In this document: piece after piece, positions 1 to 64,000 of the stretch
Layout of the letters: the number at the start of each line of letters is the position of its first letter
Position numbering within the stretch: the first letter of the stretch is position 1
Source: an uncultured Candidatus Peribacteria bacterium
Lineage (GTDB): Bacteria > Patescibacteriota > Gracilibacteria > Peribacterales > Peribacteraceae
NCBI GenBank assembly: GCA_964553135.1
Contig: CAZKJL010000001.1
Coordinates: 563,946 to 627,945 of the forward strand
Length of the DNA: 64,000 bases
Direction of reading: 5' to 3'
Made by a program: the position numbers and the translations under genes
Notes under the pieces: generated by a model
The model's input: only the letters and a program-made list of their open reading frames with translations
Told to the model about the DNA's origin: nothing
Database searches by the model: none

Positions 1-125
1 GTAAGTTTGTCGAAGAGCAGGTAGCGTAAGCCGTTGCTCACATAGGTTCAGCAGCCGGTGATACGGCGTATCTGTTTCGTATTTCGCGGTCCTCCTCTAT
101 AGTCTGCTGTGCTTTTTGACATCAT

Positions 126-200
126 GGGTCGGTAGCTCAGCGGTAGAGCAGTGCCCTTTTAAGGCATTGGCCGTGGGTTCAAATCCCACCCGACCCACCA
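126..200 (+). tRNA. tRNA-Lys (anticodon UUU), CCA encoded
   Basis: Cloverleaf read by eye: acceptor GGGTCGG/CCGACCC, D arm GCTC-AGCGGTA-GAGC, anticodon loop CTTTTAA, T arm GTGGG-TTCAAAT-CCCAC, 3' ACCA. Confidence 0.9.
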
Positions 201-497
201 ATGCCAAGCTTTTTCTTGGTGTACCATTTCCCCGTGCCTCACTTCGTCTACCTCGCCCGCTGTGCCGACGGTTCTCTGTACGCCGGAACGTGCGTGAATC
301 TCAAGGAGCGTGAGGCGAAGCACAACGATGGGACCGGGGCCAAGTACACGCGCAGCCGCTTGCCCGTGAAGTTCGTGTATCACGAAAGGAAGAAGACGCT
401 CTCCGATGCCAGGTCGCGAGAGGCTGCCATCAAAAAAATGAAGAGAGTTGCGAAACTCGATTTGATTCGAGGTAAGTCCGATACAATTCGCGCATGA
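201..497 (+). CDS. GIY-YIG nuclease family protein (UPF0213/YhbQ-like)
   Basis: FVYLARCADGSLYAGTCVNLKEREAKHNDGTGAKYTRSRLPVKFVY...SREAAIKKMKR matches the short GIY-YIG family pattern. The ATG directly abuts the tRNA CCA, so the exact start is uncertain. There is a 4-nt ATGA overlap with the next gene. Confidence 0.75.
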   Translation: MPSFFLVYHFPVPHFVYLARCADGSLYAGTCVNLKEREAKHNDGTGAKYTRSRLPVKFVYHERKKTLSDARSREAAIKKMKRVAKLDLIRGKSDTIRA

Positions 498-1252
498 TCG
501 ACAGTCACTGCCACGTCACCGCCAAAGAATTCGATGCCGACCGAGGCCTCGTCATCGAGCGCGCAAAAGCAGCCGGAGTCACGATGCTCATCACCATCTG
601 CGACGAGATGTCCGATATTCCCAAGTGTCAAGAGCTTGCCGAGAAGTTCGATCACATTTTTTATTCGGCAGGCGTGCATCCGCACCATGCAAAGCTTTTC
701 GATGCATCGCGAGATTTGCCGATCATCAGAGCTGCCGCAAACAATCCGAAGTGCAAAGCGATCGGAGAAATCGGTCTCGATTATCACTACATGAACAGTC
801 CGCGCGATACACAGCAACGCGTGTTCGAAGAGCAGCTCAAGCTTGCGAAAGAGTTGGATCTCCCCGCAGTCGTGCACTGCCGCGATGCCGTGGAAGACGT
901 GTGGACCATCGTGAGTCACGTGAAGCCGAAGAAGCTCGTCATTCATTGCTGCACGGAGAAGTGGAGCGATGTCGCGCGTTTCGTGGACGCGGGATACCTC
1001 CTCTCCTTTACGGGAATCGTGACGTACCCCAAGGCAGAAGACATTCGCGATACCGTGAAGCAGTGTCCGCTTGAGAGCTTGATGGTAGAGACCGATGCGC
1101 CGTATTTGGCTCCGGTACCGCACAGAGGCAAGCGATGTGAGCCGATGCATGTCATCGATACGGCGAAGAAGATTGCGGAGATGAAAGGCGTCGATGTGAG
1201 CGAGGTGGATCGAGTGACGACGGCAAATGCGAAGAAGTTTTTCTCGATCTGA
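494..1252 (+). CDS. TatD family metal-dependent hydrolase/DNase
   Basis: N-terminal IDSHCHV motif, GEIGLDYHY, VVHCRDA and VETDAPYL motifs typical of TatD. Confidence 0.9.
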   Translation: MIDSHCHVTAKEFDADRGLVIERAKAAGVTMLITICDEMSDIPKCQELAEKFDHIFYSAGVHPHHAKLFDASRDLPIIRAAANNPKCKAIGEIGLDYHYMNSPRDTQQRVFEEQLKLAKELDLPAVVHCRDAVEDVWTIVSHVKPKKLVIHCCTEKWSDVARFVDAGYLLSFTGIVTYPKAEDIRDTVKQCPLESLMVETDAPYLAPVPHRGKRCEPMHVIDTAKKIAEMKGVDVSEVDRVTTANAKKFFSI

Positions 1253-1260
1253 AGCGAATT

Positions 1261-1341
1261 GTTACTTCTTTGTCCGCCATCATTCCCACTTTTTTTGACG
1301 CAATTTGATTGTCACTTCTTTGTCCGCGACAAAGAAGTAAC
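1261..1341. repeat. Duplicated 17-nt motif GTYACTTCTTTGTCCGC; the second copy forms a hairpin with GACAAAGAAGTAA
   Basis: Copies at 1261-1277 and 1311-1327. The complement GACAAAGAAGT follows at about 1328-1338. Located just after the tatD-family stop codon. Confidence 0.6.
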
Positions 1342-1435
1342 CAAGAAAACGCTCTTGGCCGATACCCACCCTCATCCCCCGCTGCGGCGCGCTCCATCCC
1401 TTGGGATGTGGCTACTTTCGAATTCAGGCCGTGCT

Positions 1436-1474
1436 TCCTTGTACTCTTTGAATTCTTTGCAGTCCTTGCAATCC
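1436..1474 (+). repeat. 9-bp periodic intergenic array (TCYTTGYAN, about 4 units)
   Basis: TCCTTGTAC|TCTTTGAAT|TCTTTGCAG|TCCTTGCAA|TCC, 17 nt upstream of tRNA-Arg. Same family as the arrays at 12491, 15096 and 16231. Confidence 0.7.
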
Positions 1475-1491
1475 CCGTATACTTCGCCCGC

Positions 1492-1566
1492 GCTCCCGTA
1501 GGTCAATGGATAGACCGCTGGCCTCCGAAGCTGGAGATGCAGGTTCGATCCCTGCCGGGAGCACCA
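1492..1566 (+). tRNA. tRNA-Arg (anticodon CCG), CCA encoded
   Basis: Acceptor GCTCCCG/CGGGAGC, D arm GGTC-AATGGATA-GACC, anticodon loop CTCCGAA, T arm GCAGG-TTCGATC-CCTGC, ACCA. Confidence 0.85.
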
Positions 1567-1660
1567 TTCGACTCGCTACGCTCGCTCGTGGTCCTCGCAC
1601 TTCGGTGCTCGGGCCAATTTCACCGAGTCGAATGACCCTGAGCTTGTCGAGGCCTTCATC

Positions 1661-1688
1661 AAAAAACGCCTCCCTCAGAGGGGAGGCG
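1661..1688 (-). terminator. Rho-independent terminator for the 1717-2688 gene
   Basis: Hairpin CGCCTCCC-TCAGAG-GGGAGGCG followed on the minus strand by a T6 run (A6 at 1661-1666), about 30 nt after the stop codon. Confidence 0.6.
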
Positions 1689-1716
1689 TGTGAGCCCGAT
1701 GTGGGAACTTCTCCGC

Positions 1717-2688
1717 TTACTCGCTCACCACGATGCTCGCGGTGGCGCTTGATTTCAGGTGGTTGTGGTAACCCCAGGTTCCGGTCTTCGTGAAGGTGTA
1801 CTTGTACTCACCCCCGATGAGAATGCTCTGGGACTCGAATCCCGGAAGATCGGTGTGCGTGGGGTACGGGTTGCTGGCGATCAGGAGTTGGCCGTTGCTC
1901 TCGTTCTTGAACGTGACGGTGTCACCCTTCTTCACGTGGAGTACGGAAGGGGAGAAGCCGGTGTCACGGTACGTGACGACGAGCGTGCTCATGGGGTCCG
2001 TAGACGGCTCGCGGTCTTTGCCCGGAGTGCCGTACTTGGCCTTGGCTTCGATGGCCATTTTCACGACTTCGGCACGATTGATCGGAGCGAGCGGACGGAA
2101 CATGCCCGTGGGCTGATCGTTCACGTCCAGGTCACCGGAGATCACTCCTTTGAGTTGCAGAGCTTCGATGGCTTGGCCGTACGTCGTCGCGGTCTTCACG
2201 TCTTTGAAGGGCACGCCGCTGATCGTCGTCTTGAGATCGGCGCGGAATGCGGAGGCGATCATGGAAGCGACTTGAGCGCGCGTTGCGGGGCTGTCGAGAC
2301 GGAGCGTTCCGCTGACGGTGGGGAATGCTTCGGATTTGCCGACGGACACGTAGGCGGAAGCCCAGTGTGTCACGCCGCTGTCGACGACCGCGCCGTACGC
2401 GGCTTCGTCATAACCTGCGGATTCCGATGCGATCTTGAGTGCTTCGGCGATGGTCACGCTTTTCTCCGGACCGAATTTTCCGGTGAGCTTGCCGTTCACG
2501 TCACGGTAGCCCGTGGCGATGTTCGTCTCGGCGGCGGTCTGTACGTAGGTGGCGAACCAGGCCGACTGGGGCACATCGCTGAAGACGACGGTTTGTCCGT
2601 CGACGATCACTTGAATGCCGATGGCACCGGCCATGAGCGGCACGAGCATGCCGGTTATGCCGATGAGGGACAGAAGAGACTTTTTCAT
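1717..2688 (-). CDS. Secreted SLH-domain protein with C-terminal cupredoxin-like domain
   Basis: Signal peptide MKKSLLSLIGITGMLVPLMAGA. Repeated SLH-like segments (FSDVP..W...YV......I..GY; FKDV...TYGQAIEAL...GVISG). C-terminus VKKGDTVTFKNESN...WGYHNH is cupredoxin-like. Confidence 0.7.
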   Translation of the reverse strand: MKKSLLSLIGITGMLVPLMAGAIGIQVIVDGQTVVFSDVPQSAWFATYVQTAAETNIATGYRDVNGKLTGKFGPEKSVTIAEALKIASESAGYDEAAYGAVVDSGVTHWASAYVSVGKSEAFPTVSGTLRLDSPATRAQVASMIASAFRADLKTTISGVPFKDVKTATTYGQAIEALQLKGVISGDLDVNDQPTGMFRPLAPINRAEVVKMAIEAKAKYGTPGKDREPSTDPMSTLVVTYRDTGFSPSVLHVKKGDTVTFKNESNGQLLIASNPYPTHTDLPGFESQSILIGGEYKYTFTKTGTWGYHNHLKSSATASIVVSE

Positions 2689-2796
2689 AGGGAATGGAAG
2701 GAAGTGATGGGGAAGAGATGCACCTGAGACGTCGGCCTCGTGAGTTCATGACAAACCCCGCGTTGCCTCATTGCAAATTTTGTTTCGTGAATTTTT

Positions 2797-3309
2797 TCAG
2801 ATCATGCGGCTGTCGTATGCCCAGTGCAGCACCGCTTGGCGCTGCCTCCTGCGACACGTCAGATTTCCCGGCTCACAATTGTTCCTGATTTGCGCGATGT
2901 GCCTGCGGATGGCGAGCCAGCGCTTGATCTGCCTGTCGTCTTCCTGCGGCATGCGTCTGCCGCGGTAGTAGCGGCAATACCACTGGAACCAGCCGCGCGG
3001 GTCGGCGGGATGGATCCATCCTTTCTTCCGCCATATCGCGAGCGACTGACTCGCATTGATGCCGAAGAAGTTCAGCTTGGGATCATGTTTCTCGTGACAC
3101 AGTTTTGCTTTCTCAAACCAATCGGCCGGAAATTCGTCCCTGCAATCGGTCATGTATTTTCCGCCGAACACACCGAGCGTCAGCATTTGTTTCGGCGTGA
3201 GGTCCGGCGTGAAGCGGGGATCGAAATTCTTTCCTTCGGGCTCCGTGAGCTCGTAGCTGCAGTTTTTCTGCATCAGGTCGTTCACCGTTACTGTCCGTCG
3301 TTTGGTCAT
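2797..3309 (-). CDS. Conserved hypothetical protein
   Basis: Clean 170-aa ORF with non-shadow composition. Distinctive GWIHPADPRGWFQWYCRYYRGRR motif that I cannot assign to a named family. Confidence 0.55.
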   Translation of the reverse strand: MTKRRTVTVNDLMQKNCSYELTEPEGKNFDPRFTPDLTPKQMLTLGVFGGKYMTDCRDEFPADWFEKAKLCHEKHDPKLNFFGINASQSLAIWRKKGWIHPADPRGWFQWYCRYYRGRRMPQEDDRQIKRWLAIRRHIAQIRNNCEPGNLTCRRRQRQAVLHWAYDSRMI

Positions 3310-3397
3310 CGGTGGACATATCGTACATCGCTGACCGCACGTCGTGCCTTGTTTTTTTACGGAGAATCACTAAAGTGCTTTAGTTCTCAACCATTAT

Positions 3398-4825
3398 ATG
3401 AACACACGATCTCCTTGGTTCATCTTCGTCCTCGTTGCGGTCGCGCAGTTCATGGTGGTGCTCGACGTCTGCATCACGAACGTGGCGCTGCCGGCAATCC
3501 AGGCGTCGCTTCATTTCGATACGCACACGCTCCAATGGGTGGTGACGGCGTACGCACTCACGTTCGGCGGATTCTTGCTCCTTGGAGGCCGCGCCGCCGA
3601 TATCTTCGGTCATCGCAGAGTTCTCCTCGTGGGTCTGGGTGCCTTCTCCGTCTTGTCTTTGTTCATCGGTATCTCGGAGTCACCGATGATGCTCATCGTG
3701 CTTCGTGCGTTCCAGGGAGTCGCTGCCGCGCTCATGTCGCCTGCTGCGCTCTCGGTCGTACTCATCACGTTTCCCGAAGGCAAGGAGCGCAACCGCGCGC
3801 TCGGTCACTGGACCACGGTCGCCACGGGCGGAGCCGCCGTCGGCTTACTCCTGGGCGGGGTTCTCACGCAGTACCTCAACTGGCGATGGAACTTCTTCAT
3901 CAACGTGCCCATCGGTGTCCTCATTTCCGTCGCCATCGCCAAGCTTTTGCCCCACGAGAAACAGGAAACGGAACATCATGACTTGGATATTCCGGGTGCG
4001 CTGCTCGTGACGAGCGGCCTCGTGCTTCTCGTCTACGTCGTCAGCCAGGCTCCCGTGTGGGGTTGGACGAACGTCTGGACGCTCTCGGGCGGAGCCGCCG
4101 TCGTTGCGCTTCTTGCGACCTTCGTGTGGAACGAATCGATCAGCAAGCATCCGCTCATGCCGCTCTCCATCTTCAAGATCCGCAACATCACCGGAGCCAA
4201 CCTCATGAGCGCTCCCATTTCCGCGGGATCCTTCGGCATGTTCTTTCTGCTGTCTCTCTACATTCAGGGAGTGCTGAAGTATTCGCCGCTCATGGCCGGA
4301 CTGAGCTTCTTGCCGTTTCCCATCATCCTGGGCTCCCTCTCGCAGCGCATGGCCAGGGGAGTGACGCGCTTCGGATACACGCCGTTCCTCATCGGAGGAC
4401 CGCTCTGCGTCGCCATCGGCATCGCGTGGCTCACGCGCATTCCGGTGCTCGGCAATTACTGGGTCGACATTCTTCCCAGTGTCATCGTCATGCCCGTGGG
4501 CATGGCCATGACGTTCATGCCGCTCATGGTGGCCGCAACGTCGGGTGTCACGCAGAACGAAGCAGGTCTCGCCTCCGGTCTCATCAACACGTCGCAGCAG
4601 ATGGGAGGCGCGCTGGGTCTCGCCATTCTTTCCAGCATCGCCGCGTCGGTCACCGCAAGCAACATGTCACTCGGCGTCATGGAGGCAATGGTGCTCGGGT
4701 ACTCGCGTGCGTTCATGGCCGCGGTCGCCATCATCGTCATGGGTACCGCGATCGGTTTGGCACTCATTCGGAACAAAAAAGCATCGTCGAATGACGCAAG
4801 TCATGCGCACGTGCATGCACTGTAA
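3398..4825 (+). CDS. MFS transporter, DHA2/EmrB-like (14-TMS drug:H+ antiporter type)
   Basis: LDVCITNVALPAIQASL, LLLGGRAADIFGHRRV and about 14 hydrophobic segments over 475 aa. Confidence 0.85.
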   Translation: MNTRSPWFIFVLVAVAQFMVVLDVCITNVALPAIQASLHFDTHTLQWVVTAYALTFGGFLLLGGRAADIFGHRRVLLVGLGAFSVLSLFIGISESPMMLIVLRAFQGVAAALMSPAALSVVLITFPEGKERNRALGHWTTVATGGAAVGLLLGGVLTQYLNWRWNFFINVPIGVLISVAIAKLLPHEKQETEHHDLDIPGALLVTSGLVLLVYVVSQAPVWGWTNVWTLSGGAAVVALLATFVWNESISKHPLMPLSIFKIRNITGANLMSAPISAGSFGMFFLLSLYIQGVLKYSPLMAGLSFLPFPIILGSLSQRMARGVTRFGYTPFLIGGPLCVAIGIAWLTRIPVLGNYWVDILPSVIVMPVGMAMTFMPLMVAATSGVTQNEAGLASGLINTSQQMGGALGLAILSSIAASVTASNMSLGVMEAMVLGYSRAFMAAVAIIVMGTAIGLALIRNKKASSNDASHAHVHAL

Positions 4826-5257
4826 TCAGTTCGTCGAACCGAACGATTGTCGCACGCGATCCAAAATCTCCCCGCGGATCGCGGTTTCATCGGGCTTCGT
4901 CGGTATCTCGGATTGCCGTGCGAGCCGTCGTTGCATCTCGCCTTCGATTCCTGCCAGGAGTACGGGATGCAGCTCGTGCGGCACGTCGCATTTTTTCAGC
5001 AGATCCGCAGCGTCGATGTGCACGTATCCTCCCTGCAGACGTCTCTCTGCGATGATAAGAGTCACCAGTGCGGAAACTGCATCTCGTGTGATGGAAGAAT
5101 CCGCTCGCAGCGAGGAGCCCAATGCGAGAATGTTGATTGCCGCATGCCGAAAATCATCCAGCGCTTTTTGACGAATGACGCTCAAGGACGGTGCGTCGCT
5201 CGGAGTGACGACGGGAGTCGTGCATGCCTTCGCGTCGAAGCGGGGCTTATTGCTCAC
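4826..5257 (-). CDS. Hypothetical protein
   Basis: 143-aa ORF in the only plausible frame between the MFS gene and the low-GC patch. No recognisable motif. Confidence 0.4.
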   Translation of the reverse strand: MSNKPRFDAKACTTPVVTPSDAPSLSVIRQKALDDFRHAAINILALGSSLRADSSITRDAVSALVTLIIAERRLQGGYVHIDAADLLKKCDVPHELHPVLLAGIEGEMQRRLARQSEIPTKPDETAIRGEILDRVRQSFGSTN

Positions 5258-5304
5258 CGTTCCATGGTATCAGATGTGATGTTGATGTTTGTGCGAGTTT
5301 GTTT

Positions 5305-5333
5305 GGAGCTCCTTATGGGAGCTTATTACAGAA
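5305..5333 (+). repeat. Left copy of the 28-bp direct repeat flanking the Mrr-like gene
   Basis: GAGCTCCTTATGGGAGCTTATTACAGAA at 5306-5333. Contains an internal hairpin AGCTCC-TTATG-GGAGCT. Confidence 0.8.
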
Positions 5334-5368
5334 TAGTTCGAATAGTTACTTAGGGGTATATTTTATGC

Positions 5369-5881
5369 ATGTTCACAGATAAACGGTTTCAGAAGCTGAG
5401 GAGTATCGATGACATTGCGACCCTTGATCCTCGTGACTTCGAATGGTTCACCAAGTTTTTACTAGAGAAAAAAGGGCACGTAGGAGTTTGGGTTACGCAG
5501 AAACATGGAAAGCTAAACGGAGATGGAGGAGTAGATGTTGAATCCTCGTTCAATGGCATAAAGGTCTACACACAATGCAAACGTTGGCGCTCTACTTTTC
5601 GTGGAACATTTAAAGGCTTTCTTCCTGTTCGTGTTATTCGAGAGCTCGGAGGATGCATGCTTCGGGATAAAGTGACCAAGGGAATTGTTGTTACGACACT
5701 TAATTTTGAAGGGTTAGATAGAAGCGAGGCAGCAAAAATGAATATCGACCTGATTGGTCGGGAAGAAATTGTTACTGAAATGCTTCGAATCAATCCAAAA
5801 TTCCGTAGTGGATCACGCCTCGGATCGTTCACAATTTTCCGTCAGTTGCTGCTGGCGATTCGATGGTTGATGGTCGATTAG
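5369..5881 (+). CDS. Mrr-like restriction endonuclease domain protein (Mrr_cat)
   Basis: DPRDFEWFTKFLLEKKGH...GDGGVDVES...VYTQCKRW shows the D-(D/E)xK arrangement typical of the Mrr catalytic domain. Lies in a low-GC patch. Confidence 0.7.
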   Translation: MFTDKRFQKLRSIDDIATLDPRDFEWFTKFLLEKKGHVGVWVTQKHGKLNGDGGVDVESSFNGIKVYTQCKRWRSTFRGTFKGFLPVRVIRELGGCMLRDKVTKGIVVTTLNFEGLDRSEAAKMNIDLIGREEIVTEMLRINPKFRSGSRLGSFTIFRQLLLAIRWLMVD

Positions 5882-5885
5882 CTTC

Positions 5886-5913
5886 GAGCTCCTTGTGGGA
5901 GCTTATTGCAGAA
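5886..5913 (+). repeat. Right copy of the 28-bp direct repeat flanking the Mrr-like gene
   Basis: GAGCTCCTTGTGGGAGCTTATTGCAGAA, 26 of 28 identical to 5306-5333. Starts 5 nt after the Mrr stop codon. Confidence 0.8.
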
Positions 5914-6079
5914 AATGCCGAACATTCTCTTTTGGGGTCTGCCCGGCTTCGTCTGCGGACTGAGCCGAGGCATCGGGCGCTTTGATCGGAACAAAGCGAA
6001 ATCTCGGTGCAGCTCCCGAGGGAGTGAAGCCGGATGCCGGAGCTTATGTGGAACGGAACCACTATTTTCAGCTGTGAAT

Positions 6080-6256
6080 ATGGCATATAATCGGCATATG
6101 GTAGATTTTTTTGCGGAACTGTTTGATCTTGTGATGACCCCTTTTCAGGGTAAAAAGAATCATCCACATAAACGATGGCTTATTCTTCTGGGTGCGATTT
6201 TAATGCTTTTGGTATTAATTCTTGCTTCAATCCGACTATACAACATGTATCTATGA
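6080..6256 (+). CDS. Small membrane protein (hypothetical)
   Basis: MAYNRHMVDFF...RWLILLGAILMLLVLILASIRLY has one clear TM helix. The upstream part of the long ORF (5906-) looks non-coding. Start is uncertain (6080 or 6098). Confidence 0.3.
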   Translation: MAYNRHMVDFFAELFDLVMTPFQGKKNHPHKRWLILLGAILMLLVLILASIRLYNMYL

Positions 6257-6258
6257 AT

Positions 6259-6332
6259 TGGAGCGGGTAAGGGGAATCGAACCCCTGTCTGCGCCATGGC
6301 AAGGCGCCGTACTACCATTGTACGATACCCGC
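6259..6332 (-). tRNA. tRNA-Gly (anticodon GCC), CCA encoded
   Basis: The reverse complement gives GCGGGTA...; anticodon stem GCGCC/GGCGC with loop TTGCCAT; T arm AGGGG-TTCGATT-CCCCT; U73 discriminator plus CCA. Confidence 0.9.
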
Positions 6333-6388
6333 AGAAGAAAAAGAGCTAGCAGATGCTACACAAGCGAGTGCGCAGTGGCAAGGCACGC

Positions 6389-6652
6389 TTAGGCGGCTTC
6401 CGTTCGTTCCAGCTCGCGTCGGATGGCTTTGGAAAGGTGCAGGAAGGCCAGGATGGTCACGAGTGCCACCGTGGCGTCATCGGCAAAACCGATGAGCGGC
6501 AGCAGGTCGGGAATGACGTCGATGGGCAGAAGTCCGTACAGCACCCCGCCTCCGATGATCATTTTGGCGGAAAAGGGAGTGTCTTTGTGAAATGCCGCCA
6601 TCCACGCGATGCGAATTTTTTGTCCGAGCGTGAGACTTCGTGCGGGTTCCAT
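6389..6652 (-). CDS. YkvA/DUF1232 family membrane protein
   Basis: GGGVLYGLLPIDVIPDLLPLIGFADDATV is the DUF1232 signature. Confidence 0.75.
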   Translation of the reverse strand: MEPARSLTLGQKIRIAWMAAFHKDTPFSAKMIIGGGVLYGLLPIDVIPDLLPLIGFADDATVALVTILAFLHLSKAIRRELERTEAA

Positions 6653-6699
6653 GCACGGATCATACGCTTGTATACTCAGGACGCATCCCGACTTTTTCT

Positions 6700-7029
6700 A
6701 TGGCCACCAAGCAATCGACCGCCGAGTTTCTCCTGGAGCAAGTCTCCGGTGCCGGCCAGGTCCGCATCCGGAAAATGTTCGGCGAGTACGCCCTCTATTG
6801 CGATGAAAAAGTGGTGGCTCTCATCTGCGATGACAGATTTTTTCTGAAGCCCACCGAGGTCGCCAAGGACTTCCGCGCTTTCGAAGAAGGGCCGCCGTAT
6901 CCGGGATCCAAACCGTTTCTCATCATCGATGAAGATCGCTGGGATGACCGTGATTTCATGAGCGACGTCGTTCGTGCGACCGCCGCAGCGTTGCCCGCAC
7001 CGAAGCCGAAGAAGCTCAAGAAAAAGTGA
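6700..7029 (+). CDS. TfoX/Sxy N-terminal domain protein
   Basis: VRIRKMFGEYALYCDEKVVALICDDRFFLK is the TfoX_N pattern. Internal ATG at 6700 chosen as the start. Confidence 0.7.
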   Translation: MATKQSTAEFLLEQVSGAGQVRIRKMFGEYALYCDEKVVALICDDRFFLKPTEVAKDFRAFEEGPPYPGSKPFLIIDEDRWDDRDFMSDVVRATAAALPAPKPKKLKKK

Positions 7030-7030
7030 T

Positions 7031-7552
7031 TCAGCTTTGTTCACGCCACCAGTCGGGCTCGACGGCTCCCGGAAAGGACGTTCTGCCCCGCATCACCGTT
7101 TCCAGAATATCCGTCGGCCACGAGCCGTCCGGTTCGGCGAGAAGCGCACGCACCCGCTCCGTCGTCATTTCGGCCACTTCCTTCCAGGCTTTTTCACGCT
7201 GCAAAATCCGCAGCATGTCGGCTTCATCGGGATTCACCGTTTCTTCAATGATGGCGCGGATGCGGAGCGCCGAGCTGCTTTTGTATCTCTCGCGTGCATC
7301 GGCGATATGCGTCTGCACGTATTTGCGGGCCCGCATGTTCAGATCCCTGCCTACGATGCGGTGCGCCAGGTCACGTATCTTTCCCGATGCGGCCGAGAGG
7401 CACAGAAATTCGATCTCGCGACGGGTGTAACTGCGGATGACTTCGTCCAATCGTCGATCTTTCACGCCTTGGAGTTCGGCGTCGCCGGTCACGAGGAGTT
7501 CGCTCGCCGTGATCGTCGAGAGCCTCGCTTTAACGGATGGTTTTTCGGTCAT
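7031..7552 (-). CDS. Hypothetical protein
   Basis: ORF with normal composition. Start taken at MTEKPS (7552) to avoid overlap with mgtE. No family recognised. Confidence 0.45.
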   Translation of the reverse strand: MTEKPSVKARLSTITASELLVTGDAELQGVKDRRLDEVIRSYTRREIEFLCLSAASGKIRDLAHRIVGRDLNMRARKYVQTHIADARERYKSSSALRIRAIIEETVNPDEADMLRILQREKAWKEVAEMTTERVRALLAEPDGSWPTDILETVMRGRTSFPGAVEPDWWREQS

Positions 7553-7635
7553 GGGGGATGAGTATACGAATATTTCGTCCGAGCGCAGCTTTTCTTTTCG
7601 TGCGGGCGGGTATACCGTTCGGGTGCCCTTCTTCC

Positions 7636-8967
7636 ATGAAAGACAAATTGCTGCACCGGGCCGATGCGTTGCTTGCAAAGAAGCAGGACAAGGATTTGCG
7701 ACAGCTCTTGTCGCAGCAGGATTTTCACATCATCGCGCAGGTCATCGACGGCCTGACGCACGGCAAGAGAAAGACCTTTGCACTGCTTCCGCCTGAAAAG
7801 CAGGCCGAAGTGGCGCTCACGCTGAATGAAGACAGCAAGCGACGCATTTTCCCGCGGCTCTCGGACGAAAGCATCGCGCGGTTTTTGCACTTCAGCGATG
7901 AAGACGACGCCACGGATATCCTGCAGTATCTGTCGGTCCAACGGAGACAGGCGATTCTCTCCGCCATGCGTGGGGAGAAGAGCAAGAAAATCGAGAAGCT
8001 GCTGAAGTTCGGATCCGAGACCGCAGGCGGTCTCATGGACCTCAACTTCATTCTGGTGAAACCGGAATTCACCTTCGACGACGTGCTCACCAAAGTGAAG
8101 AAGCACATCGAAGGCAGTCGCGAAATGCCGACGGTGCTCGTGGTGGATGAGCACGCCAAGATCATCGGCTTCATTCCGGAGCGCGTGTTGCTCTTTCCTC
8201 CCCAGAACGCCACCGTCGACGACCAAACCATCGTGCTTCCGGTCGTCTCGCACAAAATGGACCGGGAAAAAGTGATGCAAGTCATGTCGCGGATGCGCTC
8301 GGAGGTGCTCTGCGTGGCCGACGAAGGCGAGCAGGTCCAAGGCGTCATCCATTTGCGCGACCTCATGAAAGTGGCGCAAGCGGAAGCCACGGAAGACATC
8401 TACCGCTTCGCGGGTGTGGACGTGGAAGAGCACGCTCTCGATTCCATTCTGGTGAAAGTCCGTCGCCGTTCGAATTGGCTGCTCATCAACTTGGTGACGG
8501 CGTTCATGGCGTCGTTCGTCGTGTCGCTGTTCCAGGGCACCATTGCCGCACTCCCCATCTTGGCCGTGTACATGCCGGTGGTCGCCGGACAAGGCGGCAA
8601 CGCCGCGACACAAGCGCTCGCGGTGGTCGTCCGCGGACTCGCGCTCGGCGAACTGCCGTGGGCCAAGGCCAAGCGCGTCATCATCCGAGAGGCGATGGCG
8701 GGAACGCTCAACGGACTCATCACCGGTGCGTGCGCCGGTATCGCCGCCGTGGCGTTCGGCGCGCATCCCATGCTCGGCGTCGTGCTCGCATCCGCCATGA
8801 TCATCAACTTGTTCGTCGCGGGCTTCTTCGGCGCTCTCATTCCGTTCGTGCTCAAACGCATGAAGATCGATCCTGCCATCGCCAGTACCGTGTTTGTGAC
8901 CACGACCACCGATATTTGCGGTTTCTTGGCTTTCCTGGGCCTTGGAACCATGCTTTTGCCCCGCTAG
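7636..8967 (+). CDS. mgtE: Magnesium transporter MgtE
   Basis: N-domain, tandem CBS region and C-terminal channel with PVVAGQGGNAATQ and FVTTTTDICGF motifs. Start at MKDKLL. Confidence 0.9.
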   Translation: MKDKLLHRADALLAKKQDKDLRQLLSQQDFHIIAQVIDGLTHGKRKTFALLPPEKQAEVALTLNEDSKRRIFPRLSDESIARFLHFSDEDDATDILQYLSVQRRQAILSAMRGEKSKKIEKLLKFGSETAGGLMDLNFILVKPEFTFDDVLTKVKKHIEGSREMPTVLVVDEHAKIIGFIPERVLLFPPQNATVDDQTIVLPVVSHKMDREKVMQVMSRMRSEVLCVADEGEQVQGVIHLRDLMKVAQAEATEDIYRFAGVDVEEHALDSILVKVRRRSNWLLINLVTAFMASFVVSLFQGTIAALPILAVYMPVVAGQGGNAATQALAVVVRGLALGELPWAKAKRVIIREAMAGTLNGLITGACAGIAAVAFGAHPMLGVVLASAMIINLFVAGFFGALIPFVLKRMKIDPAIASTVFVTTTTDICGFLAFLGLGTMLLPR

Positions 8968-8997
8968 AACGTCCGTGGATCCACGGCGTCCGAAATA

Positions 8998-9026
8998 TTG
9001 AATTTTTGGCTTATTTTTGCTATAAT
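8998..9026 (+). promoter_or_regulatory. Sigma70-like promoter for the pilin-like gene trio
   Basis: TTGAAT (8998-9003), a 17-nt spacer, then TATAAT (9021-9026), in an AT-rich gap after mgtE. Confidence 0.5.
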
Positions 9027-9066
9027 AATCAGATTGGTCCCAACACGTACATTCCTTCGTCGGCAT

Positions 9067-9483
9067 GTGGTCACGTCGCTTGTGGCGGTATCGTGCGCAT
9101 GCGCGCTTGCGTCAGTGGCGCTTGCGGCATGTCCGCCGGATAAGCAGCCGTGTAACAACCAGTGCATCGATGAGCGTGCCCTTTGCATCTTAGAGCCATT
9201 GCCCGGCGGTCCGTCCTTCATTCCTCCCGGAGGCATCGGTTTGCAGACGTTCTTTTATTACGTAAACAACGGCGTGTGGCAGTGGGCGTTTCGCATGGGC
9301 GTGGCCATCGCCGTACTCAACGGCGTCGTCGGAGGATTCCAAATGGTCATGAGCAACGGTGACAGCAGCAAGATGGACGCCGGAAAAAAGCGTTTCATCG
9401 GCTCGGCCATGGGTCTCATTCTGCTTCTTCTCTCCGCAACCATCCTGCAATTCTTGAACCCCATCGGATTCCAAGCCGCATGA
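9067..9483 (+). CDS. VirB2/TrbC-like small membrane protein (putative T4SS pilin), paralog 1
   Basis: Signal-like N-terminus (GTG start at 9067, downstream of the predicted promoter), two TM helices, and the shared motif GGFQMVMSNGDSSKMDAGKKRFIGSAMG. Confidence 0.5.
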   Translation: MVTSLVAVSCACALASVALAACPPDKQPCNNQCIDERALCILEPLPGGPSFIPPGGIGLQTFFYYVNNGVWQWAFRMGVAIAVLNGVVGGFQMVMSNGDSSKMDAGKKRFIGSAMGLILLLLSATILQFLNPIGFQAA

Positions 9484-10067
9484 AGACCAAGCTCCTCCGC
9501 CTTTCGGCATTCGCTCTCGCGCTTCTCGCGCCGGGTTCGCTCCACGCCCAAGAACTCTGGATTTACTGCGGCAATTTGCCGGGTTGTCCGTCGGGATTCA
9601 CCGAGCGCTTCACGGGCGTGCTCCGGCTGCTCCTCATCCGTCTTCCCGCCTACGTGTACGTTCTCGCCATTCTGTTCATCATGATCGGCGGCGCGTACAT
9701 GGTGCTCAGCGTCGGCGATGCGGAGAAGGTCACCAAAGGGAAAAAGACCATCACGTGGGCGCTCATCGGCATTTTCGTCATGCAATTTTCCGAGGCGCTC
9801 GTGAGTTTCGTCGGACTGGAAGCATCCACCAGAGACAGTGGTGCGGATCTCGTGGAATCCGTGGCAAATACGCTCATCGGATCCATCTTCGATCTTCTGT
9901 ACATCGCCCTGCTCGGAGTCGCCATTTACTGCGGCATGTGGATGGTTCTTTCCTTCGGTAAGGAAGACGAAATGAAGAAAGCGCAGGAAGGCATGTTTTG
10001 GGCGGCCGTCGGAGCCATCGTCATCAACCTTGCCGGAGCTCTCGTTCACGCATTCTCCACTCTCTGA
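9480..10067 (+). CDS. VirB2/TrbC-like small membrane protein, paralog 2
   Basis: Signal peptide MKTKLLRLSAFALALLAPGSLHA. Motif GGAYMVLSVGDAEKVTKGKKTITWALIG. 4-nt overlap with paralog 1. Confidence 0.5.
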   Translation: MKTKLLRLSAFALALLAPGSLHAQELWIYCGNLPGCPSGFTERFTGVLRLLLIRLPAYVYVLAILFIMIGGAYMVLSVGDAEKVTKGKKTITWALIGIFVMQFSEALVSFVGLEASTRDSGADLVESVANTLIGSIFDLLYIALLGVAIYCGMWMVLSFGKEDEMKKAQEGMFWAAVGAIVINLAGALVHAFSTL

Positions 10068-10069
10068 TC

Positions 10070-10423
10070 ATGCGTCGCATTCTCCCCGTCATCCTCGGCA
10101 TCCTCGTTCCGATTCAGGTGTTCGCCTATCGAATCACCGATTCGGGTTGGGATTGTCGCGGCTTCCTCAAGTGCGGCTCATCCACCGATGCCGTCACGCA
10201 AATCACGCTCACCATCATCACCGGAGTCACTGCATTCATCGGCGCGCTCGCCGTCGTCGTCTTCATGTACGGCGCCGTCCGCATGGTCACGTCGCAGGGC
10301 GATGAAGGGAAGGAAGCCGGCAAGAAAGCTCTCATTTGGGCATCCCTTGGCCTCGTTGCCGCCATTCTGACGGGTGCGGTCATCCGCTTCGTCACCGACT
10401 ATCTGTATCTGCTCGGGACCTGA
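10070..10423 (+). CDS. VirB2/TrbC-like small membrane protein, paralog 3
   Basis: Signal MRRILPVILGILVPIQVFA. Motif YGAVRMVTSQGDEGKEAGKKALIWASLG. Confidence 0.5.
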   Translation: MRRILPVILGILVPIQVFAYRITDSGWDCRGFLKCGSSTDAVTQITLTIITGVTAFIGALAVVVFMYGAVRMVTSQGDEGKEAGKKALIWASLGLVAAILTGAVIRFVTDYLYLLGT

Positions 10424-10463
10424 AACGCTTTAAGCTTTTCGCGTTTGGCTCTAAGCTTTCGCC

Positions 10464-12002
10464 ATGTCTCGACAATACGTGACGACGGCAATCGATTACC
10501 CCAATGCGGCTCCGCACATGGGTCACGTTCTTGAGAAAGTTCTCGCCGACGTCATCGTGCGTTGGTTCCGTTTGCGCGGTGACGAGGTCCGGTTCCAAAT
10601 CGGCACCGATGAGCACGGCATCAAAATCCAACAGACCGCCGACAAGGAAAGGCTGACCCCCAAGCAACTCGTGGACCGCAACGTGCCCCTGTTTCAGGAG
10701 CTCTACGGCAAGCTCGGCATTTCGGCCGACGTCTTCATCCGTACGTCGGATCGCACGGTGCATTGGCCCACCGTTCGTGAGCTGTGGCAGCGTCTGGCTT
10801 CGGCCAAGATGCTCGAGAAGCGCACGTACACGGGTTTGTACTGCGCCGGTTGTGAGCGCTTCCTCACGAAGAAGGATCTTGTGGAGGGGAAGTGCGACAT
10901 TCACAAAACGGCGCCGCAAGAAGTGAAGGAAGAAAACTGGTTCTTCGCGCTCTCCAAGGAAACGGAGTGGCTCAAGAAGCTTCTCAAAAGCGACTACAAG
11001 ATCATCCCGCAGTTCCGTGAGAACGAGACATTCGCGCTTCTGGATCAGGGGCTCGAGGACGTGTCGTTCTCGCGTCCCAAGAGCAGCTTGAGCTGGGGCG
11101 TGCCCGTTCCCGACGATGAGAACCAGACGATGTACGTGTGGTGCGACGCACTTACGAACTACATTTCGGGCATCGGATACTTCACCGATCACGAAGAGAA
11201 AAAGTGGTGGGACGATGCGACGGTGACGCACGTCATCGGCAAGGACATCGCCAGGTTCCACGCGCTCATTTGGCCGGCGATGCTCAAGTATGCCGAGGTG
11301 AAAACGCCGGATCAGCTCCTCATCCACGGATTCCTGACGAGCGAAGGTCAGAAGATGAGCAAGTCGCTCGGAAACGTCGTGAAACCCGAGGAAGTCCTGA
11401 CTCATTTCCATGGCAACCCCGATCCGCTTCGCTTTTATCTGAGCGCAGAAGTGCCCGTGGGCAACGACGGTGACTTCAGCTGGAAGCGCATCGATGAGGT
11501 CTACACGTCGAAGCTGGGAAACCAGCTCGGCAACATGCTGAACCGCGTGCTCGTCATGCTCAAGAAAGAAGGAAAAGATCTCGCCATTCCCGCCGACCCC
11601 GAGAGCGTCTCGGAAACCGTGAAGCAGTGGGGCGCATTCGCAACGAAGCTCGATGCGTTTGACGTGCACGGTGCGGTGCAACAAATCGTTCTGAGCGTCG
11701 ACAAAATGAACGCCGCGTTCAACGACGCACAGCCGTGGAAGCAGGAGCCGGACAAGAAAATCGTCACGCTCTCCACGTTCGCCGAGTGCCTCCGTCACGC
11801 CGCGCTCATGCTGCTTCCGTTCATTCCGCAAACGGCGCAGAACATGAGCCGCCAACTCGGCATACCGTACGCCGAGGACATGCTCGAAAAGAACTTCGTT
11901 CTCACCGAAGAAATGAAGGCCTGGGCCGGCATCAAGCAGTGGAAAAAGACGAGCGAACCGAGCATTCTTTTCCCGCCTTTGGAGAAGAAAGAAGCCGCTT
12001 AA
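10464..12002 (+). CDS. metG: Methionine--tRNA ligase
   Basis: The HIGH-type region PHMGHV, KMSKS present as KMSKSLGN, and class I anticodon-binding C-terminus. Confidence 0.95.
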   Translation: MSRQYVTTAIDYPNAAPHMGHVLEKVLADVIVRWFRLRGDEVRFQIGTDEHGIKIQQTADKERLTPKQLVDRNVPLFQELYGKLGISADVFIRTSDRTVHWPTVRELWQRLASAKMLEKRTYTGLYCAGCERFLTKKDLVEGKCDIHKTAPQEVKEENWFFALSKETEWLKKLLKSDYKIIPQFRENETFALLDQGLEDVSFSRPKSSLSWGVPVPDDENQTMYVWCDALTNYISGIGYFTDHEEKKWWDDATVTHVIGKDIARFHALIWPAMLKYAEVKTPDQLLIHGFLTSEGQKMSKSLGNVVKPEEVLTHFHGNPDPLRFYLSAEVPVGNDGDFSWKRIDEVYTSKLGNQLGNMLNRVLVMLKKEGKDLAIPADPESVSETVKQWGAFATKLDAFDVHGAVQQIVLSVDKMNAAFNDAQPWKQEPDKKIVTLSTFAECLRHAALMLLPFIPQTAQNMSRQLGIPYAEDMLEKNFVLTEEMKAWAGIKQWKKTSEPSILFPPLEKKEAA

Positions 12003-12152
12003 AGGCGTTTTTAGCCTACATCTGGCCTTTTCGGTCGATTTGGCGTATCATGAGATCACTCTCTTATCAGCGAGACCCGGAGCAGGGGGCACACATCAGT
12101 GACCACGGCGAGGGGAGGAGCGGGAGAGTCATTACTTCTTTCTTTTTATTTT

Positions 12153-12491
12153 ATGTTCGACCCAATGGCCGATCTCAGTAATCCCAGCAGCGACGATCCG
12201 CTCGCTCCCACGTCCAACTTTGCTCCGGCTCCCCAGTCTCGCCGTCAGGGCGGTGGCGGTGCAGGAGGAGGCATGGGCGGCGGCGCAGGCCGTTACGGTG
12301 AGGAGATTCACTCCATCACCATCCGCGCACGCCAGCGCACGTTCTACATCGATCTGAAGCAGTCCGGCAACGGCAAGTTCTTCAAGGTCTCCGAGAAGTC
12401 CCGCGGCGGACAGAAGTCCACGATCGTCTTCGACGTCGAGGATCTCCCGCACTTCATCAAGGCGCTGCAGGAGATGCAGACGAAGCTGTAG
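12153..12491 (+). CDS. PUR-alpha-like nucleic-acid-binding protein (DUF3276 family)
   Basis: Gly-rich N-terminus followed by IRARQRTFYIDLKQSGNGKFFKVSEKSRGGQKSTIVFDVEDL, the bacterial PUR repeat pattern. Confidence 0.7.
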   Translation: MFDPMADLSNPSSDDPLAPTSNFAPAPQSRRQGGGGAGGGMGGGAGRYGEEIHSITIRARQRTFYIDLKQSGNGKFFKVSEKSRGGQKSTIVFDVEDLPHFIKALQEMQTKL

Positions 12492-12530
12492 GAGTGCAAA
12501 GAATACAAGGAATGCAAAGAGTGCAAGGAA
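12491..12530 (-). repeat. 9-bp periodic intergenic array (TCYTTGYAN family, inverted orientation)
   Basis: The reverse complement reads TCCTTGCAC|TCTTTGCAT|TCCTTGTAT|TCTTTGCAC|TCC. Begins at the stop codon of the PUR-like gene. Confidence 0.7.
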
Positions 12531-12556
12531 CCCGGCTCAGGTCGGGTTCTTTTTTA
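12528..12556 (+). terminator. Rho-independent terminator between convergent genes
   Basis: GAACCCG-GCTCAGGT-CGGGTTC followed by TTTTTT. Confidence 0.7.
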
Positions 12557-12560
12557 TTTC

Positions 12561-13853
12561 TTATTCCGTAGGCACAACGTACCCGTTGATCGTCGGATTT
12601 TGTTGCAGCGTGAGCAGAATGATCTTCGCCGCTTCGGCGCGCGTGATGAAGTTTTCGGGGCGGAACGTACCGTCGCCGTAACCGCTCACGATGTCTCTGG
12701 AGGCTGCTGCGCCGACATACGGATGGAACCAGTCCATCTCGCGCACATCGCCGAAGGAGAGCGTCGTGCCGCTCGTCGACAGGGGATCGAGCTCGGTGGC
12801 GAGGCTCAGGATCTTGAGGGCCTCGGCGCGGTTCACGGGAGCGTCGGGACGGAACGTGCCGTCGTCGTAGCCCGAAACGATCTTGTAGTGTTCCGCGGTA
12901 TAGATCACTTTGCGGCGAAATGCGGCTTCGGGGTTTTCGTTGATCGGCGAATCCTTGCGTACGTCGGAGAACGTCACCGTCGCGTCGTCGGTTCTTGAAC
13001 GAAGTTTCGTGCAGCTCGAGAAGAGCGTCAGTTTCAGGAACTCAAACCGCGTGATGGCTTGATTCGGACGGAACACCACGCGCGAGTTCGGCGTTCCGAA
13101 ATTTTCGTCGTAACCGCCGATGAGCGGCGTCTTGTCCGGGAGAATGTAGACGCCTTGCAGCGCGCGAATGAACGGGAAGCTCCAGTCGCCCTCGTCGATG
13201 TCATCGAACGTTGCCGCGGGGAGCAGGTAACCCAAGCATGCGTTTTCACGCGCGTTTGCCCCTTCGTTTGCTTCCGTCTTGTCGTCGGTGCCATCGCGGT
13301 CGGTGTCCACGGCCATCGGGTTCGTGCCGCGCGCGAGTTCTTCGGCGTTCGTGAGGCCGTCACCGTCGGAGTCATCGGCCCTGGTTTGCGTCACTTGAGT
13401 TTGATCCAAGCCCGTCCGTGCCTCCCATTCGTCCGGAAGTCCGTTGCCGTTGAGATCGGTTCCGAATTTGGAGTCCAGCGGGAACGGATCGACGTTGTCA
13501 TTGATTCCGTCGCCATCCGAGTCCGGCACCTTGGGATCGGTTCCACGCAAAATCTCGTTGCCGTTCACCATGCCGTCGCCGTCACTGTCGAAGCTCAGGT
13601 CGTCGCTTCTGTCGAACGGGTTTCGTTTGGCGGCCACTTCCGATCCGTCGGACTCGCCTCCGCCGTCGGTATCGGCGTCGTAGGGATTCGTTTCGCCTTG
13701 GTCCACCACGCCGTTGCGATTCGCATCTTCCTGAATGTCCGTGAGTCCGTCACCGTCGATGTCTTGAGCCGTGGATGCCGAAAGCGTCGCCGGTACCTCG
13801 GCAAGCAGGAGTACCGCGGTGAGTAGTGCCGCCATTGACGCCCGTGCGTTCAT
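12561..13853 (-). CDS. Secreted protein with thrombospondin type-3-like Ca-binding repeats and C-terminal SLH domains
   Basis: Signal MNARASMAALLTAVLLLAEVPATLSA. Many DxDGDGxxDxxD repeats (DIDGDGLTD, DSDGDGMVN, DSDGDGIND, DSDGDGLTN). C-terminal FSDV/FGDV...VSGYDDGTFRP SLH units. Start overlaps the fmt stop (ATGA). Confidence 0.75.
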   Translation of the reverse strand: MNARASMAALLTAVLLLAEVPATLSASTAQDIDGDGLTDIQEDANRNGVVDQGETNPYDADTDGGGESDGSEVAAKRNPFDRSDDLSFDSDGDGMVNGNEILRGTDPKVPDSDGDGINDNVDPFPLDSKFGTDLNGNGLPDEWEARTGLDQTQVTQTRADDSDGDGLTNAEELARGTNPMAVDTDRDGTDDKTEANEGANARENACLGYLLPAATFDDIDEGDWSFPFIRALQGVYILPDKTPLIGGYDENFGTPNSRVVFRPNQAITRFEFLKLTLFSSCTKLRSRTDDATVTFSDVRKDSPINENPEAAFRRKVIYTAEHYKIVSGYDDGTFRPDAPVNRAEALKILSLATELDPLSTSGTTLSFGDVREMDWFHPYVGAAASRDIVSGYGDGTFRPENFITRAEAAKIILLTLQQNPTINGYVVPTE

Positions 13854-14713
13854 GAAAGGCGTTTGCCGTGAAGGAATGCCTGTCCCGTCATCGGTTTCCC
13901 GCCCGCGGGTTGCAGTGTCACGACATACAGCGTCGTGCCGTCTTTGCACGCCAGGGGCATGGCGCCCGTGACGGCCGTGAGTTCGGTTTGGAGCAGCTTC
14001 TTTCCTTCCCACGTCACGCCGGGCCATGGTGAAAGTGCGCGCACCATGCGGTCGATGGTTTCGGCCGTCATCGAAGCGGGGTCGGCAATCCCGTCCTTTT
14101 TTTCCAGCTTTCCGCAGAACGTCACGTCGGAGTGCATCTGCACTTTCTCAACGAGCGGCTCACTCAGCGTTCGCACCAGCAGTGCCGCACCCGCCGCCGC
14201 CAATTTGTCGTGCAGTGTCGTGAACGTCTCGCGTTCACCCAGCGTGATGCGTTCGGCCGAGAGAATCGGCCCGGCATCCAATTCCTTCACCATGCGCTGC
14301 ACGGTGACGCCCGACTCCTTATCGCCTTGCAGAATTGCATGTTGAATCGGCGATGCGCCGCGGAGCTTCGGGAGGAGTGATGCGTGCACGTTCACGGGTG
14401 CGATCTTCGGGAAACTCAGTACCTCGTCGGACAGGATTTGTCCGTACGACACCACTACCAAGAAATCCGCGGACGAACATGCGGCCTTGATGCTCGTGAA
14501 TTCGGCATTCAGCTTCTCCGGCTGCAAGACGGGAACCTTCAGGGCCTCGGCCGCCACTTTCACGGGAGGCGGCGTGAGTGCTTGTTTGCGTCCCACGGGT
14601 CTGTCCGGCTGCGTCACCACAAGTTTCACGTCGAACCGCTCATCGGCTGCCAATGCTTGCAGGCATGGAACGGCGAATGCCGAAGTGCCGAGAAAAACGA
14701 CGGATGAAGACAT
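13850..14713 (-). CDS. fmt: Methionyl-tRNA formyltransferase
   Basis: VVFLGTSAFAVPCL...VVTQPDRPVGRK...NVHASLLPKLRGASPIQ are canonical Fmt motifs. Confidence 0.9.
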   Translation of the reverse strand: MSSSVVFLGTSAFAVPCLQALAADERFDVKLVVTQPDRPVGRKQALTPPPVKVAAEALKVPVLQPEKLNAEFTSIKAACSSADFLVVVSYGQILSDEVLSFPKIAPVNVHASLLPKLRGASPIQHAILQGDKESGVTVQRMVKELDAGPILSAERITLGERETFTTLHDKLAAAGAALLVRTLSEPLVEKVQMHSDVTFCGKLEKKDGIADPASMTAETIDRMVRALSPWPGVTWEGKKLLQTELTAVTGAMPLACKDGTTLYVVTLQPAGGKPMTGQAFLHGKRLS

Positions 14714-14771
14714 CGAAAAAGATTGTAGCGTAATTCCGTCGGCGCATCGTTTCAGGTAGTATGGTCACTCC

Positions 14772-15092
14772 ATGAGTCACCGTTCCGTCCAGCTCGCCGG
14801 TATGATTCGCACGACGCTCGCGCGCACCGCGCTTGAGATCCCGCCGAACAAGGCGAAGGTGGTGAGCGTCACCGACGTGGAGTTGAGTGCCGATTTGGCG
14901 TATGCCGATATCTCGGTGAGCGCCATCGAAGGCGTGGAACACGCCGTGGCCTACTTCAAGTCACGCGGCAAAGAACTGCGCTCCATGCTCGCAAAACAGC
15001 TCACCACGTACACGGTTCCGGTTCTGCGGTTCCACGTTGATACGAGCGGGGAGAAGGCGGCGAGGATCGATAAGCTCATAGATTCTTTGTAG
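14772..15092 (+). CDS. rbfA: Ribosome-binding factor A
   Basis: 106 aa. VSVTDVELSADLAYADISVS...VPVLRFHVD is the RbfA pattern. Confidence 0.85.
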   Translation: MSHRSVQLAGMIRTTLARTALEIPPNKAKVVSVTDVELSADLAYADISVSAIEGVEHAVAYFKSRGKELRSMLAKQLTTYTVPVLRFHVDTSGEKAARIDKLIDSL

Positions 15093-15095
15093 AAC

Positions 15096-15182
15096 GGATT
15101 GCAAGGACTGCAACGCAAGCAAGGATTGCAAGGAACTCTTTTTTCCTTGCACTCGTTGCATTCCTTGCATTCTTTGCAATCC
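15096..15182. repeat. Inverted pair of 9-bp periodic arrays forming a long imperfect hairpin
   Basis: Left arm GGATTGCAAGGACTGCAACGCAAGCAAGGATTGCAAGGAA, loop CTCTTTTT, right arm TCCTTGCAC|TCGTTGCAT|TCCTTGCAT|TCTTTGCAA|TCC, followed by TGATTTTTAT. Starts 4 nt after the rbfA stop. Confidence 0.75.
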
Positions 15183-15268
15183 TGATTTTTATAACGAAAC
15201 AATCCAAACGTTTTTGACAGCTCAACTGGGTTGAGCCCGATGTTTCCCGTGACTACACTCCGTCCCTT

Positions 15269-16231
15269 ATGTTCGATGCGTCGCTCGCTTCTCAGGCACT
15301 CAAAACTCTCCAGGGAGCCAAGCGACTGAAGTGCGTGTGTCACCGCAATCCGGACGGTGATGCCATCGGTGCCGTCACGGGCGTTGCGCAGCTTCTGGAA
15401 GCCAATCTCCCGAACATTCCGGTGGAGCTGTACTGCGTCGATCCGTCGCCGCCGCTCTTCCATTTTTTGCACTCGGTGCATCGCATCAAGCAGGACCTCA
15501 AACCCGAAGAAGGGGACGTGTTTGTCTTCGTCGATTCGGCCGAGCCCAAGCTCACCGAGTACGACGTGCAATTTCCGCAGATTTTCGGCGGCACGTGGCC
15601 GTCGGTGTGCATCGATCACCACCAAACCAATCCGCGGTACGGAACCGTGAACATCGTCATTCCCGATGCGTCGTCCACCTGCGAAATCCTCGTGGCATTC
15701 GCCGATGCGCTCCGCTGGCCCATCACTCCGGATATCGCAACATCGCTCCTGACGGGTGTGTACACCGACACGGGCGGCCTCGTGCACAGCAATACCACGT
15801 CACGCGTGTATCGCACGGTTTCGCGCTTGCTGCGTGCCGGAGCCAGGCACCATGCTGTCGTTTTCAACGTCTTTCGTTCCATCAAACTTTCCACGCTGCG
15901 CTTGTGGGGCAGAGTGCTCGAGAAAATCAGCGTGACGGACGAAGGCGGTGCCATCTCGGCGCTCACCGAGAGCGACTTCAAGGCCACGGGTGCCGATTAC
16001 TCGGAGCTCACGGGCGCCATCGATTACGTGAACGCGGTACCCGGCATGAAATTTTCGCTCGTGCTCGCCGAACGTCAGGGCAAAGTGAAGGGTTCCATTC
16101 GCACACTCCGCGATGACGTCGATGTTTCCAAAATGGCGGCGCAACTCGATGGCGGCGGGCACAGAAAAGCCGCCGGGTTCGCGGTCACGGGAAAGCTGGT
16201 GCCGGAGGTGCGGTGGAAAGTGCAACAATAG
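15269..16231 (+). CDS. DHH/DHHA1 family phosphoesterase (NrnA-like oligoribonuclease/pAp phosphatase)
   Basis: CHRNPDGDAIGA, IDHHQTN, and C-terminal GGGHRKAAGF. Confidence 0.85.
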   Translation: MFDASLASQALKTLQGAKRLKCVCHRNPDGDAIGAVTGVAQLLEANLPNIPVELYCVDPSPPLFHFLHSVHRIKQDLKPEEGDVFVFVDSAEPKLTEYDVQFPQIFGGTWPSVCIDHHQTNPRYGTVNIVIPDASSTCEILVAFADALRWPITPDIATSLLTGVYTDTGGLVHSNTTSRVYRTVSRLLRAGARHHAVVFNVFRSIKLSTLRLWGRVLEKISVTDEGGAISALTESDFKATGADYSELTGAIDYVNAVPGMKFSLVLAERQGKVKGSIRTLRDDVDVSKMAAQLDGGGHRKAAGFAVTGKLVPEVRWKVQQ

Positions 16232-16287
16232 GAGTGCAAGGATCGTTGTCTTCCTTGTATTCGTTGTATTCCTTGAATTCCTTATCC
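16231..16287 (+). repeat. 9-bp periodic intergenic array (TCYTTGYAN family)
   Basis: GGAGTGCAAGGA then TCGTTGTCT|TCCTTGTAT|TCGTTGTAT|TCCTTGAAT|TCCTTATCC. Fills the gap between the convergent nrnA-like and virB4-like stop codons. Confidence 0.7.
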
Positions 16288-16289
16288 GC

Positions 16290-18221
16290 TTATTTCTGCT
16301 CGCTGCCTCCCTCGGCCCTTGCCTTCTCATCCGCCCGCTTCTTCATGACTTCCTCGGGCTTCGTGGTGATGATGGTGTGTTCGCTGGGGCTTGCCACCAC
16401 CTGAATGGCCACGTGGGTGTTGCCGGCGAAGAGCACGCCTTGTCCCACTCCGGAGTTCAGGAGCAGGTATTTCTCACCCTCCGTGAGGTAGAAGAGCTTG
16501 GCCAGGTTATCCACGCTTGCGGCGGACTGCTTCAGAAGCAGCTGCAGCGAGGTGTTGCTGATGATCGGTTTTCCGTACGGTGAGTTGATGAAGTCATCGA
16601 TATCCTGCGTGATCGTGGTGACACCCAGGTAGTACTTGCGAGCGCGCTTGATGAGTCCGTACAAGAACTGTGCGGAATCTTCGTACTGCATCAGGTTCCA
16701 TGCTTCGTCGACCACGAGGAGACGCTTGCGCATGTCGGAGCGGACGCGGTTCCAGAGGAAGTTCAGCACGACGTAGATGGCGATGGGGCGGAGCACGTCT
16801 TCCAGGTCGCGGATTTGGAACACGACCATTTCTTTCTCGAGCTCGATGTTCGTGGGGCGATCAAACAGTCCGGAGAAGCTGCCCGTGGTGTACTTCTGCA
16901 GGGTCTGCGCCATCGATTCGCCGCCGTTGCTCGTCATGAGCACGTCGATGAGGTCGTGGAGCGTGGGAGCTTCCATCTTTCCGGGCTCCTGCGTCTCGAG
17001 CGTGATGCCCTTGAGCGCGTAGGTATCGAGGATCGCACGGTCGAGGATTCCTTCTTCGGACGGCGTGATGGAGCCGAGCATCAGCTTGAAGAGACCGTGC
17101 AGGTTGATGGCCGCGCTTCTGAGCACTTCACCCACTTCGGCTTCCTCACCGCGGACGGCCTTCGGGAGGTCGAACGGGTTGATGCGGAACGAACTCTGGA
17201 GCGAGATGGGGATCATGGATCCGCCGACGGTGCGACACAGGTCCACGTATTCGTTTTCCGGGTCGATGACATAGGCCTGCACGCCCTGGATGAGCGAGCG
17301 CAGGATCTCCAGCTTCACGACGTAGGATTTACCGGCACCGGACGTGGCGAACACGTTGGCGTTGGCGTTCGGCAGGTCGAAGCGGTCGAAGATGATGAGC
17401 GAGTCGTTGTGACGGTTGATGCCGTAGAGCACACCGTGGTCATCGGTGAGGTCCGAGGAGCTGAACGGGAAGCTCGTGGAGAGAGCTTGGGTGTTCATGT
17501 TGCGGTTGAAGTCGAGCTCGTCCATGCAGTAGGGCAAGCAGCTGGTCCAGCCGTGTTCCATCTGGAAGGCCGTGGGCTTGGTGAGGATCAGCTTGCCTCC
17601 GAGGATCGCTTCTACGTCGGTCTGGATCTTCTTCAGTTTCTGCTCGTTCTCGGCGTAGATGGTGAAGTAGAACCCGAGCTGGAACAGTTTCTCGGATCCG
17701 CGTGCAAGAAGGTCACGCAGTTCTTCGGCGTCCTGCAAGGCCGCTTCGAGAGCAGGGTCGCGAACGATGCCACGCTGCTGGAGCATGCGGATGCTCGAAC
17801 GCATTTCGGCGACTTTCTTGCGGAGCATCTTCAGGATCACCTTGTTGCTCGCAGGGTAAATGAACATCGAGATGTCGATCTGAATGTCGAAGTTGATGAG
17901 CTGACTGAGCCAGTTGGGGTAAATCTGGCTCGGCCAGTTGTAGGCGTAGAAGCTGCGCGCCACGAGCTGCTCATTGAGCTGGATCATGGAGCGGTCGAAC
18001 TTCAGTCCGGCCGGCGCGATGACGTCGAGGAGTTTCTGCAGACCCTCTTCATACTTCTTCACGATTTCTTTTTCATCCTTGGTGAGTTCCAGGTCATCAT
18101 CGTCCTTGCTGAGGACGTCTTCGATGTCACGGTGCAGTCCCAGAAGTTCGTCGAGAACATCGAGGAGTTTTCCCGCGATCGGAGGAGCCGTTTTTTGTTT
18201 GTGTACAGCCATTTGTGACAT
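16290..18221 (-). CDS. VirB4/TraC-like type IV secretion ATPase (DUF87 family)
   Basis: Walker A FATSGAGKSYVV, Walker B LLVVDEAWNL, and overall VirB4-like length and layout. Start at 18221 or 18212. Confidence 0.8.
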   Translation of the reverse strand: MSQMAVHKQKTAPPIAGKLLDVLDELLGLHRDIEDVLSKDDDDLELTKDEKEIVKKYEEGLQKLLDVIAPAGLKFDRSMIQLNEQLVARSFYAYNWPSQIYPNWLSQLINFDIQIDISMFIYPASNKVILKMLRKKVAEMRSSIRMLQQRGIVRDPALEAALQDAEELRDLLARGSEKLFQLGFYFTIYAENEQKLKKIQTDVEAILGGKLILTKPTAFQMEHGWTSCLPYCMDELDFNRNMNTQALSTSFPFSSSDLTDDHGVLYGINRHNDSLIIFDRFDLPNANANVFATSGAGKSYVVKLEILRSLIQGVQAYVIDPENEYVDLCRTVGGSMIPISLQSSFRINPFDLPKAVRGEEAEVGEVLRSAAINLHGLFKLMLGSITPSEEGILDRAILDTYALKGITLETQEPGKMEAPTLHDLIDVLMTSNGGESMAQTLQKYTTGSFSGLFDRPTNIELEKEMVVFQIRDLEDVLRPIAIYVVLNFLWNRVRSDMRKRLLVVDEAWNLMQYEDSAQFLYGLIKRARKYYLGVTTITQDIDDFINSPYGKPIISNTSLQLLLKQSAASVDNLAKLFYLTEGEKYLLLNSGVGQGVLFAGNTHVAIQVVASPSEHTIITTKPEEVMKKRADEKARAEGGSEQK

Positions 18222-18283
18222 CAAACTATTATACCAGAAAGAAGCCGACTCTCCAAGGGGTCTCAAACGGTCTTTTCGATGGG

Positions 18284-19150
18284 CTACATGCCCTCAAACA
18301 GCACATCGAACTGTGCGTCCGTGTTGAAGCCGCCGCTCGTGCGGGACGAGCCCCGCTGGCGCTCGATGAGCTTCAGATCGTCGATACCGGGTACATCCAC
18401 CACTTTGGTGCCGCTGATGAGGGCCTCGCGATTCTTTTGAATTGCCAGGATTTTCTCGCCGTAGACGGTGAGCAACTTGTCGAGTGTCTTGATGAGTTCT
18501 TCCAGCTGTTTGCGGTTGAGGTCGGCGGCGGCGAAGGCGGACTGTTTCTCAGTGACCGCTTTCTGCAGTTCGCCGGCGTTGGCGAAATCCTTGTCGGCGA
18601 TCGCTTTCTTGAGATCGCGATCGGCTTGGCTCTTCTCTTTGCTCAGCGTGCGCAGTTCTTCCTTCTGCTGATCCAGAGAGGCGTTGAGTTCTTTGTAACG
18701 ATCATTGGCACGCGTCGCGACGTTCGTGAGAGCTTCCGTATACGTGTCCAGAGCCACTTGGCGGTCCGTACTGCGGTTGAGGAGGTCCGACACGTCCACC
18801 TGCAGAGCATCGGCGAACGCTTGGAGCAGCTCGAAGTCCGGGTCTTGCACCTGCTGCTGTGCGGACATGACCTGCGACTGCACCCCGATGCCGAGCAAGG
18901 CACCGCCCGCAGCCGATGCCGAGGGGGTGGTGGCGAGATACTGTGAAAGATAAATGCCGAGCAACGCCGAGGACCTGGCGCCTCGGGACCTCGTCACGTT
19001 CTGCATCAAGTTGTCGATCGACATCACGGCGCTGATGGCACCCTTTGTTTTCGGCGTCGGAGCATTCGTCTCTTGCTTGCTTCCGTTGCATGCCGAAAGA
19101 ACGCAGGCGAGAGTGATGCCGATGGCTGTCAGAGTTGTCTTTTTCATCAA
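18284..19150 (-). CDS. Coiled-coil lipoprotein, possibly T4SS-associated
   Basis: Lipobox LACVLSAC after MMKKTTLTAIGIT. The rest is predicted coiled coil. Lies immediately upstream of virB4-like on the same strand. Confidence 0.55.
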   Translation of the reverse strand: MMKKTTLTAIGITLACVLSACNGSKQETNAPTPKTKGAISAVMSIDNLMQNVTRSRGARSSALLGIYLSQYLATTPSASAAGGALLGIGVQSQVMSAQQQVQDPDFELLQAFADALQVDVSDLLNRSTDRQVALDTYTEALTNVATRANDRYKELNASLDQQKEELRTLSKEKSQADRDLKKAIADKDFANAGELQKAVTEKQSAFAAADLNRKQLEELIKTLDKLLTVYGEKILAIQKNREALISGTKVVDVPGIDDLKLIERQRGSSRTSGGFNTDAQFDVLFEGM

Positions 19151-19425
19151 TATATATTATACACTATTTATCTAAATATGTAAAATAAGCGATATTTGAT
19201 CAAGTATATGTGGAAAACCAGTCACTTGTTCACAAAACATCCACACAGTTATCCACACTTTGATCATATGTTGTGCACAAAAACGGGTGTACGATCGTGC
19301 ACAAATTTTGTGTTCAAAAGAGTGTATAAACATGAAGAAAAAGAGTGATCAAGAACAAATTATTGTAACGACTGTACATGTCGCTTGGACGGTATACAGT
19401 TGCGGCGTTCTCCTGATCACTTCCT
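19146..19425. promoter_or_regulatory. AT-rich intergenic region with a DnaA-box cluster (candidate oriC or DnaA-regulated promoter)
   Basis: Perfect TTATCCACA at 19249-19257. TTTTCCACA on the minus strand at 19209-19217. TTGTGCACA at 19271-19279. Weaker boxes at 19237-19245 and 19295-19303. A strongly AT-rich tract at 19146-19208, and several GATC sites. Confidence 0.4.
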
Positions 19426-21129
19426 TTGTTCGACCTCAGAGATAAACTAGCGGCCAAGGCACAAGAGATTTTGAAGACGAAAACAGGGGAGTCGACAGTC
19501 ATCCACTTCGATGTTTCTTTCGATGAAGGTAGGGGAGACCTGACCACCTCCGTTGCGCTTCAGGTTGCCAAAAAGTGCGGTATGAAGCCCCGCGATCTTG
19601 CCGACGAGTTGGCTGCCGCACTGAAGAAGGTGAAGGGCGTGGCTTCCACGGAAGTGGCCGGTCCGGGCTTTGTGAACGTCACGCTGGAACCCAAGGAGCT
19701 TCTCGCAGGACTTTCCGTTTCGCGCAAAGCGTGTTCGCCCATGAAGAAGAGGAAGGAGCAGCCGGTCATCGTCGAATACTCGCAACCGAACATCGCCAAG
19801 CCACTCGGTATCCATCACATCATCGGAACGGTGCTGGGGCAGGCGGTGAGCAATTTCTACGAACACGAGGGTTACCCCGTTCTGCGCTGGAACTACATCG
19901 GCGATTGGGGGACGCAGTTCGGCAAATTGGCCGTCGCCAAGGAAAAGTGGGCCAAGAACAAGGATACGCTCGGCATGAAGCTCGGCGATCTTTTGGATTT
20001 GTACGTGAAGTTCCACACGGAGGTCGAAAAGGATGCGACGCTCGAGGATCAAGGCCGTGCCGCCTTCCTCAAGTTGGAGAAAGGGGATGCGGATCTCAGG
20101 AAATTCTGGGAAGACGTCGTGACCGTCACGAAAGCATCGCTCAAGGATTTGTACGACCGACTCCACGTGTCGTTCGATTTGGACCTGGGAGAAAGTTTCT
20201 ACTCGGACAAAATGGATCCGATTCTTGCCGAGGGCAAGAAGAAGAAGGTCTTCGTGGAGGGAAAAGAGGGCTCACTCATCGTGGAATTCCCGGAGGACAG
20301 CGGCATTCCTCCTTATCTCGTACAGAAAGGAGACGGAGCGACGCTCTATTCCACACGCGATATCGCCCAGATGCGTTACCGCATGGATACCTACAAGCCG
20401 CAGAGCATCCTCATTTTCACGGATATCGCCCAGAAGCTCCACTTTGAGCAGCTGGTGGAGACGTGCAAGCGTCTCGGCTGGGAATTGCCGCCGTTCGAGA
20501 ACGTTCTGTTCGGACGCATGCGTTTCGCCGACAGGTCCATGAGTACGCGAAAGGGAAACATTCTCAAGCTCGAAGACGCGTTGGACGAAGCGGTATCCCG
20601 CGCCGAAGCGCTCATCGAAGAGCGCGGCGAGAAAATTCAGACCGACGACGCCGAAGGACTCGCCGAAATGATGGGCGTGGGTTCGCTCGTGTACGGAATC
20701 CTGAGCCAGAACCGCAAGATGGACATGGTGTTCGACTGGGACAAGATGCTCTCCTTTGAGGGCAACAGCGCACCGTACGTTCAGTACACGCACGCCCGCG
20801 CGCTCTCGGTCATCAGGAAGTCGGAACATGCGGCGCCGGAGTTGCCCGCCGCCGTGGAAACGCTCACCGCCAAAGAGCGACTTTTGGTCAAGCTGTTGCT
20901 GAATTTCGGTGCCACGCTCACGGAAGCGAGGACCGAGCATTTGCCCCACAAGCTCACGAATTATTTGTACGAACTCTGCCAAGCATTCAACTCGTTTTAC
21001 AACTCCGACGACATTTTGGACGCACCGGGCGACACCCGGACTTTCCGACTCGCTCTCACCGGTCTCACCGCACAGGTACTCAAGACCGGAGCCGAGCTTC
21101 TCACCCTCCGAGTACCCGACCGCATGTAA
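19426..21129 (+). CDS. argS: Arginine--tRNA ligase
   Basis: SQPNIAKPLGIHHIIGT (HIGH region), MSTRKG (KMSK-like), and C-terminal DALR anticodon-binding domain. TTG start. Confidence 0.9.
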   Translation: MFDLRDKLAAKAQEILKTKTGESTVIHFDVSFDEGRGDLTTSVALQVAKKCGMKPRDLADELAAALKKVKGVASTEVAGPGFVNVTLEPKELLAGLSVSRKACSPMKKRKEQPVIVEYSQPNIAKPLGIHHIIGTVLGQAVSNFYEHEGYPVLRWNYIGDWGTQFGKLAVAKEKWAKNKDTLGMKLGDLLDLYVKFHTEVEKDATLEDQGRAAFLKLEKGDADLRKFWEDVVTVTKASLKDLYDRLHVSFDLDLGESFYSDKMDPILAEGKKKKVFVEGKEGSLIVEFPEDSGIPPYLVQKGDGATLYSTRDIAQMRYRMDTYKPQSILIFTDIAQKLHFEQLVETCKRLGWELPPFENVLFGRMRFADRSMSTRKGNILKLEDALDEAVSRAEALIEERGEKIQTDDAEGLAEMMGVGSLVYGILSQNRKMDMVFDWDKMLSFEGNSAPYVQYTHARALSVIRKSEHAAPELPAAVETLTAKERLLVKLLLNFGATLTEARTEHLPHKLTNYLYELCQAFNSFYNSDDILDAPGDTRTFRLALTGLTAQVLKTGAELLTLRVPDRM

Positions 21130-21151
21130 TTTCGTTTTCTTTCTCTCTCCC

Positions 21152-22579
21152 ATGTCTCGTTCTTCTCTCACCTTCTTTCTACTCATCGTTTCCTTCGGGA
21201 TTCTGTTTGCCGGCTGCGGTCAGCCCGAACCGGACAAGAGCTTCGAGGAATTCACCTTCAGTGACAGCGATCTCGCGCAGGTCCAGAAGATGGCGAATTC
21301 CTCGGCGTCCTCCACCGGTTCCACGACGACACCCGATGACGGTGACTACACGAACGGCACCTCGGTGCTGAGTGTCGGCTCCGGCACGTCGATCCTCTCG
21401 GACGGCACCTCCACGGCCGCCGTGAGTGTGACGCCGGATAAGGAGAAGCAGGCGCTGTACGACGGACTTCGCGCTTCGGCGTTCGACCAGGGGGCGAACG
21501 TGTACCGCGTCAATAACCCGTTTTTGAACGTTCGACAAGCTATGGACGTGGGTTCCACGCTCGTCGCCAAGCTCAACCAGGGTGACATCGTCACGGTGCT
21601 CGACATTCCGAATGCCGAATGGGCCAAGGTGAAGACGACTGCCGGAGTGGAGGGCTTCGTGGCATTCCGCTACATCGCCAAACTGACGACGGAACAGAAA
21701 ATGCCCGAAGACAAGAAGCAGTTCGAAGGAAAGTACTTCGTGGACTTCGACTTCCTCAACATCAGAAAAGACCCCACGACGCAGGCCGAGAAGGTGGGCG
21801 AGCTTCCGGGACAGACCGTGCTCAAGCCTCTCTCCATGAATGGTGAGTGGGCTCGCGTTAGCTTCGGTGGCAAAGAAGGATTCGTCTCCACGCAGTACCT
21901 AAAGCCCTTCCTACCCGTGTTCTTGGTTCGTCAGGAGCAGTACAAGCTTCCCATCTTGCAGTACTACGCCGATGATTCGGCAAGCCTGAGCGCTCTTCCC
22001 AAGCAGGTCGCCGCACTCAAGGCCGCCGGCAAGAAAATCGTGACGCTGAAGACCTTGTACGACACGGTTCTCTCTCAGGAAACGCGCGACGCTCGCATCA
22101 ACCCGGACACGGTGGTCATCGTCATCGGCGGAGTGTCGGGCAAGAACGTTCGTGCCGTCTCCGATGCGCTCGAGAGCGCGAGCATCGGCGCCACACTCTT
22201 CATCCAGACGAAAGACGTGGGTCTGACGGGCGTGACGGAGAAGACGATTTTGAATCTGATGGCCAATGGAAACGACCTTCAGTCCGGCGGACACACGGGT
22301 GACGATCTCCGCTCCATGACGGACTCGCAGGTGCAGCTGGAACTCGGACAGAGCAAGAAGCTCCTCCAGGACATCACGCACAAAGAGGTCTACGCGTTCA
22401 ACTATCCGAAGGGCGGCGTGAACGACCGCATCATGAAGCAGGCCGCCGAGATGGGGTACCTGTTCGGTATCAGCCAGTCACCCGATACGAACTTCACACG
22501 CACGCAATTCCTGCGCTTGCCCACGCTCATCGTGAGTTCGGGCATGTCGCCGGAAGACGTCGTGAAGCTCACGAAGTAG
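21152..22579 (+). CDS. Lipoprotein with SH3b domains and C-terminal polysaccharide deacetylase-like domain
   Basis: Lipobox LFAGC. Two SH3b-like units (LNVRQAMDVGSTLVAKLNQGDIVTVL...WAKV; LNIRKDPTTQAEKVGELPGQTVLKPL...WARV). C-terminal region with GGHTGDDLRSMT resembles NodB-type deacetylases. Confidence 0.65.
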   Translation: MSRSSLTFFLLIVSFGILFAGCGQPEPDKSFEEFTFSDSDLAQVQKMANSSASSTGSTTTPDDGDYTNGTSVLSVGSGTSILSDGTSTAAVSVTPDKEKQALYDGLRASAFDQGANVYRVNNPFLNVRQAMDVGSTLVAKLNQGDIVTVLDIPNAEWAKVKTTAGVEGFVAFRYIAKLTTEQKMPEDKKQFEGKYFVDFDFLNIRKDPTTQAEKVGELPGQTVLKPLSMNGEWARVSFGGKEGFVSTQYLKPFLPVFLVRQEQYKLPILQYYADDSASLSALPKQVAALKAAGKKIVTLKTLYDTVLSQETRDARINPDTVVIVIGGVSGKNVRAVSDALESASIGATLFIQTKDVGLTGVTEKTILNLMANGNDLQSGGHTGDDLRSMTDSQVQLELGQSKKLLQDITHKEVYAFNYPKGGVNDRIMKQAAEMGYLFGISQSPDTNFTRTQFLRLPTLIVSSGMSPEDVVKLTK

Positions 22580-22844
22580 GGGATACATCATCGAATCAGA
22601 CCTAGAGCGGGAGATGGGGGTCTTCCGCTCTTTTGAATGTATGGAAGGCAGCCCTCCGGGTTTCCTTCCATAAACCATCCTTCCGGCAAGGTGCAGCTCC
22701 AGCGATGGGGCCCGCGAGACCCATCGCTTCGCTGCGGTCCTTTAAAAAATACGCAAGCGGCAACCAGGCTTCGTTGCCTGTCTTCGCGCACTTTTACCTA
22801 TACGCAAGCGCAAAAGCGACTCTGCTACCAAGTACCTTTCAGAT

Positions 22845-23156
22845 CTATTTTTTGGTACCGCTCGGGACCGAGTATTCCTTCATGAAGTCATCGAACATGC
22901 TGCTGCTTTGGTTCTTGGTGTACTCGGCGGCCGACGATGCGGCTTGGTTGGCGATCATCTTCATCAGTTCGGCGCCGTGGTTCACGAAGTACCATGCGCT
23001 CCACAGGAGGAGAACGACGGGAATCAGTGCGATCATGCTCTTGAAGAAGCCGCCCCACATGCGAAGTTTGTCGCGTTCGTCCATCTTGCGCAGATGTTCG
23101 ATGATTTCATCGAGTTTCGCTTCCACTCCCGCGGGTGTCGGTTTGGCTGGTGACAT
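22845..23156 (-). CDS. Small membrane protein (hypothetical)
   Basis: 103 aa with one TM helix (MIALIPVVLLLWSAWYFV). Confidence 0.45.
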   Translation of the reverse strand: MSPAKPTPAGVEAKLDEIIEHLRKMDERDKLRMWGGFFKSMIALIPVVLLLWSAWYFVNHGAELMKMIANQAASSAAEYTKNQSSSMFDDFMKEYSVPSGTKK

Positions 23157-23222
23157 GGGTGAATTGTAGAAGCGAACGGCGGACGGTGGCTAGTGACAGA
23201 TGACACGGAACATCGCGCACGA

Positions 23223-24284
23223 CTAAAAGCCGCGACGCCACTTGCGGAACCTCTCGAAGGCGTAGGTAAGCCAATATTTGCCCGTCACGGGGATATCGAC
23301 GCAGTGCATGAGGTTCAATAATTCTCCGCCGAAACCGGTCTTGAAGAGGGTGACCCCGGCAAACGGATGATTCTTGGACGGCGTTCCTTCCGCACTCAGC
23401 GGTGCGATGCCCCAGAAGTTGTAGGTCTTGTCCCCGCGCTTGATGGCATCGGTAATGGCCGTCCATTGCAGCAGGTAGCTCGCCGGAACTTTGGAGTGCG
23501 CCGAGTCGCTGGCGCCGTGGTGATAGCTCGTTTCACCCATGGCGTGCATGTGCACCGACGCGGCGATGACCTTCTCTTGGTAACGCGCAATGTAGAGCGT
23601 GCATTCTTTGCGAGGAGCGAAGCGTGCCACCTGAGCACGGAAGAATGCGTTGGTGTACGGAGTGAATCCGTGACGCTTCCTGGTTTCGTCGTGGAGGGCG
23701 ATAAACAGCGGCAGGTCGCGTACCGGGTCATCGGAGGCAGTCACACTCACGCCGTCGCGCCCCGCACGTCCTATGAGGTTTCTGGTCGTTTTACGCATAT
23801 CGGTCAAAATCTGCTCTGCGGAGCGGTTTTGGAGCGGTAGGTGCCATACATGTTCGGCGAGGAGGTGGAGGGGCGAGCGGACGGTCTTAATGTTCGCTTT
23901 CGCGAGTCCGTTCATCAGCACTGCGCCATCTTTTTCTTCCAGAAACGGACTCATGCGGATGAACGTGCAGCCGTGTTCGGCGGCGATCTTTTTGAGTTCA
24001 CCGAACAGCAACGGCAACAGCTCATCGAAATCGTTCGGCGTGAGGTCGTGCGCAAAGAGCGGCCCGTAGGGAACCGAGAGATGTTTGCCGCGTCTGGCGG
24101 GAACGATGTGAGCGAAGCACACGGCGATGGTCATTCCGTTTCGCTCCACGGCAACGCGCACCGGCGGCTGGCCGATGTCGTCGTACACGTCGCCCATCGT
24201 CCAGCTCTGGAGAAACGGCCGCCACGGTTGGCGGCTCAGGAAATCGTCCCAGGCGTGCGCATCGATATCCGTTCGGATCTGCAT
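23223..24284 (-). CDS. FemAB/MurM family peptidoglycan interpeptide-bridge aminoacyltransferase
   Basis: FLQSWTMGDVY near the N-terminus, YHHGASD and YLLQW motifs, and about 350 aa length typical of the FemAB family. Confidence 0.75.
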   Translation of the reverse strand: MQIRTDIDAHAWDDFLSRQPWRPFLQSWTMGDVYDDIGQPPVRVAVERNGMTIAVCFAHIVPARRGKHLSVPYGPLFAHDLTPNDFDELLPLLFGELKKIAAEHGCTFIRMSPFLEEKDGAVLMNGLAKANIKTVRSPLHLLAEHVWHLPLQNRSAEQILTDMRKTTRNLIGRAGRDGVSVTASDDPVRDLPLFIALHDETRKRHGFTPYTNAFFRAQVARFAPRKECTLYIARYQEKVIAASVHMHAMGETSYHHGASDSAHSKVPASYLLQWTAITDAIKRGDKTYNFWGIAPLSAEGTPSKNHPFAGVTLFKTGFGGELLNLMHCVDIPVTGKYWLTYAFERFRKWRRGF

Positions 24285-24316
24285 CGGAGGGATGGTAGCG
24301 TAGATCGGCCCGCAGA

Positions 24317-25492
24317 TCAGCTTTTCTTGATGAGTTCCGTGATGCGTTTTGCAAGCCTTGCAGCCTCAAACATCGTCATCGTGGGGTGTGTGGGCAGCGA
24401 GAGGATCGAGCGTCCCACATGTTCGGCATGGGGGTCCGTGCCTCGTACGTATCCGGCATGCGCTTCGTCCACCGTATCGGGACACACCACGCATCCGGTC
24501 CATCCGTCATCGAGATGAATGTTTTCTTGTTTCAGCACGTCACGAATGTCGTCTGCCCGCGGAACGAACAGCGGAAATTTTTGGAGCGGGAGATCCGCCG
24601 AGACCGCTCGGAGCATCGGCCAACCGGCACGTTTTCCGGCGTCGAGATACAGAGCCGTGAGCGCACGACGGTGTTTATTGATGGCTCCGAGGCGCGAGAG
24701 CGAATAATTCGCCAAGTACGCACAGGCATTCGGGATACGGTGCAGCACGGGGGACATGAATCCTTTTTTCTCCTGCGACGTGAGAACGGGTGCGAAAAAT
24801 CCGACTCTGTTCATGAGCCAAATCGCGGGCTTGAGGAGGGGAGTACCGGCGAGTCTGCGCACGACCGAGTACATGCGCGGTCCGTATTCCAGAAGTTTCA
24901 TCACCTGCCACCACGACAAATGCTCCGCCGTTCGTTCCAGCTCTTGAAGCGCAGGTTTCAAGCGGTCGTTCCTGCAGATGGCGGCGCCGCCCGAGATGCC
25001 GGAGATGGCTTTGTCTCGCCCGAAACTGAGGAGCAGGACGTCGCCGAGCGCACCGATGTGCGCGGGGCCTTTGGCATCGGGAATGATGTGCGCCATGTCT
25101 TCGATGAGGAGCAGGTGATGCTCGTCACAGACGGCACGAAGCGTTTTGGTATCGGACGGAATGCCGAACGTGTGCTGACAAATGATGGCGCGCGTGCGCG
25201 GTGTGATGAGCGTCTTCACCGCATGCGGATTCATATTGAGCGTCTCGGGGTCGATATCGGCGTAGACCGGAACTCCGCCCGCTGCATGAATGGCATTCGG
25301 GACCACGACGCACGTGTACCCCTGCACGATGACTTCTTCGCCCGAGCGCAGTCCCATGGCCTTGAGTACGGCGAGCAGCGCTTCGCGTCCCGAGAAAAAA
25401 AGTGCCGGTTCGGCGTGGAATTTTTCTCGCAGCGCGTTCTTGAGTTTCTTCGGCGAATGGCCGCGCACGTACTTCCACGGCACGTACGACAT
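24317..25492 (-). CDS. DegT/DnrJ/EryC1/StrS family PLP-dependent aminotransferase
   Basis: FFSGREALLAVLKA, VIVQGYTCVVVPNAI, and SFGRDKAISG (PLP lysine context). Start at MSYVPW. Confidence 0.8.
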   Translation of the reverse strand: MSYVPWKYVRGHSPKKLKNALREKFHAEPALFFSGREALLAVLKAMGLRSGEEVIVQGYTCVVVPNAIHAAGGVPVYADIDPETLNMNPHAVKTLITPRTRAIICQHTFGIPSDTKTLRAVCDEHHLLLIEDMAHIIPDAKGPAHIGALGDVLLLSFGRDKAISGISGGAAICRNDRLKPALQELERTAEHLSWWQVMKLLEYGPRMYSVVRRLAGTPLLKPAIWLMNRVGFFAPVLTSQEKKGFMSPVLHRIPNACAYLANYSLSRLGAINKHRRALTALYLDAGKRAGWPMLRAVSADLPLQKFPLFVPRADDIRDVLKQENIHLDDGWTGCVVCPDTVDEAHAGYVRGTDPHAEHVGRSILSLPTHPTMTMFEAARLAKRITELIKKS

Positions 25493-25583
25493 GCCGAGGA
25501 CGCGGCGCAGATACGCGGCGTCGACGTGAGGGCCGTAGGTGTGGTGAATCGTAGACACGGAGTGGAAAACTGAAAGTGGAAAG

Positions 25584-27128
25584 TTACACGGTGGTGAATT
25601 TTTCGATGACCCAGCTTGGCATGCGTCCGCAGCACACGAGCAGGCTGTCTTTGGGCACGGGCTGCGCCTTATTGGCCGGAAGCGCGTGATTGCCGAACAC
25701 ATCCGTAAAGTACGGCAGGAACCGGTCTTGCACCACGAACACGTCGTCGAAGATTTCCTCGGCGCGCTTGGCCAAGTTCATGTGGATCTCCGCTTCGCGT
25801 CCGCCGAGTTCGATGATGCCATCGATGACCAAAGTCTTCGTGGCATGCGGCTGATCTTTGGCCCAGTCGATGGCGGCGCGCAGACTTTCGGGGCTGGAGT
25901 TATAGGTGTCGTCGAGCAGCGTGACGCCGTTTTTGATCTTCACTTCGAATGTGCGGTTCATGGACGTGAAGTTTTTGAGTGACTGCGAAATTTGCTCGAG
26001 AGTAAGCCCCAAAGTCGCTGCCGCAGCAACTGCCAACAGAATGCTCGTGATGCTGTGCGTGCCCGCAATCGGCACCTCGAAGCGTTGTCCTTTTGCAGTG
26101 AAGGACAAACCGCGCGGCGTTTCCTCCACATCAAGCGCTTGGTAATCGGCGATACTCGTGCCGACCGTCGTCACTTTGCATCGGCAGCGTGCGATGAGTG
26201 CATCGGCAGCATCGTTATCACGGTTCACGAAAGCGTAACCGTGCGAAGGAAGTGATGCGAAGAGTTCGCCCTTTCCTTCGGTGATGGCTTCGCGTGAACC
26301 GAACAGCGAAATGTGCTGGTCACCGATGTACGTGATGATGCCCATCTGCGGCTGCGCGATGCTGCACAGCAGTGCGATCTCGCCTTTTTTATAGGCACCC
26401 ATTTCCACGATGAGAATACGGTTCGAATCCGCCGATTCTTTTCTGAGAACGGACGCGAGCCAGCGCGCCACACCCATTTCCGTATTCACGTGCGCAGGTG
26501 TGGAATAGGCGCCACGGGATTTGAGAATATGGCTCAGGAGCTCCTTGGTGGTGGTTTTACCGACACTTCCCGTAATCCCGATGACCGTGAGATTCTTGTG
26601 TGATGAACGGAGCCTTCGTGCGTTCGCGAACGTCCTGTTCTTCAGGAACATATCGACCGGAAGGAGCACGCTCCATGAGATGAGCACGAAGACCGGCGCG
26701 AGTACGGGGACGAGGAGTGTCAGCGTTTGCACGTCGCTGCCCGCGGAAAAGTTGAGAGCAAGTGTCGCACCTCCGAGCATCACGAACGAGACGCCCGAGA
26801 TCATCAGAGCTTTGGCCGTCCACACGGGGAGCGGCTGTTTGCGCAGAACGATTTGCGCCGCGGAGAGCGAGGCCAGGACGAAAATGCATGCCAGTTCGGC
26901 GGGCATCGTGTTCCCGAGAACGTGGAACCCGCTGAACACGAAGAGAATCAGCGTGAGCGGCGGACGGATTTTGCCGAAGAGCTGATGCCACCAGCCGGTT
27001 TCATCGAGATGCGTGCGGAGCCTGTCGATGCGCCATTCTTTGAGTTGCCACAAATGGACGAACGTCAGCAGGGGAGATGCCGACGCGAGGAGCGTCAAAA
27101 TCGTGGTGGCGAGGATAAGTTGGGTCAT
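25584..27128 (-). CDS. murF: UDP-MurNAc-tripeptide--D-Ala-D-Ala ligase (MurF) with N-terminal 5-TM membrane domain
   Basis: Mur ligase P-loop GITGSVGKTTTKELL at about aa 176. The central and C-terminal Mur ligase domains follow. The first roughly 165 aa contain five hydrophobic helices instead of the usual soluble N-domain. Confidence 0.8.
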   Translation of the reverse strand: MTQLILATTILTLLASASPLLTFVHLWQLKEWRIDRLRTHLDETGWWHQLFGKIRPPLTLILFVFSGFHVLGNTMPAELACIFVLASLSAAQIVLRKQPLPVWTAKALMISGVSFVMLGGATLALNFSAGSDVQTLTLLVPVLAPVFVLISWSVLLPVDMFLKNRTFANARRLRSSHKNLTVIGITGSVGKTTTKELLSHILKSRGAYSTPAHVNTEMGVARWLASVLRKESADSNRILIVEMGAYKKGEIALLCSIAQPQMGIITYIGDQHISLFGSREAITEGKGELFASLPSHGYAFVNRDNDAADALIARCRCKVTTVGTSIADYQALDVEETPRGLSFTAKGQRFEVPIAGTHSITSILLAVAAAATLGLTLEQISQSLKNFTSMNRTFEVKIKNGVTLLDDTYNSSPESLRAAIDWAKDQPHATKTLVIDGIIELGGREAEIHMNLAKRAEEIFDDVFVVQDRFLPYFTDVFGNHALPANKAQPVPKDSLLVCCGRMPSWVIEKFTTV

Positions 27129-27856
27129 GCCAAGGACATTCTAGCGCGGATGACGGCTCCGATCTCCTCGGCTTTGTCCCTGTGAACGCCGTGGCGGATA
27201 CCGGGGTAGGTGTGCAGTACGCTGCCCTGAATCGCTTGTTTCATGATGAGTGCATCGCCGTACGGCGTCATGCCGTCATCGGTTCCCCAGAAGATGTCGG
27301 TGGGCACGGAAATGTCTTTGAGAATCGGCCTCAAGTCTTCGTGCGTCACGCGAATCATCGTTTGTCGCATGATGTCCGATGCGCGCTCGTAGTCGTGCAC
27401 GCGCACGAGTCGGTACAGCAATGTTTTGCCGAGCGGTGCGAAGTACGACATCACGGGCATTTTCATCAGAAACTTCCCCGTCTTGGCGAGTGTGAGTCCG
27501 AAGATGCGCTTGAAGTGCCGCGGATGACGAATGCCTGCAGCGGCGCATAAGTAGAGATGCTCGATCTCGAATCCGAGTGACTTACGCCGTGCGAGCTTGA
27601 GCACGATGCGTCCGCCGTGCGAATGTCCGAGGAGTGAGATCGACGCGTGGGCCGGAACGTTCTTCAGAATCCATGCCTGCGTCCAATCCGCGTAGTCATC
27701 CACGCTCCACGGCGTCTTCGGTTCGGGCTCGGCACCGAAGCCCGGAAGATCGGGCGTGAGTACCTGCATATCGGCACCGCTGAGTGCTGCGCGGAGCTCG
27801 GTAAAAGACTCTTTGGAGCCGCCCCAGCCGTGTAGGCACACGAGAATATGCGTCAT
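27125..27856 (-). CDS. Alpha/beta hydrolase fold protein
   Basis: ILVCLHGWGG, nucleophile elbow GHSHGG, and C-terminal histidine context. 4-nt overlap with murF. Confidence 0.75.
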   Translation of the reverse strand: MTHILVCLHGWGGSKESFTELRAALSGADMQVLTPDLPGFGAEPEPKTPWSVDDYADWTQAWILKNVPAHASISLLGHSHGGRIVLKLARRKSLGFEIEHLYLCAAAGIRHPRHFKRIFGLTLAKTGKFLMKMPVMSYFAPLGKTLLYRLVRVHDYERASDIMRQTMIRVTHEDLRPILKDISVPTDIFWGTDDGMTPYGDALIMKQAIQGSVLHTYPGIRHGVHRDKAEEIGAVIRARMSLA

Positions 27857-27911
27857 CTCCGGCATTCTAGCGCAGGTTGCGACCGGGCGCGCCATCCGCT
27901 TCACTGCACGC

Positions 27912-28811
27912 ATGAGTCGTTTCGAGAAAGGTCTGGGCTACGCATTCGTCTCCGCGATCATTTGGGCGATCTTTCCCGTGCTCACGAAGCTGTCGTTCGG
28001 CACGATTTCGGCGCTTTGGTCGGCGGCCATCGGAACGTTTCTCTCCACGATCTTCTTCTTCGGCGTCATTGTGTACCGCGGCGAGCTGCGGCAAAAAGTG
28101 AGTGCGCTGTGCAAGAAAAGAATTTTCATCGCATGCATGCTCATCGGCGTCCTGTATTACGCATGTCTGTACGTGGGCATCAGCATGACGACACCGGGCA
28201 ACGCGGCCATCGTCTCGCTCATGGAAATTTTCTTCTCGTATTTGCTCATCAGTGTCATCGGCAAACATGAGAAGCTCGTCCCGGCTCACGTTCTCGGTGC
28301 GGTTTTCATGGTGGCGGGCACGCTCTTCATCTTGCTCCCGCAGAGCGGGGGAGGCGTGAATACGGGTGATTTCATCATTTTGTTCGGAGGTATCTTGCCG
28401 CCGCTCGGCAACCTGGCGATGCAACGCGCCAGGCAGGAGGTCTCCGCGGCGTACATCATGTTCTGGCGTTCGCTCGCGGGCTCCGCGATGCTCGCCGTCT
28501 TTGCCGTCGCTTTCGATGGACTGCCTACCACCGCTTCGGTGTGGGCGTCGCTTCCCGTGTTGCTTTGTCTCGGCTTCATCGTCTTGGGGCTTTCCAAAAT
28601 TCTGTGGATCGAAGCCATCCATCGGCTGCCCATTACGCAGACCATTTCGCTCGCCAGCATTCAGCCGTTCCTCACGATGCTCTTTGCGTACGCGCTCCTC
28701 TCACAAAAACCGGAGTGGGTGCAGCTCTACAGTTTGCCACCGATCATCGTGGGTATGTTTTTGCTCACGCGAAAATCCCGCATGTCTGCGGAGTCGCTTC
28801 AAGAACTGTAA
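27912..28811 (+). CDS. EamA/DMT family transporter
   Basis: About 10 TM helices in two EamA-like halves. Start at MSRFEKG. Confidence 0.75.
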   Translation: MSRFEKGLGYAFVSAIIWAIFPVLTKLSFGTISALWSAAIGTFLSTIFFFGVIVYRGELRQKVSALCKKRIFIACMLIGVLYYACLYVGISMTTPGNAAIVSLMEIFFSYLLISVIGKHEKLVPAHVLGAVFMVAGTLFILLPQSGGGVNTGDFIILFGGILPPLGNLAMQRARQEVSAAYIMFWRSLAGSAMLAVFAVAFDGLPTTASVWASLPVLLCLGFIVLGLSKILWIEAIHRLPITQTISLASIQPFLTMLFAYALLSQKPEWVQLYSLPPIIVGMFLLTRKSRMSAESLQEL

Positions 28812-29474
28812 TCATTTGGCGTTCGTCACGGTGCCGTCTCCCGTAATGGGAATACTGTCTCCCATGGCCAGGGGCTTGGCATTCCTGAGGATGTCACCGA
28901 GGGCTTTGATGCGAGCCAGGGATTCTCTCGCATTGTTTCTGATGATCGTGGACCATCGGTACTCCTGACGGTTGGCGCTCATGCCTACGGCGTCCACTTC
29001 GAGCGCATCAGCAATGAAGAGCGCGCGCGGCAAGTGAAACGTTTGCGAGACGATGATGACGCTCTCCACGCCGAAGATTTCTTTGGCGCGATAGACGCTG
29101 TCATACGTATCGAACCCGGCGTGGTCCATGAAGATGTCCTGTGCAGGGATTCCTTCGGCCAGGAGATTTTTTCGCATGACATCCACTTCGTCGTAGTACT
29201 TGCTGCCGTGATCGCCCGAGACGAGAATTTTTTGGACCTTTTTTTCTTTGTAGAGCGTCGCTGCGGTTGCCAGTCTGTCACTCAAAATCGCCGAGGCCGT
29301 ATTGCCGCGGACTTGGGCACCCAGCACCAGGGCCGTTTGTTTGGCGGGCACCTCGTTGAACTCGGTATAAAGGGAAGATTGCGCCGAAAGCACGATGTAC
29401 GCGTTGATCGCCAGGAAGATGACGATGAGCACGGCCAGCGCCGAAAAGCCGATTTTGAGCAGCTTGGAGATCAC
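28812..29474 (-). CDS. SanA/YdcF (DUF218) family protein
   Basis: N-terminal TM helix, ALVLGAQV, ILVSGDHGSKYYDEV and VSQTFHLPRALF are SanA-like motifs. Confidence 0.75.
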   Translation of the reverse strand: MISKLLKIGFSALAVLIVIFLAINAYIVLSAQSSLYTEFNEVPAKQTALVLGAQVRGNTASAILSDRLATAATLYKEKKVQKILVSGDHGSKYYDEVDVMRKNLLAEGIPAQDIFMDHAGFDTYDSVYRAKEIFGVESVIIVSQTFHLPRALFIADALEVDAVGMSANRQEYRWSTIIRNNARESLARIKALGDILRNAKPLAMGDSIPITGDGTVTNAK

Positions 29475-29563
29475 GGAAGCACTCTAACCCAATTGCGCGG
29501 ACTCACTGAGTGCATCTTTTTCTTTCCGTTGTTTTGCTGCATAATCTGCGGGCTTTCTCGTGT

Positions 29564-29583
29564 GTGTCACGGTAGCTCAGTTG
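29564..29583 (+). repeat. Orphan duplicate of the 5' end of tRNA-Met
   Basis: GTGTCACGGTAGCTCAGTTG at 29564-29583 is identical to 29657-29676, the start of the intact tRNA. The sequence after it does not fold as a tRNA. Confidence 0.8.
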
Positions 29584-29658
29584 CCTAGCCGAGCTTGCGA
29601 GGCGTCAGAAATAAGGGAAGCGCGGTTGCTCATCGTTCCTTTCGATCGGTTCATACGT

Positions 29659-29734
29659 GTCACGGTAGCTCAGTTGGTAGAGCATGGGACTCATAAGCCC
29701 AGGGTCGCCGGTTCAATCCCGGCCCGTGACACCA
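29659..29734 (+). tRNA. tRNA-Met (anticodon CAU, elongator-type; Ile2/lysidine type not excluded), CCA encoded
   Basis: Acceptor GTCACGG/CCGTGAC, D arm GCTC-AGTTGGTA-GAGC, anticodon loop CTCATAA, T arm GCCGG-TTCAATC-CCGGC, ACCA. Confidence 0.85.
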
Positions 29735-31413
29735 TACAGGTCGCTAATGTTATGACGGCTATCAGACTTCTCTGACTCAGGAATCATAAGCTCCAGAGTC
29801 ACGTCTGAGCCGTCAATTACTATGCGCTTCACAAGGTCATGAATGATGAGGCGTTTTGTTTCAAAATCCAGCTTCGCCAATGCCTTAGCGTACTTTTTTG
29901 CTATGTCCTTTGCGGCAATCAGACGCTCTCTCCGCTCCTCTGCATCCATCAGTTGAGACGCTATCGCTTCCAGGTCATCTGTGAGCTTAATTTTATCCTC
30001 TGTAATGCGCTTAGATTCTACCTCCAGTTCTCCTTCACCCTGATAGTCAAAACCCTTCTGATAGAGGTTCTTCACCCTCTGCCATTCTGCGGTTAATGCA
30101 TCAAACTCTTGCTGCTTCTCTGCTCTTTCCTGCTCAAGCTCGTATACATTCACTTTCTTTTTCTCTTCTTCCTCAATGCGCTTAATGAATACCTTGGGGT
30201 CAGATAACAACTGGGATACCTCCTGCCACACCCTTCCTTCAAGGATAGAACCCGAAATCTCTTTGTTATCACAAGGCGTAGGACTCTTACTCTTATTGGC
30301 TTTGCGACAACGATATTGCGGTAATTCGCCTATCTTTGTTTTCACGCCATCAATCGTTTTAATTTGAGGCTTCATGTAGCCCCCATAAGTAGACATGCAC
30401 CTGGCGCAATCCACTTTTCCAGAAAGCAGATATGTGTGCCTTCCCAGTTTTTGGGTGCGCTTGTTCTGTTCCAGTAGAGATTGTGCCTTCTTCCATATCT
30501 TTTTGCTGATGATCTGTGGACAAGGTATTGGAATCCAATCTTCCTCAGGATTCAGAACCTCCTTCATTTTTTTGGCTACAGCATCGTATTTCTTAGTCTT
30601 CTTTCCATAGTAATACAGGCCTGTATAGGCCTCATTCCTAAGGAGGCGGCCAACTGTTTTGTCGTGCCAGTAATTAGCTGGATTCACTTTGCGAATCTCC
30701 TTCTTGAGTTTCTTCTTTTTTCTGAGCTTATCCGCAACGCGGTCTGCCTGGGTTGGAATCTGTAAGGCATTCAATCGCTGCTGAATCTCGTAGGTTGTTT
30801 TTCTGTCTCTCACGAACCACTTAAATATCTTCTGCACGATCTTAGAAGTTTCAGGATTGATAGCGATTTTTTGGGAGTCAGGGTCTATGTCATAGCCATA
30901 TGAGTGCATCCCACCCACCCATTTCTTGTCTTTAGCAGCCTCAACTCTGCCTATGGCTGTGCGTTCCATAATTAAGTCCCTCTCCATCTCTGCAATGATT
31001 CCCAGGAGTCCTAGCATGAACTTTCCAAAGGTCGTTGTGGTGTTCACTTCCTGCTGAGACGTAGCGATGAAATCTATGTCTATATCCCTTAAATCCTCAA
31101 TAGCATTGAGCAGATAGCGCGTTTTGCGGAAGAATCTATCCAGCTTCCACACTAAGACCACATCAAACTCCTTCTTCTTCGCGTCCTCAAACAAGCGCGG
31201 TAACTCTGCTCTCTCGTGAATCTCAGACGCTCCTGAGAAGCCATCATCTATGTAGATATATTTCTCATTAAACGTATAAAGTTCGTCGTTTGCTGCCAGC
31301 CACTTCCGCATTTGTGATATCTGGGAGTCCTTTCCGTACTTCTCTCCTTGCTCAGTAGTACTCACACGAACATACATGCAAGCACGTCTCTTTGTGTTGT
31401 CTTCTTTCTTCAT
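29713..31413 (-). CDS. Large serine recombinase
   Basis: Resolvase catalytic domain (MYVRVSTTEQ, VLVWKLDRFFR), recombinase domain, zinc ribbon (CARC...CRKAN) and C-terminal coiled coil. The stop codon lies inside the tRNA-Met T-loop. Confidence 0.9.
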   Translation of the reverse strand: MKKEDNTKRRACMYVRVSTTEQGEKYGKDSQISQMRKWLAANDELYTFNEKYIYIDDGFSGASEIHERAELPRLFEDAKKKEFDVVLVWKLDRFFRKTRYLLNAIEDLRDIDIDFIATSQQEVNTTTTFGKFMLGLLGIIAEMERDLIMERTAIGRVEAAKDKKWVGGMHSYGYDIDPDSQKIAINPETSKIVQKIFKWFVRDRKTTYEIQQRLNALQIPTQADRVADKLRKKKKLKKEIRKVNPANYWHDKTVGRLLRNEAYTGLYYYGKKTKKYDAVAKKMKEVLNPEEDWIPIPCPQIISKKIWKKAQSLLEQNKRTQKLGRHTYLLSGKVDCARCMSTYGGYMKPQIKTIDGVKTKIGELPQYRCRKANKSKSPTPCDNKEISGSILEGRVWQEVSQLLSDPKVFIKRIEEEEKKKVNVYELEQERAEKQQEFDALTAEWQRVKNLYQKGFDYQGEGELEVESKRITEDKIKLTDDLEAIASQLMDAEERRERLIAAKDIAKKYAKALAKLDFETKRLIIHDLVKRIVIDGSDVTLELMIPESEKSDSRHNISDLYGVTGRD

Positions 31414-31465
31414 AGAAAGGATTATGCTTCAACTTGTGGAATAGTGAAAAAGTTTTCTACAAACG

Positions 31466-31495
31466 TATGTCGCGTAAGGAACATTATGCGACATA
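31466..31495. promoter_or_regulatory. Inverted repeat (possible operator) in the divergent recombinase/J-protein intergenic region
   Basis: TATGTCGC-N14-GCGACATA. Confidence 0.3.
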
Positions 31496-31653
31496 GAGAT
31501 TTTTGAAAATAACACACTATCTCATATTGTCTACATGGCCACCACCCTCCCCCAGGTTTCCGCTCTCCTCCCATCACCCGTCTTAAGCCCCACCAAAAAC
31601 TCTCCAGAGTCTCATCCCTCTCTGTTTCTGAATAAATTCTGTATGATGGAGCG

Positions 31654-33441
31654 ATGTTGGGCATCTTCCGCGTACTCTTTGGCAAACAAACATCAGGCAA
31701 TTCCCTAGTTTCCCAGTCCCCAGCAAAGAGTAATTCAAAGGGAACTCCATTTATTGATATCACTAAGGCAAAAATAGTTGTGCTCCCCAGGCTGCCCACA
31801 GCCAATGAATATCAAAAAGAGGGCATCTCTCATCCTCAGGAATACTGGGAGAGCTACAACAAAGGACAATCGCTCTATGGCAGAGGATGGTACGAGAAAG
31901 CCAAGGTGGAGTTTCTAAAGATTTACGATAATGAGCATGGGAATGCGTACTTCAGCCATCTCCTGCGAACGTACAGGCAGGGCGCAGAACGGTTTATAGA
32001 GAAGAAGAAATACGAAGATGCTCTACGCGAATACACGGAAATGTTTATAAAATGCCCTAATACAACGAATACGGATGTAAGGAAGTACAATAAACTCATT
32101 GATGCGATGGGGGCAGATGTGAAGAAAAAGCAGCTTATTGAAGTGGAGAAAGAGGAACCTGAATTTGTCTGCGATGGAAAAGTGATTGCCTTCCTTTCGG
32201 AAGCGAAGAAGCCCAAAGGCTTTAAGATTGAATACGATAACGAACGGCTCTCCCAGTATGCCCTTCGCAACAAAAAGCAGACGCTCACACCGCTGCTTCC
32301 GTACATCGTAGTTGAAGGCAACACAGTGCAGTACGCGGATACGGTTGAGTTCCCAAAAACGAGCCGCAAGCTCTACAGAATAAAAACAATACCAACTCCC
32401 TCTACCCCCTTCATGTTCAGTACGGAGGACTTACAGATTTACCTCTCTGACTGGCAATTCAATGAGCTACAGCACTTGGATGCATCCAGGTACACATCAG
32501 AGAAATACCATCTTCGGTGCATTGATATGGCTGGCGATCTTTCCGCTTTTGTCTTCACCATCGTTGATGAATGCTACCTAGTGAATGAGAATTTTAAGGT
32601 ATTCGGCGTATGGAGAGTTCCCTACAAAATTGATACGCAAGATGCAAAATATAAGAGAGAAACAAGGAGCGGAAACAATGGCAATGCTCAGAATACTGAT
32701 GTGCGCGAGGCACTGAATACCTTGGGAATCTCCAAAGATCAGCCCACCACAGACGATGTGAAACAGGCTTTCAGGCAGTTAACGAAGCAATATCATCCTG
32801 ACAAATACAAAGGCGAGGATGCGGAAGAGCGCACGAAGGCGATCATTGGCGCGTATGAACTCATTAAGAATGCGGACTTGCAGGGTGTGAATGCAGCGGA
32901 CATGGAAGATGAGTACTGGATGGAGGTGACACACACCTCAACATTTAATGCACACGGCTTTGAATTCACACTGCAAATGGGAATGGTGGTAGACCCTTCA
33001 GACTGGATATATGGAACTGGAATGGCGAAGGATGGCTCTCGTATTTACCTGGGTTGTTACTCAGGAAAAGTGTATTCCATCAACACGGAGGGAGTTGCGG
33101 ATATGGTCTACGTTATCCCCAGCGCAGAGCCAATATCTGAGATAATGGAATGCGGCGAATACCTTCATATATCTACATACTCACAGGTCTACATTATTCA
33201 TATAGAAGAACAGCGATTCATTAAAGCCATTCAACTGCATGGAGAAGAAAACGGTGCATCAGGATACGTTAAATACTATGAGGATGGATTCGTTCATGTG
33301 CTGGGTGATGCAGTTACAATCCATGACTGCAAAGGCGAAAAGTTAGGTTCTGTGAGCTTCGCAAAGAGTCTAAAATCTATCTGCGTTGCAGACGGGAAAT
33401 TCGTCTTTGAAACAGCTAGCAAACTGTATTTGTTTGGATGA
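31654..33441 (+). CDS. J-domain (DnaJ-like) protein with TPR-like N-terminal region and beta-propeller-like C-terminal region
   Basis: Central J domain DDVKQAFRQLTKQYHPDKYKGEDAEERTKAIIGAYELIKN with the HPD motif. The C-terminal roughly 170 aa have repeated beta-strand units (GSRIYLGCYSGKVYSIN, YLHISTYSQVYIIH, GFVHVLGDAVTIHD, GKFVFETASKLYLF). Confidence 0.7.
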   Translation: MLGIFRVLFGKQTSGNSLVSQSPAKSNSKGTPFIDITKAKIVVLPRLPTANEYQKEGISHPQEYWESYNKGQSLYGRGWYEKAKVEFLKIYDNEHGNAYFSHLLRTYRQGAERFIEKKKYEDALREYTEMFIKCPNTTNTDVRKYNKLIDAMGADVKKKQLIEVEKEEPEFVCDGKVIAFLSEAKKPKGFKIEYDNERLSQYALRNKKQTLTPLLPYIVVEGNTVQYADTVEFPKTSRKLYRIKTIPTPSTPFMFSTEDLQIYLSDWQFNELQHLDASRYTSEKYHLRCIDMAGDLSAFVFTIVDECYLVNENFKVFGVWRVPYKIDTQDAKYKRETRSGNNGNAQNTDVREALNTLGISKDQPTTDDVKQAFRQLTKQYHPDKYKGEDAEERTKAIIGAYELIKNADLQGVNAADMEDEYWMEVTHTSTFNAHGFEFTLQMGMVVDPSDWIYGTGMAKDGSRIYLGCYSGKVYSINTEGVADMVYVIPSAEPISEIMECGEYLHISTYSQVYIIHIEEQRFIKAIQLHGEENGASGYVKYYEDGFVHVLGDAVTIHDCKGEKLGSVSFAKSLKSICVADGKFVFETASKLYLFG

Positions 33442-33447
33442 GATGTC

Positions 33448-34767
33448 TTATTGAATCTGAGCCTCTGGTGTCCCAGTAGGGAGGGTTTCGGTTGCCAGCT
33501 TCGGAGGAGCTATTAGCTCAGTGACCATCTCTGGTAATTCTGGAAGTTCAGGCAGAAGGTTGCCCATGTCTTTCACCTTTTCCAGTGAGCGCGTCACGCT
33601 CTTCTGTCCAAGCCATGACTTGCCCACAGCATCGTTCCACGACTTAGAGGCATACTCTAGCCCTTTGTGAACGCCAACGAGCCTTTGAACGAAGTTCTCC
33701 AAGCGTCTACCCAGTTCTTTCACTTCTACGGAAAGTGCCTGAGCTTGTGTTGCAATTCTGTGCTGCCGCCATGCGTCAGCAATGAGCCAAATGAGAGGCA
33801 TGAGCGTTGCAGGACTCGTTACAATGACTTTCTGTGCCGCACAGTCCTGTAGCAACTCCTGGTCACATTCAAGTGCTGCTCTCATAGCGGCCTCACTGGG
33901 AATGAAGATCACAACGTAAGGTACTGAATCAGGTACGAACTCTTTATATTCGCGTTTTGTTAAATCTTTCACGCGATCTCTGAGCTTCGTACAAAACTCT
34001 TTATGCAGTAGCTTGCGCTCTTCATCGGTCTTAGCGTTATCTGCCGCCAGATAACTCTCGTACAGGGAGGCCTTGGCATCAATGGCAAGGGAGCGGCTGC
34101 TATGAGGGAGTTTAATGATGCAGTCTGGACGCAAACGGCGTCCCTCATCATCCAGGGATGTTGTCTGAATTGTGTAATCCGTTCCTTCTCTCAGATCACT
34201 CATTTGCAAGATATTTCTCAGCACTAACTCTCCCCATCGTCCGCGTACTGCGCCGCTAGTCGTTAGAGCGGTTTTAAGATGCTGAGTCTCCTCTATCAGC
34301 TTCTGTTCCTGTGTGCTCAATCCCTCAATCTGTTTTTCTAGCTGCGCGTACTTCACTGTCCTATCTGTCTCAAACTGAGTGATCTTGTCATTCGCACTCT
34401 TTAGCTGATCTGTCAGACCCTTCACTATGGATTCAATGGCTTGTTTACTGAGTTCCATTTTTCCCTCTGCTGCCGTAGTGATCTGAGTGAGGTCTTTTTT
34501 GGCACTGGCCTCATACAGTTTAGCCTCCTGCTCTAAGACTGTGGATGCCACTGCTTTAAAAGTGGTCTCCAATTTCTTCTCTGTTAACTGCATATCCTGG
34601 ATACGCAGATCGTAGGCCGTCTTAAGGTTCGCGATCTCGCTTTGATGCTGTAGCTCCTTTTGTACCATCTGGCCTCTCAGGGTGGCTATCGCAGCGTTAC
34701 GCCAAAGAAACACACCTACGCCTCCCAGCAGTCCGCCTAGGCCAATGAATAGAAGGTTGGTGAGCAT
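33448..34767 (-). CDS. rmuC: DNA recombination protein RmuC
   Basis: N-terminal TM helix, long coiled coil, and RGRWGELVLRNIL...LRPDCIIKLP...LAIDAKASL, the RmuC nuclease-like core. Confidence 0.85.
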   Translation of the reverse strand: MLTNLLFIGLGGLLGGVGVFLWRNAAIATLRGQMVQKELQHQSEIANLKTAYDLRIQDMQLTEKKLETTFKAVASTVLEQEAKLYEASAKKDLTQITTAAEGKMELSKQAIESIVKGLTDQLKSANDKITQFETDRTVKYAQLEKQIEGLSTQEQKLIEETQHLKTALTTSGAVRGRWGELVLRNILQMSDLREGTDYTIQTTSLDDEGRRLRPDCIIKLPHSSRSLAIDAKASLYESYLAADNAKTDEERKLLHKEFCTKLRDRVKDLTKREYKEFVPDSVPYVVIFIPSEAAMRAALECDQELLQDCAAQKVIVTSPATLMPLIWLIADAWRQHRIATQAQALSVEVKELGRRLENFVQRLVGVHKGLEYASKSWNDAVGKSWLGQKSVTRSLEKVKDMGNLLPELPELPEMVTELIAPPKLATETLPTGTPEAQIQ

Positions 34768-34815
34768 TTACGAATGGGAGTGAGTCTACCTCTGGGAGCT
34801 ATTTCTTCCAATGGC

Positions 34816-35238
34816 TTAATGGTTACGCCAATAATCAGAGACTTTCCGTGACTGAGCGAAGAAAAACTTGAGCCGCCCATCTGCATCCTCTTCTTTGGGA
34901 ACAAGGTACCCCAATTGCTCTGCTAAATCGTAAAAACCGTCCCCAGGTCTCCATGCTTCTTGGTTGTACACGATGGAACTCATCAGGAAACGTTCATTTT
35001 CATCCGTAATCTTCTTTGCATACTCCTCTGTTAGCTCACCCAGCATGTGGCGAAGCGCGAAGGAGTTAGCGTTCAGATGGATATGAGGAAGCTGATCATG
35101 CAGTCGGTCAGATAACTCACTATAGCTAATGACCCCCTCTGGGCTTTTGGCAATCGCGATAAGAAGCAGTTCAATCTTCTTCTTAGTGGGTTCCCACTCC
35201 ACGTCATCTTTGCCCATGTCATTGCGTATTGGTTCCAT
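34816..35238 (-). CDS. Hypothetical protein upstream of rmuC
   Basis: ORF 48 nt upstream of rmuC on the same strand. Start set at MEPIRND (35238) to leave promoter space; the ORF extends to 35307. No family recognised. Confidence 0.45.
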   Translation of the reverse strand: MEPIRNDMGKDDVEWEPTKKKIELLLIAIAKSPEGVISYSELSDRLHDQLPHIHLNANSFALRHMLGELTEEYAKKITDENERFLMSSIVYNQEAWRPGDGFYDLAEQLGYLVPKEEDADGRLKFFFAQSRKVSDYWRNH

Positions 35239-35310
35239 ACGAGAAAAAGGAATTGCGGTAAAGTGGGCTAAAATATACAGTAAAGACGCTTTCTTTTCTA
35301 CGCGCATTTA

Positions 35311-36276
35311 GTGAAGTTTGGCTTCCGCACACCATCACTCAAAAAAAGATTCGCAGCCAGAACATCTGTGAAGCGATTCGTGCGGCACTCTATGGGATTG
35401 AAGGCTCCTAGAGGAATGGGGATGCTCACAAACCCCAAGAAAGCCCTCTACAACAAGGTCTACAGGAAGACGACTTTCGGCATTGAGGATGTACTAAAGA
35501 GCGGCAAACGCACTGCATCTAAAGCCTCTCATTCTTCCGCTCCTGTTTCCCTCAACTCTATGTCCAAGCCGCCAATGGGTGCTTCTCAGAAGAAGATTTT
35601 ATGGATTGGAATTATTGGAACAATCGTCCTGATCTTCACTGGAGTTGGCGTAGTACTCGCGCCTTTCTTCCTCATTGGAGTGGTCTACTACTGGAATAAA
35701 ACTCCTGAAGTCAGGATGAAGAAGGCACTGACGATGAGCAATTACCTCTATAAGAAAGGACAGATACAAGAATCTATTGATGCTCTTTTGCCTTTTAAGG
35801 ATGCCAAAAACTATGAGGTCTCTAGCCGCCTCGCACATCGGTACGGACAACTGGGAAACTATGCAGAGGCAGAGACGTATGGAAGTTTTTGCTACGAGCG
35901 GAACCCTCATGACCTGGAGAATTTATATGTGCATTCCATCACTCTCTTTAATTTGAAGAAGTACAAAGAGTCGCAAGCAGCACTCTCCATTCTCCCAGAT
36001 TCCGCGCAGACAGAACCCATATTCGCAAACATCATCGGTGCGAACTACAACGGCATGGGGCAGGAAGATATAGCTGTAGAAATTTATAAGAAGTGCCTTG
36101 GCAGAAAGCAGAACATTGATGGTGAAGAGATCAGCATAGCCATTAACCTGGCGAAGATTCTCATTGAGAAAAAGAAGAAGGCAGATGCCAAAAAGTTCCT
36201 TCTGAGAATCCTCGCAGTTAGCCCAATGCATGAGGAAGCAACGGAACTGTTGGCGAAGACAGAGAAAAACGATTAA
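35311..36276 (+). CDS. Membrane-anchored TPR-repeat protein with basic N-terminal motif
   Basis: GTG start. N-terminus KFGFRTPSLKKRFAARTSVKR...GMLTNPKKALYNKVYRKTTF, TM helix ILWIGIIGTIVLIFTGVGVVLAPFFLIGVVYY, then TPR-like repeats. Confidence 0.6.
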   Translation: MKFGFRTPSLKKRFAARTSVKRFVRHSMGLKAPRGMGMLTNPKKALYNKVYRKTTFGIEDVLKSGKRTASKASHSSAPVSLNSMSKPPMGASQKKILWIGIIGTIVLIFTGVGVVLAPFFLIGVVYYWNKTPEVRMKKALTMSNYLYKKGQIQESIDALLPFKDAKNYEVSSRLAHRYGQLGNYAEAETYGSFCYERNPHDLENLYVHSITLFNLKKYKESQAALSILPDSAQTEPIFANIIGANYNGMGQEDIAVEIYKKCLGRKQNIDGEEISIAINLAKILIEKKKKADAKKFLLRILAVSPMHEEATELLAKTEKND

Positions 36277-39200
36277 TCGCTTATACGAATCTTCTCCGTG
36301 TTCTTGCACTTAGGATATTTGCTACATCCAAAGAACACTCCATATCGTCCCTTCTTGGGCTTCATTGTGCCTCCACAGCCAGGTAGCGGACACTCGTAAT
36401 GCTGCAAGCTCGTGATATCTATGCTCTCAGTCTTCTGCTTCCGTAGGTTACGAGCATTCGTTTTTGCGCCGCATTCGCTGCATTCAAAATAGACACCGAA
36501 CTTCCCATTCTTCCAAACCGTCTCACCATTGCAATCATCACAGAGAGGATTTTCTTTCTCGTGAATGCTGATGCCCTTTCCTCCCGAAGGAGTACAAACG
36601 AGTTGGGCTATCTGGCTGCATGTCTTCTTCCCAGGGATTCTCAACATGCTTTCTGAGGAGTTTGTATGAGAGAGAATGTTGAGGGAGCCATGCCAGAGAA
36701 TGGAGCCATCAATCACGCAAATCTTTTCATGCATCTTGGAGCGCAGATCAACAGTTACGCCTGTATCTATAAGGGCTTGCACGGCAGGAGTGAGGCCATT
36801 AGCCATGATCTCCCCCAGTTCCTCAATGGGACGGAAAACAAGGCGTATCAACACTCCACGCCTCTGGGCATCCTTCAGGAGTTCTACCCACCTACTAAGG
36901 CCATTGAGCGTCACGAATGGTGAGAAGATCGTGATGGATTTCTCCGCCTTCTGGATGTCTTGGGTGAATGCAGGATAGAAACTGCCTTCATTGAAAGCCC
37001 CTGCACTATCCATATCCAGCTTGAGCTTTGTTTTCGTGAGACGGTCTAGAGCGTCATGCCAGTCCTGATCGCCAATGGGTAACAGTTCGCGCACATCCAG
37101 CGGAGAGCCGTGCTTCTCAAAGTATTTCAGGATGTTCAATACCAACATGCCTTCCTTGGCGGTTCTCCGTAGGAACTCAAAATTGGCCACGAGGATGATA
37201 TGTTCCTTGGCGCGGCTGAAAGCCACATTCAGCAGTCTTCCGCCTTCCTCCTCTCTCTGTGATGCTGAGAGGAACCGCCCCAAGCGCACACCCTCTGAGT
37301 CCGTGAGATCAACAATCATTGTCTCTTTCTCATTCCCTTGGAAACGGTGAACGGTAGAAGCAAATGTTGCTGGCCTTCCCAGCTTATCCTCTATGAGTGA
37401 AGCAATGAGCTTCGTTTGCGCCGCATACGGAGACACAATGCCTAGTGTTTTATTTTCCTCATCTGCCTGAGGTAAATATTTCTTTTTAGCGAAGAAAGAA
37501 ACGATGTTACGAATGAGGAGCGCATGGAACAGGTTGTAGCGCGAATACCCTCCCAGTTTCATGGAAGCCCACGGATGGAATGCGGACGTATCAACGTATA
37601 ACAAAGGCTCTTTGGAAAGGGGCATCTTGGAGACATTCTTCCCTACGCTCACATCTGGAATCAGAGGATGATCGTAGTAGAAATGTTCATTGATGCAGTC
37701 ACAGATGGCTTTCTTCATACGGAACTGAATCTGGAGCGCACAAAGGTACTCAGGAGGCTTCTTGGACTGCACTTTCTCAGGAATGCCAGCCATCTCAAAC
37801 ACGTCTTTCTTGAGCCATTCCAGAGCCTTTGGCTCATCAGACATGACAATGGGTGAAAGCTGTCTGAAGTCCCCAGCGATGACCACGGATTGCGTAGCAA
37901 GCCCAGAGGCGTAATACGTCATGGGAAGCATGACCATGGAGGCTTCATCCACGATCACCACATCAAACTCTCTATGCAGATGCGACTCTAAGAACGTCCT
38001 GTAGACGGTTGTAGCCAGGATGCGGCAGTTCTTGAGTACCTGTTCACGGACGGCTGCTAACTGGGTATCAATCTCCTTCACTTGGAGGTACAGATTCTCA
38101 ATCTGCTTCTCTGTAGTGGCAATGGAGGAAGGATACGATACAACGTTAGGATGCTCCTTGAGCTTCGCTTCAATATCCTTCGTCAGTGCCTCTAGCTCAT
38201 CTGCTTCCTTCCCTGCATTGGCAACAGCCTTATCAATCTCTGATGCTGCGTCCACTGAGGATTTCCGCATGATCTCCGCTTGGCTCATCTCTCGCATGAT
38301 CTTTTCTGGATGCAAACCCAGCACCATGCGCTTGAGGGAGCCAGCGTTCTTCGCTCGTGCCAACTTCTCCTCCAAGGAGTCCTTTTTAGTCTGATACTGA
38401 GATATCTTTGCCGCCAACCCAGAGCGTTTCTGCTGATGGGCTTGGAGGGTCTTTGCGGAGAATTCCATCTTCTTTTCCGCATCCTTCAGTGCCTGATGGA
38501 AGCGGATGGCTTCTTGCATCGGCTGTATCTGTCCCTCTAGGTGTGAGATTTCCAGTACGAGCTTCTGCCTTTCCCCCTGTAGTCCTTCACTCAGGCGTTC
38601 CACGATCTCATCAATGAGCACTTGTTTGCCATGCTTCTCAATCAGTTCCACCTTCATGGCTGGCCCCAAGCGGATGACTGAGCCGCGTTGATACTCCTCA
38701 TCTGTCACTAAGCGCTCAGCGACTTTTTCCAGAGCAGTATCCACGGCAATGTTCGTATTGGATACGAGTAGCACGGAAAGCCCTTTGCGATAGAAGCCTT
38801 CTACGACTCGTGCCAGCGTTGTGGTCTTCCCTGTTCCTGGCGGCCCCCAGACATAGGTAACTTCACTGCCAAGAGAACGGCGGATGATTCTCTGCTTCTC
38901 CTCATTCATGCCGCCAAGCAGCGTCTCATCTAGCTCAGCATCAGCAGAGGCTATATTTCCTTCTCCAATGACCTTCTCAGCGAGTCCAGCGTTAAAAGCT
39001 GCCTCTCCGCTCTGCACTTCACCCAGACGCTCCTTGAGGCGTTCTAGAAGGAACGAGTTATCAATGATGATTCGCGCACTGGAGATCGTGTCTCCAAGAT
39101 CAGCCTCCAATGCCACGATCAATACGCCCTCATTCGTAGAAACGATGATGCCTGGGATATCATCTTTCCCACAGGCAAGGCGTATGGGTGAATCATCTTT

Positions 39201-39374
39201 CAACTGCGTACCTTCAATATCTTCTGAGAGAGGAAAGCGATAGAGGGTGTTTGTCCCTTCAGTCTGTAGGCGTTCTCCTCCGCGCACAGTGATTTGTTGA
39301 GAGTTACCTTTCTTGCGAATGGCGGCAACCTCTAGGCCCAAAGCCTCAATCATGTGCGTTAGATTGTCCGCCAT
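36273..39374 (-). CDS. SF1 (Upf1/DNA2-like, COG1112-type) helicase fused to a PLD/HKD nuclease domain and two topoisomerase-type zinc ribbons; Mokosh type II-like
   Basis: Walker A GPPGTGKT (aa 177-184), coiled-coil insertion, motif II VVIVDEASMV, FRMKK and VHRFQGNEKE helicase motifs, a single HKD motif MHEKICVIDGSILWHGSLN (about aa 881-899), then CDDC...CSEC and CPLPGC...GCSKYPKC ribbons. Confidence 0.8.
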   Translation of the reverse strand: MADNLTHMIEALGLEVAAIRKKGNSQQITVRGGERLQTEGTNTLYRFPLSEDIEGTQLKDDSPIRLACGKDDIPGIIVSTNEGVLIVALEADLGDTISSARIIIDNSFLLERLKERLGEVQSGEAAFNAGLAEKVIGEGNIASADAELDETLLGGMNEEKQRIIRRSLGSEVTYVWGPPGTGKTTTLARVVEGFYRKGLSVLLVSNTNIAVDTALEKVAERLVTDEEYQRGSVIRLGPAMKVELIEKHGKQVLIDEIVERLSEGLQGERQKLVLEISHLEGQIQPMQEAIRFHQALKDAEKKMEFSAKTLQAHQQKRSGLAAKISQYQTKKDSLEEKLARAKNAGSLKRMVLGLHPEKIMREMSQAEIMRKSSVDAASEIDKAVANAGKEADELEALTKDIEAKLKEHPNVVSYPSSIATTEKQIENLYLQVKEIDTQLAAVREQVLKNCRILATTVYRTFLESHLHREFDVVIVDEASMVMLPMTYYASGLATQSVVIAGDFRQLSPIVMSDEPKALEWLKKDVFEMAGIPEKVQSKKPPEYLCALQIQFRMKKAICDCINEHFYYDHPLIPDVSVGKNVSKMPLSKEPLLYVDTSAFHPWASMKLGGYSRYNLFHALLIRNIVSFFAKKKYLPQADEENKTLGIVSPYAAQTKLIASLIEDKLGRPATFASTVHRFQGNEKETMIVDLTDSEGVRLGRFLSASQREEEGGRLLNVAFSRAKEHIILVANFEFLRRTAKEGMLVLNILKYFEKHGSPLDVRELLPIGDQDWHDALDRLTKTKLKLDMDSAGAFNEGSFYPAFTQDIQKAEKSITIFSPFVTLNGLSRWVELLKDAQRRGVLIRLVFRPIEELGEIMANGLTPAVQALIDTGVTVDLRSKMHEKICVIDGSILWHGSLNILSHTNSSESMLRIPGKKTCSQIAQLVCTPSGGKGISIHEKENPLCDDCNGETVWKNGKFGVYFECSECGAKTNARNLRKQKTESIDITSLQHYECPLPGCGGTMKPKKGRYGVFFGCSKYPKCKNTEKIRISD

Positions 39375-39381
39375 AGTTAAT

Positions 39382-41487
39382 TTAGTAGTTGTAATCCTTC
39401 ATGCAGTAGCTGCCGTTAAGTGAATAGCCAGCGTTACAAAGGCATCTCTCATCCTCAACGCTGAAATATCCACCAGTCCCACAATACGATTTACGAACAC
39501 AACTGCCGTCCTTTGGGTAGTAATCGCTATCGCAGATGCAGCCACCAGTCTGCTGATTGAAGGTTCCGCCGTAGCAAGAAGGCTCTCTCACACAGCTTCC
39601 ATTCTGCTTGTAGTAGCCCTCATCACAATCACATGCGCCCGTCTGTCTGTTGTAGGTTCCGCTATAGCCACAAGCAAGGTATTCACTGATGCATGTGCCG
39701 CCCTGTGATACATATCCAGTGTTGCAGTAGCACTTCCCAGCATCCTCATCAAAACTGCTGTTATATGGACAATCCACTTCTTCGTAGCATTTTCCATCTT
39801 TAACGTAGTAACCGTAATCACATTCACACTGTTTTGCCGTGTAATTAAACGTGCTGTTTGAGACGCAGTTTGGAACCTTTACACATGTATTGTTATTGGC
39901 GTAGTAGCCAGTATTACAAACACAGCTTGCCTCTGCGTAGCTATAGAAAGCATTGGAGCCAAATTCTGAGCAATCATGCGTTGGAGTGGGTGCAGGAGGT
40001 GGAGTGCTAATGGTCGGAGTGGGAGGCGTTGTTTCACGATAGGTTGGCTGTTGCTGTGGAGTGCCAGACGTTCCGCTATTGAAATCAGAGGGGTCAAGAT
40101 AAGCCACACCTCTATGGCTCTCTGGGATGTTGCCCAAGAACGTCTCAACGCTGCTTGCTCCAATGGCAAACTTTACGCCATCAATGCTAAGGGTATTTAC
40201 GCCCACTACTTCACTTGCCGTATTCAATAGCGGCCCTCCAGAGTTACCATGAGTGATCTCCGCATCTGTTTGTATGAACTCCATCCCAGAATTAGAGGTG
40301 CGAACGGCACTAATAATTCCCTTTGTGATGCTCTCTGTGAAAGACTGAGGGCTACCGACTGCAAACACAGTCTGCCCCTGCCTTGCTGTTGATTGCAGGG
40401 ACAACGATGGAAATGGACTGGGATAATCCACAACAAAATCACCATTTTGGAGTACGAGATTCGTAACAGCCAATGCAGCAAGATCATTTGTTCCTCCACC
40501 TGTTGCAATTACCTGTGCAATACGCGCACGTTTCTGATCATCAACGATAATTACAGGAGGGCCAGAGCCAAGTGCATAGGTTCTATCTTCATAGGCAACA
40601 GGCTCAACAACGTGGAAGTTTGTAATGAGTGTGTAGTCATCAATGAAAAAGGCTGTTCCTTGCGAAACCGTATCATCGCCGCCTGGAACGATGACTGTAA
40701 CTACAGATGGAAGTGCTTTAGTAAGAACTTTAGAGGCATCGCCATCCTGTCTCCTAATTCGCTCTAGCTCCGCTTCAGCCTCATCCGTTTTCCCTCTCAA
40801 TTCATCCTGAACTTGCTGAGCTTCCCTGAGCAATTGGCTCACGCTGTTCTCAGGAGTGGCAATGCTGACTTTGATTTCTTCTTGTTTCTCCAGGGTGAAT
40901 TTTTGGGCTTCTGCAAGTTCAGAATCAGTCATACTCTTTTTGAGTTCCTCAAGAGCTATATCAGCTTTTTCATGCCCTTGAGCCTTAGCTAGACTCCACC
41001 AAACATAGGCCTTTGATCTACTCTCAGGTGCGCCCTTCCCTGACTCAAACACAATTCCCAAGTAGTACTGAGCCTCAGCATTTCCTTGATGCCCAGCCTT
41101 AGCGAACCATTCTTTCGCAGTGGGGAAATCCTGAGCAACTGCCTCTCCTCTGTAGTAGAGCAAACCCAGAATCAATTGAGCGGTTACGTTGCCCTGTTCT
41201 GCTGAGCGGCTTAGCCATTGAACAGATGTTGCAGCGTCTTTAGGTACTTCATTTTTCCCTACGAAAAATAATCCTGCCAAAGCCAATTGTGACTCCGCAT
41301 TCCCATCATTGGCGGATTTACGGAGAGCGACCATGTCTGTACTAGCCTCTGCCTTAGGGAAAGGGAGATCAGTTGTGCGATCTGCGAATGCACGAACTGA
41401 AAGAATTGCTAGAACGACAATAGAAAGACAGACTATGCTTCCCCCTATGACTAAGCCAATTTTAGAAGTATCAGGCTTGAGCGGCAT
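39382..41487 (-). CDS. Membrane-anchored Sel1-repeat / trypsin-like serine protease / Cys-rich-repeat protein
   Basis: N-terminal TM helix. Sel1 repeats (GNAESQLALAGLF, GNVTAQLILGLLYY, GNAEAQYYLGIVF). Coiled coil. Protease triad contexts TNFHVV, NDLAALAV, GNSGGPL. Pro-rich linker. Six repeats of about 32 aa with four cysteines each (C-x-C-x2-GYY-x4-6-C). Confidence 0.75.
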   Translation of the reverse strand: MPLKPDTSKIGLVIGGSIVCLSIVVLAILSVRAFADRTTDLPFPKAEASTDMVALRKSANDGNAESQLALAGLFFVGKNEVPKDAATSVQWLSRSAEQGNVTAQLILGLLYYRGEAVAQDFPTAKEWFAKAGHQGNAEAQYYLGIVFESGKGAPESRSKAYVWWSLAKAQGHEKADIALEELKKSMTDSELAEAQKFTLEKQEEIKVSIATPENSVSQLLREAQQVQDELRGKTDEAEAELERIRRQDGDASKVLTKALPSVVTVIVPGGDDTVSQGTAFFIDDYTLITNFHVVEPVAYEDRTYALGSGPPVIIVDDQKRARIAQVIATGGGTNDLAALAVTNLVLQNGDFVVDYPSPFPSLSLQSTARQGQTVFAVGSPQSFTESITKGIISAVRTSNSGMEFIQTDAEITHGNSGGPLLNTASEVVGVNTLSIDGVKFAIGASSVETFLGNIPESHRGVAYLDPSDFNSGTSGTPQQQPTYRETTPPTPTISTPPPAPTPTHDCSEFGSNAFYSYAEASCVCNTGYYANNNTCVKVPNCVSNSTFNYTAKQCECDYGYYVKDGKCYEEVDCPYNSSFDEDAGKCYCNTGYVSQGGTCISEYLACGYSGTYNRQTGACDCDEGYYKQNGSCVREPSCYGGTFNQQTGGCICDSDYYPKDGSCVRKSYCGTGGYFSVEDERCLCNAGYSLNGSYCMKDYNY

Positions 41488-42616
41488 GGTGTGAGTTTTG
41501 GAAATTTTGATATGCGAACGTGCCGCGCACTCCGTTTATTAAACCAAAAAGGAATACTATTGCGATTCCAATACCCGCTCCGCTGATCTGTCCTTCTGAA
41601 AACTGGAATGTCTTTTCAAGGATGAAGAGTACCAATCCAGCCACCGCTGCCGTACGAGAATAGAACTGCATACCTAATCCAATGACAGCAAAGAGAAGGG
41701 CATCCAACATTGCCCACGCATCAATACCACCTATGGATTGATCTGTAGCCAACGCAAACAGTGCAACTCCAGCAGTGAGAACCGCGATGACATACGCAAC
41801 TCCATAACCTTGCGCCACTGCCTTCTTCGCGCTCTCTATTGAATCAATTGTTAGGAACCACTGATTAGATGTTTTCTTCTTAGATGCAGTTACTATAGGA
41901 GTGGAAGCTGCCTTGGCAGATTGTTTTTTAGGAATGTCCATTTTCGTAGTAAAACCTTCCTGTTTCTTCCCCAAAAAATTGAGTTCCTTGGGGCCAAGGA
42001 TGCCAACACTGTATCCTGCTTTCTTCACCATTTTTATAGCATCTGCATACGCACAGAAGAACGCGATAATGCCAATGATGCCACCTAGAAGCAGTGAGCC
42101 TATAGCAGCGTATTTCCATGCGGATTTCCAGACCAATATCTCAATGGCAATCATGCAGTAAACGACTCCCAAGAATATAAGACCAGCAATCCCTGCTACA
42201 AAATCACTGTTAAGAATTGCAGCAAGAATAAGGCCAAGAATTCCACCCAGGAAAAAGACATTGCACCACTTCAGATGAACAGCGACCTTATCGGCTTTAC
42301 CGCTCTCTGATGGAACTGTTTTAACCAAAGCTGCTTTGGGTGGAGTGTGCGCTTGCGCTTTATGACTTCCAAAGCCCACATAAAGAACACAGTGGTATAA
42401 GCCCACTGCTACCAGATACACAACGAGGGGAAAAATGATGATTGCAGTCTTATCGTCCTCCTCCAGGGTCAATAAAATACCCAACAGCAAAGCCAATCCC
42501 GTGCCTCCTAAAATGAAAACTTCAGCGAGTCTGTTCCACCATTTTTCTTGTACTTCAAGCCTACGCGGAAACAGGGGCAGTTTCATAGCTTCAAAGATTA
42601 CAGGAGATGTAAGCAA
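41471..42616 (-). CDS. Multi-pass membrane protein (hypothetical)
   Basis: About 9-10 hydrophobic helices with a Lys-rich cytoplasmic linker. 17-nt overlap with the downstream protease gene. Confidence 0.6.
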   Translation of the reverse strand: MLTSPVIFEAMKLPLFPRRLEVQEKWWNRLAEVFILGGTGLALLLGILLTLEEDDKTAIIIFPLVVYLVAVGLYHCVLYVGFGSHKAQAHTPPKAALVKTVPSESGKADKVAVHLKWCNVFFLGGILGLILAAILNSDFVAGIAGLIFLGVVYCMIAIEILVWKSAWKYAAIGSLLLGGIIGIIAFFCAYADAIKMVKKAGYSVGILGPKELNFLGKKQEGFTTKMDIPKKQSAKAASTPIVTASKKKTSNQWFLTIDSIESAKKAVAQGYGVAYVIAVLTAGVALFALATDQSIGGIDAWAMLDALLFAVIGLGMQFYSRTAAVAGLVLFILEKTFQFSEGQISGAGIGIAIVFLFGLINGVRGTFAYQNFQNSHHAAQA

Positions 42617-42687
42617 GCACCAAGGCTAGATCGCATCGGAGGGGCTTATCCTATGCCAAGCACTGACGTTCTTTTCTACGCTCTAAC

Positions 42688-42900
42688 TCAGCGTCCGTGC
42701 TTAATTCGTGGGTCTTTCTTAGCTCTCTTCTGTCGTTCTTTATTGAACTCAGCAACATCAGCCTCTAGGAAAATTTTCCCAGCCGCTGTGTCTTGGAAGC
42801 GCAGTTTTCCCTTTTTAATCAATTCGTTAACTCTTGGCCTAGAGATGCCAAGGATACGAGCCACATCACCTATGCTTAAGACCTTTGGAAAGTTGTTCAT
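42688..42900 (-). CDS. Excisionase/MerR-type helix-turn-helix DNA-binding protein
   Basis: LSIGDVARILGISRPRVNELIKKGKLRF is an HTH_17-like pattern. Start at MNNFPKV. Confidence 0.65.
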   Translation of the reverse strand: MNNFPKVLSIGDVARILGISRPRVNELIKKGKLRFQDTAAGKIFLEADVAEFNKERQKRAKKDPRIKHGR

Positions 42901-43006
42901 AAAAAGCCAAACGTAGCGAAAACTCACACTATCGCTTGACTTTCTGTTTAGGTAGTTTGCACATAGATACTATCCATATAGAAAGGAGTCTGATAAATTA
43001 ACTTCC

Positions 43007-43408
43007 ATGTTTTCCATAAAGCACACCTTCGCCGTAATCCTTTCTATGATCGTTCTAGTCTCTTGCACCAAAGGGACAGACCCTAAGCTCTTGCAGGACG
43101 TGAGTACCTACAACGCCACTACACATCAGCAATACATGGAAACGTATCTGTCTTTTGTTGTGGCTCTTAAAGCAGGGGGATACGAGGAAACAGGAGACAG
43201 CATCAATAAATTCATGACGATTCAAGAGACTGCATCTGCGTTCTGGAAAGGGCTTGAGGTTCCTCCTGAGGCAGAAGGATACAAAGTACAAATGCTGGAT
43301 TCATTTGTAGGAGCCAAGGCAATAGACAAGCGATATGAGCAATACACCCAGGCCTATAAGTCGTTTCTCCAAACAGTATTTCCCAAAGGAGAAATCGCTT
43401 CTCAGTAA
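43007..43408 (+). CDS. Lipoprotein (hypothetical)
   Basis: Signal plus lipobox LVSCTKG. 133 aa. Confidence 0.5.
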   Translation: MFSIKHTFAVILSMIVLVSCTKGTDPKLLQDVSTYNATTHQQYMETYLSFVVALKAGGYEETGDSINKFMTIQETASAFWKGLEVPPEAEGYKVQMLDSFVGAKAIDKRYEQYTQAYKSFLQTVFPKGEIASQ

Positions 43409-43428
43409 GTCATTCCTTTCCTTTGCAT

Positions 43429-44586
43429 ATGGCTCCCAAGCCCAACATCCATAAACGTATCGCGCTCAGTTTTGGCGGATTCTTCCTGCTGCTTATGGCC
43501 TCCACTTCGTTTCTAGGTGCAGCAGAGCCAGTGATCACGGTTCCTCCAACTCAAGTCTATGCCAAAGGGAATCTTACCCTCACAGGCAGCATCACAGCGG
43601 ATTGCTTCTGCACAGTTAAGGCAACGCTGAGACTCGTGGAGGATTCAGGCAAGCCCTATGACCCCAAGGTAGTGGATGCAGCACTAGAGTTGAATGAGCA
43701 TGGGCAGTTCACCCATACTCTGTCTCTCGTAAACGATGAAAAGGATTCTGCCATCGGCATCACAGCAGAAGTCTCCCCTCGCTTCTGGTTCGGCTCACAG
43801 AAGACGGGCAAGGCATCAATCACTGTGAAGCCTCAGGAGACACCTATAGAGCTTGTAGACGCTCCTACGGAGTGGAAGGACAGAGAGATCATATTCACGC
43901 TCAAGCTGCTCTCAGGCTCCTCCGTAGACCTTAAGGGAGGACTGGCCACAGTACTAAGCAGTGAGCAGTATCCCTTCAAAGCAGAGTGGGCAGATATTCC
44001 AGGTTCCACGGATAGCAGGAAATTGGTGACGCTCAAAGGAGCGTTTGATACCGACTACAATCAGGAGTTTGAGGGGTTCAAGTTCACTGTGAAGGCGAAG
44101 GGCTACAAGACGCATGAAGAGACGATCAGGGTGAATAACCAGAACTACGATGCCAAGAGGGTTGCGGCGGACAAAGAGGCAAGCCAGAGAGAAATGAAGC
44201 TCCTGACGATGGAGCAGTTCAACTACGGTGACGATATCCAGGTTGCAGTGAGTAGGAACATCCCTAAGAGCAGAACCGTGGGATACAGGTACGTCCTCAA
44301 TCCTGATACATCTCACTTCATCCGCATTCTTGTGAGTGTAAAGAATGCCAGCTTGGGAGAAATCCATGTGAACCCCAACTACATCACGCTCAGAGACAGC
44401 ACTGGCTACACCTACAACCCTGATGAGGCTACCTACGGCCTCAACTATCTGGATGCCATTGATCTCCAGCCAGGCGGCGCAACCTCAGGTTGGCTGGCCT
44501 TCATCGTTCCCAAAGATGAGAAGGAACTGACGCTGATCTACAGCAGCTTTGATGGGACGATAACGAAGAAAATCTATGTGCAATGA
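43429..44586 (+). CDS. Secreted protein with C-terminal DUF4352-like Ig-fold domain
   Basis: Signal peptide. C-terminus ILVSVKNASLGEIHVNPNYITLRDSTGYTYNP...PGGATSGWLAFIVPKDEKELTLIY matches the DUF4352 pattern. Confidence 0.6.
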   Translation: MAPKPNIHKRIALSFGGFFLLLMASTSFLGAAEPVITVPPTQVYAKGNLTLTGSITADCFCTVKATLRLVEDSGKPYDPKVVDAALELNEHGQFTHTLSLVNDEKDSAIGITAEVSPRFWFGSQKTGKASITVKPQETPIELVDAPTEWKDREIIFTLKLLSGSSVDLKGGLATVLSSEQYPFKAEWADIPGSTDSRKLVTLKGAFDTDYNQEFEGFKFTVKAKGYKTHEETIRVNNQNYDAKRVAADKEASQREMKLLTMEQFNYGDDIQVAVSRNIPKSRTVGYRYVLNPDTSHFIRILVSVKNASLGEIHVNPNYITLRDSTGYTYNPDEATYGLNYLDAIDLQPGGATSGWLAFIVPKDEKELTLIYSSFDGTITKKIYVQ

Positions 44587-44864
44587 CCCTACCCCTCCCC
44601 CCACTTCTTTTAGGTTACGTCCTCACAAAGTGGCTTTAGCCCCTCGCGTAGAAAACTGAGCCTCAATGTCTCTCTGTAGACGGCAAATCCAGAGAAACAC
44701 ATAGACGATTTACGCATCAAGACACAGGGCGTATCCGTATCATTGTCAATTTTCGTTGTGCTGATGAGAAGCTGTTTTCGGCTAGAATATGAGTAAACCC
44801 TAAGAGGCGTAGCTGCTTAAGTACATTGTCAACTTACTGCGCTCTCCTTCGTTCCAAGAGGAAT

Positions 44865-45596
44865 ATGTATCAGTTAGAACTACAGCATGAAGACCAAAAA
44901 AGTGACTTACAGAAGCCACGATCTAATACTTTAAGCAAAAATAAATCAAGGATGAGGAAGGACATAGAAGAGCGTATTGGAAAGAGGTGGAGAGAAGTGG
45001 AGGACGATCTTAACAGTCGCATTCAGAACATGACGGAGCGTAGACACTGGCTCATCCGCTCCAGCCCTCAGATGCTTGCGGTTGCAGAGATGATATTGGC
45101 GCAAGAGAAACCCATGAAGATTGTGAGATTTCTACGCATGAAAGATACTCAAAGGTTTGGAGCCAACATCAGCGATGATGCTCTGCTACGACAAGTACTG
45201 CGATTTAAAGAGGAAGTAGTTTCCGCGTTGGAGAATGAAGAAGGGGATGATATTTCTATGAGCCGATTAGATTTCTACGCACGACTGTCAGGGAAGCATG
45301 TTGATATACACGCCATGATGACCAAGTTGATTCTTTTCCAAGAATCCAGACTCTGTATGGTTCTAGAAAAGGAAAATGAATGCACTCATGCCTGGATGAG
45401 AAATAAAGTAGACGGGAAGGCTGAGAAGAGGATGCAAAAAGCATGGAAAGAAGGCGGCAAAGAGCTTGATCTATACTGGAAACTTCTTATGTCCTTGGCT
45501 CTGTATGAAGCAATGAGTGGACGCATGAATCAGGAAGAACACGCGCATCTTCACCAAATCATCCGCACGAACAGAGAGTATTTTCCGCGAAGGTAA
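44865..45596 (+). CDS. Hypothetical protein (element-encoded)
   Basis: Long ORF in the forward gene block of the element. Start at ATG 44865 (a TTG at 44826 is possible). No family recognised. Confidence 0.45.
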   Translation: MYQLELQHEDQKSDLQKPRSNTLSKNKSRMRKDIEERIGKRWREVEDDLNSRIQNMTERRHWLIRSSPQMLAVAEMILAQEKPMKIVRFLRMKDTQRFGANISDDALLRQVLRFKEEVVSALENEEGDDISMSRLDFYARLSGKHVDIHAMMTKLILFQESRLCMVLEKENECTHAWMRNKVDGKAEKRMQKAWKEGGKELDLYWKLLMSLALYEAMSGRMNQEEHAHLHQIIRTNREYFPRR

Positions 45597-45638
45597 TTCA
45601 CTACAATGTGAAGGAGGTAGCAACCGATCTGATGACCT

Positions 45639-46574
45639 ATGGCGAAACTTATCCCACTCCCATCTGAGGAATTTAAGAAGCTGTCCCCCAGAGACAGGGT
45701 GGAAGCAAAGCTGTTGCTTTATAGGAAGCCAACACAGGAAGTCATACAGTATATCCGCAAGACATATGGGATGGAAAAGCCCACGGCTCTACCATCGTTA
45801 GATCGTGATGGTCTTTGTAGATATGCGAGACAATTGGTAGACGAATGGGGAGGAGCATTCTTCTCATCAGCAGACAGTGCCTTAGATATTGATTGGCTAA
45901 GCAACTACTGGATTCACTTCGTGTGCATTTTTGCAAAGCATCATGTGCTTCTACCACCTGATGATCTGGAAGAATTTACTGATGAGGAGGCTTACGCTTC
46001 CCTGGAAAAAGACAGGGCTGATAGATGGGCATGGGAAGGCAAATGCAGAGCAAGGCCAAACTATGATGATGAGAGATTTGATATAGAGGAATTCACAGAG
46101 ATGAAGGAGGAGGCACTAGAGGAACAATATGAACTGGCAAAAAAGAGTTTTGAGATTGCTAAGAAACGCCATAGCGATAAACAGATTATGGAAAGTGAGG
46201 ACTATTCGCCCTTTGATGACCGCATCGTATATAGCTCCCCCAGAGTTACGGTGAGCATGAGGCTTAATAAGGTGAAGGTACATCTCAATTCCAGGGCTAC
46301 GAAAGAGGACATGCTTAAAGCCTGGCATCATGTGGAGAGATGTCAGAGGATGATTAAGAGTGGTAAGGGAAAGGCAGCCAAGCACGATGAAGAGCTATTG
46401 GATATCTACAATGAGATTGCCGCATTGATGAGTGAGTGCGAGAAGGAGGGGCTGAGCAGTACGGCCACCGCAAAGAAGATTAATGATGAGCTAAACAACA
46501 TCCAAAAGCTCAAGTACTACAAGATCGGGTCTATGAGTAAGGTCATGCAGCGCGTCCGTACCTTGGAGTTTTAG
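45639..46574 (+). CDS. Hypothetical protein (element-encoded)
   Basis: 311-aa acidic ORF. No family recognised. Confidence 0.45.
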   Translation: MAKLIPLPSEEFKKLSPRDRVEAKLLLYRKPTQEVIQYIRKTYGMEKPTALPSLDRDGLCRYARQLVDEWGGAFFSSADSALDIDWLSNYWIHFVCIFAKHHVLLPPDDLEEFTDEEAYASLEKDRADRWAWEGKCRARPNYDDERFDIEEFTEMKEEALEEQYELAKKSFEIAKKRHSDKQIMESEDYSPFDDRIVYSSPRVTVSMRLNKVKVHLNSRATKEDMLKAWHHVERCQRMIKSGKGKAAKHDEELLDIYNEIAALMSECEKEGLSSTATAKKINDELNNIQKLKYYKIGSMSKVMQRVRTLEF

Positions 46575-46635
46575 GCCGCATAACCAGTACCGTTAAGTGT
46601 CACCGTTTTGATGACGTTTTTTTATAAGGTCTCTC

Positions 46636-46896
46636 GTGCTGACCAAGCATGTGATGACCAATCTGAAGAAGAAGCAACGGCAGTCTGCCCTATCCGCCTC
46701 TGAGATCAGGTGGAAGGTCGTCTATGCAGAGGCCTCAAAGGAATCTGAGAGGCTTCTTGATGATGTGGTAAGCAGAATTTACAGGTTTGGGATTCAGCAA
46801 AAACTCTTTGTGGAGAATGCCGATTGCACCGAAGCCCCCAAAGTCATGACCGTAACGGCAGCGATGCCTGAGGCCGTTCCTGCTTTGTCTTATTAA
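46636..46896 (+). CDS. Hypothetical protein (element-encoded)
   Basis: 86-aa ORF on the same strand as the block. Confidence 0.35.
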   Translation: MLTKHVMTNLKKKQRQSALSASEIRWKVVYAEASKESERLLDDVVSRIYRFGIQQKLFVENADCTEAPKVMTVTAAMPEAVPALSY

Positions 46897-46914
46897 TTTC
46901 CTTACTACTTTCTT

Positions 46915-47241
46915 ATGCATACCTTGATTTCCTTCTTTCCTTTCCAGCGGATAGAAGGCGAAGAAGAACTCTATCCGCGCTCCATACTAGGAACTAAGGC
47001 CAAGATTTTTCAGACCGATGATGGGTACGAAGTCCATGTTGTCTTGGCAGACGACAGAGTGGCGGATACAGGAGTACATCGCCCCTGCGAAACATATGAA
47101 GAGGCGGTTGCGTTGGCAGACGGAGTGATACGAGGCATGTCACTTGGCTACTTAGCAGGGGCATTGCAGTGGGAGGAGGACGGCGGACAACTAGATAACA
47201 ACGAGGAAGAGACCGAAACCAATTCCCCCTACGCATCATGA
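46915..47241 (+). CDS. Hypothetical protein (element-encoded)
   Basis: 108-aa ORF whose stop overlaps the next start (ATGA). Confidence 0.45.
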   Translation: MHTLISFFPFQRIEGEEELYPRSILGTKAKIFQTDDGYEVHVVLADDRVADTGVHRPCETYEEAVALADGVIRGMSLGYLAGALQWEEDGGQLDNNEEETETNSPYAS

Positions 47242-47504
47242 GCATATCCGAAATCCAGATAGTGCCTGTGAAGCCACAGGATGGCCTTATAGCGTTTGTA
47301 AGCTGTGTGTTGGATGGTGGTTACTTCATAGGCTCCATAGCCGTGCATACGAAGCTAGGAGGCGGCTACCGTCTCGTGTATCCCACTAAGCTGCTTGGAG
47401 ACAGACAATTGCACTACCACCATCCCATCACCAGGGAGATGGGTAAGCAGATTGAGGAAGCCATTATTCCTGTGGTGGAAAGAATGTTCTCTACTCACTC
47501 ATGA
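47238..47504 (+). CDS. SpoVG-like nucleic-acid-binding protein
   Basis: ISEIQIVPVKPQDGLIAFVSCVLDGGYFIGSIAVHT...YRLVYPTK...HHPITREMGKQIEEAI follows the SpoVG fold pattern. Confidence 0.55.
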   Translation: MSISEIQIVPVKPQDGLIAFVSCVLDGGYFIGSIAVHTKLGGGYRLVYPTKLLGDRQLHYHHPITREMGKQIEEAIIPVVERMFSTHS

Positions 47505-47830
47505 GTTATCTATTTCTTATTCATCGTGCGGACGCTCTTCTCTCTTCTGCCGTTGTTGCTACTACATGTGTCCAACTGGGTCAGTGTTTTGGCATCCGTG
47601 AGAGCAAAGTGATTGCAACACTGAGACGGTTTCAGTTCCGTGCGCGGCTTTGGCTTTCTAGAGCGAAGGTTGATGGCGGCACTGAGATAGCTTTCAAGAA
47701 TGACCAGCTTTGGCTTACCCAAGCCAGAGTTAGTCTTTGGCGAGAGATAGGCTCTTGGGATTGTGTGAACAGCATATCTGGAAGCCGCATCTGGGAAGCA
47801 TCGCACGTCCTTTCATCGCCAGTCCTATGA
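47501..47830 (+). CDS. Hypothetical protein, possible HTH
   Basis: Translationally coupled on both sides by ATGA overlaps. The LGQCFGIRESKVIATLRRF segment is HTH-like. Confidence 0.4.
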   Translation: MSYLFLIHRADALLSSAVVATTCVQLGQCFGIRESKVIATLRRFQFRARLWLSRAKVDGGTEIAFKNDQLWLTQARVSLWREIGSWDCVNSISGSRIWEASHVLSSPVL

Positions 47831-49059
47831 GTGACTATTCAGAACAGAACAGGCTTAACGCAGAGCGCATCTACAACACGCTCTCAGCCATGAAGTGTAA
47901 TCCTAGGAGAGCAGGAGGGTTCCAATGCTCGTCTCATTGCCCCTTCCATGAAGACGATAAGCCCTCTCTATCACTGGATATGCGGCAAGGAGTGTTCTAC
48001 TGCCACTCATGCCAGTCAGGTGGCACGGTGTGGGACTTTGAAGCCCTGCTTGGCAGCACGTCATACAGTTCCTTTGTGAAGGGGGGCGACCCTAGGAAGG
48101 GAAAGCAGCGCAAGAATGATAACCAAAGACTCGTGAGGGCTTTACAGCGGTACAACGAGATCGAGCCGCTGCCAGCGGACAAGGCAGAAGTTCTTAGATG
48201 CCATGATGATACAATCAGGTATTGGCATGACTGCTTATTGTCTTCAAAGGAGGCGCGGCGCATGGTCACTGGCAAATATGAAGAGGCGTTCGTCCGCAGC
48301 TACTACCACTGGCAGACGAAAGAGAGGATAACCACGCCTCATAACTATGTTAGCCCCAGATTCACCTTGGAGACCGTGCGCCAATTCAGGATAGGGTATG
48401 CCCCTAAGTCGTCTATAGAGCTAACCAATATGCTGAGAGCGAAGTACTCAGAAGAAGTCATTATAGGAACAGGACTCGTGAGAAGACACGGCGGCTCAGG
48501 ACTGATTGCCTCCTTTGCTGGGCGCATTATTTATCCATACCTTCTCCAAGGTAAGCCTTGCTATGCGATAGCCAGGATTACACCCGATTCGCCAACGAAC
48601 CTTTCAGACTGCAAATACCTGAAACAAAAAACGCGAGATAGAAAATACAGCTTCCCTCTGCGTAATCCTCCTCTTTTCAATCAGGATGCCATATGGACAC
48701 ACCAAAAAATTCTGATTACGGAGGGGGTTACAGATGCGATCAAGGCATGTGAGGCAGGAGTGTCAGCTATATCACCCGTCACTATCGCCTTCATAAACAA
48801 GCATCTTGATCTCATAGCTCACATGCTATTGGGAAAAGATGTGGTCATCTGCAATGACAATGAAGAGAACGGCGCAGGAGAGAAGGGCATGAGACACATG
48901 GAAGAGCAACTTAAAAAGCGAGGTGTGGACGTGCGTTGCATGACCTTGCCCAGAAAGGCAGGGCAACCGAAGGTGGATGTATGTTCATTCATCAATGACC
49001 AAGGAGCGGAAGCCTTTCTAGCCGAAATAAAGTCTCAGACTGGCATCGTTTTCCCTTAG
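47827..49059 (+). CDS. DNA primase (CHC2 zinc finger plus TOPRIM, DnaG-like)
   Basis: CPFHEDDKPSLSL...FYCHSCQSGG zinc finger. TOPRIM motifs ILITEGVTDAIKA and VVICNDNEENGAGEKG. Confidence 0.8.
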   Translation: MSDYSEQNRLNAERIYNTLSAMKCNPRRAGGFQCSSHCPFHEDDKPSLSLDMRQGVFYCHSCQSGGTVWDFEALLGSTSYSSFVKGGDPRKGKQRKNDNQRLVRALQRYNEIEPLPADKAEVLRCHDDTIRYWHDCLLSSKEARRMVTGKYEEAFVRSYYHWQTKERITTPHNYVSPRFTLETVRQFRIGYAPKSSIELTNMLRAKYSEEVIIGTGLVRRHGGSGLIASFAGRIIYPYLLQGKPCYAIARITPDSPTNLSDCKYLKQKTRDRKYSFPLRNPPLFNQDAIWTHQKILITEGVTDAIKACEAGVSAISPVTIAFINKHLDLIAHMLLGKDVVICNDNEENGAGEKGMRHMEEQLKKRGVDVRCMTLPRKAGQPKVDVCSFINDQGAEAFLAEIKSQTGIVFP

Positions 49060-49289
49060 TCTTTGGCCTTAAGTTTCTTGTTGCCCACTCTCTTATCCGT
49101 CTTTGCCAGCAGTGCGCGAGTCTTCTTAAGCGCGGCAACATCGCTCTCAAAGAATATCTTTCCAGAGGCGGTCTGTTGGTACGGCAACTCACCAGCGTTG
49201 GCGATGTTATCTACCTGCTGAGGTGTTATCCCCAGGAATTTAGCGGCATCCAGACGAGCCATGACCCGTTCTCTCATTTGCTGATTCAT
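49056..49289 (-). CDS. Excisionase-family HTH protein (putative Xis/regulator)
   Basis: LDAAKFLGITPQQVDNIANAGELPY...GKIFFESDV is HTH_17-like. Adjacent and divergent to the integrase. Confidence 0.6.
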   Translation of the reverse strand: MNQQMRERVMARLDAAKFLGITPQQVDNIANAGELPYQQTASGKIFFESDVAALKKTRALLAKTDKRVGNKKLKAKD

Positions 49290-49393
49290 GGCCTATATCA
49301 TACCAAAGCCAGTCTCCCAAGGAAGGCAATATTTGTCTATTAGGTCAACATTATATACTTGTCTATTAGACAAACATATACTATGCTTAGCTC

Positions 49394-50323
49394 ATGGAAA
49401 TCACCACCTCACGTTCACTCACGGCAGTCCCAAAACAGATTCACTCCGCCTACATCCAGGCATTTATTAAGAACCAGAACACCTTCAACACGCGAAGGGA
49501 TTACAAGCAGGAGGTGAACCTGTTCTATCGCTCTGTGGGGAAAAACATGGAGCAAGTAACTCTGCATGACCTGATCTCATACAAAGAACAGTTAGAGAGC
49601 AGAGGCCTTAAGCCAGCAAGCATTGCCAAGAAGCTGACCGTGCTGAGGAGGCTCTTCACATTTTTCTATGAGCAGGGAGTGCTGCCCACCAACCCAAGTG
49701 CTGGCTTGAAGCTCCCTAAAGTAAAAAATGAAACCACGCGCACGATTCTCTCTCTCGCTGAGTGTAACCGTCTGCTTTCCAGCATTGGCGCATCCACAGT
49801 CATGGGCCTAAGAGACCGAGCGATCTTGGCACTCCTCTGCATTAATGCGCTCAGGATTTGCGAGATATCTAGAGCTAATGTGGGAGATATAATCCAGAAC
49901 GATGGATGTGTAGCGCTTAGGGTGCATGGAAAGGGCGGACGCGAGGATGAGACGCGCCTGAGAGAAGACGTGCTGAATGCCATCAATGCCTATCTGAATG
50001 CGAGAGGAGAAGTGAAGGCTGATGAGCCATTATTCGTAGGCTCAACGCATAGAAAGGGTGAAAGAATCTCAACGCGAACCATCCAGCACTTCGTGAAGAA
50101 ATACATGAAGAAGATAGGTATTAACAGGCCTACGGTGGTAACGCACTCGCTGCGCCATTCAGCAATTTCCGCTCTCATAGAAGCAGGAGTGTCCCTGTTG
50201 GATACACAAACCTTCGCACGGCACTCCTCAAGCGTTGTAACCCAGCGGTATATCCATCAGAAAGACAAGATGAAGAACCATGCGGTACTCAGAAATCCTA
50301 TAACAATGCTGCCCCTGGAATAG
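49394..50323 (+). CDS. Tyrosine recombinase/integrase (XerC/D-like)
   Basis: N-terminal SAM-like domain. Catalytic contexts ALRICEIS (R), HGKGGRE, HSLRHSAIS (HxxR), and RHSSSVVTQRYIH (catalytic Y). Confidence 0.9.
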   Translation: MEITTSRSLTAVPKQIHSAYIQAFIKNQNTFNTRRDYKQEVNLFYRSVGKNMEQVTLHDLISYKEQLESRGLKPASIAKKLTVLRRLFTFFYEQGVLPTNPSAGLKLPKVKNETTRTILSLAECNRLLSSIGASTVMGLRDRAILALLCINALRICEISRANVGDIIQNDGCVALRVHGKGGREDETRLREDVLNAINAYLNARGEVKADEPLFVGSTHRKGERISTRTIQHFVKKYMKKIGINRPTVVTHSLRHSAISALIEAGVSLLDTQTFARHSSSVVTQRYIHQKDKMKNHAVLRNPITMLPLE

Positions 50324-50523
50324 CACCTGAAACCATCTGTAATTGAATGCGTTCTTGCTTCGTTAGTTCCCTTACATAAGCCACTTTCCAGTTAATCAGT
50401 ATCAGGTAATAATATTGGCGACCCGTGCTACCATTCAACTTCGCTTCGCGAAGTCTCATGGCAAGCCATCGAGGTTCAACTTGTCCTGAACGGAGTGAAG
50501 GATCCCGGCCCGTGATACCGCTC

Positions 50524-51051
50524 TTATTCTACTGGCCCAGAAACCTCAGGAGCTCGCTCCTGAGATGGCGGGCTTAAGGGATTCGATTGGGATTTCTCCG
50601 TAACTCGTGTGACGAATTTTTCGCTCCACTTTTTGATACGTTCCTCTTGGCCATACGGCTCATTCACAATAATGAGCGGTGGCGACAGGTGCTTGCCATG
50701 ATGTTCCCTCAGGAATCGCATGAAATGCTCCGTGCAACGTGTCGTGAAGAAATAGCGATCGTCTCCTAGGCTGATAAGTCCAACACTTTTTCCGCCGAGA
50801 TTCACGTCCTTCGCTTGCCCGAAGAGCAATTCGTGCATATGCATGTTGAGCTGACCCTCGACTCCATTCATGTTCCATGTACCAGACCCGAGAATGAGTA
50901 CATCTCCTTTGAGTAAATCTTCCGCAGTTGCCAATTCGGCTCGTGTACTCGTTACCTGCAGCCCTGCGCTGCGCAGAAGGGGGGCGAGGATTTCGACGAC
51001 ATATTCCGTATGTCCACTCGTCGAAGCGTAGATGATATGGATGGAAATCAT
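50524..51051 (-). CDS. Flavodoxin
   Basis: IIYASTSGHTE FMN-phosphate loop and LILGSGTW. Start at MISIHI. Confidence 0.75.
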   Translation of the reverse strand: MISIHIIYASTSGHTEYVVEILAPLLRSAGLQVTSTRAELATAEDLLKGDVLILGSGTWNMNGVEGQLNMHMHELLFGQAKDVNLGGKSVGLISLGDDRYFFTTRCTEHFMRFLREHHGKHLSPPLIIVNEPYGQEERIKKWSEKFVTRVTEKSQSNPLSPPSQERAPEVSGPVE

Positions 51052-51114
51052 GTGAAAAGCAGAATATAGACACTCCCCACACGAAGCCATCCTGACTTCC
51101 ATGCCATTTGCGCC

Positions 51115-51717
51115 TCATTGCGTCATGCTCCTTTTCTGCAGGTGGTGGTGGACAACCTGACTGACTGCGATTGCCGTGAAGACGATGACGGCATACCCGG
51201 AAACAATCTGAAGCGTGCTTGTGCTCGTCGGCAGATAGGACTTCAGCATCGCAATGAAAAAGATGGAATACCACGATGTGAAGGATATGGCTCCCATGCA
51301 GAATGCAATGGCGCGCATCTTGTGTATTGCATGATGTGTCCGAACGGGGTGACTTAAAAAGGAAAATTTGATCATGCGCGGAGCAACGAACTTATGCATG
51401 AGAATGCCGTTGATCGTGAGGACGACCAGGATGCACGCCTTCGCGAGAAAGGCAGGTGAATGACTGAAAACCGGTGGATCCGATGCAAAGAGTGCGATGC
51501 CGGACGCATACAGGATGAACAGGGCCGTCATGATGGCATTGGAGAGCATGTGCATGACCTCCGCTTCCTTTTTGGAGATTTTAAAATCTCTCAGGAAGTT
51601 GAAAAACAGCATGTCGGCAATGGTTGCACCTCCCATCCCAAGAGCCACACCGATGAGGTGAAGGGTGAGAAATATGCGTTTGTGGACTGAGAAAAATTCG
51701 ATGATTGATTCTTCCAT
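51115..51717 (-). CDS. Integral membrane protein (hypothetical, about 5 TM)
   Basis: Hydrophobic helices throughout 200 aa. No family recognised. Confidence 0.5.
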   Translation of the reverse strand: MEESIIEFFSVHKRIFLTLHLIGVALGMGGATIADMLFFNFLRDFKISKKEAEVMHMLSNAIMTALFILYASGIALFASDPPVFSHSPAFLAKACILVVLTINGILMHKFVAPRMIKFSFLSHPVRTHHAIHKMRAIAFCMGAISFTSWYSIFFIAMLKSYLPTSTSTLQIVSGYAVIVFTAIAVSQVVHHHLQKRSMTQ

Positions 51718-51828
51718 TTCGTTTCCATGCTAGCGCCGAAATTCGTTCCGCTCCAGAATACTTTGTCATTTTCACGCCTCTCCTCCTTCGTATCGGCGCA
51801 GGTGCGGTCGTTCTGATACTATCCGCTC

Positions 51829-52431
51829 ATGCGTACATCGTTTGTCGTCATGTGTTTGGGCTTACTCGCGGGATTGGCCGGTGGCGTTCTGGCCGTCGTT
51901 TTTCTGCAGCCGTATATGCATGGCAATGACGCTCTCATTCGAGATTTTTATCGTACGGAGAATGCGGTCCATGTGAGTCCCCACGGCTTGCGCAAAAAGA
52001 TGGACGATCGAAAAGCCGACTACATTCTCGTCGATCTTCGCAGCAAGGAGGAATACGAGCGTGAGCACATCGCGGGTGCCATCAGTATTCCGGCGTACAG
52101 CGACCCCGATACGTCGGCGTACGGCGATGTGGAAAGAATCGTCGGTGCGTTCAAGGCGTTGCCCCAAGGCAAGCCCATCATCGTTTACTGCTACTCCATG
52201 CCGTGCATGACGGGCCGAAAAATCGGTCTCATGCTCACGGAGCACGACATCTACGTCCAGCATCTCGGTATTGGCTGGAATGAATGGAGACATTTTTGGA
52301 ATCTGTGGAATCACGAGCATGAATGGGCTTCCGTAAAAGTGAGCGACTACGTCGTGTCCGGGGCGGAGCCGGGCGAAGCCACAAGCAAGCCGACCATTTC
52401 TCCCTGCTCCGAGGGACAGTTTGGATGCTGA
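51829..52431 (+). CDS. Membrane-anchored rhodanese-like domain protein
   Basis: N-terminal TM helix. ILVDLRSKEEYEREHIAGAISIP and active-site loop context VYCYSMPCMTGRK. Confidence 0.7.
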   Translation: MRTSFVVMCLGLLAGLAGGVLAVVFLQPYMHGNDALIRDFYRTENAVHVSPHGLRKKMDDRKADYILVDLRSKEEYEREHIAGAISIPAYSDPDTSAYGDVERIVGAFKALPQGKPIIVYCYSMPCMTGRKIGLMLTEHDIYVQHLGIGWNEWRHFWNLWNHEHEWASVKVSDYVVSGAEPGEATSKPTISPCSEGQFGC

Positions 52432-52499
52432 AAAGACGTTCATCGATTCACTGAAAAACGCGGCCACCGAGGTGACCGCGCTTTGAGTGTGTAAGGAGA

Positions 52500-53033
52500 C
52501 TAGAACGAAAGGTCCAAGTCGGCCTTGCCGTGCGCATTCACATTGAACGCGTTCTGGACTTTCTTCTTCAGCTGGCCCAGGTGGCGGCCTCTGTCCTTGT
52601 CGTTGTCGCGGTCCGTCTCGGCCTTCACTCTCACGCCTGCGGAGAGGTTACAAGCCTTGATGGCGTCGTTGAACGTCTTCCAGGCGGCTTTGGTGTCCGT
52701 GCGGTACGAAGCGCGGGCGTCGGCCATCGCTTTGACGTACACGTCGACGGCGGCCTTGAGGGCGATGCGACGGTCGTTGTTATTCGCGATGAGATACGCG
52801 GCCTTCAGCGAGGCGCGACGAGTCGTGATCGCGGCGATCACTTTGGCGTTGTAGTTGGTACGAGCGGTGAGTACGGCGCCCTCGCGGACATCGACTGCGT
52901 TACCCATACACGTGAGATCGGCGGAGCTGGCCACCGACGTATCGGTCGTGACTGCAACGTCTTCCGCAAAGGCGGGTGCTGCGAGCGAAGCGCTCATCAT
53001 GAGGGCGGCTGCTGCCGCAATAAGTTTGTTCAT
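52500..53033 (-). CDS. Secreted hypothetical protein
   Basis: Signal MNKLIAAAAALMMSASLAAPAFA. Ala/Lys-rich helical remainder. Confidence 0.45.
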   Translation of the reverse strand: MNKLIAAAAALMMSASLAAPAFAEDVAVTTDTSVASSADLTCMGNAVDVREGAVLTARTNYNAKVIAAITTRRASLKAAYLIANNNDRRIALKAAVDVYVKAMADARASYRTDTKAAWKTFNDAIKACNLSAGVRVKAETDRDNDKDRGRHLGQLKKKVQNAFNVNAHGKADLDLSF

Positions 53034-53121
53034 GGGAAAGAGGGGTAAAGAAATAAAACGAGTGATGCACCTACGACGGGCGATCATTCAGATTCTTACA
53101 CCGATGGAAAGCGATCCCACT

Positions 53122-53472
53122 TCAGAGCAAGTACCACAGCGCGATGGTCATGCAGACCAGCCCCGTGTCGCGGACGGCGATTTCGTTCCAGCCGATCTGC
53201 GTGAGGATGGCGATGAGGTGCACCGTGGCGAGTAGCGCACCGATCTTCTGCAGAATGCGCTTGGGTACCAGTACCATGACGGCAATGACGATTTCGGCGA
53301 CTCCCGTGACCGCAAGCCACGTGTCCACGCTCATGCCGAAGAGTCCGTCCATCCAGAGAGGCATCCAGTCCACCCACAACGCGGGGTGCACGAATTTATC
53401 GATGCCGAAGTACAGGAACACGAATGCGACGCCGCAGATAAGGGTCCAGCGAGCTGTGGTGATGGGTGACAT
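53122..53472 (-). CDS. DoxX family membrane protein
   Basis: 116 aa with 4 TM helices. FGIDKFVHP and GVAEIVIAVMVLVP resemble DoxX. Confidence 0.6.
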   Translation of the reverse strand: MSPITTARWTLICGVAFVFLYFGIDKFVHPALWVDWMPLWMDGLFGMSVDTWLAVTGVAEIVIAVMVLVPKRILQKIGALLATVHLIAILTQIGWNEIAVRDTGLVCMTIALWYLL

Positions 53473-53508
53473 GCGCGTATGCTACCACCGACGTTTCCCA
53501 CTTTCCCT

Positions 53509-54099
53509 ATGAAGTACGCCCTCCTGTTGTCTGCCACACTCTTGTCGCTTGCCGCGTGCACGCCCAAAGAACCCGCCAAGAATCCCGATCCCAACCACAC
53601 ACATGCCGATTTCGCCGTCTGGATCGGTGGAGGGCAGATCGATTTCTCGGGTGAGCAGTACATGTCGGGCAGTTCCGCCGAAGCCGAGCATGCCGACGCG
53701 CATGACGAGTATTACCACCTGCACGACGGCAACGGACACGTCGTTCATCGCCACAAGCCGGGGCTTCCCATCGGTCAGTTCTTCGATTCGCTTCCGGGCA
53801 TGCGCTACGAAGGCGACCAGTTCAAGTTCCTGGAATGTCTGCAGTGCCAACATGCGCAGGGCTCGTACACCGTACGTTTGTACGTGAACGGCGAGGAGCA
53901 AAAAGTGGGCAGCGCGTACGTGTTCAACGACAATGATCATCTCCTCATCACCGATACGGTCGACCCCGTGCAGCTTCGCAAAGAAATCCGCATGGTCACG
54001 GATGATGCGTGCATGTATTCCAAGACGTGTCCCGAGCGCGGTGAGCCGCCCACCGAAAATTGCATCGCCGATCCCACGGTGCCCTGCGTCGTCCGGTAG
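53509..54099 (+). CDS. His-rich lipoprotein (possible metal-binding)
   Basis: Lipobox LSLAAC. HTHADF, EHADAHDEYYHLHDGNGHVVHRH. Confidence 0.5.
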   Translation: MKYALLLSATLLSLAACTPKEPAKNPDPNHTHADFAVWIGGGQIDFSGEQYMSGSSAEAEHADAHDEYYHLHDGNGHVVHRHKPGLPIGQFFDSLPGMRYEGDQFKFLECLQCQHAQGSYTVRLYVNGEEQKVGSAYVFNDNDHLLITDTVDPVQLRKEIRMVTDDACMYSKTCPERGEPPTENCIADPTVPCVVR

Positions 54100-54102
54100 A
54101 AC

Positions 54103-55323
54103 CTACGACCTCACCCTCACCCGTGCCCGGAACATTCCCATGGAGCACATGAATTCGAAGTCCTTCGTCGGCGTCACGGGTCCGATCCAGTTGGGGCCCT
54201 GATTGACGGGTTGCAGAACGTTGAACGCCGGTATGGCCATTTGCGACAAGCAGCCCGAAAGCTGCGACGGGGCGGTGGCGTAGATCCACGTGGGCATGCC
54301 GCCCTGCACCGTGAAGGTGGGTTCGTTGTATCCCTCGTTCTGCACGGTCACGGAAATGATTTGCTGACCGTTCTTATCGATGGTGACGTTGGGGTCCGCG
54401 GCTTCGCTCGCAGAACAGCAGGGGATGAGCGAGTGGATGCTGATGCCGGTGAGCGCGAAGCCCGTCCGTACGTTCATGACGCCCAGGAAAATCGACATTG
54501 TTCCCGCGAAGACCAGAAAGAATTTTCCGACTTTTCCTTCCGTGAACGAACCCACGGCGCTGATGCCGAGGAGCGACGGGAGCGTGCCGAGTGCGAACAC
54601 GAGCATGATGACCGCTCCACCCGTGAATGAGCCCGATCCGAGTGCCAAAAGCTGCATCGACTGGGTGAATCCGCACGGCACGAAGTACGTCACGGCGCCC
54701 AGGGCCGATGCCGCGAACACGTTGTCCGATTCACCGAGCGCGCGGATCCGCTTCATCATTCCTTGCGGCAGCGGCACGCGGCAGTATTTTTTCGGGAGAA
54801 TGTGCAGGATGTTGAGACCGAGCACGATCATGACCAGCGCGATGAGCATCTGCAGGACGCCCGTTGCGCGAACGGAGGGCAGGAGCACGTGGCCGAGGAG
54901 GCCCGTGAGTCCGCCGAACACGAAGTACCCCGCGACACGGCCCAGGTTGAAGTTCAGCAGAGGCACGAATTTTTCCCAATGCGATGCCTTCGGGTGCGAC
55001 TCCACCCATTTGGCAGACACCGAGAGCAGGAGTCCGCCGACGAGCGCCAGACAGCTGCTGGCCGAGGCCGTAAGTCCGATGACGAAAATGGCGCCCATGC
55101 CCGCGGCATGTTCCGTGTTCTGAGCGAAGGAAATGAGATCGAGCGAGCTCGCCAATTTGTAGACCGCGGTGATGAGCACGAGCATGCCGCCCGCCTTGAG
55201 AAGATTCGACGAATACGATTCGTTCGTGGAACACGATGCACAAGCGTTTTGCGTGACGGAGCGGCGGACCTTTGTCTTCTTACTCGGCATGGATTTCAGT
55301 ATACCGCTCCGTATCATCGCCAC
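54103..55323 (-). CDS. TauE/SafE or DsbD_2-like membrane protein fused to a C-terminal cupredoxin-like domain
   Basis: About 6-7 TM helices followed by ISVTVQNEGYNEPTFTVQ...FEFMCSMGMFRARV, a beta-sandwich pattern. The start could be at 55290. Confidence 0.55.
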   Translation of the reverse strand: MAMIRSGILKSMPSKKTKVRRSVTQNACASCSTNESYSSNLLKAGGMLVLITAVYKLASSLDLISFAQNTEHAAGMGAIFVIGLTASASSCLALVGGLLLSVSAKWVESHPKASHWEKFVPLLNFNLGRVAGYFVFGGLTGLLGHVLLPSVRATGVLQMLIALVMIVLGLNILHILPKKYCRVPLPQGMMKRIRALGESDNVFAASALGAVTYFVPCGFTQSMQLLALGSGSFTGGAVIMLVFALGTLPSLLGISAVGSFTEGKVGKFFLVFAGTMSIFLGVMNVRTGFALTGISIHSLIPCCSASEAADPNVTIDKNGQQIISVTVQNEGYNEPTFTVQGGMPTWIYATAPSQLSGCLSQMAIPAFNVLQPVNQGPNWIGPVTPTKDFEFMCSMGMFRARVRVRS

Positions 55324-55361
55324 AAACTTTGTCGCTGAGTTCTTTGTGATACTGTGTGCTC

Positions 55362-56894
55362 ATGAAAAGGAACGTGCCCGTCACGATGGCCACGCAACAC
55401 CCCGACAACGCCACGACACCGTGGTGGCACGACAAGCCGTTCGTGGCAACGCAGGATGAGCTGGAGGAGCTCATGCTCCTCTTCAAGGAACTTCCCATCG
55501 ACGAATACATGTGGGACTGGGAAGGAAAATACGTCGATGAATCCGTCGGTGAGAAATTGTTCTCGCGCGGAGCGGATTTCTTCGCCAAGAAAGTGCTCGG
55601 TCGCGACGTGCACCTGACGTACCGCATCCCGGCATTCGACGGAGAAAAAATGCACCGTATGGCCCGCGCTCTCATGAACGTTCTGGCGCTTGCCGACTTG
55701 GGGAAGGATATCGGGCTCAAAAGTCCGCCCGTCACCGAAATGTTTCTGCCTCTCACGACGTCCGCATCGCAGCCCGCCAAGGTTCGTGCCGCGTTTCGCG
55801 ACATCGCCGGTTACCACCGCGCCGTGTTCCACAAAGGAAAGAAGAAGGACGAAGAATTGCTCTCGCTCTTCGATGTCACGCCGCTCGTCGAGGACGTGGG
55901 TTCGCTCCTCTCCATCGAAAAGATCATCAAACCGTACTGGACCGGCCTTCTGAAAGAATGCCCCGAGGCGAAGCAGCGTGGGCAGCGCCTGTTCATGGCC
56001 AGGTCCGACCCCGCCATGAACGCAGGTCTCGTCCCCGCCGTTCTCGCCGTCAAAGTGGCGCTCAGTACCGCCAAGGCCGTGGGCCGCGAGCTCGGCATGC
56101 AGGTATACCCCGTCCTCGGCACGGGTTCGCTCCCGTTCCGCGGCAGCGTGAATCCGTCGTACGTCGATACGTTCCTCACGCAGTACGCGGGCGTGCGTAC
56201 GTACTCCATTCAGTCGGCGTTCCGCTACGACTATCCCAAGGACGAGGTGCGCAAGGCGCTCATCAAGATCAAAAAAGAAGTGCCGCTCCGCAGGACCGTG
56301 AGCGTGAGCGAGTCCGATACGGTCAAGATCAAGAACGTGTGCACTCTCTTCACGCAGATTTGGCAGCCGACGGTCGAAGCCATCGCTCCGCTCATCAATG
56401 AGGTGGCCGCTTACATTCCGCCGCGTCGCGAACGCATGCAGCACATCGGACTCTTCGGTTACAGCCGCGGCGTCGGGAAGGTTCGCCTGCCGCGCGCCAT
56501 CGGTTTTACCGCTGCGCTCTATTCCGTCGGCATTCCGCCCGAACTCATCGCCACGGGCCGTGGGCTTGTGGCTGCCGGAAAAGCGGGTCTCCTCGATACC
56601 GTCGAGGAGTTCTACCCCGCGATGCGCGAAGACCTCAAGCATGCCGGAAAATATTTGAACCGCGAGAATCTTGCGATGCTCGCCAAGAAGAAGTCGGTGT
56701 TCAAAGACATTCAAACGGACATCGATGCCATCGAAAAAATTCTGGAGATCGAGCTCGTGCCCACGAAGCCGCATCACCTCGTGCATCGCAACATTACGTC
56801 CTCCATCTACCAGCGTTTGCAGGGCGGTGCCTCCAAGGAATCCATCCAGCGCGACATCGTGGAGGCTGCCACGATCCGAAGAAGCCTCGGGTGA
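55362..56894 (+). CDS. ppcA: Archaeal-type phosphoenolpyruvate carboxylase (PepcA family)
   Basis: About 510 aa. N-terminal VPVTMATQHPDN, RSDPAMNAG, and GTGSLPFRG, characteristic of the short archaeal-type PEPC. Confidence 0.8.
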   Translation: MKRNVPVTMATQHPDNATTPWWHDKPFVATQDELEELMLLFKELPIDEYMWDWEGKYVDESVGEKLFSRGADFFAKKVLGRDVHLTYRIPAFDGEKMHRMARALMNVLALADLGKDIGLKSPPVTEMFLPLTTSASQPAKVRAAFRDIAGYHRAVFHKGKKKDEELLSLFDVTPLVEDVGSLLSIEKIIKPYWTGLLKECPEAKQRGQRLFMARSDPAMNAGLVPAVLAVKVALSTAKAVGRELGMQVYPVLGTGSLPFRGSVNPSYVDTFLTQYAGVRTYSIQSAFRYDYPKDEVRKALIKIKKEVPLRRTVSVSESDTVKIKNVCTLFTQIWQPTVEAIAPLINEVAAYIPPRRERMQHIGLFGYSRGVGKVRLPRAIGFTAALYSVGIPPELIATGRGLVAAGKAGLLDTVEEFYPAMREDLKHAGKYLNRENLAMLAKKKSVFKDIQTDIDAIEKILEIELVPTKPHHLVHRNITSSIYQRLQGGASKESIQRDIVEAATIRRSLG

Positions 56895-56913
56895 CCTGTG
56901 GTATCATTCGGGT

Positions 56914-57471
56914 ATGACGAAAGCTTCCGATCCAACGAAATCGTCGGGCTCTTCCGCGGGAGACCACGACGATCTGGCCGCAAAGGTGAAGGCCGCGCAG
57001 GCCGCTGACTCCGACACCGCGGCACTGCTCAAGAAAATCGATGAGCTCTCACAGCAGCTCAAGCAGGCCACCGAAACGGCCGCTCGTGCGCAGGCCGATT
57101 TGCAGAACGCCAAGATCCGCATGGAACGCGAGGCGGGGGATCTGCGTAAGTTCGCCTCCGAAGCGGTGCTCCTCAAGCTCCTTCCGACCATCGACAACTT
57201 GCAGCGGGCTCTCAAGTCACTGCCCAAAGATCTCGCTGAGCATCCGTGGGTGAAGGGCATCGTGGCGCTGGAGCAGAGCTTCATCAAGCAGGCCGCCGAT
57301 ATGGGCTTGAAGAGTTTTGAGTCCGTCGGTCAGCCGCTGGATGCAGAACGCCACGAGGTGTTGATGCAGGGACCGGGCAAGGCCGGCACGGTCACGGACG
57401 TCATCGAAGACGGGTACGAACTGCACGGCAAAGTCGTTCGCCCAGCGAAAGTGAAAGTCGGGGGCGGTTAG
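56914..57471 (+). CDS. grpE: Nucleotide exchange factor GrpE
   Basis: Coiled-coil N-terminus. DLRKFASEAVLLKLLPTIDNLQRA and C-terminal beta domain HEV...GYELHGKVVRPAKVKV. Confidence 0.85.
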   Translation: MTKASDPTKSSGSSAGDHDDLAAKVKAAQAADSDTAALLKKIDELSQQLKQATETAARAQADLQNAKIRMEREAGDLRKFASEAVLLKLLPTIDNLQRALKSLPKDLAEHPWVKGIVALEQSFIKQAADMGLKSFESVGQPLDAERHEVLMQGPGKAGTVTDVIEDGYELHGKVVRPAKVKVGGG

Positions 57472-58031
57472 CCCGCGATCAGCTTGGATCCGGCGATGAA
57501 GACCAGAATCCCGAGCATGTTCATGAAGAAGCTCAAGACCGCGAACGCACGTTCGTTGATGTTCGTCATGGAACTCACCAAGATCACGCCGAATTCATCG
57601 GGCAGAGGAGAAGCGATGACGAGACCGGCGAAGCACCATACGAGATATTCGCGCACTTTCTCGGGCACGCTCTCGTGATGCAATTTGCGGTGTGCCCACG
57701 TCACGATGCGCGTGGTGCGGAGCTTGTGGATTTCTTCGTGGAAGAATTCGAAGCGCATCACGTGAAAAATCAGGAGGTCGGCGAGGAGTGCTCCGAATGC
57801 ACCCACGGCTGCGCCGAGCCACGGATTCAGGGAGTGGCCGATTTCCAAAAAGATGCCGATGCCGAACGGCGCCGTGAATCCGAACGTGAAGAGGAGTCCT
57901 CCGATGAACGCCGCCATATACTCGCTCGCTCCTTGCGTTCCGTGGAGCCAGTGCAGTCCGCCCATCATGTAGAGGCCGTACGCCAAACACGTCGTGAACA
58001 GGAGGAGCAGCAGCCGAGGGTATTCTTTCAT
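57468..58031 (-). CDS. Integral membrane protein (hypothetical)
   Basis: 5-6 TM helices. 4-nt overlap with the grpE stop (convergent). Confidence 0.45.
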   Translation of the reverse strand: MKEYPRLLLLLFTTCLAYGLYMMGGLHWLHGTQGASEYMAAFIGGLLFTFGFTAPFGIGIFLEIGHSLNPWLGAAVGAFGALLADLLIFHVMRFEFFHEEIHKLRTTRIVTWAHRKLHHESVPEKVREYLVWCFAGLVIASPLPDEFGVILVSSMTNINERAFAVLSFFMNMLGILVFIAGSKLIAG

Positions 58032-58072
58032 GATACGCATCAGACTATTATAACAAATTTTAGCCGATGCGT

Positions 58073-59362
58073 CTACTGTTTGATGGCTTGTGCAAACTGT
58101 TCCCCACGATCCTCGAAGTTCTTAAAATGCCCGTAACTCGGCGAAGCGGGGGAGAGGAGGATGATGGAGTGCAAAGTGGAAAGTGAAGAGTGAAAAGTTT
58201 TTGCAGTTTTTACGGCGTCGTGCATTGTCTTTGCATCAAAGAACGTCACCGTGGCGCCGGCTTTTTCGATGGCCTTCTTGATCGTTGCTCCGCTGTCGGG
58301 GAGCAGGATCACCGTCTTTACGTTCGAATTCTTGATGCGCTTCGCGAGCGGCGTGAAGTCGTAGCCGCGGTCTTGCCCGCCGAGGATCATGGTCTGCACG
58401 GCGTCACCCAGGGCATCGAGTGCCGCGACGGCCGACTCTGGCGTGGTGGAGATGGAGTCGTTGATCCACTCCGTGCCGTCTTTTTTGGCGACGGACTCCA
58501 GGCGGTGCGGGAGTCCTTTGAACGCTTTGATCGCGGCGATGGCCACGTCTTTGTCGACCCCGAAATAGCGCGCCACCTTGAGTGCTGCGGCGATGTTGCC
58601 GAGGTTGTGTGCTCCCTTCAAATGGATCTCACTCAGCTTCACGGGAGAGTCTTCGTGCGAGAAGTGTGTTTTGACTCCGATGCTCTCATCGGCGATCTGC
58701 TTCGCTTCGGGAGAAGCGCTGTGGAAAATGACGACGTCACCGGCTTTCTGGAATCGTGCGATGCGCTTCTTGGCGCCCAAATATTCTGCGAGTGAACCGT
58801 GATAATCCAGGTGCTCCGGAAAGAACGATGTCACGACCGCGATGTGCGGACTCGATGTCAGTTCCATGAGTTGGTAACTACTCAATTCATGAACAAAAAT
58901 TGTATTCGAATCGGCATCCGCGATGTGGGCGATCGCCGGTTCTCCGATGTTCCCGACGAGGAAGACTTTTCGTCCGTCTCTCTTCAGAATCTCGTAGATC
59001 AATGAGGACGTCGTACTCTTTCCTTTGGATCCCGTGACACCCACGACGGTGGCTCCGGTCTTGGCGATCGTGTCCAAGAAAATCTGCGTCGAAGACGTGG
59101 AAAGCGGAAGGTGGAAAGAGGAAAGTTCCTTCGGGGGGATGCCGGGGGATTTGATCACCGCGTCGAATCGGTTCAAGTCCTCCGTCCAAGAATCGCCGAG
59201 TTGCGATGCGTATGTCTTCGGTACGTCAATCGTCGGACTCTTGTCGGCGATGGTGACGGATGCATCGGGCGCGAACCGTTCCAGTGCGGCGGCCATCGCA
59301 CGTCCTTCGCGGCCGAAGCCCAGAATGCAGATCTTTTTGCCGTTAAGGTCCTGAATGCGCAT
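58073..59362 (-). CDS. murD: UDP-N-acetylmuramoylalanine--glutamate ligase (MurD)
   Basis: ICILGFGREG Rossmann N-terminus, P-loop GVTGSKGKSTT, LLSPASPSYGHFKNFEDRG C-terminus. The start ATG overlaps the upstream stop (TAATG). Confidence 0.85.
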   Translation of the reverse strand: MRIQDLNGKKICILGFGREGRAMAAALERFAPDASVTIADKSPTIDVPKTYASQLGDSWTEDLNRFDAVIKSPGIPPKELSSFHLPLSTSSTQIFLDTIAKTGATVVGVTGSKGKSTTSSLIYEILKRDGRKVFLVGNIGEPAIAHIADADSNTIFVHELSSYQLMELTSSPHIAVVTSFFPEHLDYHGSLAEYLGAKKRIARFQKAGDVVIFHSASPEAKQIADESIGVKTHFSHEDSPVKLSEIHLKGAHNLGNIAAALKVARYFGVDKDVAIAAIKAFKGLPHRLESVAKKDGTEWINDSISTTPESAVAALDALGDAVQTMILGGQDRGYDFTPLAKRIKNSNVKTVILLPDSGATIKKAIEKAGATVTFFDAKTMHDAVKTAKTFHSSLSTLHSIILLSPASPSYGHFKNFEDRGEQFAQAIKQ

Positions 59363-60732
59363 TACGCCTGGAGGATAAACGGTTGGAGGAATTCGGGAAT
59401 GAAGTGCTCGCCCGCCGGTTTCAGCGTCGTTTCGATGAGTGCGTCGCCGTCCGTGATGCGGGGAAGGACGTCGTTGACGAACATCTTCATGGCTAAGCTC
59501 CCCTTGAGCTCGCCGCGTTTGTGCGCGAGCAGGAATGCAGCTTTCGTTTCGTCCGGCGTACCCACGCATTCGAACGGCTTGAATTTTTCGAGACCCAGCA
59601 GCTCGCGATACAGCGGGAGCAGCGCTTCGCTGTCGTAGAAGTTGCCGCCGAACATTGTGAGCAGGTCTTCTTTGGGCAGGAATGCGGCCATGCACGAGAA
59701 CACGAAGGCGCACTTGGGACACTCCCCGCACCAGCGGACGTCGCTGCGCTCTTCTTCCAGGATCTTCCAGTTCTTGTTGCAGCTCGTGGCCCGCTCGAAG
59801 TACTGCGGATACCGGGTGAAGATTTCGGCGATCTTGAGTTCCGAGAGGGGACGAAGCGCGCTGAAGTAGTCGACCTCGGTGCGAATGGTGTCCTTGAGGT
59901 AGCGGCGCAACATGCGCTCGAACTCCACGGACTTGCTCCACTGGTGGTTGATGACGGCGCCCTTGTACTCCACGTTGCCTTCGTTGGCGCTCCGTTCATT
60001 GCTCATGGCGACGGCATCGAAGTCGTAGAGCAGGGCCATGAGGCACGAGAGAATCGAGAGATATGCCGTGATGGGCACGTGGCCGTTCAGTGCTCCTTCT
60101 TTGTTGAGGTCGAACAAGTTCCCGGAGAGCATGCGCCGTACGGTGATCATGGGCATGCCCGATGCATGCGAAAGCTCATCGATGATGGGATGCGGTTCCA
60201 TGCGCACAAGCGTGACGTTGGCGCCGGACGTGCGCAGCAGTTCCACGGTGGCCATGGAGTCTTTGCCGCCGCCGATGGGGACCAGAATGCGCGGAGTCGT
60301 CGATTTCTTCGCCGAACGCAGCGTCATGGCCGGCAGCTTCTCGGGGTTCGGCGGCTCTTTGTTCTTCACGACGGGGAACTTCACGATGCCGCGGAAGTCG
60401 ATGTTGTTTTGGTAGAAGAATTCCCCGAGACCCTTCTCGTACACCGTGTTCCAGAATTTCGTCTCGGCCAAATTGAGCGGGCCCGAATCCACTTTGATGC
60501 TGCGCGGCAAGCACGTTTTAAAGTAGCTGATGCCCCCGATGATGTGCAGCGCGAAGAGCAGGCGTTCGATCTGCCAGTAGTGCTTGTTGAGCGTTTCATC
60601 GCTGACGCCCTCGGGCAGCAGGATCGTTTCCTCGAAATACTCGTCATCGTCCAACATGTAGCGGAGCGAGATTTTGCCGGCGTGGTGGTTCCACGAGTAA
60701 CTGGAGAACCGAAAGGTGGAATACGATTTCAT
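59362..60732 (-). CDS. MurL-like protein (putative UDP-MurNAc-L-Ala-L-Glu epimerase; PP-loop-like fold)
   Basis: About 456 aa. PIGGGKDS PP-loop-like motif. NERSANEGN, WCGECPKCAFVF, FECVGTPDE. Translationally coupled to murD. Confidence 0.5.
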   Translation of the reverse strand: MKSYSTFRFSSYSWNHHAGKISLRYMLDDDEYFEETILLPEGVSDETLNKHYWQIERLLFALHIIGGISYFKTCLPRSIKVDSGPLNLAETKFWNTVYEKGLGEFFYQNNIDFRGIVKFPVVKNKEPPNPEKLPAMTLRSAKKSTTPRILVPIGGGKDSMATVELLRTSGANVTLVRMEPHPIIDELSHASGMPMITVRRMLSGNLFDLNKEGALNGHVPITAYLSILSCLMALLYDFDAVAMSNERSANEGNVEYKGAVINHQWSKSVEFERMLRRYLKDTIRTEVDYFSALRPLSELKIAEIFTRYPQYFERATSCNKNWKILEEERSDVRWCGECPKCAFVFSCMAAFLPKEDLLTMFGGNFYDSEALLPLYRELLGLEKFKPFECVGTPDETKAAFLLAHKRGELKGSLAMKMFVNDVLPRITDGDALIETTLKPAGEHFIPEFLQPFILQA

Positions 60733-60774
60733 GAGTGCTCATCATACCGCATTTTTGCTCTGCGCATGGCCTTT

Positions 60775-61440
60775 TTAAGCCGTTTTCCGGAGCCATATGC
60801 AGTTGCCATCGCAATGCAGAACGTCGAGCTTTTTCTCACGCACGTACTCGCGTGCACGTTCCTCCGATCCGTCATCGAAGAGTTCATCCCGGAGCGTCAC
60901 GATGAGCACTCCGTCGTCATCAAGCAGCGCGATCATTTCATTCATGATGTTGTCGCACAGAGTGGCGTCATACTCGAACGGACTCTTCGGTGCGTTGAAG
61001 ATGTTGAAGCACGCGACGATGTCGTACGGCCGTTCGAGCGACGTTGCCCAATCTCGTTTCGTGAGATCCAGCACGCGGTGGTCGTACTTCGCCTTCGGAT
61101 TCGGGCGAATATCGATGCCCGTGACCTCCGCACCGAGTGTGGCCAGCATTTCGGCAAAGAACGGGGGATAGCGGTCGCGGAAGGCGTTCCCAAGCACGTA
61201 CGGTTCGGTGGATCCGCAACCGACGTCGAGCACACGGAGGCCCTTCACCTTCGGTCCCAGTGCGGCAACGGCGTGCACCTCGCGCATGTCGGCGATATCG
61301 AAGTCGACTTCCCCCCACATGGCATCGACCGTCGAGAAGAACAGTTCTTGTGCCCCGAGAAACTTGGGTTCACGGAAAAGTCCCGCGGGATCCGTGCGTT
61401 CTTTCATACGCCGCAGGTAATCGAGATCGATGGATATCAT
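60775..61440 (-). CDS. Class I SAM-dependent methyltransferase
   Basis: VLDVGCGS motif I. Start at MISIDL, because the longer ORF runs through the tRNA-Leu gene. Confidence 0.7.
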   Translation of the reverse strand: MISIDLDYLRRMKERTDPAGLFREPKFLGAQELFFSTVDAMWGEVDFDIADMREVHAVAALGPKVKGLRVLDVGCGSTEPYVLGNAFRDRYPPFFAEMLATLGAEVTGIDIRPNPKAKYDHRVLDLTKRDWATSLERPYDIVACFNIFNAPKSPFEYDATLCDNIMNEMIALLDDDGVLIVTLRDELFDDGSEERAREYVREKKLDVLHCDGNCIWLRKTA

Positions 61441-61442
61441 GA

Positions 61443-61527
61443 TGGTGCCGAAGGAGGGAATCGAACCCTCACACCTTGCGGTACACGATTTTGAGTCGTG
61501 CGCGTCTACCAATTCCGCCACTTCGGC
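61443..61527 (-). tRNA. tRNA-Leu (anticodon CAA), long variable arm, CCA encoded
   Basis: The reverse complement gives GCCGAAG...; anticodon stem CACGA/TCGTG with loop CTCAAAA; extra arm; T arm GAGGG-TTCGATT-CCCTC; ACCA. Confidence 0.9.
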
Positions 61528-61588
61528 AAAGAGCACGCCAAGCGTACAGCGTTTTACGCTCGGCTTCCATGCCGTCGTGACGTCTTGC

Positions 61589-61774
61589 TCAGGCCAACTT
61601 GCTCAGATCCGAGTTAGCGCGCGAGCGCTGTGCTTGGAGTGCCGCGATATCGCGATCCAGCTGCGCAACTTCGCTGCGAAGCAGATCTTTCTGCTTTCGA
61701 ATGAGTTCTTCCGTACGCCGCTTCTGTTCATCGGCCTGTTTCATCTGCTGCGCCAGGTCTTGTGAGGTTGTCAT
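61589..61774 (-). CDS. Small coiled-coil protein (hypothetical)
   Basis: 61-aa charged helical ORF starting MTTSQDLAQQ. Confidence 0.35.
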   Translation of the reverse strand: MTTSQDLAQQMKQADEQKRRTEELIRKQKDLLRSEVAQLDRDIAALQAQRSRANSDLSKLA

Positions 61775-61908
61775 AATGAAAAAAGGGAAGTGATATCTCA
61801 AGATGAGACGTGCCATGCGTATCTTTCCTTACCGTTTTCGAACCATTTTGCGTACGCGTCCATCATAAAAGCATCGGTTCGTCCGTCTCCGTAGTACCAT
61901 TTGTCTCC

Positions 61909-62157
61909 ATGAAGCTCTGGTTCCGCGCCAAAAATTACGGCTGGGGATGGTACCCGTCCTCGTGGCAGGGCTGGGTCATCCTGCTCCTCTACATCCTGCT
62001 CATGGGTGTCACGGGGCTCGGCATCGACGGCGCATCGCATTCCGTCAGTGACACGCTCATGATCGTGGTCCCGCTGTGGGTGCTCTATACGTGCATGCTC
62101 CTCCTCATCTGCATCGCCACGGGCGAAAAGCCGCGGTGGCGTTGGGGCAAGGATTAG
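61909..62157 (+). CDS. Small membrane protein (hypothetical)
   Basis: MKLWFRAKNYGWGWYP motif followed by two TM helices. Confidence 0.45.
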   Translation: MKLWFRAKNYGWGWYPSSWQGWVILLLYILLMGVTGLGIDGASHSVSDTLMIVVPLWVLYTCMLLLICIATGEKPRWRWGKD

Positions 62158-63365
62158 GCCTTTTGACCTTCCGTCGTCGTGATCGGCATGGAGCCCGGAG
62201 GAATCATCTCGGCGGTTTCGTGGATGGTGCCTGTGAGACCGGGTACGAGGTCCATTTCTGCTCGCGTCAGTCTGATGCGATCGGCCGCAGCTTTCGGGAC
62301 GAGGCGCATGCTCATGGTTTCCGCGTCGTACATGTCTTCGGTCACGAAGCGTCCGCCTGCGACTTCCGAAAGCGGCACGTCGACGATCTGTCCGCCGCGG
62401 TACGACACCATGCGTCCGTAGAGATCGTTGCTCGCCAGAAGCCCTGCGTACGCACCGAGTCTGGAGGCGAATACGGCGTCGTGAGCCACGGGTGCGCCGT
62501 TGCGCGCGTGGTAACCCACGACTTGCGTCTGGGTGCCGAGGCCCGTTGCATTCTTGATCATGAGCGACAGTCTGTCGCCCGCACCCTTGAGCTTGGGGTG
62601 TCCGAATGAGTCCACTTCGGCGTCGTCATCGGGCGGAAAGTATCCTTCGGAGACGGCGATGACCGCGTTGCGCACCGGCCTGCCGTTGCTGTCACGTTCG
62701 TTGTACACCTCGTTGATTCTTCGCATCAGCACTTGTTCGTCGATGGGGAACTCGGGAATGAGCACGATGTCCGCTCCGCCGGCTTCGCCTCCGTGCAGCG
62801 TGATCCATCCTGCGTTCCGTCCCATCACTTCCACCACGGCAACGCGACTCATGGACTGTGCGTCCACGCGCATATCGCGCATCTGTTCCGCAGCGCGGTT
62901 CACCGCTGACTCGAAACCGAACGTCCGGTCCGTTCCCATGACATCGTTATCCACGGTCTTGGGTACGCCGATCGCGCGCACGACGCCGTGCTCCTGCAGT
63001 TCGCGGGCTTGCCCCAGCGTGTCATCGCCACCGATGGCGATGATGCCCGTGAGTCCGTATGCCTTCACGGTCTCGGCCACTTGGTCGTATTGGTCGTGCT
63101 TGATCTTCGTTCGTGAGCTTCGCAGTGTGGTTCCTCCTTGGCTCAAGAGGTCATGCAGCTCTCGGCGCGTGAGGTCGGAAAGTCTGATGACATCTTCCCG
63201 GGGCTTCAGGAGCCCCTTCCATCCTTCCGGAATGCCGATGGCTTCGTGACCGTCAGCCTTCAGCTGACGTGCGGCCGTGGAAAGAACGGCGTTGAGGCCG
63301 GGAGCGATGCCGCCGCCGGTGAAAATACCGACGCGCTGCTTGGGAAGTGTGGAGGGGGTGTTCAT
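62154..63365 (-). CDS. pfp: 6-phosphofructokinase, PPi-dependent-type signature
   Basis: GIFTGGGIAPGLN, IGGDDTLG (Asp at the position that distinguishes PPi-type enzymes) and PKTVDNDV (Lys). Confidence 0.8.
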   Translation of the reverse strand: MNTPSTLPKQRVGIFTGGGIAPGLNAVLSTAARQLKADGHEAIGIPEGWKGLLKPREDVIRLSDLTRRELHDLLSQGGTTLRSSRTKIKHDQYDQVAETVKAYGLTGIIAIGGDDTLGQARELQEHGVVRAIGVPKTVDNDVMGTDRTFGFESAVNRAAEQMRDMRVDAQSMSRVAVVEVMGRNAGWITLHGGEAGGADIVLIPEFPIDEQVLMRRINEVYNERDSNGRPVRNAVIAVSEGYFPPDDDAEVDSFGHPKLKGAGDRLSLMIKNATGLGTQTQVVGYHARNGAPVAHDAVFASRLGAYAGLLASNDLYGRMVSYRGGQIVDVPLSEVAGGRFVTEDMYDAETMSMRLVPKAAADRIRLTRAEMDLVPGLTGTIHETAEMIPPGSMPITTTEGQKA

Positions 63366-63470
63366 AGGAGGCGCACTATTTCATGTGTCGGTTTGTGTCG
63401 CAAGTTTTGATGCGGGCAGTGGTTCGTTTCGCTCATTTGCTTGCTCCAAAGAGGCGGGTACGATTGCACC

Positions 63471-64000
63471 GTGAAGATCGCGTCGCTGTCTCCGGCGGTC
63501 ACGGAAATTCTCTTCGGCATCGAGAGACAGAAGGGGATCGTCTGCGTCGACCAGTTCAGCGACTTCCCGGAAGCTGCCAAAGCGATTCCGCGCCTCAAGG
63601 GACACCAGAACATCGACATCGAAGCGCTTCGCGCGCACGCACCCGATGTCGTCTTCACTTCAACCGTCGTGCAAGAAAAATTGGCGGCGCATCTCAAGGC
63701 CGAAGGATTCGCAGTGATTCACCAAGACCCGCGTTCCGTCGCAGAAATTTACGAATCCATCCGCAGCATCGGAGTGCTCGTCGATGCCGTCCCTCGTGCC
63801 GAGGCGCTCATCGCATCCATGCAGCAGGGGTTCAACGACACCAAGCGCAAAGCAGGTTTACTGCCGCGCAAAGCCAAGATGTACGTGGAAGAGTGGCACA
63901 ATCCGCCGATGGTCAGTGGGAATTGGGTTCCTGAGATCGTGAAGCTCGCTGGTGGAATTTCGTTGGATGTCGGGATTCAGACGAACGGCAAAAATCCTTT
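63471..64000 (+). CDS. ABC transporter periplasmic binding protein, BtuF/FecB-like (partial; runs off the window)
   Basis: My own translation from GTG 63471: VKIASLSPAVTEILFGI...IVCVDQFSDFP...PDVVFTS...YVEEWHNPPMVSGNWVPEIVKLAGG. Open to the window end. Not listed in the ORF track because it has no stop. Confidence 0.65.
   Translation, partial: MKIASLSPAVTEILFGIERQKGIVCVDQFSDFPEAAKAIPRLKGHQNIDIEALRAHAPDVVFTSTVVQEKLAAHLKAEGFAVIHQDPRSVAEIYESIRSIGVLVDAVPRAEALIASMQQGFNDTKRKAGLLPRKAKMYVEEWHNPPMVSGNWVPEIVKLAGGISLDVGIQTNGKNP

Follow-up and report, generated by a model that had tools for sequence, protein, structure and literature searches.

A four-gene block on a tRNA-Met-integrated island of a Candidatus Peribacteria bacterium: a probable mosaic of independent units

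Do four co-oriented genes, so tightly packed that two of them overlap, constitute a single multi-component defence system, or do they represent separate modules sharing a site on a mobile element? The question is raised by a window of 64,000 nucleotides, the whole stretch analyzed here (assembly GCA_964553135.1, contig CAZKJL010000001.1, positions 563,946–627,945), from an uncultured Candidatus Peribacteria (CPR) bacterium, for which an initial annotation had envisaged either a new multi-component variant of the Mokosh system or two cargo modules on one transcript. The evidence described below makes it probable that the cluster brings together, as a mosaic, three independent units carried by the island and is not one four-part defence system.

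Layout of the block and its island

The ORF list places all four genes on the minus strand, between 36273 and 42927. These genes and the elements that delimit the island are the following:

36273–39374, minus strand: helicase–PLD–zinc ribbon protein, 1033 aa, stand-alone Mokosh type II-like module (Pfam, PADLOC, PDB sequence matches, AF2/Foldseek)
39382–41487, minus strand: Sel1/HtrA-like serine protease/Cys-rich repeat protein, 701 aa, predicted to be exported, envelope module (Pfam, DegP/HtrA/DegS-type matches)
41471–42586, minus strand: polytopic membrane protein, partner of the protease, 371 aa from the ATG at 42586 (381 aa for the ORF 41471–42616, which starts with TTG)
42688–42927, minus strand: small DNA-binding protein of the HTH_17/excisionase family, 79 aa, island backbone gene (Pfam HTH_17, 1e-7)
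29659–29734, plus strand: tRNA-Met, the integration target (ARAGORN, Rfam)
29716–29733: proximal att repeat, corresponding to the tRNA-Met 3′ end (18-nt repeat search)
50502–50519, plus strand: distal att repeat at the far island end (17 of 18 bases match the tRNA-Met 3′ end; GC step)

The protease stop is separated by 7 nt from the helicase ATG, the membrane gene shares 17 nt with the protease gene and the HTH stop lies 71 nt from the start of the membrane gene if this is the TTG, or 101 nt if it is the ATG adopted by the public annotation (P0241, 371 aa). The packing originally described, with the HTH gene ~72 nt upstream, is therefore borne out by the ORF list, and it is unusual for the window, a spacing of 10 nt or less being found in only 4 of its 32 co-directional ORF pairs (a crude ORF-based count).

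The island measures 20.8 kb and has a low GC content (0.45–0.50 vs 0.55–0.60 outside), with a GC step at ~51 kb, at its far end; it carries genes for a serine recombinase, a tyrosine recombinase, a primase and RmuC. The GC drop, the tRNA-Met, the att repeats and the recombinases uphold the proposed tRNA-integrated setting, just as Pfam confirms the domains originally assigned to the four proteins.

The helicase–PLD–zinc ribbon protein

The first of the three units is the product of 36273–39374, whose parts, all encoded on the minus strand, are:

39063–39305, minus strand: N-terminal β-barrel domain, aa 24–104 (AF2 secondary structure; conserved in an 18-sequence family alignment)
38823–38846, minus strand: Walker A motif GPPGTGKT, aa 177–184 (G177–T184; invariant in the same alignment)
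38028–38588, minus strand: long antiparallel coiled coil of ~190 aa (aa 263–449) inserted in the first RecA domain (AF2; NCBIfam)
36603–36962, minus strand: PLD-family nuclease domain, aa 805–924 (PLDc_2, 2.4e-12)
36708–36731, minus strand: lone HKD motif of the PLD domain, H882-x-K884-x4-D889 (invariant in the alignment)
36288–36542, minus strand: two C-terminal topoisomerase-I-type C4 zinc ribbons, aa 945–1029 (Zn_ribbon_Top1, 5e-11; NCBIfam)

The helicase is matched by AAA_11 (7e-30) and AAA_12 (5e-23), and its D476-E477-A-S motif, the GSLN directly following the HKD motif and eight Cys of the zinc ribbons are likewise invariant in the 18 sequences; the ribbons also give TopA C-terminal matches in NCBIfam. 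The coiled-coil insert consists of helices 263–343, 356–405 and 411–449 in the AF2 model and displays weak SMC coiled-coil matches (NCBIfam). The helicase fold is Upf1-like, as indicated by both PDB sequence matches (IGHMBP2, DNA2, UPF1) and Foldseek, in which the AF2 model (pLDDT 75.9) finds SETX, IGHMBP2, DNA2 and UPF1 as top matches with target-normalised TM-scores not exceeding 0.73, although the sequence identity with the eukaryotic proteins is only 14–18%. Neither a signal sequence nor a TM segment or export signal was found in the sequence or in the AF2 model, and more than 1,200 full-length homologues are distributed across phyla.

Mokosh type II is defined as a single gene whose product has a COG1112 helicase at its N-terminus and a PLD at its C-terminus (bioRxiv 10.1101/2022.05.11.491447). 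The resemblance of the window protein to MkoC (Millman et al. 2022) concerns the presence in one polypeptide of a Upf1-like SF1 helicase (COG1112, AAA_11/AAA_12) followed by a C-terminal HKD PLD, the PADLOC matches (MkoA 4.8e-61, the best, and MkoC 4.4e-40) and the occurrence as a stand-alone gene in mobile, defence-rich contexts; the comparison with type II made at the outset was correct. On the other hand, Mokosh as published includes neither the zinc ribbons nor the coiled coil in RecA1 nor the N-terminal β-barrel, MkoC is matched over only part of its profile, and the host belongs to the CPR. With type I (MkoA helicase–STK plus MkoB PLD) the protein shares its top PADLOC score, that of MkoA, and both enzymatic activities, but a Ser/Thr kinase domain and a separate MkoB are both missing, helicase and PLD being fused. 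A further likeness is that to the MOV10L1/Zucchini (PLD6) piRNA pair, insofar as a single HKD motif, as in Zucchini and Nuc, implies that dimerisation is needed to build the active site; yet Zucchini/PLD6, the nearest solved sequence, gives a non-significant match (E 0.39), and in the window the two activities are fused and reside on a bacterial mobile element.

The product is probably a single-protein, Mokosh type II-like effector acting alone, in which a β-barrel, an Upf1/IGHMBP2-like SF1B helicase with its coiled-coil insert, a one-HKD PLD and two Top1-type zinc ribbons follow one another. The ATP-driven helicase would load onto an invader's single-stranded nucleic acid and translocate along it, the zinc ribbons may assist nucleic acid binding and the PLD domain would cut thereafter. 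The protein probably dimerises, since its lone HKD needs a second copy to make an active site, and the coiled coil could possibly provide the interface.

Could this protein instead be a DNA- or RNA-processing enzyme serving the element or the host, for instance by replicating or resolving the island or through repair of the DNA2 or IGHMBP2 kind, its Mokosh likeness reflecting shared domains? Its nearest solved relatives are indeed repair and RNA-surveillance helicases (DNA2, IGHMBP2, SETX, UPF1), Top1-type zinc ribbons are typical of DNA metabolism, a primase and RmuC are encoded by the same island and the MkoC match is partial. However, the family is patchy across phyla and occurs in variable, defence-rich neighborhoods: a homologue with 46% identity (L090) sits inside a BREX type 3 locus, with BrxF and BrxC on either side and gaps of 10 and 3 nt, another (L008) lies near a gene for a caspase/HamB-like helicase, a third (L001) is followed by a Ppl/AriA/LmuB-like ATPase gene, and nSTAND genes are found near members of the family. 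This pattern is typical of defence and not of housekeeping genes. Furthermore, the helicase-then-PLD order is that of validated type II Mokosh, and presence or absence of the gene among closely related islands is independent of the recombination genes, all of which renders a processing role rather improbable.

The membrane protein–protease pair and the HTH gene

The 701-aa protein combines Sel1 repeats (Pfam, 9e-19) with a trypsin-like domain (Trypsin_2, 9e-22) of the DegP/HtrA/DegS type, all NCBIfam scores being far under the family cut-offs. Its sole hydrophobic segment (aa 10–28) is followed by an AxA-type A-F-A motif at aa 33–35, and the triad H292/D335/S416 is invariant in nine homologues. 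A Pro/Thr-rich linker (aa 478–503) leads to the C-terminal region:

39403–39972, minus strand: six EGF-like 4-Cys repeats of ~32 aa each, aa 506–695 (Cys spacing; weak TIL_2 match in Pfam)

The repeats contain 24 Cys with the spacing C-x12–15-C-x-C-x10-C-x5–6, 20 of which are conserved in all nine homologues. With HtrA, DegP and DegS (S1C) the protein has in common the GNSGGP serine motif, the H/D/S triad and an N-terminal export or anchor segment; it differs in having no PDZ domain, in its N-terminal Sel1 and C-terminal six-repeat stalk and in the upstream polytopic membrane partner of its family. The solved relatives HtrA and DegS act outside the cytosol (in the periplasm or mitochondrial intermembrane space, or as secreted proteins), and an extracytoplasmic location is predicted for the protease as well.

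The membrane protein, which has ~8–9 hydrophobic helices and no Pfam match, belongs to a full-length family of only eight clusters; its C-terminal 4-TM domain is widely distributed and carries no annotation. The protease family is present at nine distinct loci, in eight of which the membrane gene precedes it with an identical 17-nt overlap; the two genes are translationally coupled. The second unit would be a Peribacteria-specific envelope pair, in which a polytopic membrane protein accompanies an exported protease with a disulfide-rich stalk. The most likely targets of this protease are proteins that are secreted or located at the surface, be it in maintaining the envelope, in remodelling the surface or in cell–cell interaction.

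The third unit is the HTH gene, which the initial annotation had counted within the system. Its product matches PHROG excisionase families and the TIGR01764 excisionase domain (25 bits, under the 28.8-bit cut-off), a paralogue (49056–49289) lies beside the tyrosine recombinase of the island, and the homologues in L001, L004 and L005 adjoin a tyrosine recombinase and not the membrane–protease pair. The alternative that the whole block is one regulated operon, with the HTH protein devoted to controlling transcription of the defence cargo, like the regulators that precede many defence systems, might be suggested by its co-orientation 71–101 nt upstream, the divergent intergenic region 42928–43006 in front of it and a small PADLOC mad1 match (E 1.5e-6). 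This alternative is very improbable in view of the family assignment and of the company kept by paralogue and homologues; moreover, no other locus has an HTH homologue preceding the pair or the helicase. The gene is an excisionase-family component of the island backbone, outside both modules.

Distribution and divergence of helicase and pair

Six islands carry closely related helicase–PLD genes (81–95% identical to one another); the protease is upstream in three (the window, L001, L005) and absent from three (L002, L003, L004). L005 and L004 share a collinear backbone with 81–92% nucleotide identity, what distinguishes them being a clean 3.9-kb indel. This segment contains a 172-aa gene together with the genes for the membrane protein and the protease, and its end coincides exactly with the helicase ATG, where the homology shared by the helicase loci begins. 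Both membrane and protease genes are absent from all 14 more distant helicase–PLD–zinc ribbon loci for which 1.5 kb or more of sequence is available upstream (L008, L090 and 12 metagenome loci; two 46–48%, the others 25–38% identical to the window helicase), in which other defence genes adjoin the helicase copies. Conversely, the helicase–PLD gene lies downstream in only three of the nine protease loci. In the remaining six (L009/L010, L011, L012, L013, L014, L015/L016) the slot behind the pair is occupied by DUF6804, by unannotated small genes or, in L009/L010, by the Shedu gene SduA (E 6e-131). The four-gene neighborhood is therefore not conserved, pair and helicase being separable in both directions; the notion of a multi-component Mokosh variant does not fit these data, while the separate cargo modules, the Mokosh II likeness and the island setting of the original interpretation stand.

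A looser association deserves consideration, namely a facultative three-gene system in which membrane protein and exported protease serve as sensor or regulator at the level of the envelope (e.g., of phage adsorption or envelope damage), controlling or complementing, in a subset of islands, a cytoplasmic effector that also works alone. Accessory modules are known additions to other defence systems. The protease–helicase junction always measures 6–8 nt in the three linked loci, the membrane–protease–helicase order is common to the window and L005 despite otherwise different backbones, protease–helicase order recurs in L001, no recognisable promoter or terminator lies between the genes (according to scans that are uninformative) and the mobile island bears other defence-like cargo such as RmuC. 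Against this stand the separate histories of the parts, bearing in mind that the samples (six close helicase and nine protease loci) are small. Helicase and protease trees are interleaved as to linkage, and only 4 of 269 variable columns tell linked from unlinked helicases, fewer than most other 3:3 splits give; no residues characteristic of linkage stand out. Each part is under purifying selection also when alone, the helicase dN/dS being 0.04–0.06 in every pair, including pairs both lacking the protease. Adjacent genes differ in synonymous-site divergence, with identities between window and L005 at four-fold sites of 0.58 (helicase), 0.28 (protease) and 0.39 (membrane gene). Helicase and protease do not co-evolve. 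In addition, the predicted compartments of effector and protease differ, with no evident signal relay between them. No PADLOC model is matched by the membrane protein, the Sel1 part or the Cys-rich part, the trypsin-like domain alone matching the protease part of an RT-protease model. Finally, in L012, near ribosomal protein L9, and in L013, after SLH-domain surface proteins, the pair occurs without a recombinase or recognised defence gene in the flanks examined. Such a system is accordingly unlikely, even though, the protease genes of the linked loci being saturated at synonymous sites, their adjacency to the helicase could be old and maintained, a point that counts against the mosaic.

In the preferred mosaic reading, the helicase–PLD cassette would occupy a variable cargo slot straight behind the pair, which would account for the 7-nt junction; co-transcription of the block is plausible, and pair and helicase would probably share a transcript without depending on each other. 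The L090 homologue, placed like other nested defence genes within a BREX locus, indicates that the cassette is able to slot tightly into unrelated operons, as in the window, where, in contrast, the operon hosting it consists of an envelope gene pair and not of a defence system.

Layout of the cluster and of its island

The ORF listing of the window bears out the four co-oriented and tightly packed minus-strand genes of the initial annotation, and the domains then assigned to their products are agreed upon by Pfam, NCBIfam and PADLOC.

Genes of the cluster
36273-39374, minus strand: helicase-PLD gene, 1033 aa
39382-41487, minus strand: protease gene, 701 aa
41471-42616, minus strand: membrane protein gene, 381 aa from a TTG start (371 aa from the ATG at 42586 in public annotations)
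42688-42927, minus strand: HTH gene, 79 aa

The protease and helicase-PLD genes are separated by 7 nt, the membrane and protease genes overlap by 17 nt and the HTH and membrane genes lie 71 nt apart (101 nt if the latter begins at the ATG). A count of intergenic distances in the window is crude, and noisy because the high GC content produces spurious ORFs, while consensus scans of 35800-43500 returned 5 promoter-like sites (8.6 expected) and 10 terminator-like sites (7.0 expected), none of them at an informative position, so that these scans tell nothing about transcription units. A single transcript, initiated in the divergent region near 42,950, would probably carry the minus-strand genes of the cluster. 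At its other end, a gene for a TPR protein with an internal TM segment (35311-36276, plus strand) is convergent with the helicase-PLD gene; the 3′ ends of the two overlap by 4 nt (36273-36276), so that a terminator has no room behind helicase-PLD. The related islands yielded no homologue of the TPR protein.

The setting originally proposed, an island integrated at a tRNA gene, is substantiated by a GC content lowered to about 0.47 (from about 0.58) over roughly 29.7-51 kb, by the presence of tRNA-Met and by 18-nt att direct repeats (17/18 identical) at 29716-29733, i.e., the last 18 nt of tRNA-Met, and at 50502-50519; the position of the latter gives the island a length of about 20.8 kb. The nearest relatives among genomes are MAGs of Candidatus Peribacteria, which makes the host a CPR bacterium.

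Landmarks of the island
29659-29734: tRNA-Met, the integration target
29713-31413: serine recombinase gene, at one island end
47737-49059: primase gene, at the other island end
49056-49289: second excisionase-like HTH gene, at the same end as the primase
49394-50323: tyrosine recombinase gene, at the same end as the primase

With two different recombinases, the island may be composite or tandem. An Rfam scan of 29-52 kb found only the tRNA. The first 20 nt of the tRNA-Met 5′ end (GTGTCACGGTAGCTCAGTTG; 29657-29676) recur without mismatch at 29564-29583, 93 nt upstream of the tRNA gene; neither ARAGORN nor Rfam detects a second tRNA at 29564-29583, and the copy may have been left behind by a previous integration or rearrangement here. 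Further island cargo is represented by an RmuC-family gene (33448-34767), which matches the PADLOC model “RTasRmuC” (3.5e-48) and has no reverse transcriptase nearby, and by the adjoining gene (31654-33441) for a 595-aa protein whose only domain is a central DnaJ domain.

The helicase-PLD-zinc-ribbon protein and its relation to Mokosh

The 1033-aa protein is an Upf1/IGHMBP2-like SF1B helicase (Pfam AAA_11, 7e-30, and AAA_12, 5e-23; NCBIfam IGHMBP2-family model TIGR00376, 1e-48) that continues, C-terminally and in the same polypeptide, into a PLD domain (PLDc_2, 2.4e-12 over aa 805-924), a match to Zn_ribbon_Top1 being also present. Its sequence matches in the PDB are IGHMBP2, DNA2 and UPF1, and the best Foldseek matches of its AF2 model are SETX, IGHMBP2, DNA2 and UPF1, with E values of 1e-29 to 1e-24 for SETX, IGHMBP2 and UPF1. 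The model (pLDDT 75.9) consists of an N-terminal beta-barrel, two RecA domains, the first of which accommodates an inserted coiled coil of ~190 aa, the PLD domain and two zinc ribbons. Walker A (177-184) and DEAS (476-479) are intact and, like the HKD residues H882, K884 and D889, invariant in the family alignment; the PLD domain alone has no significant match among solved structures, the best being Zucchini (E 0.39).

Type II Mokosh has been described as a single gene whose product has a COG1112/Upf1-like helicase at its N-terminus and a PLD nuclease at its C-terminus, the two being needed for defence (Millman et al., bioRxiv 10.1101/2022.05.11.491447). By its sequence the helicase-PLD protein has this architecture: the ATP site of the helicase is intact and an HKD PLD domain lies C-terminal to it. 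By comparative genomics, the gene would act singly, with no obligatory partner: intact helicase-PLD genes without a conserved neighbour, with dN/dS about 0.05, occur in three loci with a close relative of the gene (L002, L003 and L004), in two with a distant one (L008, from Blastocatellia, and L090, from Inmirania) and in 12 metagenome loci. Type I Mokosh, on the other hand, is made of a separate helicase-Ser/Thr kinase gene and a separate PLD gene, whereas here the PLD domain is fused to the helicase; neither Pfam nor NCBIfam detects a kinase domain in the protein, and no MkoB-like gene was found near the cluster in the ORF listing or by PADLOC. The best PADLOC match is MkoA (4.8e-61, helicase part only), which scores higher than MkoC (4.4e-40), the model of the latter being matched in three pieces, the best of which corresponds to model positions 813-1112 of 1136. 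The protein is best filed as a new type II Mokosh member in a CPR host. Its barrel, coiled coil and zinc ribbons are additional features, not described in the Millman paper, and the helicase-PLD-zinc-ribbon proteins arguably constitute a distinct zinc-ribbon Mokosh subtype.

A point of modest value is that an integrative island of Candidatus Peribacteria, a CPR bacterium, carries a Mokosh type II-like effector. The architecture itself belongs to a large cross-phylum family, which nests in other operons including that of BREX type 3 and could be annotated as a subtype of its own: it counts more than 1,200 homologues, and proteins ~47% identical and conserved over their full length are abundant in Acidobacteriota, Chloroflexota, Proteobacteria, Planctomycetota and other phyla. 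In the PLSDB plasmids tblastn gave only four partial matches of about 29% identity, and nothing was found in the viral contigs scanned for the protease and for the helicase.

The literature searches brought up no mechanistic study of Mokosh; a paper on type III Druantia among their hits was irrelevant. As to the possible mode of action, the helicase would load onto single-stranded invader nucleic acid with the assistance of the zinc ribbons and would move along this substrate using ATP. Single-HKD nucleases such as Nuc and Zucchini build their active site from two paired protomers; likewise, the PLD domains of two helicase-PLD protomers, for which the coiled coil is a candidate dimerisation element, could join to form one HKD site that would cut the substrate after translocation.

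The neighbours of some homologues support a defence role for helicase-PLD. In L090 (Inmirania thermothiophila, RJVI01000002.1, 7502-19120) a 46%-identical helicase-PLD-zinc-ribbon homologue lies inside a BREX type 3 locus that also contains PglXI, with BrxF (2e-91) on one side and BrxC (E = 0) on the other; in L008 an nSTAND gene and a caspase/HamB-like helicase gene are found in the vicinity of the homologue, and in L001, a locus with a close relative, a Ppl/AriA/LmuB-like ATPase gene follows helicase-PLD. The L090 homologue, separated from its BrxF and BrxC neighbours by 10 and 3 nt, looks like a stand-alone defence cassette embedded in the operon of another system, and shows that the cassette slots tightly into unrelated operons. 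The 7-nt junction of the window is therefore no evidence of functional coupling, and to read tight packing on a mobile island as evidence of a multi-component system would have been to follow a false lead.

The putative exported protease, its membrane partner and the HTH protein

The 701-aa protein combines Sel1 repeats with an HtrA-like Trypsin_2 domain (Pfam, 9e-22) whose triad (H292, D335, S416) is intact and invariant in nine homologues; the nearest solved proteases are HTRA1, HTRA2 and DegS. It possesses the trypsin fold and the H/D/S triad of the HtrA/DegP (S1C) proteases but no C-terminal PDZ domain by Pfam, and its scores against the NCBIfam families (35-78 bits) fall far under the cut-offs of 250-800 bits; it is thus alike to HtrA in chemistry without being a member of that family. 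HtrA and DegS proteases act outside the cytosol, in the periplasm, in the mitochondrial intermembrane space or as secreted enzymes. In the present protein a hydropathy scan indicates one N-terminal hydrophobic segment (aa 10-28, the hydrophobic run extending to about aa 32), followed by an A-F-A motif at aa 33-35 and by a conserved TTDLPFP motif. At the opposite end a Pro/Thr-rich linker leads to six 4-Cys repeats of ~32 aa, with 24 cysteines in all and a spacing of C-x12-15-C-x-C-x10-C-x5-6, which has the signature of a putative exported, disulfide-bonded stalk. An alternative view of the Cys-rich region, as a cytoplasmic zinc-binding domain, was dismissed because its CxC...GY spacing is EGF-like, a Pro/Thr-rich linker precedes it and the protein has an N-terminal export segment. 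Since the protease is predicted to be exported, whereas the helicase-PLD protein, provided with nucleic-acid-binding zinc ribbons, has neither an export signal nor a TM segment, the two enzymes are assigned to different compartments and a direct partnership between them is unlikely.

The 371-aa membrane protein has about 8-9 hydrophobic helices, no family match and a poor AF2 model (pLDDT 59, pTM 0.39), and is rare in its full length (8 clusters among 5.8 billion sequences). Its C-terminal ~130 aa (window 41483-41884) form a 4-TM domain belonging to a large family that Pfam does not annotate, with 487 representative clusters at E<=1e-10 and 1,399 at E<=1e-3. Most of its members stand alone, at about 140 aa, and some are fused to zinc ribbons or ankyrin repeats; the conserved motifs include GxGMQFYSRxAA and NGxRGxFAY. 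The conserved 17-nt overlap points to translational coupling of the membrane protein and the protease, which would probably make up a surface complex acting on envelope or extracellular proteins; in L013, a locus having the pair without helicase-PLD, the two genes come after two SLH-domain surface protein genes. The pair, in which a membrane protein accompanies a putatively exported protease bearing an EGF-like stalk, is lineage-specific and may be relevant to the surface biology of its hosts.

The 79-aa product of the fourth gene matches HTH_17 at 32.5 bits (Pfam cut-off 27 bits), TIGR01764 “excise” at 25 bits, under the 28.8-bit cut-off of NCBIfam, and two PHROG excisionase families (9e-8 and 6e-7), and is by these matches HTH_17/excisionase-like. 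No HTH homologue is found upstream of the pair in any other locus examined; those of L001, L004 and L005 adjoin a tyrosine recombinase.

Separability and history of the modules

Two readings of the cluster had been offered initially, a new multi-component system and two cargo modules with a common transcript. The first is not borne out, the neighbourhood being unconserved whether seen from the helicase or from the protease; the second is supported, helicase-PLD and the pair being separable across loci and each being found in relatives without the other. Rather than a conserved four- or three-gene operon, a helicase linked to the protease was found in 3/6 close and 0/14 distant loci, and a protease linked to helicase-PLD in 3/9.

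On the helicase side, a scan of genome contigs with the window protein alone gave two useful loci only, L004 and L005; in all, five loci with a helicase 83-91% identical to that of the window were recovered (L001-L005). The membrane, protease and helicase genes are all present in L005, while L001 has protease and helicase and, in place of the membrane gene, a 122-aa zinc-ribbon/TM gene. L003 and L004 have a DUF4352 gene about 100 nt upstream of the helicase and neither protease nor membrane gene, and the 110 nt available upstream of the helicase in L002 are unrelated sequence. L005 and L004 share one collinear island backbone (81-92% nucleotide identity) and differ by a single clean indel: where L004 has 83 bp, L005 has 3.9 kb containing the membrane and protease genes together with a gene of 172 aa. 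This indel ends exactly at the helicase ATG, where homology among the helicase loci starts in the six-way alignment. Such presence/absence variants among near-identical islands mean that the genes are separable. No protease or membrane homologue occurs in the 14 distant helicase loci (L008, L090 and the 12 from metagenomes), each with at least 1.5 kb of upstream sequence. The relatives in the 12 metagenome loci are 25-38% identical to the query and align over at least about 80% of its length; the generic Walker-A-type patterns of that scan retrieved mostly distant relatives (25-45% identity), which serve as negatives and not as close family.

On the protease side, the full-length family (Sel1, protease and Cys repeats) comprises nine distinct loci at 55-100% identity. 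In eight of them a membrane partner homologous to that of the window precedes the protease and overlaps it by the same 17 nt; in L009/L010 and L012 the homology is confined to about 150 aa of the C-terminal part of this partner. Helicase-PLD is downstream of the protease only in the window, L001 and L005; in the other six loci this place is taken by a convergent gene, by a small gene without annotation or by DUF6804. In the related island of L009/L010 (12100-13641) the DUF6804 gene, which encodes a zinc-ribbon membrane protein, comes after the pair, and a Shedu SduA gene (PADLOC E 6e-131) comes next. What lies beyond the pair appears to be a variable slot for defence cargo.

The recurrence of the protease-helicase adjacency in three diverged loci, a small sample, could be taken as a sign of a facultative link in function: in a subset of Peribacteria islands the membrane protein and protease would have been recruited as an envelope sensing/exclusion module. 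Such a link seems to us improbable. Equally slim is the chance of the joint proposition that the pair is a facultative envelope accessory to helicase-PLD and the zinc-ribbon family a distinct Mokosh subtype. If true, it would amount to a two-compartment defence unit encoded by one transcript, with a surface protease at phage adsorption and a cytoplasmic nuclease after entry, and to a helicase-PLD-zinc-ribbon family that, with its own barrel, coiled coil and zinc ribbons, is a mechanistically different subtype of Mokosh. The literature searches brought up no described system joining a Sel1 protease with helicase-PLD.

In the helicase tree the protease-linked L005 is nearest to the unlinked L003 (95%) and L004 (93%). 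The protease tree places L013, which has no helicase, nearest to all three proteases linked to one, and groups L005 with L015, likewise lacking the helicase. Linked and unlinked helicases are split by 4 of the 269 variable columns, most arbitrary 3:3 splits separating more. Furthermore, helicase dN/dS is 0.04-0.06 in every computable pair, dS being saturated in two pairs involving L002; since this range includes L004 vs L003, both without protease, the helicase is under purifying selection on its own. NG86 dS not being computable for most protease pairs owing to saturation, four-fold-site identity was used to compare window 36273-42586 with L005 6770-13105, one collinear block; the values are 0.58 (helicase), 0.28 (protease, saturated) and 0.39 (membrane gene). 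Exchange of the helicase cassette among islands is therefore far more recent than the divergence of the neighbouring pair, and the unequal synonymous divergence within the block implies that the cassette alone would have been replaced by recombination in recent times.

Of all neighbours in the related islands, the one that accompanies helicase-PLD most consistently is the gene for a DUF4352 protein, probably extracellular, which is directly upstream of it in L003 and L004 and upstream of the inserted genes in L001 and L005; in the window it lies on the opposite strand, after a predicted lipoprotein gene (43007-43408).

Positions of the DUF4352 gene
window: 43423-44586
L001: 5083-6474
L003: 1-204
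L004: 8521-9900
L005: 4661-6040

Follow-up and report, generated by a model that had tools for sequence, protein, structure and literature searches.

A predicted helicase-PLD nuclease with tandem topoisomerase-type zinc ribbons appears to represent a family distinct from Mokosh type II

Results

Gene and domain architecture

Within the window (the whole stretch of 64,000 nucleotides that was analysed) one gene encodes a 1033-aa polypeptide that joins a Upf1-like helicase to a PLD nuclease domain and two zinc ribbons. Sequence comparison indicates that it belongs to a distinct, widespread and uncharacterised family, which parallels Mokosh type II and would not be orthologous to it. The polypeptide proposed in an initial annotation is real: translation of the window gives a minus-strand ORF at 36273..39374 that begins with ATG and has its stop codon at 36273-36275. 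More than 1242 homologues were found at E<=1e-10, the best 120 of which are collinear with 94-100% of the query. Because of the size of the E-values and the full-length conservation, across more than 1000 homologues, this architecture has not arisen by chance. The features are listed below in protein residues; numbering in the AlphaFold2 (AF2) model and in alignment A1 is the protein residue minus 1, and invariance was judged over 30 sequences.

36273..39374, minus strand: whole gene, helicase-PLD-double zinc ribbon (ORF list and translation; Pfam, PADLOC and NCBIfam matches)
39000..39374, minus strand: N-terminal module, residues 1-125, helix, six-strand beta-barrel, helix (AF2 secondary structure)
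38589..38906, minus strand: first part of RecA1, residues 157-262 (Pfam AAA_11/AAA_30; invariant columns in alignment A1)
38028..38588, minus strand: coiled-coil arm inserted in RecA1, residues 263-449 (AF2 helices; weak SMC matches)
37770..38027, minus strand: second part of RecA1, residues 450-535 (Pfam; invariant columns; motif positions)
37170..37769, minus strand: RecA2, residues 536-735 (Pfam AAA_12; invariant columns; alignment with MkoC RecA2)
37005..37169, minus strand: helical linker, residues 736-790 (AF2 model)
36594..37004, minus strand: single-HKD PLD nuclease domain, residues 791-927 (Pfam PLDc_2; invariant motif; Foldseek)
36450..36551, minus strand: zinc ribbon 1, residues 942-975 (invariant Cys; NF004966; EcTopoI alignment; AF2)
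36285..36401, minus strand: zinc ribbon 2, residues 992-1030 (Pfam Zn_ribbon_Top1; conserved Cys; EcTopoI alignment)

The profile searches proposed in the initial annotation returned Pfam AAA_11 (residues 156-512, 6.8e-30), AAA_12 (538-731, 5.1e-23), PLDc_2 (805-924, 2.4e-12) and Zn_ribbon_Top1 (998-1029, 5.1e-11, 42.6 bits against a cutoff of 32). The AF2 model (mean pLDDT 82.5) likewise confirmed the beta-rich N-terminus and the coiled-coil insertion of about 180 aa that had been read from the sequence. The N-terminus is modelled as a helix (2-20, model numbering), a six-strand barrel (~24-104) and a second helix (107-121). This module is strongly conserved across the ribbon-bearing family (MIxALGLEVAAIRKKGG...) and is probably the stalk and 1B barrel of Upf1-like helicases. 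The insertion is a 187-aa arm of three long helices (262-342, 355-404 and 410-448, model numbering) that splits RecA1, with a conserved turn at ~343-355 (family consensus MGxVRRFFSGLNPERL) and weak matches of residues 250-448 to the SMC models TIGR02169/TIGR02168 (NCBIfam). It is found in most members of the family, its length kept and its sequence variable, with R349 and L354 invariant.

The helicase core is SF1B and Upf1-like with every motif intact. As the initial annotation had it, Walker A (GPPGTGKT, residues 177-184, K183) and motif II (VVIVDEAS, 472-479, D476/E477) are present; the first part of RecA1 also holds motif Ia (VSNTNIAVD), and motif III (GDFRQL) lies at 501-506, motif V (TVHRFQGNE) at 674-682 and motif VI (NVAFSRA) at 716-722, the last two in RecA2. 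A loop of the linker that follows (~773-786) is of low AF2 confidence. Foldseek matched the model to SETX (1.5e-28), followed by IGHMBP2, DNA2, UPF1 and ZNFX1; alignments with IGHMBP2, DNA2 and UPF1 ran to ~790-840 columns, with a TM of 0.74 normalised to IGHMBP2. By sequence DNA2 is the closest solved helicase (9.4e-30), and IGHMBP2 and UPF1 also match. Fold and motifs are thus those of the eukaryotic and archaeal Upf1-like SF1B helicases (DNA2, IGHMBP2, UPF1, SETX/Sen1, ZNFX1), but the small 1C insertion of those enzymes is replaced by the coiled-coil arm, and topoisomerase-type ribbons have been added. DNA2 is itself a helicase-nuclease fusion, but its nuclease is a PD-(D/E)xK domain that bears an Fe-S cluster and precedes the helicase, whereas the one described here is PLD-type and C-terminal.

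The single HKD motif, MHEKICVIDGSILWHGSLN (residues 881-899), is complete: H882-x-K884-x4-D889-x6-G896-S897-x-N899, all invariant among the 30 sequences. In the C-terminal AF2 model (pLDDT 88.4) the domain resembles Nuc (1BYR; 2.9e-8, TM 0.72, rmsd 2.7 A), with further Foldseek matches to Zucchini, NucT and PLD3/4. It is therefore one complete Nuc/Zucchini-type half-site, HxK(x4)D(x6)GSxN, in agreement with the initial reading. Nuc, NucT and Zucchini/PLD6 share the fold and the full motif but are small stand-alone homodimers; the present domain, in contrast, is part of a longer chain that includes a motor and ribbons.

Both ribbons are of the topoisomerase I 4-Cys type and keep the stacking aromatics of the E. 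coli enzyme (EcTopoI). Ribbon 1 holds C945, C948, C965 and C968, all four invariant, with GKFGVYFEC at 957-965 and a modelled beta-ribbon at 950-972. By itself it has no Pfam match; NCBIfam NF004966 (topoisomerase I/SWI fusion) spans residues 941-1027, ribbon 1 included, and ribbon 1 aligns with the 4-Cys domain D7 of EcTopoI (chain residues 713 onward). The match between the family profile and EcTopoI 4RUL takes in ribbon 1 as well. Ribbon 2 holds C995, C1000, C1017 and C1023, within and upstream of GRYGVFFGCSKYPKC (residues 1009-1023); its Cys and Y1020 are at least 90% conserved and F1014 is invariant. Its GVFFGCSKY aligns with GVFLGCSGY of EcTopoI D5, so that F1014/Y1020 are equivalent to F616/Y622, which in D5 stack on ssDNA bases; such domains bind ssDNA (PMC4678816). 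The initial claim of two topoisomerase-type C4 ribbons is thereby upheld, with all eight Cys located. With the C-terminal ribbons of bacterial topoisomerase I (PF01396, present in YrdD as well) they share the tandem 4-Cys arrangement, G-x-[FY]-G-x-[FY]-x-x-C and the stacking aromatics. Those, however, are attached to a topoisomerase and these to a helicase-nuclease, two in number, with a variable and often basic linker between them.

Relation to Mokosh and other systems

In Mokosh type II one polypeptide carries a Upf1-like SF1 helicase and, after it, a single-HKD PLD domain; Mokosh defence needs both the helicase ATP-binding site and the PLD site (10.1101/2022.05.11.491447). The initial annotation likened the helicase-plus-PLD core to that architecture, and the likeness is genuine. 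The order is the same in a single chain (COG1112/Upf1-like in MkoC, the E. coli YjhR type), a large insertion lies between Walker A and motif II in both, and the best PADLOC matches of the 1033-aa protein are Mokosh models (MkoA 4.8e-61, MkoC 4.4e-40). Moreover, RecA2, linker and PLD are collinear and detectably homologous with those of MkoC (BLASTP, 23% identity, 317 aa, E=1e-5). The protein thus resembles a proven defence protein, and Mokosh type II, likewise, often lies in variable or defence regions.

Despite these resemblances, it is very improbable that the protein is a true Mokosh type II, that is, an MkoC orthologue whose two ribbons were gained in one clade. Against the PADLOC MkoC model, which has 1136 positions, genuine MkoC proteins reach 1373-1387 bits and align with positions 1-1135. 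The 1033-aa protein and its relatives P0037 and P0047 reach ~136 bits, and their alignment is confined to roughly positions 777-1112 (RecA2 to PLD), about a quarter to one third of the model. The MkoA model (PDLC03920) scores higher at 205 bits, through the helicase only (residues 139-755). MkoC (~1140-1240 aa) differs in the roughly 260 aa of its N-terminal region and stops directly after the PLD domain, and HMMs of four segments of the ribbon family (N-terminal domain, coiled coil, linker, ribbons) found no match in MkoC. No ribbons were found in the K-12 yjhR remnant, two intact MkoC or 120 YjhR-like hits, and PF01396 occurs in 0/120 full-length MkoC relatives against 119/120 relatives of the 1033-aa protein. 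Therefore, the ribbons would be the hallmark of a distinct family and no add-on to MkoC; they occur in both of its length classes and are, on sequence grounds, apparently ancestral to it. The earlier remark that the ribbons lie outside the published Mokosh description was correct, but the reading of an MkoC with "two extra" ribbons is not supported, nor is a clade-specific addition, since conservation of the ribbons extends over the whole of a large family separate from MkoC.

That family has its own N-terminal domain and its own coiled-coil arm. A PLD-plus-ribbons profile recovered 346 clusters (50% identity) at E<=1e-30 from many phyla. Acidobacteriota, Planctomycetota, Chloroflexota, Bacillota and Actinomycetota are among the phyla with family members, whereas MkoC relatives bearing an organism name are mostly Proteobacteria. 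Close relatives of the 1033-aa protein occur in very different phyla, a distribution typical of horizontally moving accessory genes. The phage collection yielded no family member and the plasmid collection none of full length; literature searches found no experiment on any member.

Two other arrangements invite comparison. Mokosh type I comprises two genes, MkoA carrying a serine/threonine kinase domain (10.1101/2022.05.11.491447), whereas here there is one gene, without a kinase or an adjacent MkoB-like gene; MkoA matches the helicase core best and the MkoB model weakly matches the PLD region (1.5e-10). CoCoNuT type III-C also combines a Upf1-like helicase (CnuH), PLD (effector CnuE) and coiled coils in predicted defence (PMC11090510). 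CoCoNuTs, however, are multi-gene and built around McrBC-like CnuB/CnuC, with CnuE a separate protein of two PLD domains; our scans of the gene's neighbours in the window found no McrB/McrC-like gene.

Genomic context

A low-GC integrative (mobile) island of roughly 21 kb, located at tRNA-Met, carries the gene as cargo. The flanking DNA has a GC content of 55-60%, which falls to 46-49% from ~29.7 to 52 kb of the window. The tRNA-Met (29659-29734) marks the start of the island, and 14 nt of its 3' end recur at 50502-50515. Two recombinases, one a serine recombinase and the other a tyrosine integrase, are encoded on the island together with a DnaG-like primase, and none of ten island proteins scanned matches a virion family. 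The genes immediately upstream encode envelope proteins and are uninformative on function.

Among the closer homologues, BREX-like, SIR2-HerA, restriction or transposase genes are frequent neighbours; the more distant homologues have a mixed neighbourhood. Examples are a BrxC-like/methyltransferase/SNF2 cluster (L030), DUF499/DUF1156/AAA_15-DUF4276 genes (L031), SIR2-HerA with a type IIG-like methylase and SNF2 (L033-36), DpnII with IS elements (L037), an integrase with BrnT (L038), a TrwC relaxase (L011) and, at the locus of the closest relative (L029), an integrase with a large AAA_21 ATPase. The homologue P0042, however, lies among thrS-infC-rplT-pheST and other housekeeping genes. When flanking ORFs from 14 further species genomes were pooled (113 ORFs), PADLOC matched few of them and the Pfam matches were mostly to housekeeping families. 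A comparison of 22 loci revealed no conserved partner gene, consistent with a single-gene system.

Discussion

We propose a stand-alone helicase-nuclease whose role is, on balance, probably defence of the host or of the carrier island against phages and mobile elements, acting on ssDNA. Defence-type neighbours at several loci suggest such a role, but this genomic context is not uniform. We infer the substrate (DNA or RNA), polarity, dimerisation and nuclease activity of the protein. The ribbons and helicase channel would capture single-stranded nucleic acid, with the ribbons favouring ssDNA such as replication or rolling-circle intermediates, R-loops, or entering phage or plasmid ssDNA. The motor would then translocate 5'->3', as do, to our knowledge, all characterised Upf1-like helicases. 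PLD cleavage requires two HKD half-sites, so the nuclease would become active only once two molecules have come together on the substrate, perhaps by PLD-PLD contact or through the coiled-coil arm.

An accessory enzyme of DNA repair or replication intermediates, DNA2-like or Sen1-like, that clears flaps, R-loops or stalled-fork ssDNA and is not immune, would account for the closeness to DNA2 and for ribbons of the type that topoisomerase I uses to hold ssDNA (PMC4678816). RmuC lies near the gene in the window and at L031, UvrB near P0037 and Lhr near L016, and several loci sit among housekeeping genes. We nevertheless consider this role unlikely: the gene sits in an integrative island, its neighbours are not conserved, BREX-like, SIR2-HerA and restriction genes directly adjoin it in several genomes, and its close relatives are scattered over distant phyla. 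More doubtful again is RNA targeting, in which phage transcripts would pass through the helicase and be cut by the PLD domain, acting as an RNase. This has reportedly been hypothesised for Mokosh, likened to the piRNA pair MOV10L1/Zucchini; the best structural matches Upf1, IGHMBP2, SETX and ZNFX1 act on RNA, and the best PLD matches include Zucchini, which cuts ssRNA in the piRNA pathway. However, Upf1-like helicases (DNA2, IGHMBP2) act on ssDNA as well, Nuc, NucT and PLD3/4 cut DNA (PLD3/4 being ssDNA exonucleases), and the conserved C-terminal modules are of the ssDNA-binding topoisomerase I type. Moreover, E. coli Mokosh II, a monomer in solution, gave protection in one panel against an ssDNA phage and no other.

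Least probable of all, and scarcely credible, is service to the island's own life cycle, such as processing replication or transfer intermediates with the island primase and recombinases. The primase and two recombinases do share the island, and a TrwC relaxase lies near L011. Yet island genes are shared by the closest relative (L029) only, other homologues occupy unrelated contexts without primase or recombinase, and in the window envelope and unknown genes on the opposite strand stand between this gene and the separate primase gene.

Domain architecture and structural models

The helicase gene is a real ORF on the minus strand (36273–39374) that begins with ATG and encodes a protein of 1033 aa. 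Every motif quoted in the initial annotation could be located in its translation, and the motifs and Pfam matches are listed below.

Motifs and domain matches in the 1033-aa protein (residue numbers)
156–512, AAA_11 (Pfam, 6.8e-30)
177–184, Walker A, GPPGTGKT
472–479, motif II, VVIVDEAS
501–506, motif III, GDFRQL
538–731, AAA_12 (Pfam, 5.1e-23)
674–682, motif V, TVHRFQGNE
716–722, motif VI, NVAFSRA
805–924, PLDc_2 (Pfam, 2.4e-12)
881–899, PLD motif MHEKICVIDGSILWHGSLN, with H882-x-K884-x4-D889-x6-G896-S897-x-N899
C945/C948/C965/C968, zinc ribbon 1, with GKFGVYFEC
C995/C1000/C1017/C1023, zinc ribbon 2, with GRYGVFFGCSKYPKC
998–1029, Zn_ribbon_Top1 (PF01396) over ribbon 2 (Pfam, 5.1e-11; 42.6 bits against a curated cutoff of 32)

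SF1 motifs I, Ia, II, III, V and VI and two RecA-like domains are all present. Residues 882–899 match HxK(x4)D(x6)GSxN exactly within a PLD alpha/beta fold, and there is one PLD domain per chain by both Pfam and structural modelling. Ribbon 1 was not called by Pfam alone in a scan of the protein; it is covered by the NCBIfam topoisomerase I/SWI model (residues 941–1027) and, in a profile of the widespread homologues of this protein (the ribbon family), aligns with domain D7 of E. coli topoisomerase I (EcTopoI). The proposal of two C4 topoisomerase-type ribbons therefore holds, on Pfam evidence for ribbon 2 and on NCBIfam and the EcTopoI alignment for ribbon 1.

A full-length AlphaFold2 (AF2) model with a mean pLDDT of 82.5 was built from a 30-sequence alignment of the ribbon family (alignment A1); model and alignment lack Met1, and their numbering is the protein residue minus 1. 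Numbered in this way, the N-terminal module is predicted to comprise a helix (2–20), a six-strand barrel (~24–104) and a second helix (107–121), and RecA1 is interrupted by three long helices (262–342, 355–404 and 410–448), in agreement with the N-terminal beta-rich region and the coiled-coil insertion of ~180 aa that had been read from the sequence. After RecA1 come RecA2, a helical linker containing a single disordered loop, the PLD alpha/beta domain and a predicted beta-ribbon for each of the two zinc ribbons.

Foldseek placed the helicase among SF1B Upf1-like enzymes (SETX at 1.5e-28, IGHMBP2, DNA2, UPF1, ZNFX1 and Aquarius), with E-values for the first four spanning 1e-28 to 1e-22. Moreover, a profile search of PDB sequences returned DNA2 (9.4e-30), IGHMBP2 (3.4e-28) and UPF1 (8e-25) for the helicase, Zucchini/PLD6 for the PLD and EcTopoI (structure 4RUL) for the ribbons. 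Together, the AAA_11 and AAA_12 matches and the Foldseek neighbours uphold the SF1/Upf1-like assignment. Since the IGHMBP2 alignments span nearly the whole 614-aa target (TM 0.74), we infer from the model that the helix-barrel-helix at the N-terminus corresponds to the stalk and 1B barrel typical of Upf1-like helicases. A separate AF2 model of the C-terminus (residues 786–1033; pLDDT 88.4) best matched single-HKD nucleases, namely Salmonella Nuc (1BYR; E 2.9e-8, TM 0.72, rmsd 2.7 Å), with further matches to mouse and fly Zucchini, H. pylori NucT and the ssDNA exonucleases PLD3/PLD4. The claim of a single HKD is thus borne out, with one complete motif (H882/K884/D889) in a Nuc/Zucchini-type fold.

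The segment GVFFGCSKY of ribbon 2 aligns with GVFLGCSGY of EcTopoI domain D5. In 4RUL, residues F616 and Y622 of the D5 segment make stacking contacts with bases of ssDNA, and the EcTopoI ribbons bind ssDNA without sequence specificity (PMC4678816). Within alignment A1 the residue equivalent to F616 (F1014) is invariant and that equivalent to Y622 (Y1020) is at least 90% conserved; F963 of ribbon 1 is also conserved. Across the same 30 sequences all four ribbon 1 cysteines are invariant, and conservation of the ribbon 2 cysteines is 90% or more.

A widespread family with a conserved layout

More than 1242 matches at E≤1e-10 were found among 5.8 billion proteins. The best 120 of these are 1013–1093 aa long, are collinear over 94–100% of the query and, beyond three close relatives, are 44–50% identical; PF01396 was found in 119 of them. 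The whole layout is conserved across the 30-sequence alignment, and GPPGTGKT, DEAS and the HKD residues H882/K884/D889 are intact and invariant. Searching 1.84 billion representatives with a PLD-plus-ribbons profile yielded 346 clusters (50% identity) at E≤1e-30, and a profile scan of genome contigs located at least 23 loci. Segment HMMs showed that nearly all representatives of at least 900 aa follow the order N-terminal barrel, RecA1a, coiled coil, RecA1b, RecA2, PLD and ribbon(s). A second length class of 1150–1330 aa (representatives P0303–P0412; loci L011, L013 and L014) has an extra N-terminal extension of ~100–300 aa before the barrel module. By the same HMMs, single-ribbon and ribbonless members exist in small numbers, and the PLD is missing from some distant relatives that keep the N-terminal domain and the helicase.

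The C-terminal content varies in more than one way. The N-terminal domain and helicase core occur without a PLD in Armatimonadota (L022 and L023), a ribbon is present and the PLD absent in Wallbacteria (L026), and the homologues P0366 and P0408 and the locus L016 have a PLD and no ribbon. This variation therefore suggests that the C-terminal effectors of the family form a modular set.

Within a known kind, the single-gene helicase-PLD defence protein, the ribbon family stands out as a separate variant with a broad distribution across phyla and three conserved additions: the N-terminal barrel module, an SMC-like arm and the double topoisomerase-type ribbon. Its members are named in databases only as ‘AAA domain-containing protein’ or ‘topoisomerase-like DNA binding C4 zinc finger protein’, and a literature search returned no paper describing the family and no published phage-protection test of a ribbon-bearing member. 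Its novelty is one of recognition and not of new sequence, because databases already contain many of its members under uninformative names.

Relationship to Mokosh

Mokosh is among the commoner recently discovered defence systems, and a kinship with the piRNA helicase/nuclease pair, of which it would be a prokaryotic relative, has been discussed. The system is defined by a COG1112 RNA-helicase domain and a PLD nuclease; in type II a single gene encodes both, the helicase in the N-terminal part and the PLD in the C-terminal part, and mutating either the ATP site or the PLD site abolishes defence (Millman et al., 10.1101/2022.05.11.491447). E. coli yjhR is treated as a fused Mokosh by Cury et al., and a 2025 preprint describes E. 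coli Mokosh II as a monomer of ~132–138 kDa in solution that, in one panel, was protective only against an ssDNA phage.

The 1033-aa protein is likewise a single chain with a COG1112/Upf1-like helicase N-terminal to the PLD, and both sites needed for Mokosh defence are intact. Its best PADLOC matches are to Mokosh models, MkoA of type I (205 bits, through the helicase) and MkoC, the single-chain type II protein (135.7 bits). However, it has no full-length match to the MkoC profile: the best stretch places residues 597–909 on positions 813–1112 of 1136. As intact comparators we took MkoC genes from plasmid records of P. syringae (1172 aa) and Arsenophonus (1162 aa). These proteins score 1373 and 1387 bits over positions 1–1135 of the 1136-position model, whereas the 1033-aa protein and two family members (P0037, from Inmirania, and P0047) score ~136 bits over roughly positions 777–1112 only. 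BLASTP against MkoC gave one collinear alignment of 317 aa from RecA2 through the PLD (23% identity, E 1e-5) and, beyond it, short motif matches. The proposed match to Mokosh type II therefore stands for the helicase-then-PLD architecture and the best-scoring models, and fails for orthology to MkoC.

The C-terminus of MkoC lies ~30–45 residues past the HKD motif, and no Pfam zinc ribbon was found in the intact comparators. PF01396 was absent from all 120 full-length MkoC relatives (45–93% identity, 1140–1240 aa) and from all 120 YjhR-like matches, which were retrieved with a 338-aa YjhR fragment and are all shorter than 600 aa. The ribbons thus fall outside Mokosh II as described, as had been suspected. 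Moreover, segment HMMs of the ribbon-family N-terminal domain, coiled coil, linker and ribbons found no match in MkoC. Taken together, the score gap, the absence of ribbons and the unmatched N-terminal domain, coiled coil and linker indicate, at the level of sequence, that the ribbon family is a sister of MkoC with a common helicase-to-PLD design. The idea of an MkoC that gained extra ribbons is abandoned, as is that of a clade-specific addition within an MkoC alignment, which is collinear only from RecA2 to the PLD; the ribbons run through nearly the whole family (119 of the best 120 matches).

E. coli MkoC was rejected as an intact comparator, the copies at the yjhR locus being truncated or IS-interrupted in the three strains inspected. 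This locus adjoins topAI-yjhQ, and the Mokosh II gene is broken in K-12 MG1655, Ecol_542 and AVS0456 (L003 10016–11032; L004; L005), with only the last 338 codons kept in K-12.

Genomic context

Between ~29.7 and 52 kb of the window the GC content falls from 55–60% to 46–49%. An island of ~21 kb (29659–50515) is inserted here at a tRNA-Met gene. A 14-nt repeat of the tRNA 3′ end, ATCCCGGCCCGTGA, is found at 29716–29729 and 50502–50515, with 4 of the 5 next bases also matching (xACC); ~0.007 such matches are expected by chance between the two regions compared.

Features of the island (window coordinates, strand where noted)
29659–29734, tRNA-Met, left edge of the island
29713–31413, minus, large serine recombinase, left end
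31654–33441, plus, 595-aa protein, recognisable only in a central DnaJ (J) domain
33448–34767, minus, RmuC-family protein (PADLOC RTasRmuC, 3.5e-48), ~1.5 kb from the helicase gene
35311–36276, plus, 321-aa TPR protein, convergent, its 3′ end overlapping the helicase gene stop by 4 nt
39382–41487, minus, 701-aa envelope protein, membrane-anchored at its N-terminus, with Sel1 repeats, a trypsin domain and a Pro/Thr-rich linker
41471–42616, minus, 381-aa envelope protein, multi-pass in the membrane
47737–49059, DnaG-like primase
49394–50323, tyrosine integrase, right end

DUF4352 proteins are also encoded on the island. A prophage origin is unsupported: a scan of ten island proteins against PHROGs brought up integrases and a primase alone, and no virion families.

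The helicase gene is the third and last of three co-oriented genes, the two envelope-protein genes lying directly upstream of it. The Sel1-trypsin protein encoded next to it ends in repeated Cys-rich CxC..GYY modules, and L029, the closest relative, is the only other locus where this trypsin gene adjoins the helicase gene (88% identity for the helicase protein, 73.5% for the trypsin). Given the membrane anchor and multiple transmembrane segments, and recurrence only in the closest relative, the Sel1-trypsin and 381-aa proteins were rejected as functional partners. In a Pelagibacteraceae MAG (L010), the homologue is followed at a distance of 2 kb by a weak trypsin match. Assignment to CoCoNuT (type II/III), in which the Upf1-like helicase CnuH shares an operon with the McrB-like GTPase CnuB and the McrC-like CnuC, was also rejected; the neighbours are the membrane, Sel1-trypsin, TPR and RmuC proteins, and profile scans of the window neighbours gave no match to McrB/McrC.

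No partner gene is conserved across 22 full-length loci. The Pfam-annotated neighbourhoods of the closer homologues often look defence-like or mobile. Directly downstream of the Inmirania thermothiophila homologue is a BrxC-like/SLFN-AlbA/N6-methylase/SNF2 cluster, and DUF499, DUF1156-GIY-YIG, AAA_15-DUF4276 and RmuC lie near that of Desulfosoma caldarium (P0107). Another has SIR2-HerA directly upstream together with a type IIG-like methylase and SNF2, and two others lie with DpnII and IS elements and with an integrase and a BrnT toxin, respectively. One homologue sits among thrS-infC-rplT-pheST. A uniform ‘defence island’ setting was rejected, as PADLOC matches were sparse in 113 pooled flanking ORFs (14 further species genomes); most Pfam matches there are to ordinary genes for metabolism or translation, and a relaxase, ArdC and an integrase also turned up. 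Phage and plasmid collections contained no full-length ribbon-family copy.

The RmuC near the Desulfosoma homologue (L031 1602–3008) is 33% identical to that of the island. The occurrence of RmuC at both loci could be coincidence or a loose association.

Proposed mechanism and alternatives

We lean slightly towards a reading with four joint parts. The ribbons and the helicase channel would bind single-stranded nucleic acid, with the ribbons tilting the choice towards ssDNA. The motor would move along it 5′→3′, as its family membership predicts; to our knowledge, all characterised Upf1-like helicases move in this direction. Nuclease activity would need dimerisation because one HKD per chain must pair with another, as in Nuc and Zucchini; pairing could be triggered on substrate, and one candidate contact is the turn conserved in the coiled-coil arm (family consensus MGxVRRFFSGLNPERL). 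The biological role would be restriction of phages or other mobile elements. An RNA target would alter the substrate only and, with the ribbons pointing to ssDNA, seems quite improbable. The main rival, an accessory repair or replication-intermediate nuclease, we judge unlikely. If it were correct, the ribbon family would be a new bacterial DNA2-like helicase-nuclease. It differs from DNA2, whose N-terminal PD-(D/E)xK nuclease with an Fe-S cluster is absent: the N-terminus of the 1033-aa protein is the 125-aa helix/barrel module, in which we found no Pfam nuclease match and no cysteine cluster.

More tentatively, the preferred defence role might extend to an unrecognised, widespread single-gene immune system apart from Mokosh, an extension that we think rather less likely than not. 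Here the ribbons would detect exposed ssDNA of invading or replicating mobile elements and the system would fire only when two HKD half-sites pair, perhaps via the SMC-like arm, such that substrate-induced dimerisation would license the PLD nuclease via the Upf1-like motor. Because a best PADLOC match to MkoA would not by itself be enough to call a system, current annotation may miss the family, in which case it would be undercounted in the defence inventories of environmental phyla such as Acidobacteriota, Planctomycetota and Chloroflexota. The family, unsurprising in principle, joins the motor-plus-PLD logic of Mokosh to ribbons of ssDNA-binding type and a long coiled-coil arm. It is a natural experiment that poses two questions: whether DNA or RNA is read, and how a single-HKD nuclease stays off until needed. 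Its usefulness lies in the ribbons, because they make the first of these directly testable for Mokosh-like systems.

Lastly, one homologue (P0120) carries an extra CxxC...CxxC insertion (CISCQTQNRV...VCGRCGKPL; A1 columns ~455–493) at the break between helix 2 and helix 3 of the coiled-coil arm, which faintly recalls the zinc hooks of SMC/Rad50-type arms.

Follow-up and report, generated by a model that had tools for sequence, protein, structure and literature searches.

A predicted surface-anchored Sel1 and HtrA-type protease with a cysteine-rich EGF-like tail and an overlapping membrane partner gene in Candidatus Peribacteria

Host attachment and exploitation by CPR/Patescibacteria are poorly understood, and proposals of specific surface effectors are scarce. 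Type II transmembrane serine proteases combine a surface-tethered protease with disulfide-rich modules, and the bacterial protease DegS is fixed to the membrane by an N-terminal helix, as is predicted here for the protein P0001. The ADAMs are also tethered surface proteases, with disintegrin, Cys-rich and EGF modules (PMC2173380). A bacterial protein designated Tryp-(Sel1)6, from Pelodictyon luteolum, has been described as having 'indeterminate function' (PMC2605481). In the Peribacteria themselves, Cys-rich, signal-peptide-bearing extracellular proteins have been known since 2016 and are typical of the lineage; those reported by Anantharaman et al. are large (1,655 aa on average), mostly without functional prediction and weakly similar to Cys-rich repeats of Myxococcus, and a role in attachment has been proposed for them (PMC4736985). 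Proteases also occur in the nuclease-protease pairs of the Hachiman, AVAST and Lamassu systems, which consist of MBL-fold nucleases and cytoplasmic fused proteases (PMC12799240).

P0001 is a new domain combination built from known parts. Its ORF occupies positions 39382..41487 on the minus strand of the window (the whole stretch of 64,000 nucleotides that was analysed) and translates into 701 amino acid residues. Hydropathy and AF2 place a hydrophobic helix at residues 10-31 (41395..41460, on the minus strand as are all parts of the gene), followed by a Sel1-like repeat solenoid at residues ~56-180 (40948..41322; Pfam, AF2, Foldseek and PDB sequence matches), a spacer of AF2 helices at residues 181-255 (40723..40947), an S1C (HtrA-type) serine protease domain without PDZ at residues 256-455 (40123..40722; Pfam, invariant triad and PDB matches), a Pro/Thr-rich linker at residues 456-504 (39976..40122; sequence TSGTPQQQPTYRETTPPTPTISTPPPAPTPT), which AF2 models with pLDDT <50, and six EGF-like units of four cysteines each at residues 505-701 (39385..39975; Cys register, AF2 model of the tail, Foldseek and Pfam). 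The units are bounded by residues 506-540, 541-572, 573-605, 606-637, 638-668 and 669-701. A sequence-only reading of this DNA had already named the Sel1 repeats, the S1-type protease with an H/D/S triad and the Pro/Thr linker, and all three were found. Nine full-length orthologues share 55-74% identity with P0001, one of them located in a Candidatus Peribacteria MAG. Mean pairwise identity among the orthologues is 0.75 in the Sel1 region, 0.71 in the protease, 0.67 in the tail, 0.55 in the linker and 0.50 in the N-terminal anchor; the last two are the least conserved regions, and the tail is, judged from these alignments, conserved and not hypervariable.

Three stretches of the Sel1 region match PF08238 with 67.7 bits (cut-off 30.7), consistent with a tandem-repeat solenoid, and AF2 models the region with a pLDDT of 80-89. 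Foldseek aligned it with LpnE, LceB and AlgK (E = 1e-11 to 1e-6), the alignment to LpnE (6deh) having E = 9.5e-11 and an rmsd of 1.5 A over 147 columns, and PDB sequence matches to Sel1 proteins reach 2e-56. The spacer comprises two long predicted helices (residues 188-210 and 216-248; pLDDT is low beyond residue 210); it is the coiled coil of the sequence-only reading, and such a structure is possible. In the protease domain, Pfam reports Trypsin_2 with 78.8 bits over residues 277-430 (cut-off 27.6) and Trypsin with 43.3 bits. The residues H292 (TNFHVV), D335 (NDLA) and S416 (GNSGGP) are invariant in the nine orthologues, giving a chymotrypsin-fold domain with the His-Asp-Ser order and a GNSGG-type motif, and with this intact triad P0001 may be proteolytically active. 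The protease region is poorly predicted in the full-length AF2 model, which was built from 9 sequences. Its best PDB sequence matches are to HTRA1/2 and DegS, which reach 1e-17, and to DegP.

These matches and the HtrA-like motifs raise the question of envelope quality control, in which P0001 would take over from HtrA/DegP the degradation of misfolded exported proteins; its Sel1 repeats would stand in for the PDZ sensor, and its Cys rod would be nothing but a wall-spanning spacer. The host genome, which is 98.7% complete, encodes no Trypsin_2 protease besides P0001, whereas such proteases are present in 12 of 14 control genomes, and this would be compatible with a housekeeping role; moreover, several relatives carry ordinary HtrA-like ORFs of 365-540 aa in place of P0001. 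However, no PDZ domain was matched by Pfam in P0001, and the NCBIfam models for HtrA, DegS and DegQ all score below their cut-offs (TIGR02037, 77.8 vs 416.2 bits). As the tail forms the free C-terminal tip instead of separating the enzyme from the anchor, it cannot serve the protease as a spacer, and a dedicated, co-evolving membrane partner, described below, is foreign to HtrA quality control. Furthermore, the gene lies on a low-GC mobile island, and no full-length orthologue was found in 80 relatives, including the two same-genus and the 46 same-family genomes, which indicates that P0001 is dispensable for the lineage. On this balance we regard a quality-control function as distinctly unlikely.

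The location of the protein depends on its N-terminus. The hydrophobic segment at residues ~10-31 is the only one in the chain (no other window exceeds KD 1.6), and AF2 predicts a helix at residues 9-37. S8, G11, L12 and G16 of the anchor are invariant and form a GxxxG-like pattern. Since the hydrophobic core, with 22 residues, is long for a signal peptide that is cleaved off and the -3/-1 positions of an AxA-like site are not conserved across the orthologues, an uncleaved signal anchor is favoured, and the helix is probably of this type. The charges flanking it are K4, D6 and K9 on the N-terminal side and R32, R37 and K45 on the C-terminal side; with basic residues on the C-terminal side and a weakly basic N-terminus, the charge rule alone cannot fix the topology. 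The single transmembrane helix of the sequence-only reading stands, and its cytoplasmic N-terminus is probable on indirect evidence, but the terminus is only weakly basic and the flanks are balanced.

The export of the body of the protein, which the same reading had assumed, agrees with several further lines of evidence. In the wider Sel1-Trypsin_2 family, 42 of 60 members carry a signal peptide or lipobox at their start, and among solved structures the N-terminal half is closest to Sel1 proteins that are secreted or periplasmic and to HtrA/DegS proteases. A search for Omp85/BamA in the host genome was negative, while the same search was positive in 7 diderm controls. The genome also encodes VKOR (77 bits), four Thioredoxin_4/DsbA-like ORFs plus one broken by a stop codon, and 26 SLH matches. 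An N-terminal anchor signal is combined with a genome that shows no outer-membrane biogenesis, as surface exposure calls for. Together with an SLH-bearing paralogue, other surface-protein contexts of the Cys module, the EGF-like fold matches and the absence of zinc knuckles from the tail, all described below, and with the Cys-rich extracellular proteins typical of Peribacteria (PMC4736985), these data leave the extracytoplasmic location of P0001 well supported by sequence-based evidence, and an N-in, C-out orientation of the helix would follow from it. As far as computation reaches, nothing places the domains in the cytoplasm.

The tail is set apart from the rest of the chain by its composition: 24 of its 196 residues are cysteines, whereas the preceding 505 contain a single one (Fisher p = 3e-13), and the excess over the genome-wide Cys content of 1.4% has a binomial P of about 2e-15. 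The cysteines fall into a register of six units with the spacing C-x12-15-C-x-C-x10-C, in agreement with the six repeats of ~32 aa and four cysteines each that had been read from the sequence; the motif given there, C-x-C-x2-GYY-x-C, has to be corrected to C-x-C-x2-G-Y-x6-C. All cysteines of the units common to the orthologues are invariant, while the number of units varies from 5 to 7. Tandem Repeats Finder detected no DNA-level tandem repeat under the protein repeats. Five of the six units strictly match the signature C-x-C-x2-[GP]-[FYW]-x4-8-C, which we take to be the PROSITE EGF_2 pattern, and the sixth has D for G.

A tail-only AF2 model (pLDDT 86.6) shows two beta-hairpins per unit. When it was compared by Foldseek with known folds, a check proposed earlier with EGF/TNFR-like folds in mind, the top matches were all tandem EGF arrays, namely those of Pvs25, Pfs28, NELL2, DLL1, Jagged-1 and Notch-1, albeit weak ones with E of 1e-3 to 1e-1 and low TM-scores. 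Pfam TIL_2 reaches 30.9 bits (cut-off 24) on the tail through partial matches. No Pfam EGF family scored above its cut-off on P0001 (EGF_MSP1_1 24.3/27, Pvs28 20.8/26, cEGF 14.6/26.6), and each unit has four cysteines instead of the six, in three disulfides, of the EGF layout; relatives of the tail do match EGF_MSP1_1, cEGF, EGF_TEN and TIL. A PDB sequence search with the tail gave no meaningful relative. In the BFVD fold search most matches were adenovirus fibre shafts with 8-12% identity; we interpret these as rods of beta-hairpins of a generic kind, not as homologues. Taken together, assignment of the tail to the EGF-like fold class is well supported by the models, and putative disulfides would probably pair Cys1 with Cys2 and Cys3 with Cys4 within each unit. 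Zinc ribbons of an intracellular protein, which had been named as the result that would overturn the surface reading, are not supported: the cysteine spacing is 12-15/1/10, the units contain neither CxxC nor His, no zinc-ribbon structure occurs in the top 50 fold matches of the tail, and the domain partners of the module oppose it as well.

These partners became evident when the repeat was searched for in other genomes, as had also been proposed. The Cys module recurs in 334 protein clusters. It is present in an autotransporter passenger, in a type IV pilin-like protein and in PG_binding_1 and PAAR proteins, and in a genome of the same family (G003) it follows a signal peptide, a Trypsin_2 domain and an SLH wall-binding domain. 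The earlier opinion that disulfide-rich repeats are unusual in bacteria is overstated, given these clusters and the Cys-rich proteins known from Peribacteria (PMC4736985). For DUF5874 (PF19202), the literature search found no papers.

The most specific feature of P0001, absent from the sequence-only reading, is a partner gene. P0270 (41471..42586, minus strand, delimited by the junction sequence; alternative start TTG at 42616) encodes a polytopic membrane protein of 371 aa, and its stop codon lies 17 nt inside the protease gene. In eight of the nine lineages a homologous partner is found with the identical 17-nt overlap, and the partners have in common a membrane module of ~135 aa that is conserved at their C-termini. 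The partner family has only 8 members of P0270 length, all on contigs with protease orthologues, and P0270 itself has no match in Pfam, NCBIfam, PADLOC or PHROG. Moreover, a protease-less lipoprotein variant, P0121, has no partner, and its locus has three upstream genes in common with the P0007 locus. By their gene junctions and distribution, partner and protease appear translationally coupled and strictly co-occurring, and a docking or gating role of the partner towards the protease is probable. Upstream of P0270, positions 42688..42927 on the minus strand encode an HTH_17 protein of the excisionase/regulator type (PF12728, E = 1e-7).

In the window the module is carried by an integrative element of ~20.8 kb (29716..50520, unstranded), delimited by the GC profile, a tRNA-Met gene, recombinases and a direct repeat. 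The low-GC block (GC 0.45-0.50 vs 0.55-0.60 around it) begins at tRNA-Met (29659-29734), the 3' end of which is repeated as an 18/19-bp direct repeat at 29716-29734 and 50502-50520, and among the genes of the element are those for a large serine recombinase, a primase and a tyrosine integrase. A PHROG search detected no phage structural genes in it; thus a prophage origin was rejected and the element is regarded as an integrative island. Carriage on a mobile element, claimed by the sequence-only reading, consequently holds for the window with its att repeats and recombinases but not as a general rule, since recombinase, integrase and tRNA genes are all absent from the 18 kb examined around the P0007 locus. 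In addition, the tail is present in 1 of 400 other genomes of the phylum. This sporadic distribution, as read from the sequences, identifies the partner and protease as accessory cargo moving among Peribacteria. In two lineages, surface nuclease or SLH genes adjoin the module.

Downstream of P0001, after a gap of 7 nt and in the same operon, lies a Mokosh-like gene (36273..39374, minus strand) for an SF1 helicase with a PLD nuclease and Top1-type zinc ribbons (Pfam AAA_11, AAA_12, PLDc_2 and Zn_ribbon_Top1; PADLOC MkoA 4.8e-61 and MkoC 4.4e-40). It adjoins the pair in only three of the nine lineages, which rules out an obligate coupling of the protease to it, so that this helicase-PLD gene is a facultative neighbour outside the core module. 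The adjacency could nevertheless be read in terms of nuclease activation, with P0001 as a cytoplasmic protease, N-terminus out and its Cys repeats binding zinc, that cleaves and activates the helicase-PLD protein. A trypsin-like protease does adjoin a nuclease gene in one operon, the charges flanking the transmembrane helix are ambiguous, Sel1 matches include fusions to proteases, caspases, kinases and TIR domains, and defence systems in which proteolysis switches on a partner nuclease are established (PMC12799240). However, the nuclease is here of the PLD type, lies downstream and is missing from six of the nine lineages, whereas in the published pairs the MBL nuclease lies upstream, and the protease is part of a fusion with HamA, Avs or LmuA and has no membrane anchor. 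The repeat units with their EGF-array fold matches lack zinc knuckles, the same module occurs in SLH, autotransporter, pilin and lipoprotein contexts, and a Pro/Thr linker followed by a tail of 12% Cys is atypical for cytoplasmic proteins. We consider this explanation highly improbable.

The neighbourhood also bears on a surface exclusion or defence module, which would act against phages and rival elements by cleaving, at the surface, either receptor-binding proteins or receptors or pili of the cell itself. Combinations of a membrane and a surface protein resemble surface/entry-exclusion pairs such as TraT/TraS, and P0001 and P0270 make up such a combination. The pair lies beside defence-type genes in four of the nine lineages (helicase-PLD in three, Shedu SduA_C in one), the protease would be co-transcribed with helicase-PLD across the 7-nt gap in the window, and the element carries RmuC-like, J-domain and other conflict-type cargo. 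On the other hand, the helicase-PLD gene is missing from the other six lineages, and the three elements that do carry it share a backbone, with DUF4352 and HTH_17 in all three and a tyrosine integrase, so that the linkage may reflect common descent. The PADLOC matches of the protease are only generic, domain-level ones to RT-Protease_XI, and the P0007 and P0002 loci have ordinary chromosomal or surface-protein neighbours. Moreover, the conservation of the tail, in place of diversification, is unexpected in a phage-facing receptor, and no protease of the HtrA type is known to us to act in exclusion. An exclusion function therefore seems unlikely to us.

The reading that we prefer, and hold to be rather probable, is that P0001 is a surface serine endopeptidase which acts with its membrane partner to process or scavenge proteins at the contact with another cell. 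The single N-terminal helix would anchor P0001 in the cytoplasmic membrane, N-in and C-out, with the remainder outside a cell that would have no outer membrane. Beside the membrane the Sel1 solenoid would probably offer a docking surface for substrates or partners in place of a PDZ domain, followed by the helical spacer and by the HtrA-type (S1C) catalytic domain with its intact triad, and the flexible Pro/Thr linker would put the six-module EGF-like rod at the distal tip. Each module would hold two disulfides, Cys1-Cys2 and Cys3-Cys4, equivalent to C2-C4 and C5-C6 of EGF and formed by the VKOR and DsbA-like proteins of the host genome. The rod would most likely bind a fixed ligand, either on a host or neighbour cell or on the cell's own wall or S-layer, and we propose that proteolysis would thereby be restricted to the contact point. 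The 17-nt gene overlap would ensure a fixed ratio of the protease to its polytopic partner, which probably docks to or gates the anchored enzyme. This two-gene module would most likely serve to process or scavenge proteins at the cell interface in a contact-dependent manner. The suggestion of the sequence-only reading that P0001 is a host-interaction or exclusion factor is still a matter of inference, and a role in cell contact is a reasonable candidate. A more specific version, in which episymbiotic CPR bacteria would have in this pair a mobile 'contact sheddase' whose rod binds a defined ligand on a host or competitor cell and whose partner-gated protease then cuts surface proteins where the cells touch, is put forward tentatively and is in our estimate a doubtful one.

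Were the sheddase version true, the pair would be a horizontally transferable factor for attachment, feeding or exclusion where episymbiont and host meet, and bacteria would have converged on the design of ADAMs and type II transmembrane serine proteases; were the role an ordinary one in envelope housekeeping, the value of these results would be limited to annotation. In either case P0001 and its partner are a compact surface-effector candidate that combines a protease of active appearance with a docking solenoid, a distal rod with putative disulfide staples and a dedicated partner, mobile between Peribacteria and made of parts amenable to expression in laboratory strains. The 4-Cys EGF-like repeat is poorly captured by curated models; it occurs in several hundred clusters, many of which are of bacterial surface proteins. 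New here are the overlapping partner gene, the partner-less lipoprotein variant and the facultative linkage to helicase-PLD.

Compared with the known systems, P0001 is like HtrA, DegP and DegS (MEROPS S1C) in its chymotrypsin fold, H-D-S order, TNxHVV, DLA and GNSGGP motifs and predicted export, but it has no PDZ domain, carries Sel1 repeats N-terminally and an EGF-like rod C-terminally instead, and comes with a dedicated membrane partner gene and mobile-element carriage. With 25-30% of residues identical across ~57% of the query, it has its core in common with exported Sel1-Trypsin_2 fusions such as Tryp-(Sel1)6, which belong mainly to Planctomycetota, Verrucomicrobiota and Acidobacteriota. 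A recognisable GxSGG is found in 47 of 60 such relatives, and 42 of the 47 end 77-94 residues after it, so that these have neither linker nor Cys tail; none of the relatives has a partner gene of the P0270 family, and none is characterised. The tail has the Cys signature and two-hairpin layout of tandem EGF arrays (Plasmodium Pvs25/Pfs25/Pfs28, NELL1/2 and Notch ligands), whereas it is bacterial, fused to a protease and built with four cysteines per unit, not six, which means that the N-terminal C1-C3 loop of EGF is missing. The neighbouring gene resembles MkoA/MkoC of Mokosh type II (MkoC), but the protease is not a Mokosh component. Membership in the nuclease-protease defence pairs was likewise rejected, because the published architecture differs (PMC12799240) and helicase-PLD is restricted to the three lineages. 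With the large Cys-rich extracellular proteins of Peribacteria, P0001 shares the lineage, the cysteine richness, the predicted export, the proposed attachment and the strain-variable occurrence, and it differs from them in its length of 701 aa, its protease, Sel1 and EGF-like repeats and its partner gene. With the sheddases, both ADAMs and type II transmembrane serine proteases, it shares a design principle by analogy only. The S1 fold apart, no homology is implied: their domains follow another order, their anchor and modules have no relationship to those of P0001, and P0001 is a bacterial protein.

The open reading frame lies on the minus strand at exactly 39382-41487, where the sequence-only reading placed it, and encodes a protein of 701 aa, in which Pfam recovers three Sel1 repeats (67.7 bits) and an S1-type protease domain (Trypsin_2, residues 277-430, 78.8 bits). 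The proposed H/D/S triad (H292, D335 and S416) is invariant across the nine full-length orthologues, which share 55-74% identity. A Kyte-Doolittle scan shows one hydrophobic segment only (residues ~10-31), in agreement with the single TM helix claimed before. The N-terminus, described as basic, is weakly so, and the flank after the helix is equally positively charged, and thus the charge rule leaves the topology unsettled. The region taken for a coiled coil appears in the predicted model as two long helices, with low confidence beyond residue 210. In the anchor helix (window 41395-41460, residues 10-31), S8, G11, L12 and G16 are invariant and the segment is otherwise free to vary; judged from the sequence, G11/L12/G16 would make up a GxxxG-like motif compatible with helix-helix packing, which may be a packing site for the membrane protein encoded upstream.

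Of the 25 cysteines of the protein, 24 lie in the final 196 residues (Fisher p = 3e-13 versus the rest of the protein; binomial P about 2e-15 versus the 1.4% Cys of the genome). The six four-cysteine repeats of about 32 aa reported earlier are indeed present, as units of 31-35 aa with the spacing C-x12-15-C-x-C-x10-C; the CxC start of the motif given for them stands, but its correct form is CxCxxGY-x6-C and not C-x-C-x2-GYY-x-C. Every cysteine of the units common to the nine orthologues is invariant. The units behave as modules, since their number differs between orthologues (five in P0008, seven in P0009 and six in most), and the repeat scan detected no DNA-level repeat beneath them, so the array is old. 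Folded alone, with an alignment including six orthologous tails, the tail was modelled with confidence (pLDDT 86.6) as six units of two beta-hairpins each. All leading PDB fold matches are tandem EGF arrays (Pvs25, Pfs28, Pfs25, NELL1/2, Delta-like 1, Jagged-1, Notch-1 and SCARF1), in line with the EGF-like fold suggested before, and TNFR1 comes further down. These matches have weak E-values (1e-3 to 1e-1) and low TM-scores, which a flexible rod made up of very small domains would be expected to give, and the likeness is therefore one of fold class, not of homology. The PROSITE EGF_2 signature is matched by five of the six units. In Pfam all EGF hits of the tail are sub-threshold and TIL_2 is reached solely via partial matches, and no sequence relative of the tail was found in the PDB. 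A zinc-ribbon reading was rejected, because the units have neither CxxC nor His; zinc ribbons are also absent from the top 50 PDB fold matches of the tail. By register with EGF, the four cysteines of a unit correspond to C2, C4, C5 and C6, which predicts the bonds Cys1-Cys2 and Cys3-Cys4. N-S-[ST]-F-[ND] motifs (N-x-S/T sequons) lie at residues 544-548 and 576-578 of the tail (window 39385-39975), where units 2 and 3 form their first hairpin, and few if any orthologues lack them. Mean identity is similar for the tail (0.67) and the catalytic domain (0.71), which is more in keeping with a fixed ligand than with an arms-race surface.

With the tail as query, exhaustive phmmer searching retrieved 334 representative clusters at E <= 1e-3, of which 45 reach E <= 1e-10. 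These relatives match EGF_MSP1_1, DUF5874, cEGF, TIL and EGF_TEN and are fused to PG_binding_1, PAAR, subtilase, SH3_3 or a pilin N-methylation motif, and one is an autotransporter with Chlamydia-PMP repeats. Almost all of these contexts are surface or secreted ones, and a hydrophobic N-terminus is present in 67 of the 149 matches listed. In a genome of the same family (G003), a 702-aa minus-strand ORF at locus L106 (C3:19500-25500) combines a signal peptide, Trypsin_2, SLH and the same 4-Cys repeats, and ends in CSKY. Here an S1 protease and this tail are joined for a second time, independently, among Peribacteria-like genomes, and together with a wall-binding domain. Moreover, the lipoprotein variant P0121 (L112/L113 6001-7515) has a lipobox, Sel1, a helical region, a Pro-rich linker and ~8 Cys units, and ends in CGKEY; its locus has three upstream genes in common with that of the orthologue P0007 (L095; 38-52% identity). 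The module is rare in the phylum, being found in one other genome among 400 evenly drawn, and in 3 of 80 close relatives.

In eight of the nine lineages, the protease gene overlaps by 17 nt with the end of a gene for a polytopic membrane protein (in the window 41471-42586, minus strand, 371 aa). The common C-terminal module of these partners spans ~135 aa, includes three or four TM helices and carries WF-x-IDS...AKKA-x-AQ...GxRGT-x-AY; in front of it, the 345-375 aa forms have five more TM helices and the 196-198 aa forms a zinc ribbon. Used as a database query, the 371-aa partner retrieved no more than eight proteins in the 345-375 aa range, and each of these comes from a contig that also bears a protease orthologue. 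In the ninth lineage (L097), an unrelated zinc-ribbon/TM protein occupies the position. The variant P0121 has neither the protease domain nor the partner gene, so the partner tracks the TM-anchored, protease-bearing form.

The claimed carriage on a mobile element is borne out: the gene lies within an integrative island of ~20.8 kb, whose two boundaries (29716-29734 and 50502-50520) are marked by an 18/19-bp direct repeat of the 3' end of tRNA-Met, with a large serine recombinase at one end (29713-31413) and a tyrosine integrase at the other (49394-50323). The island also encodes a primase and an HTH_17 protein, and no phage structural genes were found on it. The gene sits in a low-GC block (0.45-0.50 vs 0.55-0.60) starting at tRNA-Met, and one orthologue is located in a MAG labelled Candidatus Peribacteria. 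Omp85/BamA was not found in the 1.36-Mb, 98.7%-complete genome, while all seven diderm controls were positive, and SLH gave 26 matches in about 14 ORFs; this gene content describes a cell without an outer membrane, with a wall or S-layer-type envelope and many anchored surface proteins. VKOR is present, as are four ORFs for DsbA-like Thioredoxin_4, and DsbB was not found in the genome; such a host would be equipped to form extracytoplasmic disulfides. A TAA stop breaks a further Thioredoxin_4 match (C1:836644-837213), which may be a pseudogene. That the island-borne gene (C1:603330-605432) encodes the only Trypsin_2/HtrA-type protease detectable in the genome would favour HtrA-like envelope quality control, which we nevertheless consider doubtful, as the gene is mobile and missing from same-genus genomes, the tail is distal and the partner dedicated.

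A gene for a Mokosh-like helicase with PLD nuclease and zinc ribbons (36273-39374, minus strand) follows 7 nt after the protease gene and is also downstream in two other lineages, and the three elements have DUF4352, HTH_17 and tyrosine integrase genes in common. The DUF4352-domain protein (387-463 aa, also phrog_806) is encoded a few genes upstream of the module (window 43423-44586; L009 4779-6158; L097 5083-6474). A cytoplasmic protease activating a nuclease is very improbable, since the architecture of published systems of this kind is different throughout. In the remaining six lineages, the protease is followed by genes for DUF6804 and zinc-ribbon proteins, by Shedu SduA_C or by unrelated genes. 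The DUF6804 gene, coding for a small membrane protein that in some cases has a zinc ribbon, closely follows the protease gene in three lineages without the helicase-PLD gene (L006 10100-10507; L096 10156-10563; L115 4390-4737) and may be an alternative accessory gene. The defence-type neighbours are what a surface-acting exclusion or defence module would have, but they are inconsistent between lineages and the tail is conserved, so this explanation is possible though unlikely. In addition, an SNase+SLH protein and a second SLH protein precede the pair on an activated-sludge contig (L114 1029-3887), and an SNase protein is also upstream of it at L009/L010, which hints at surface hydrolase clusters. 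A promoter and terminator scan did no better than shuffled controls.

The anatomy and predicted location of the protein are well supported. It is best read as an outward-facing protease of S1C type with a type II anchor, borne by Peribacteria as accessory cargo. It would be synthesised together with its cognate membrane partner, with the Sel1 repeats as a docking solenoid close to the membrane and the disulfide-stapled EGF-like rod at the distal tip, on the Pro/Thr tether. The function that we favour, by inference, is contact-dependent proteolysis where the cell meets another one, which could serve attachment, processing or scavenging. A surface protease agrees with the published picture of Peribacteria, to which Cys-rich extracellular proteins, possibly for attachment, and reliance on others for their amino acids have been ascribed (PMC4736985).

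Fusions of Sel1 and Trypsin_2 are common in Planctomycetota, Verrucomicrobiota, Acidobacteriota and other phyla, and this architecture was listed in 2008 under 'indeterminate function' (PMC2605481). Among 60 fusions examined, 42 start with a signal peptide or lipobox and 47 have a recognisable GxSGG motif; 42 of these 47 end 77-94 residues beyond the motif, which makes the linker and tail a peculiarity of the nine-member clade. The present protein has an HtrA-like catalytic domain, but it has no PDZ domains and scores far under the HtrA family cut-offs, and is thus S1C-like rather than a canonical HtrA. S1C-type proteases, Sel1 repeats, EGF-like Cys modules and Cys-rich Peribacteria surface proteins are all known kinds, whereas the three-part fusion of Sel1, protease and EGF-like units, the strict pairing with a private membrane-protein family and the 4-Cys EGF-like unit missed by curated models are new.
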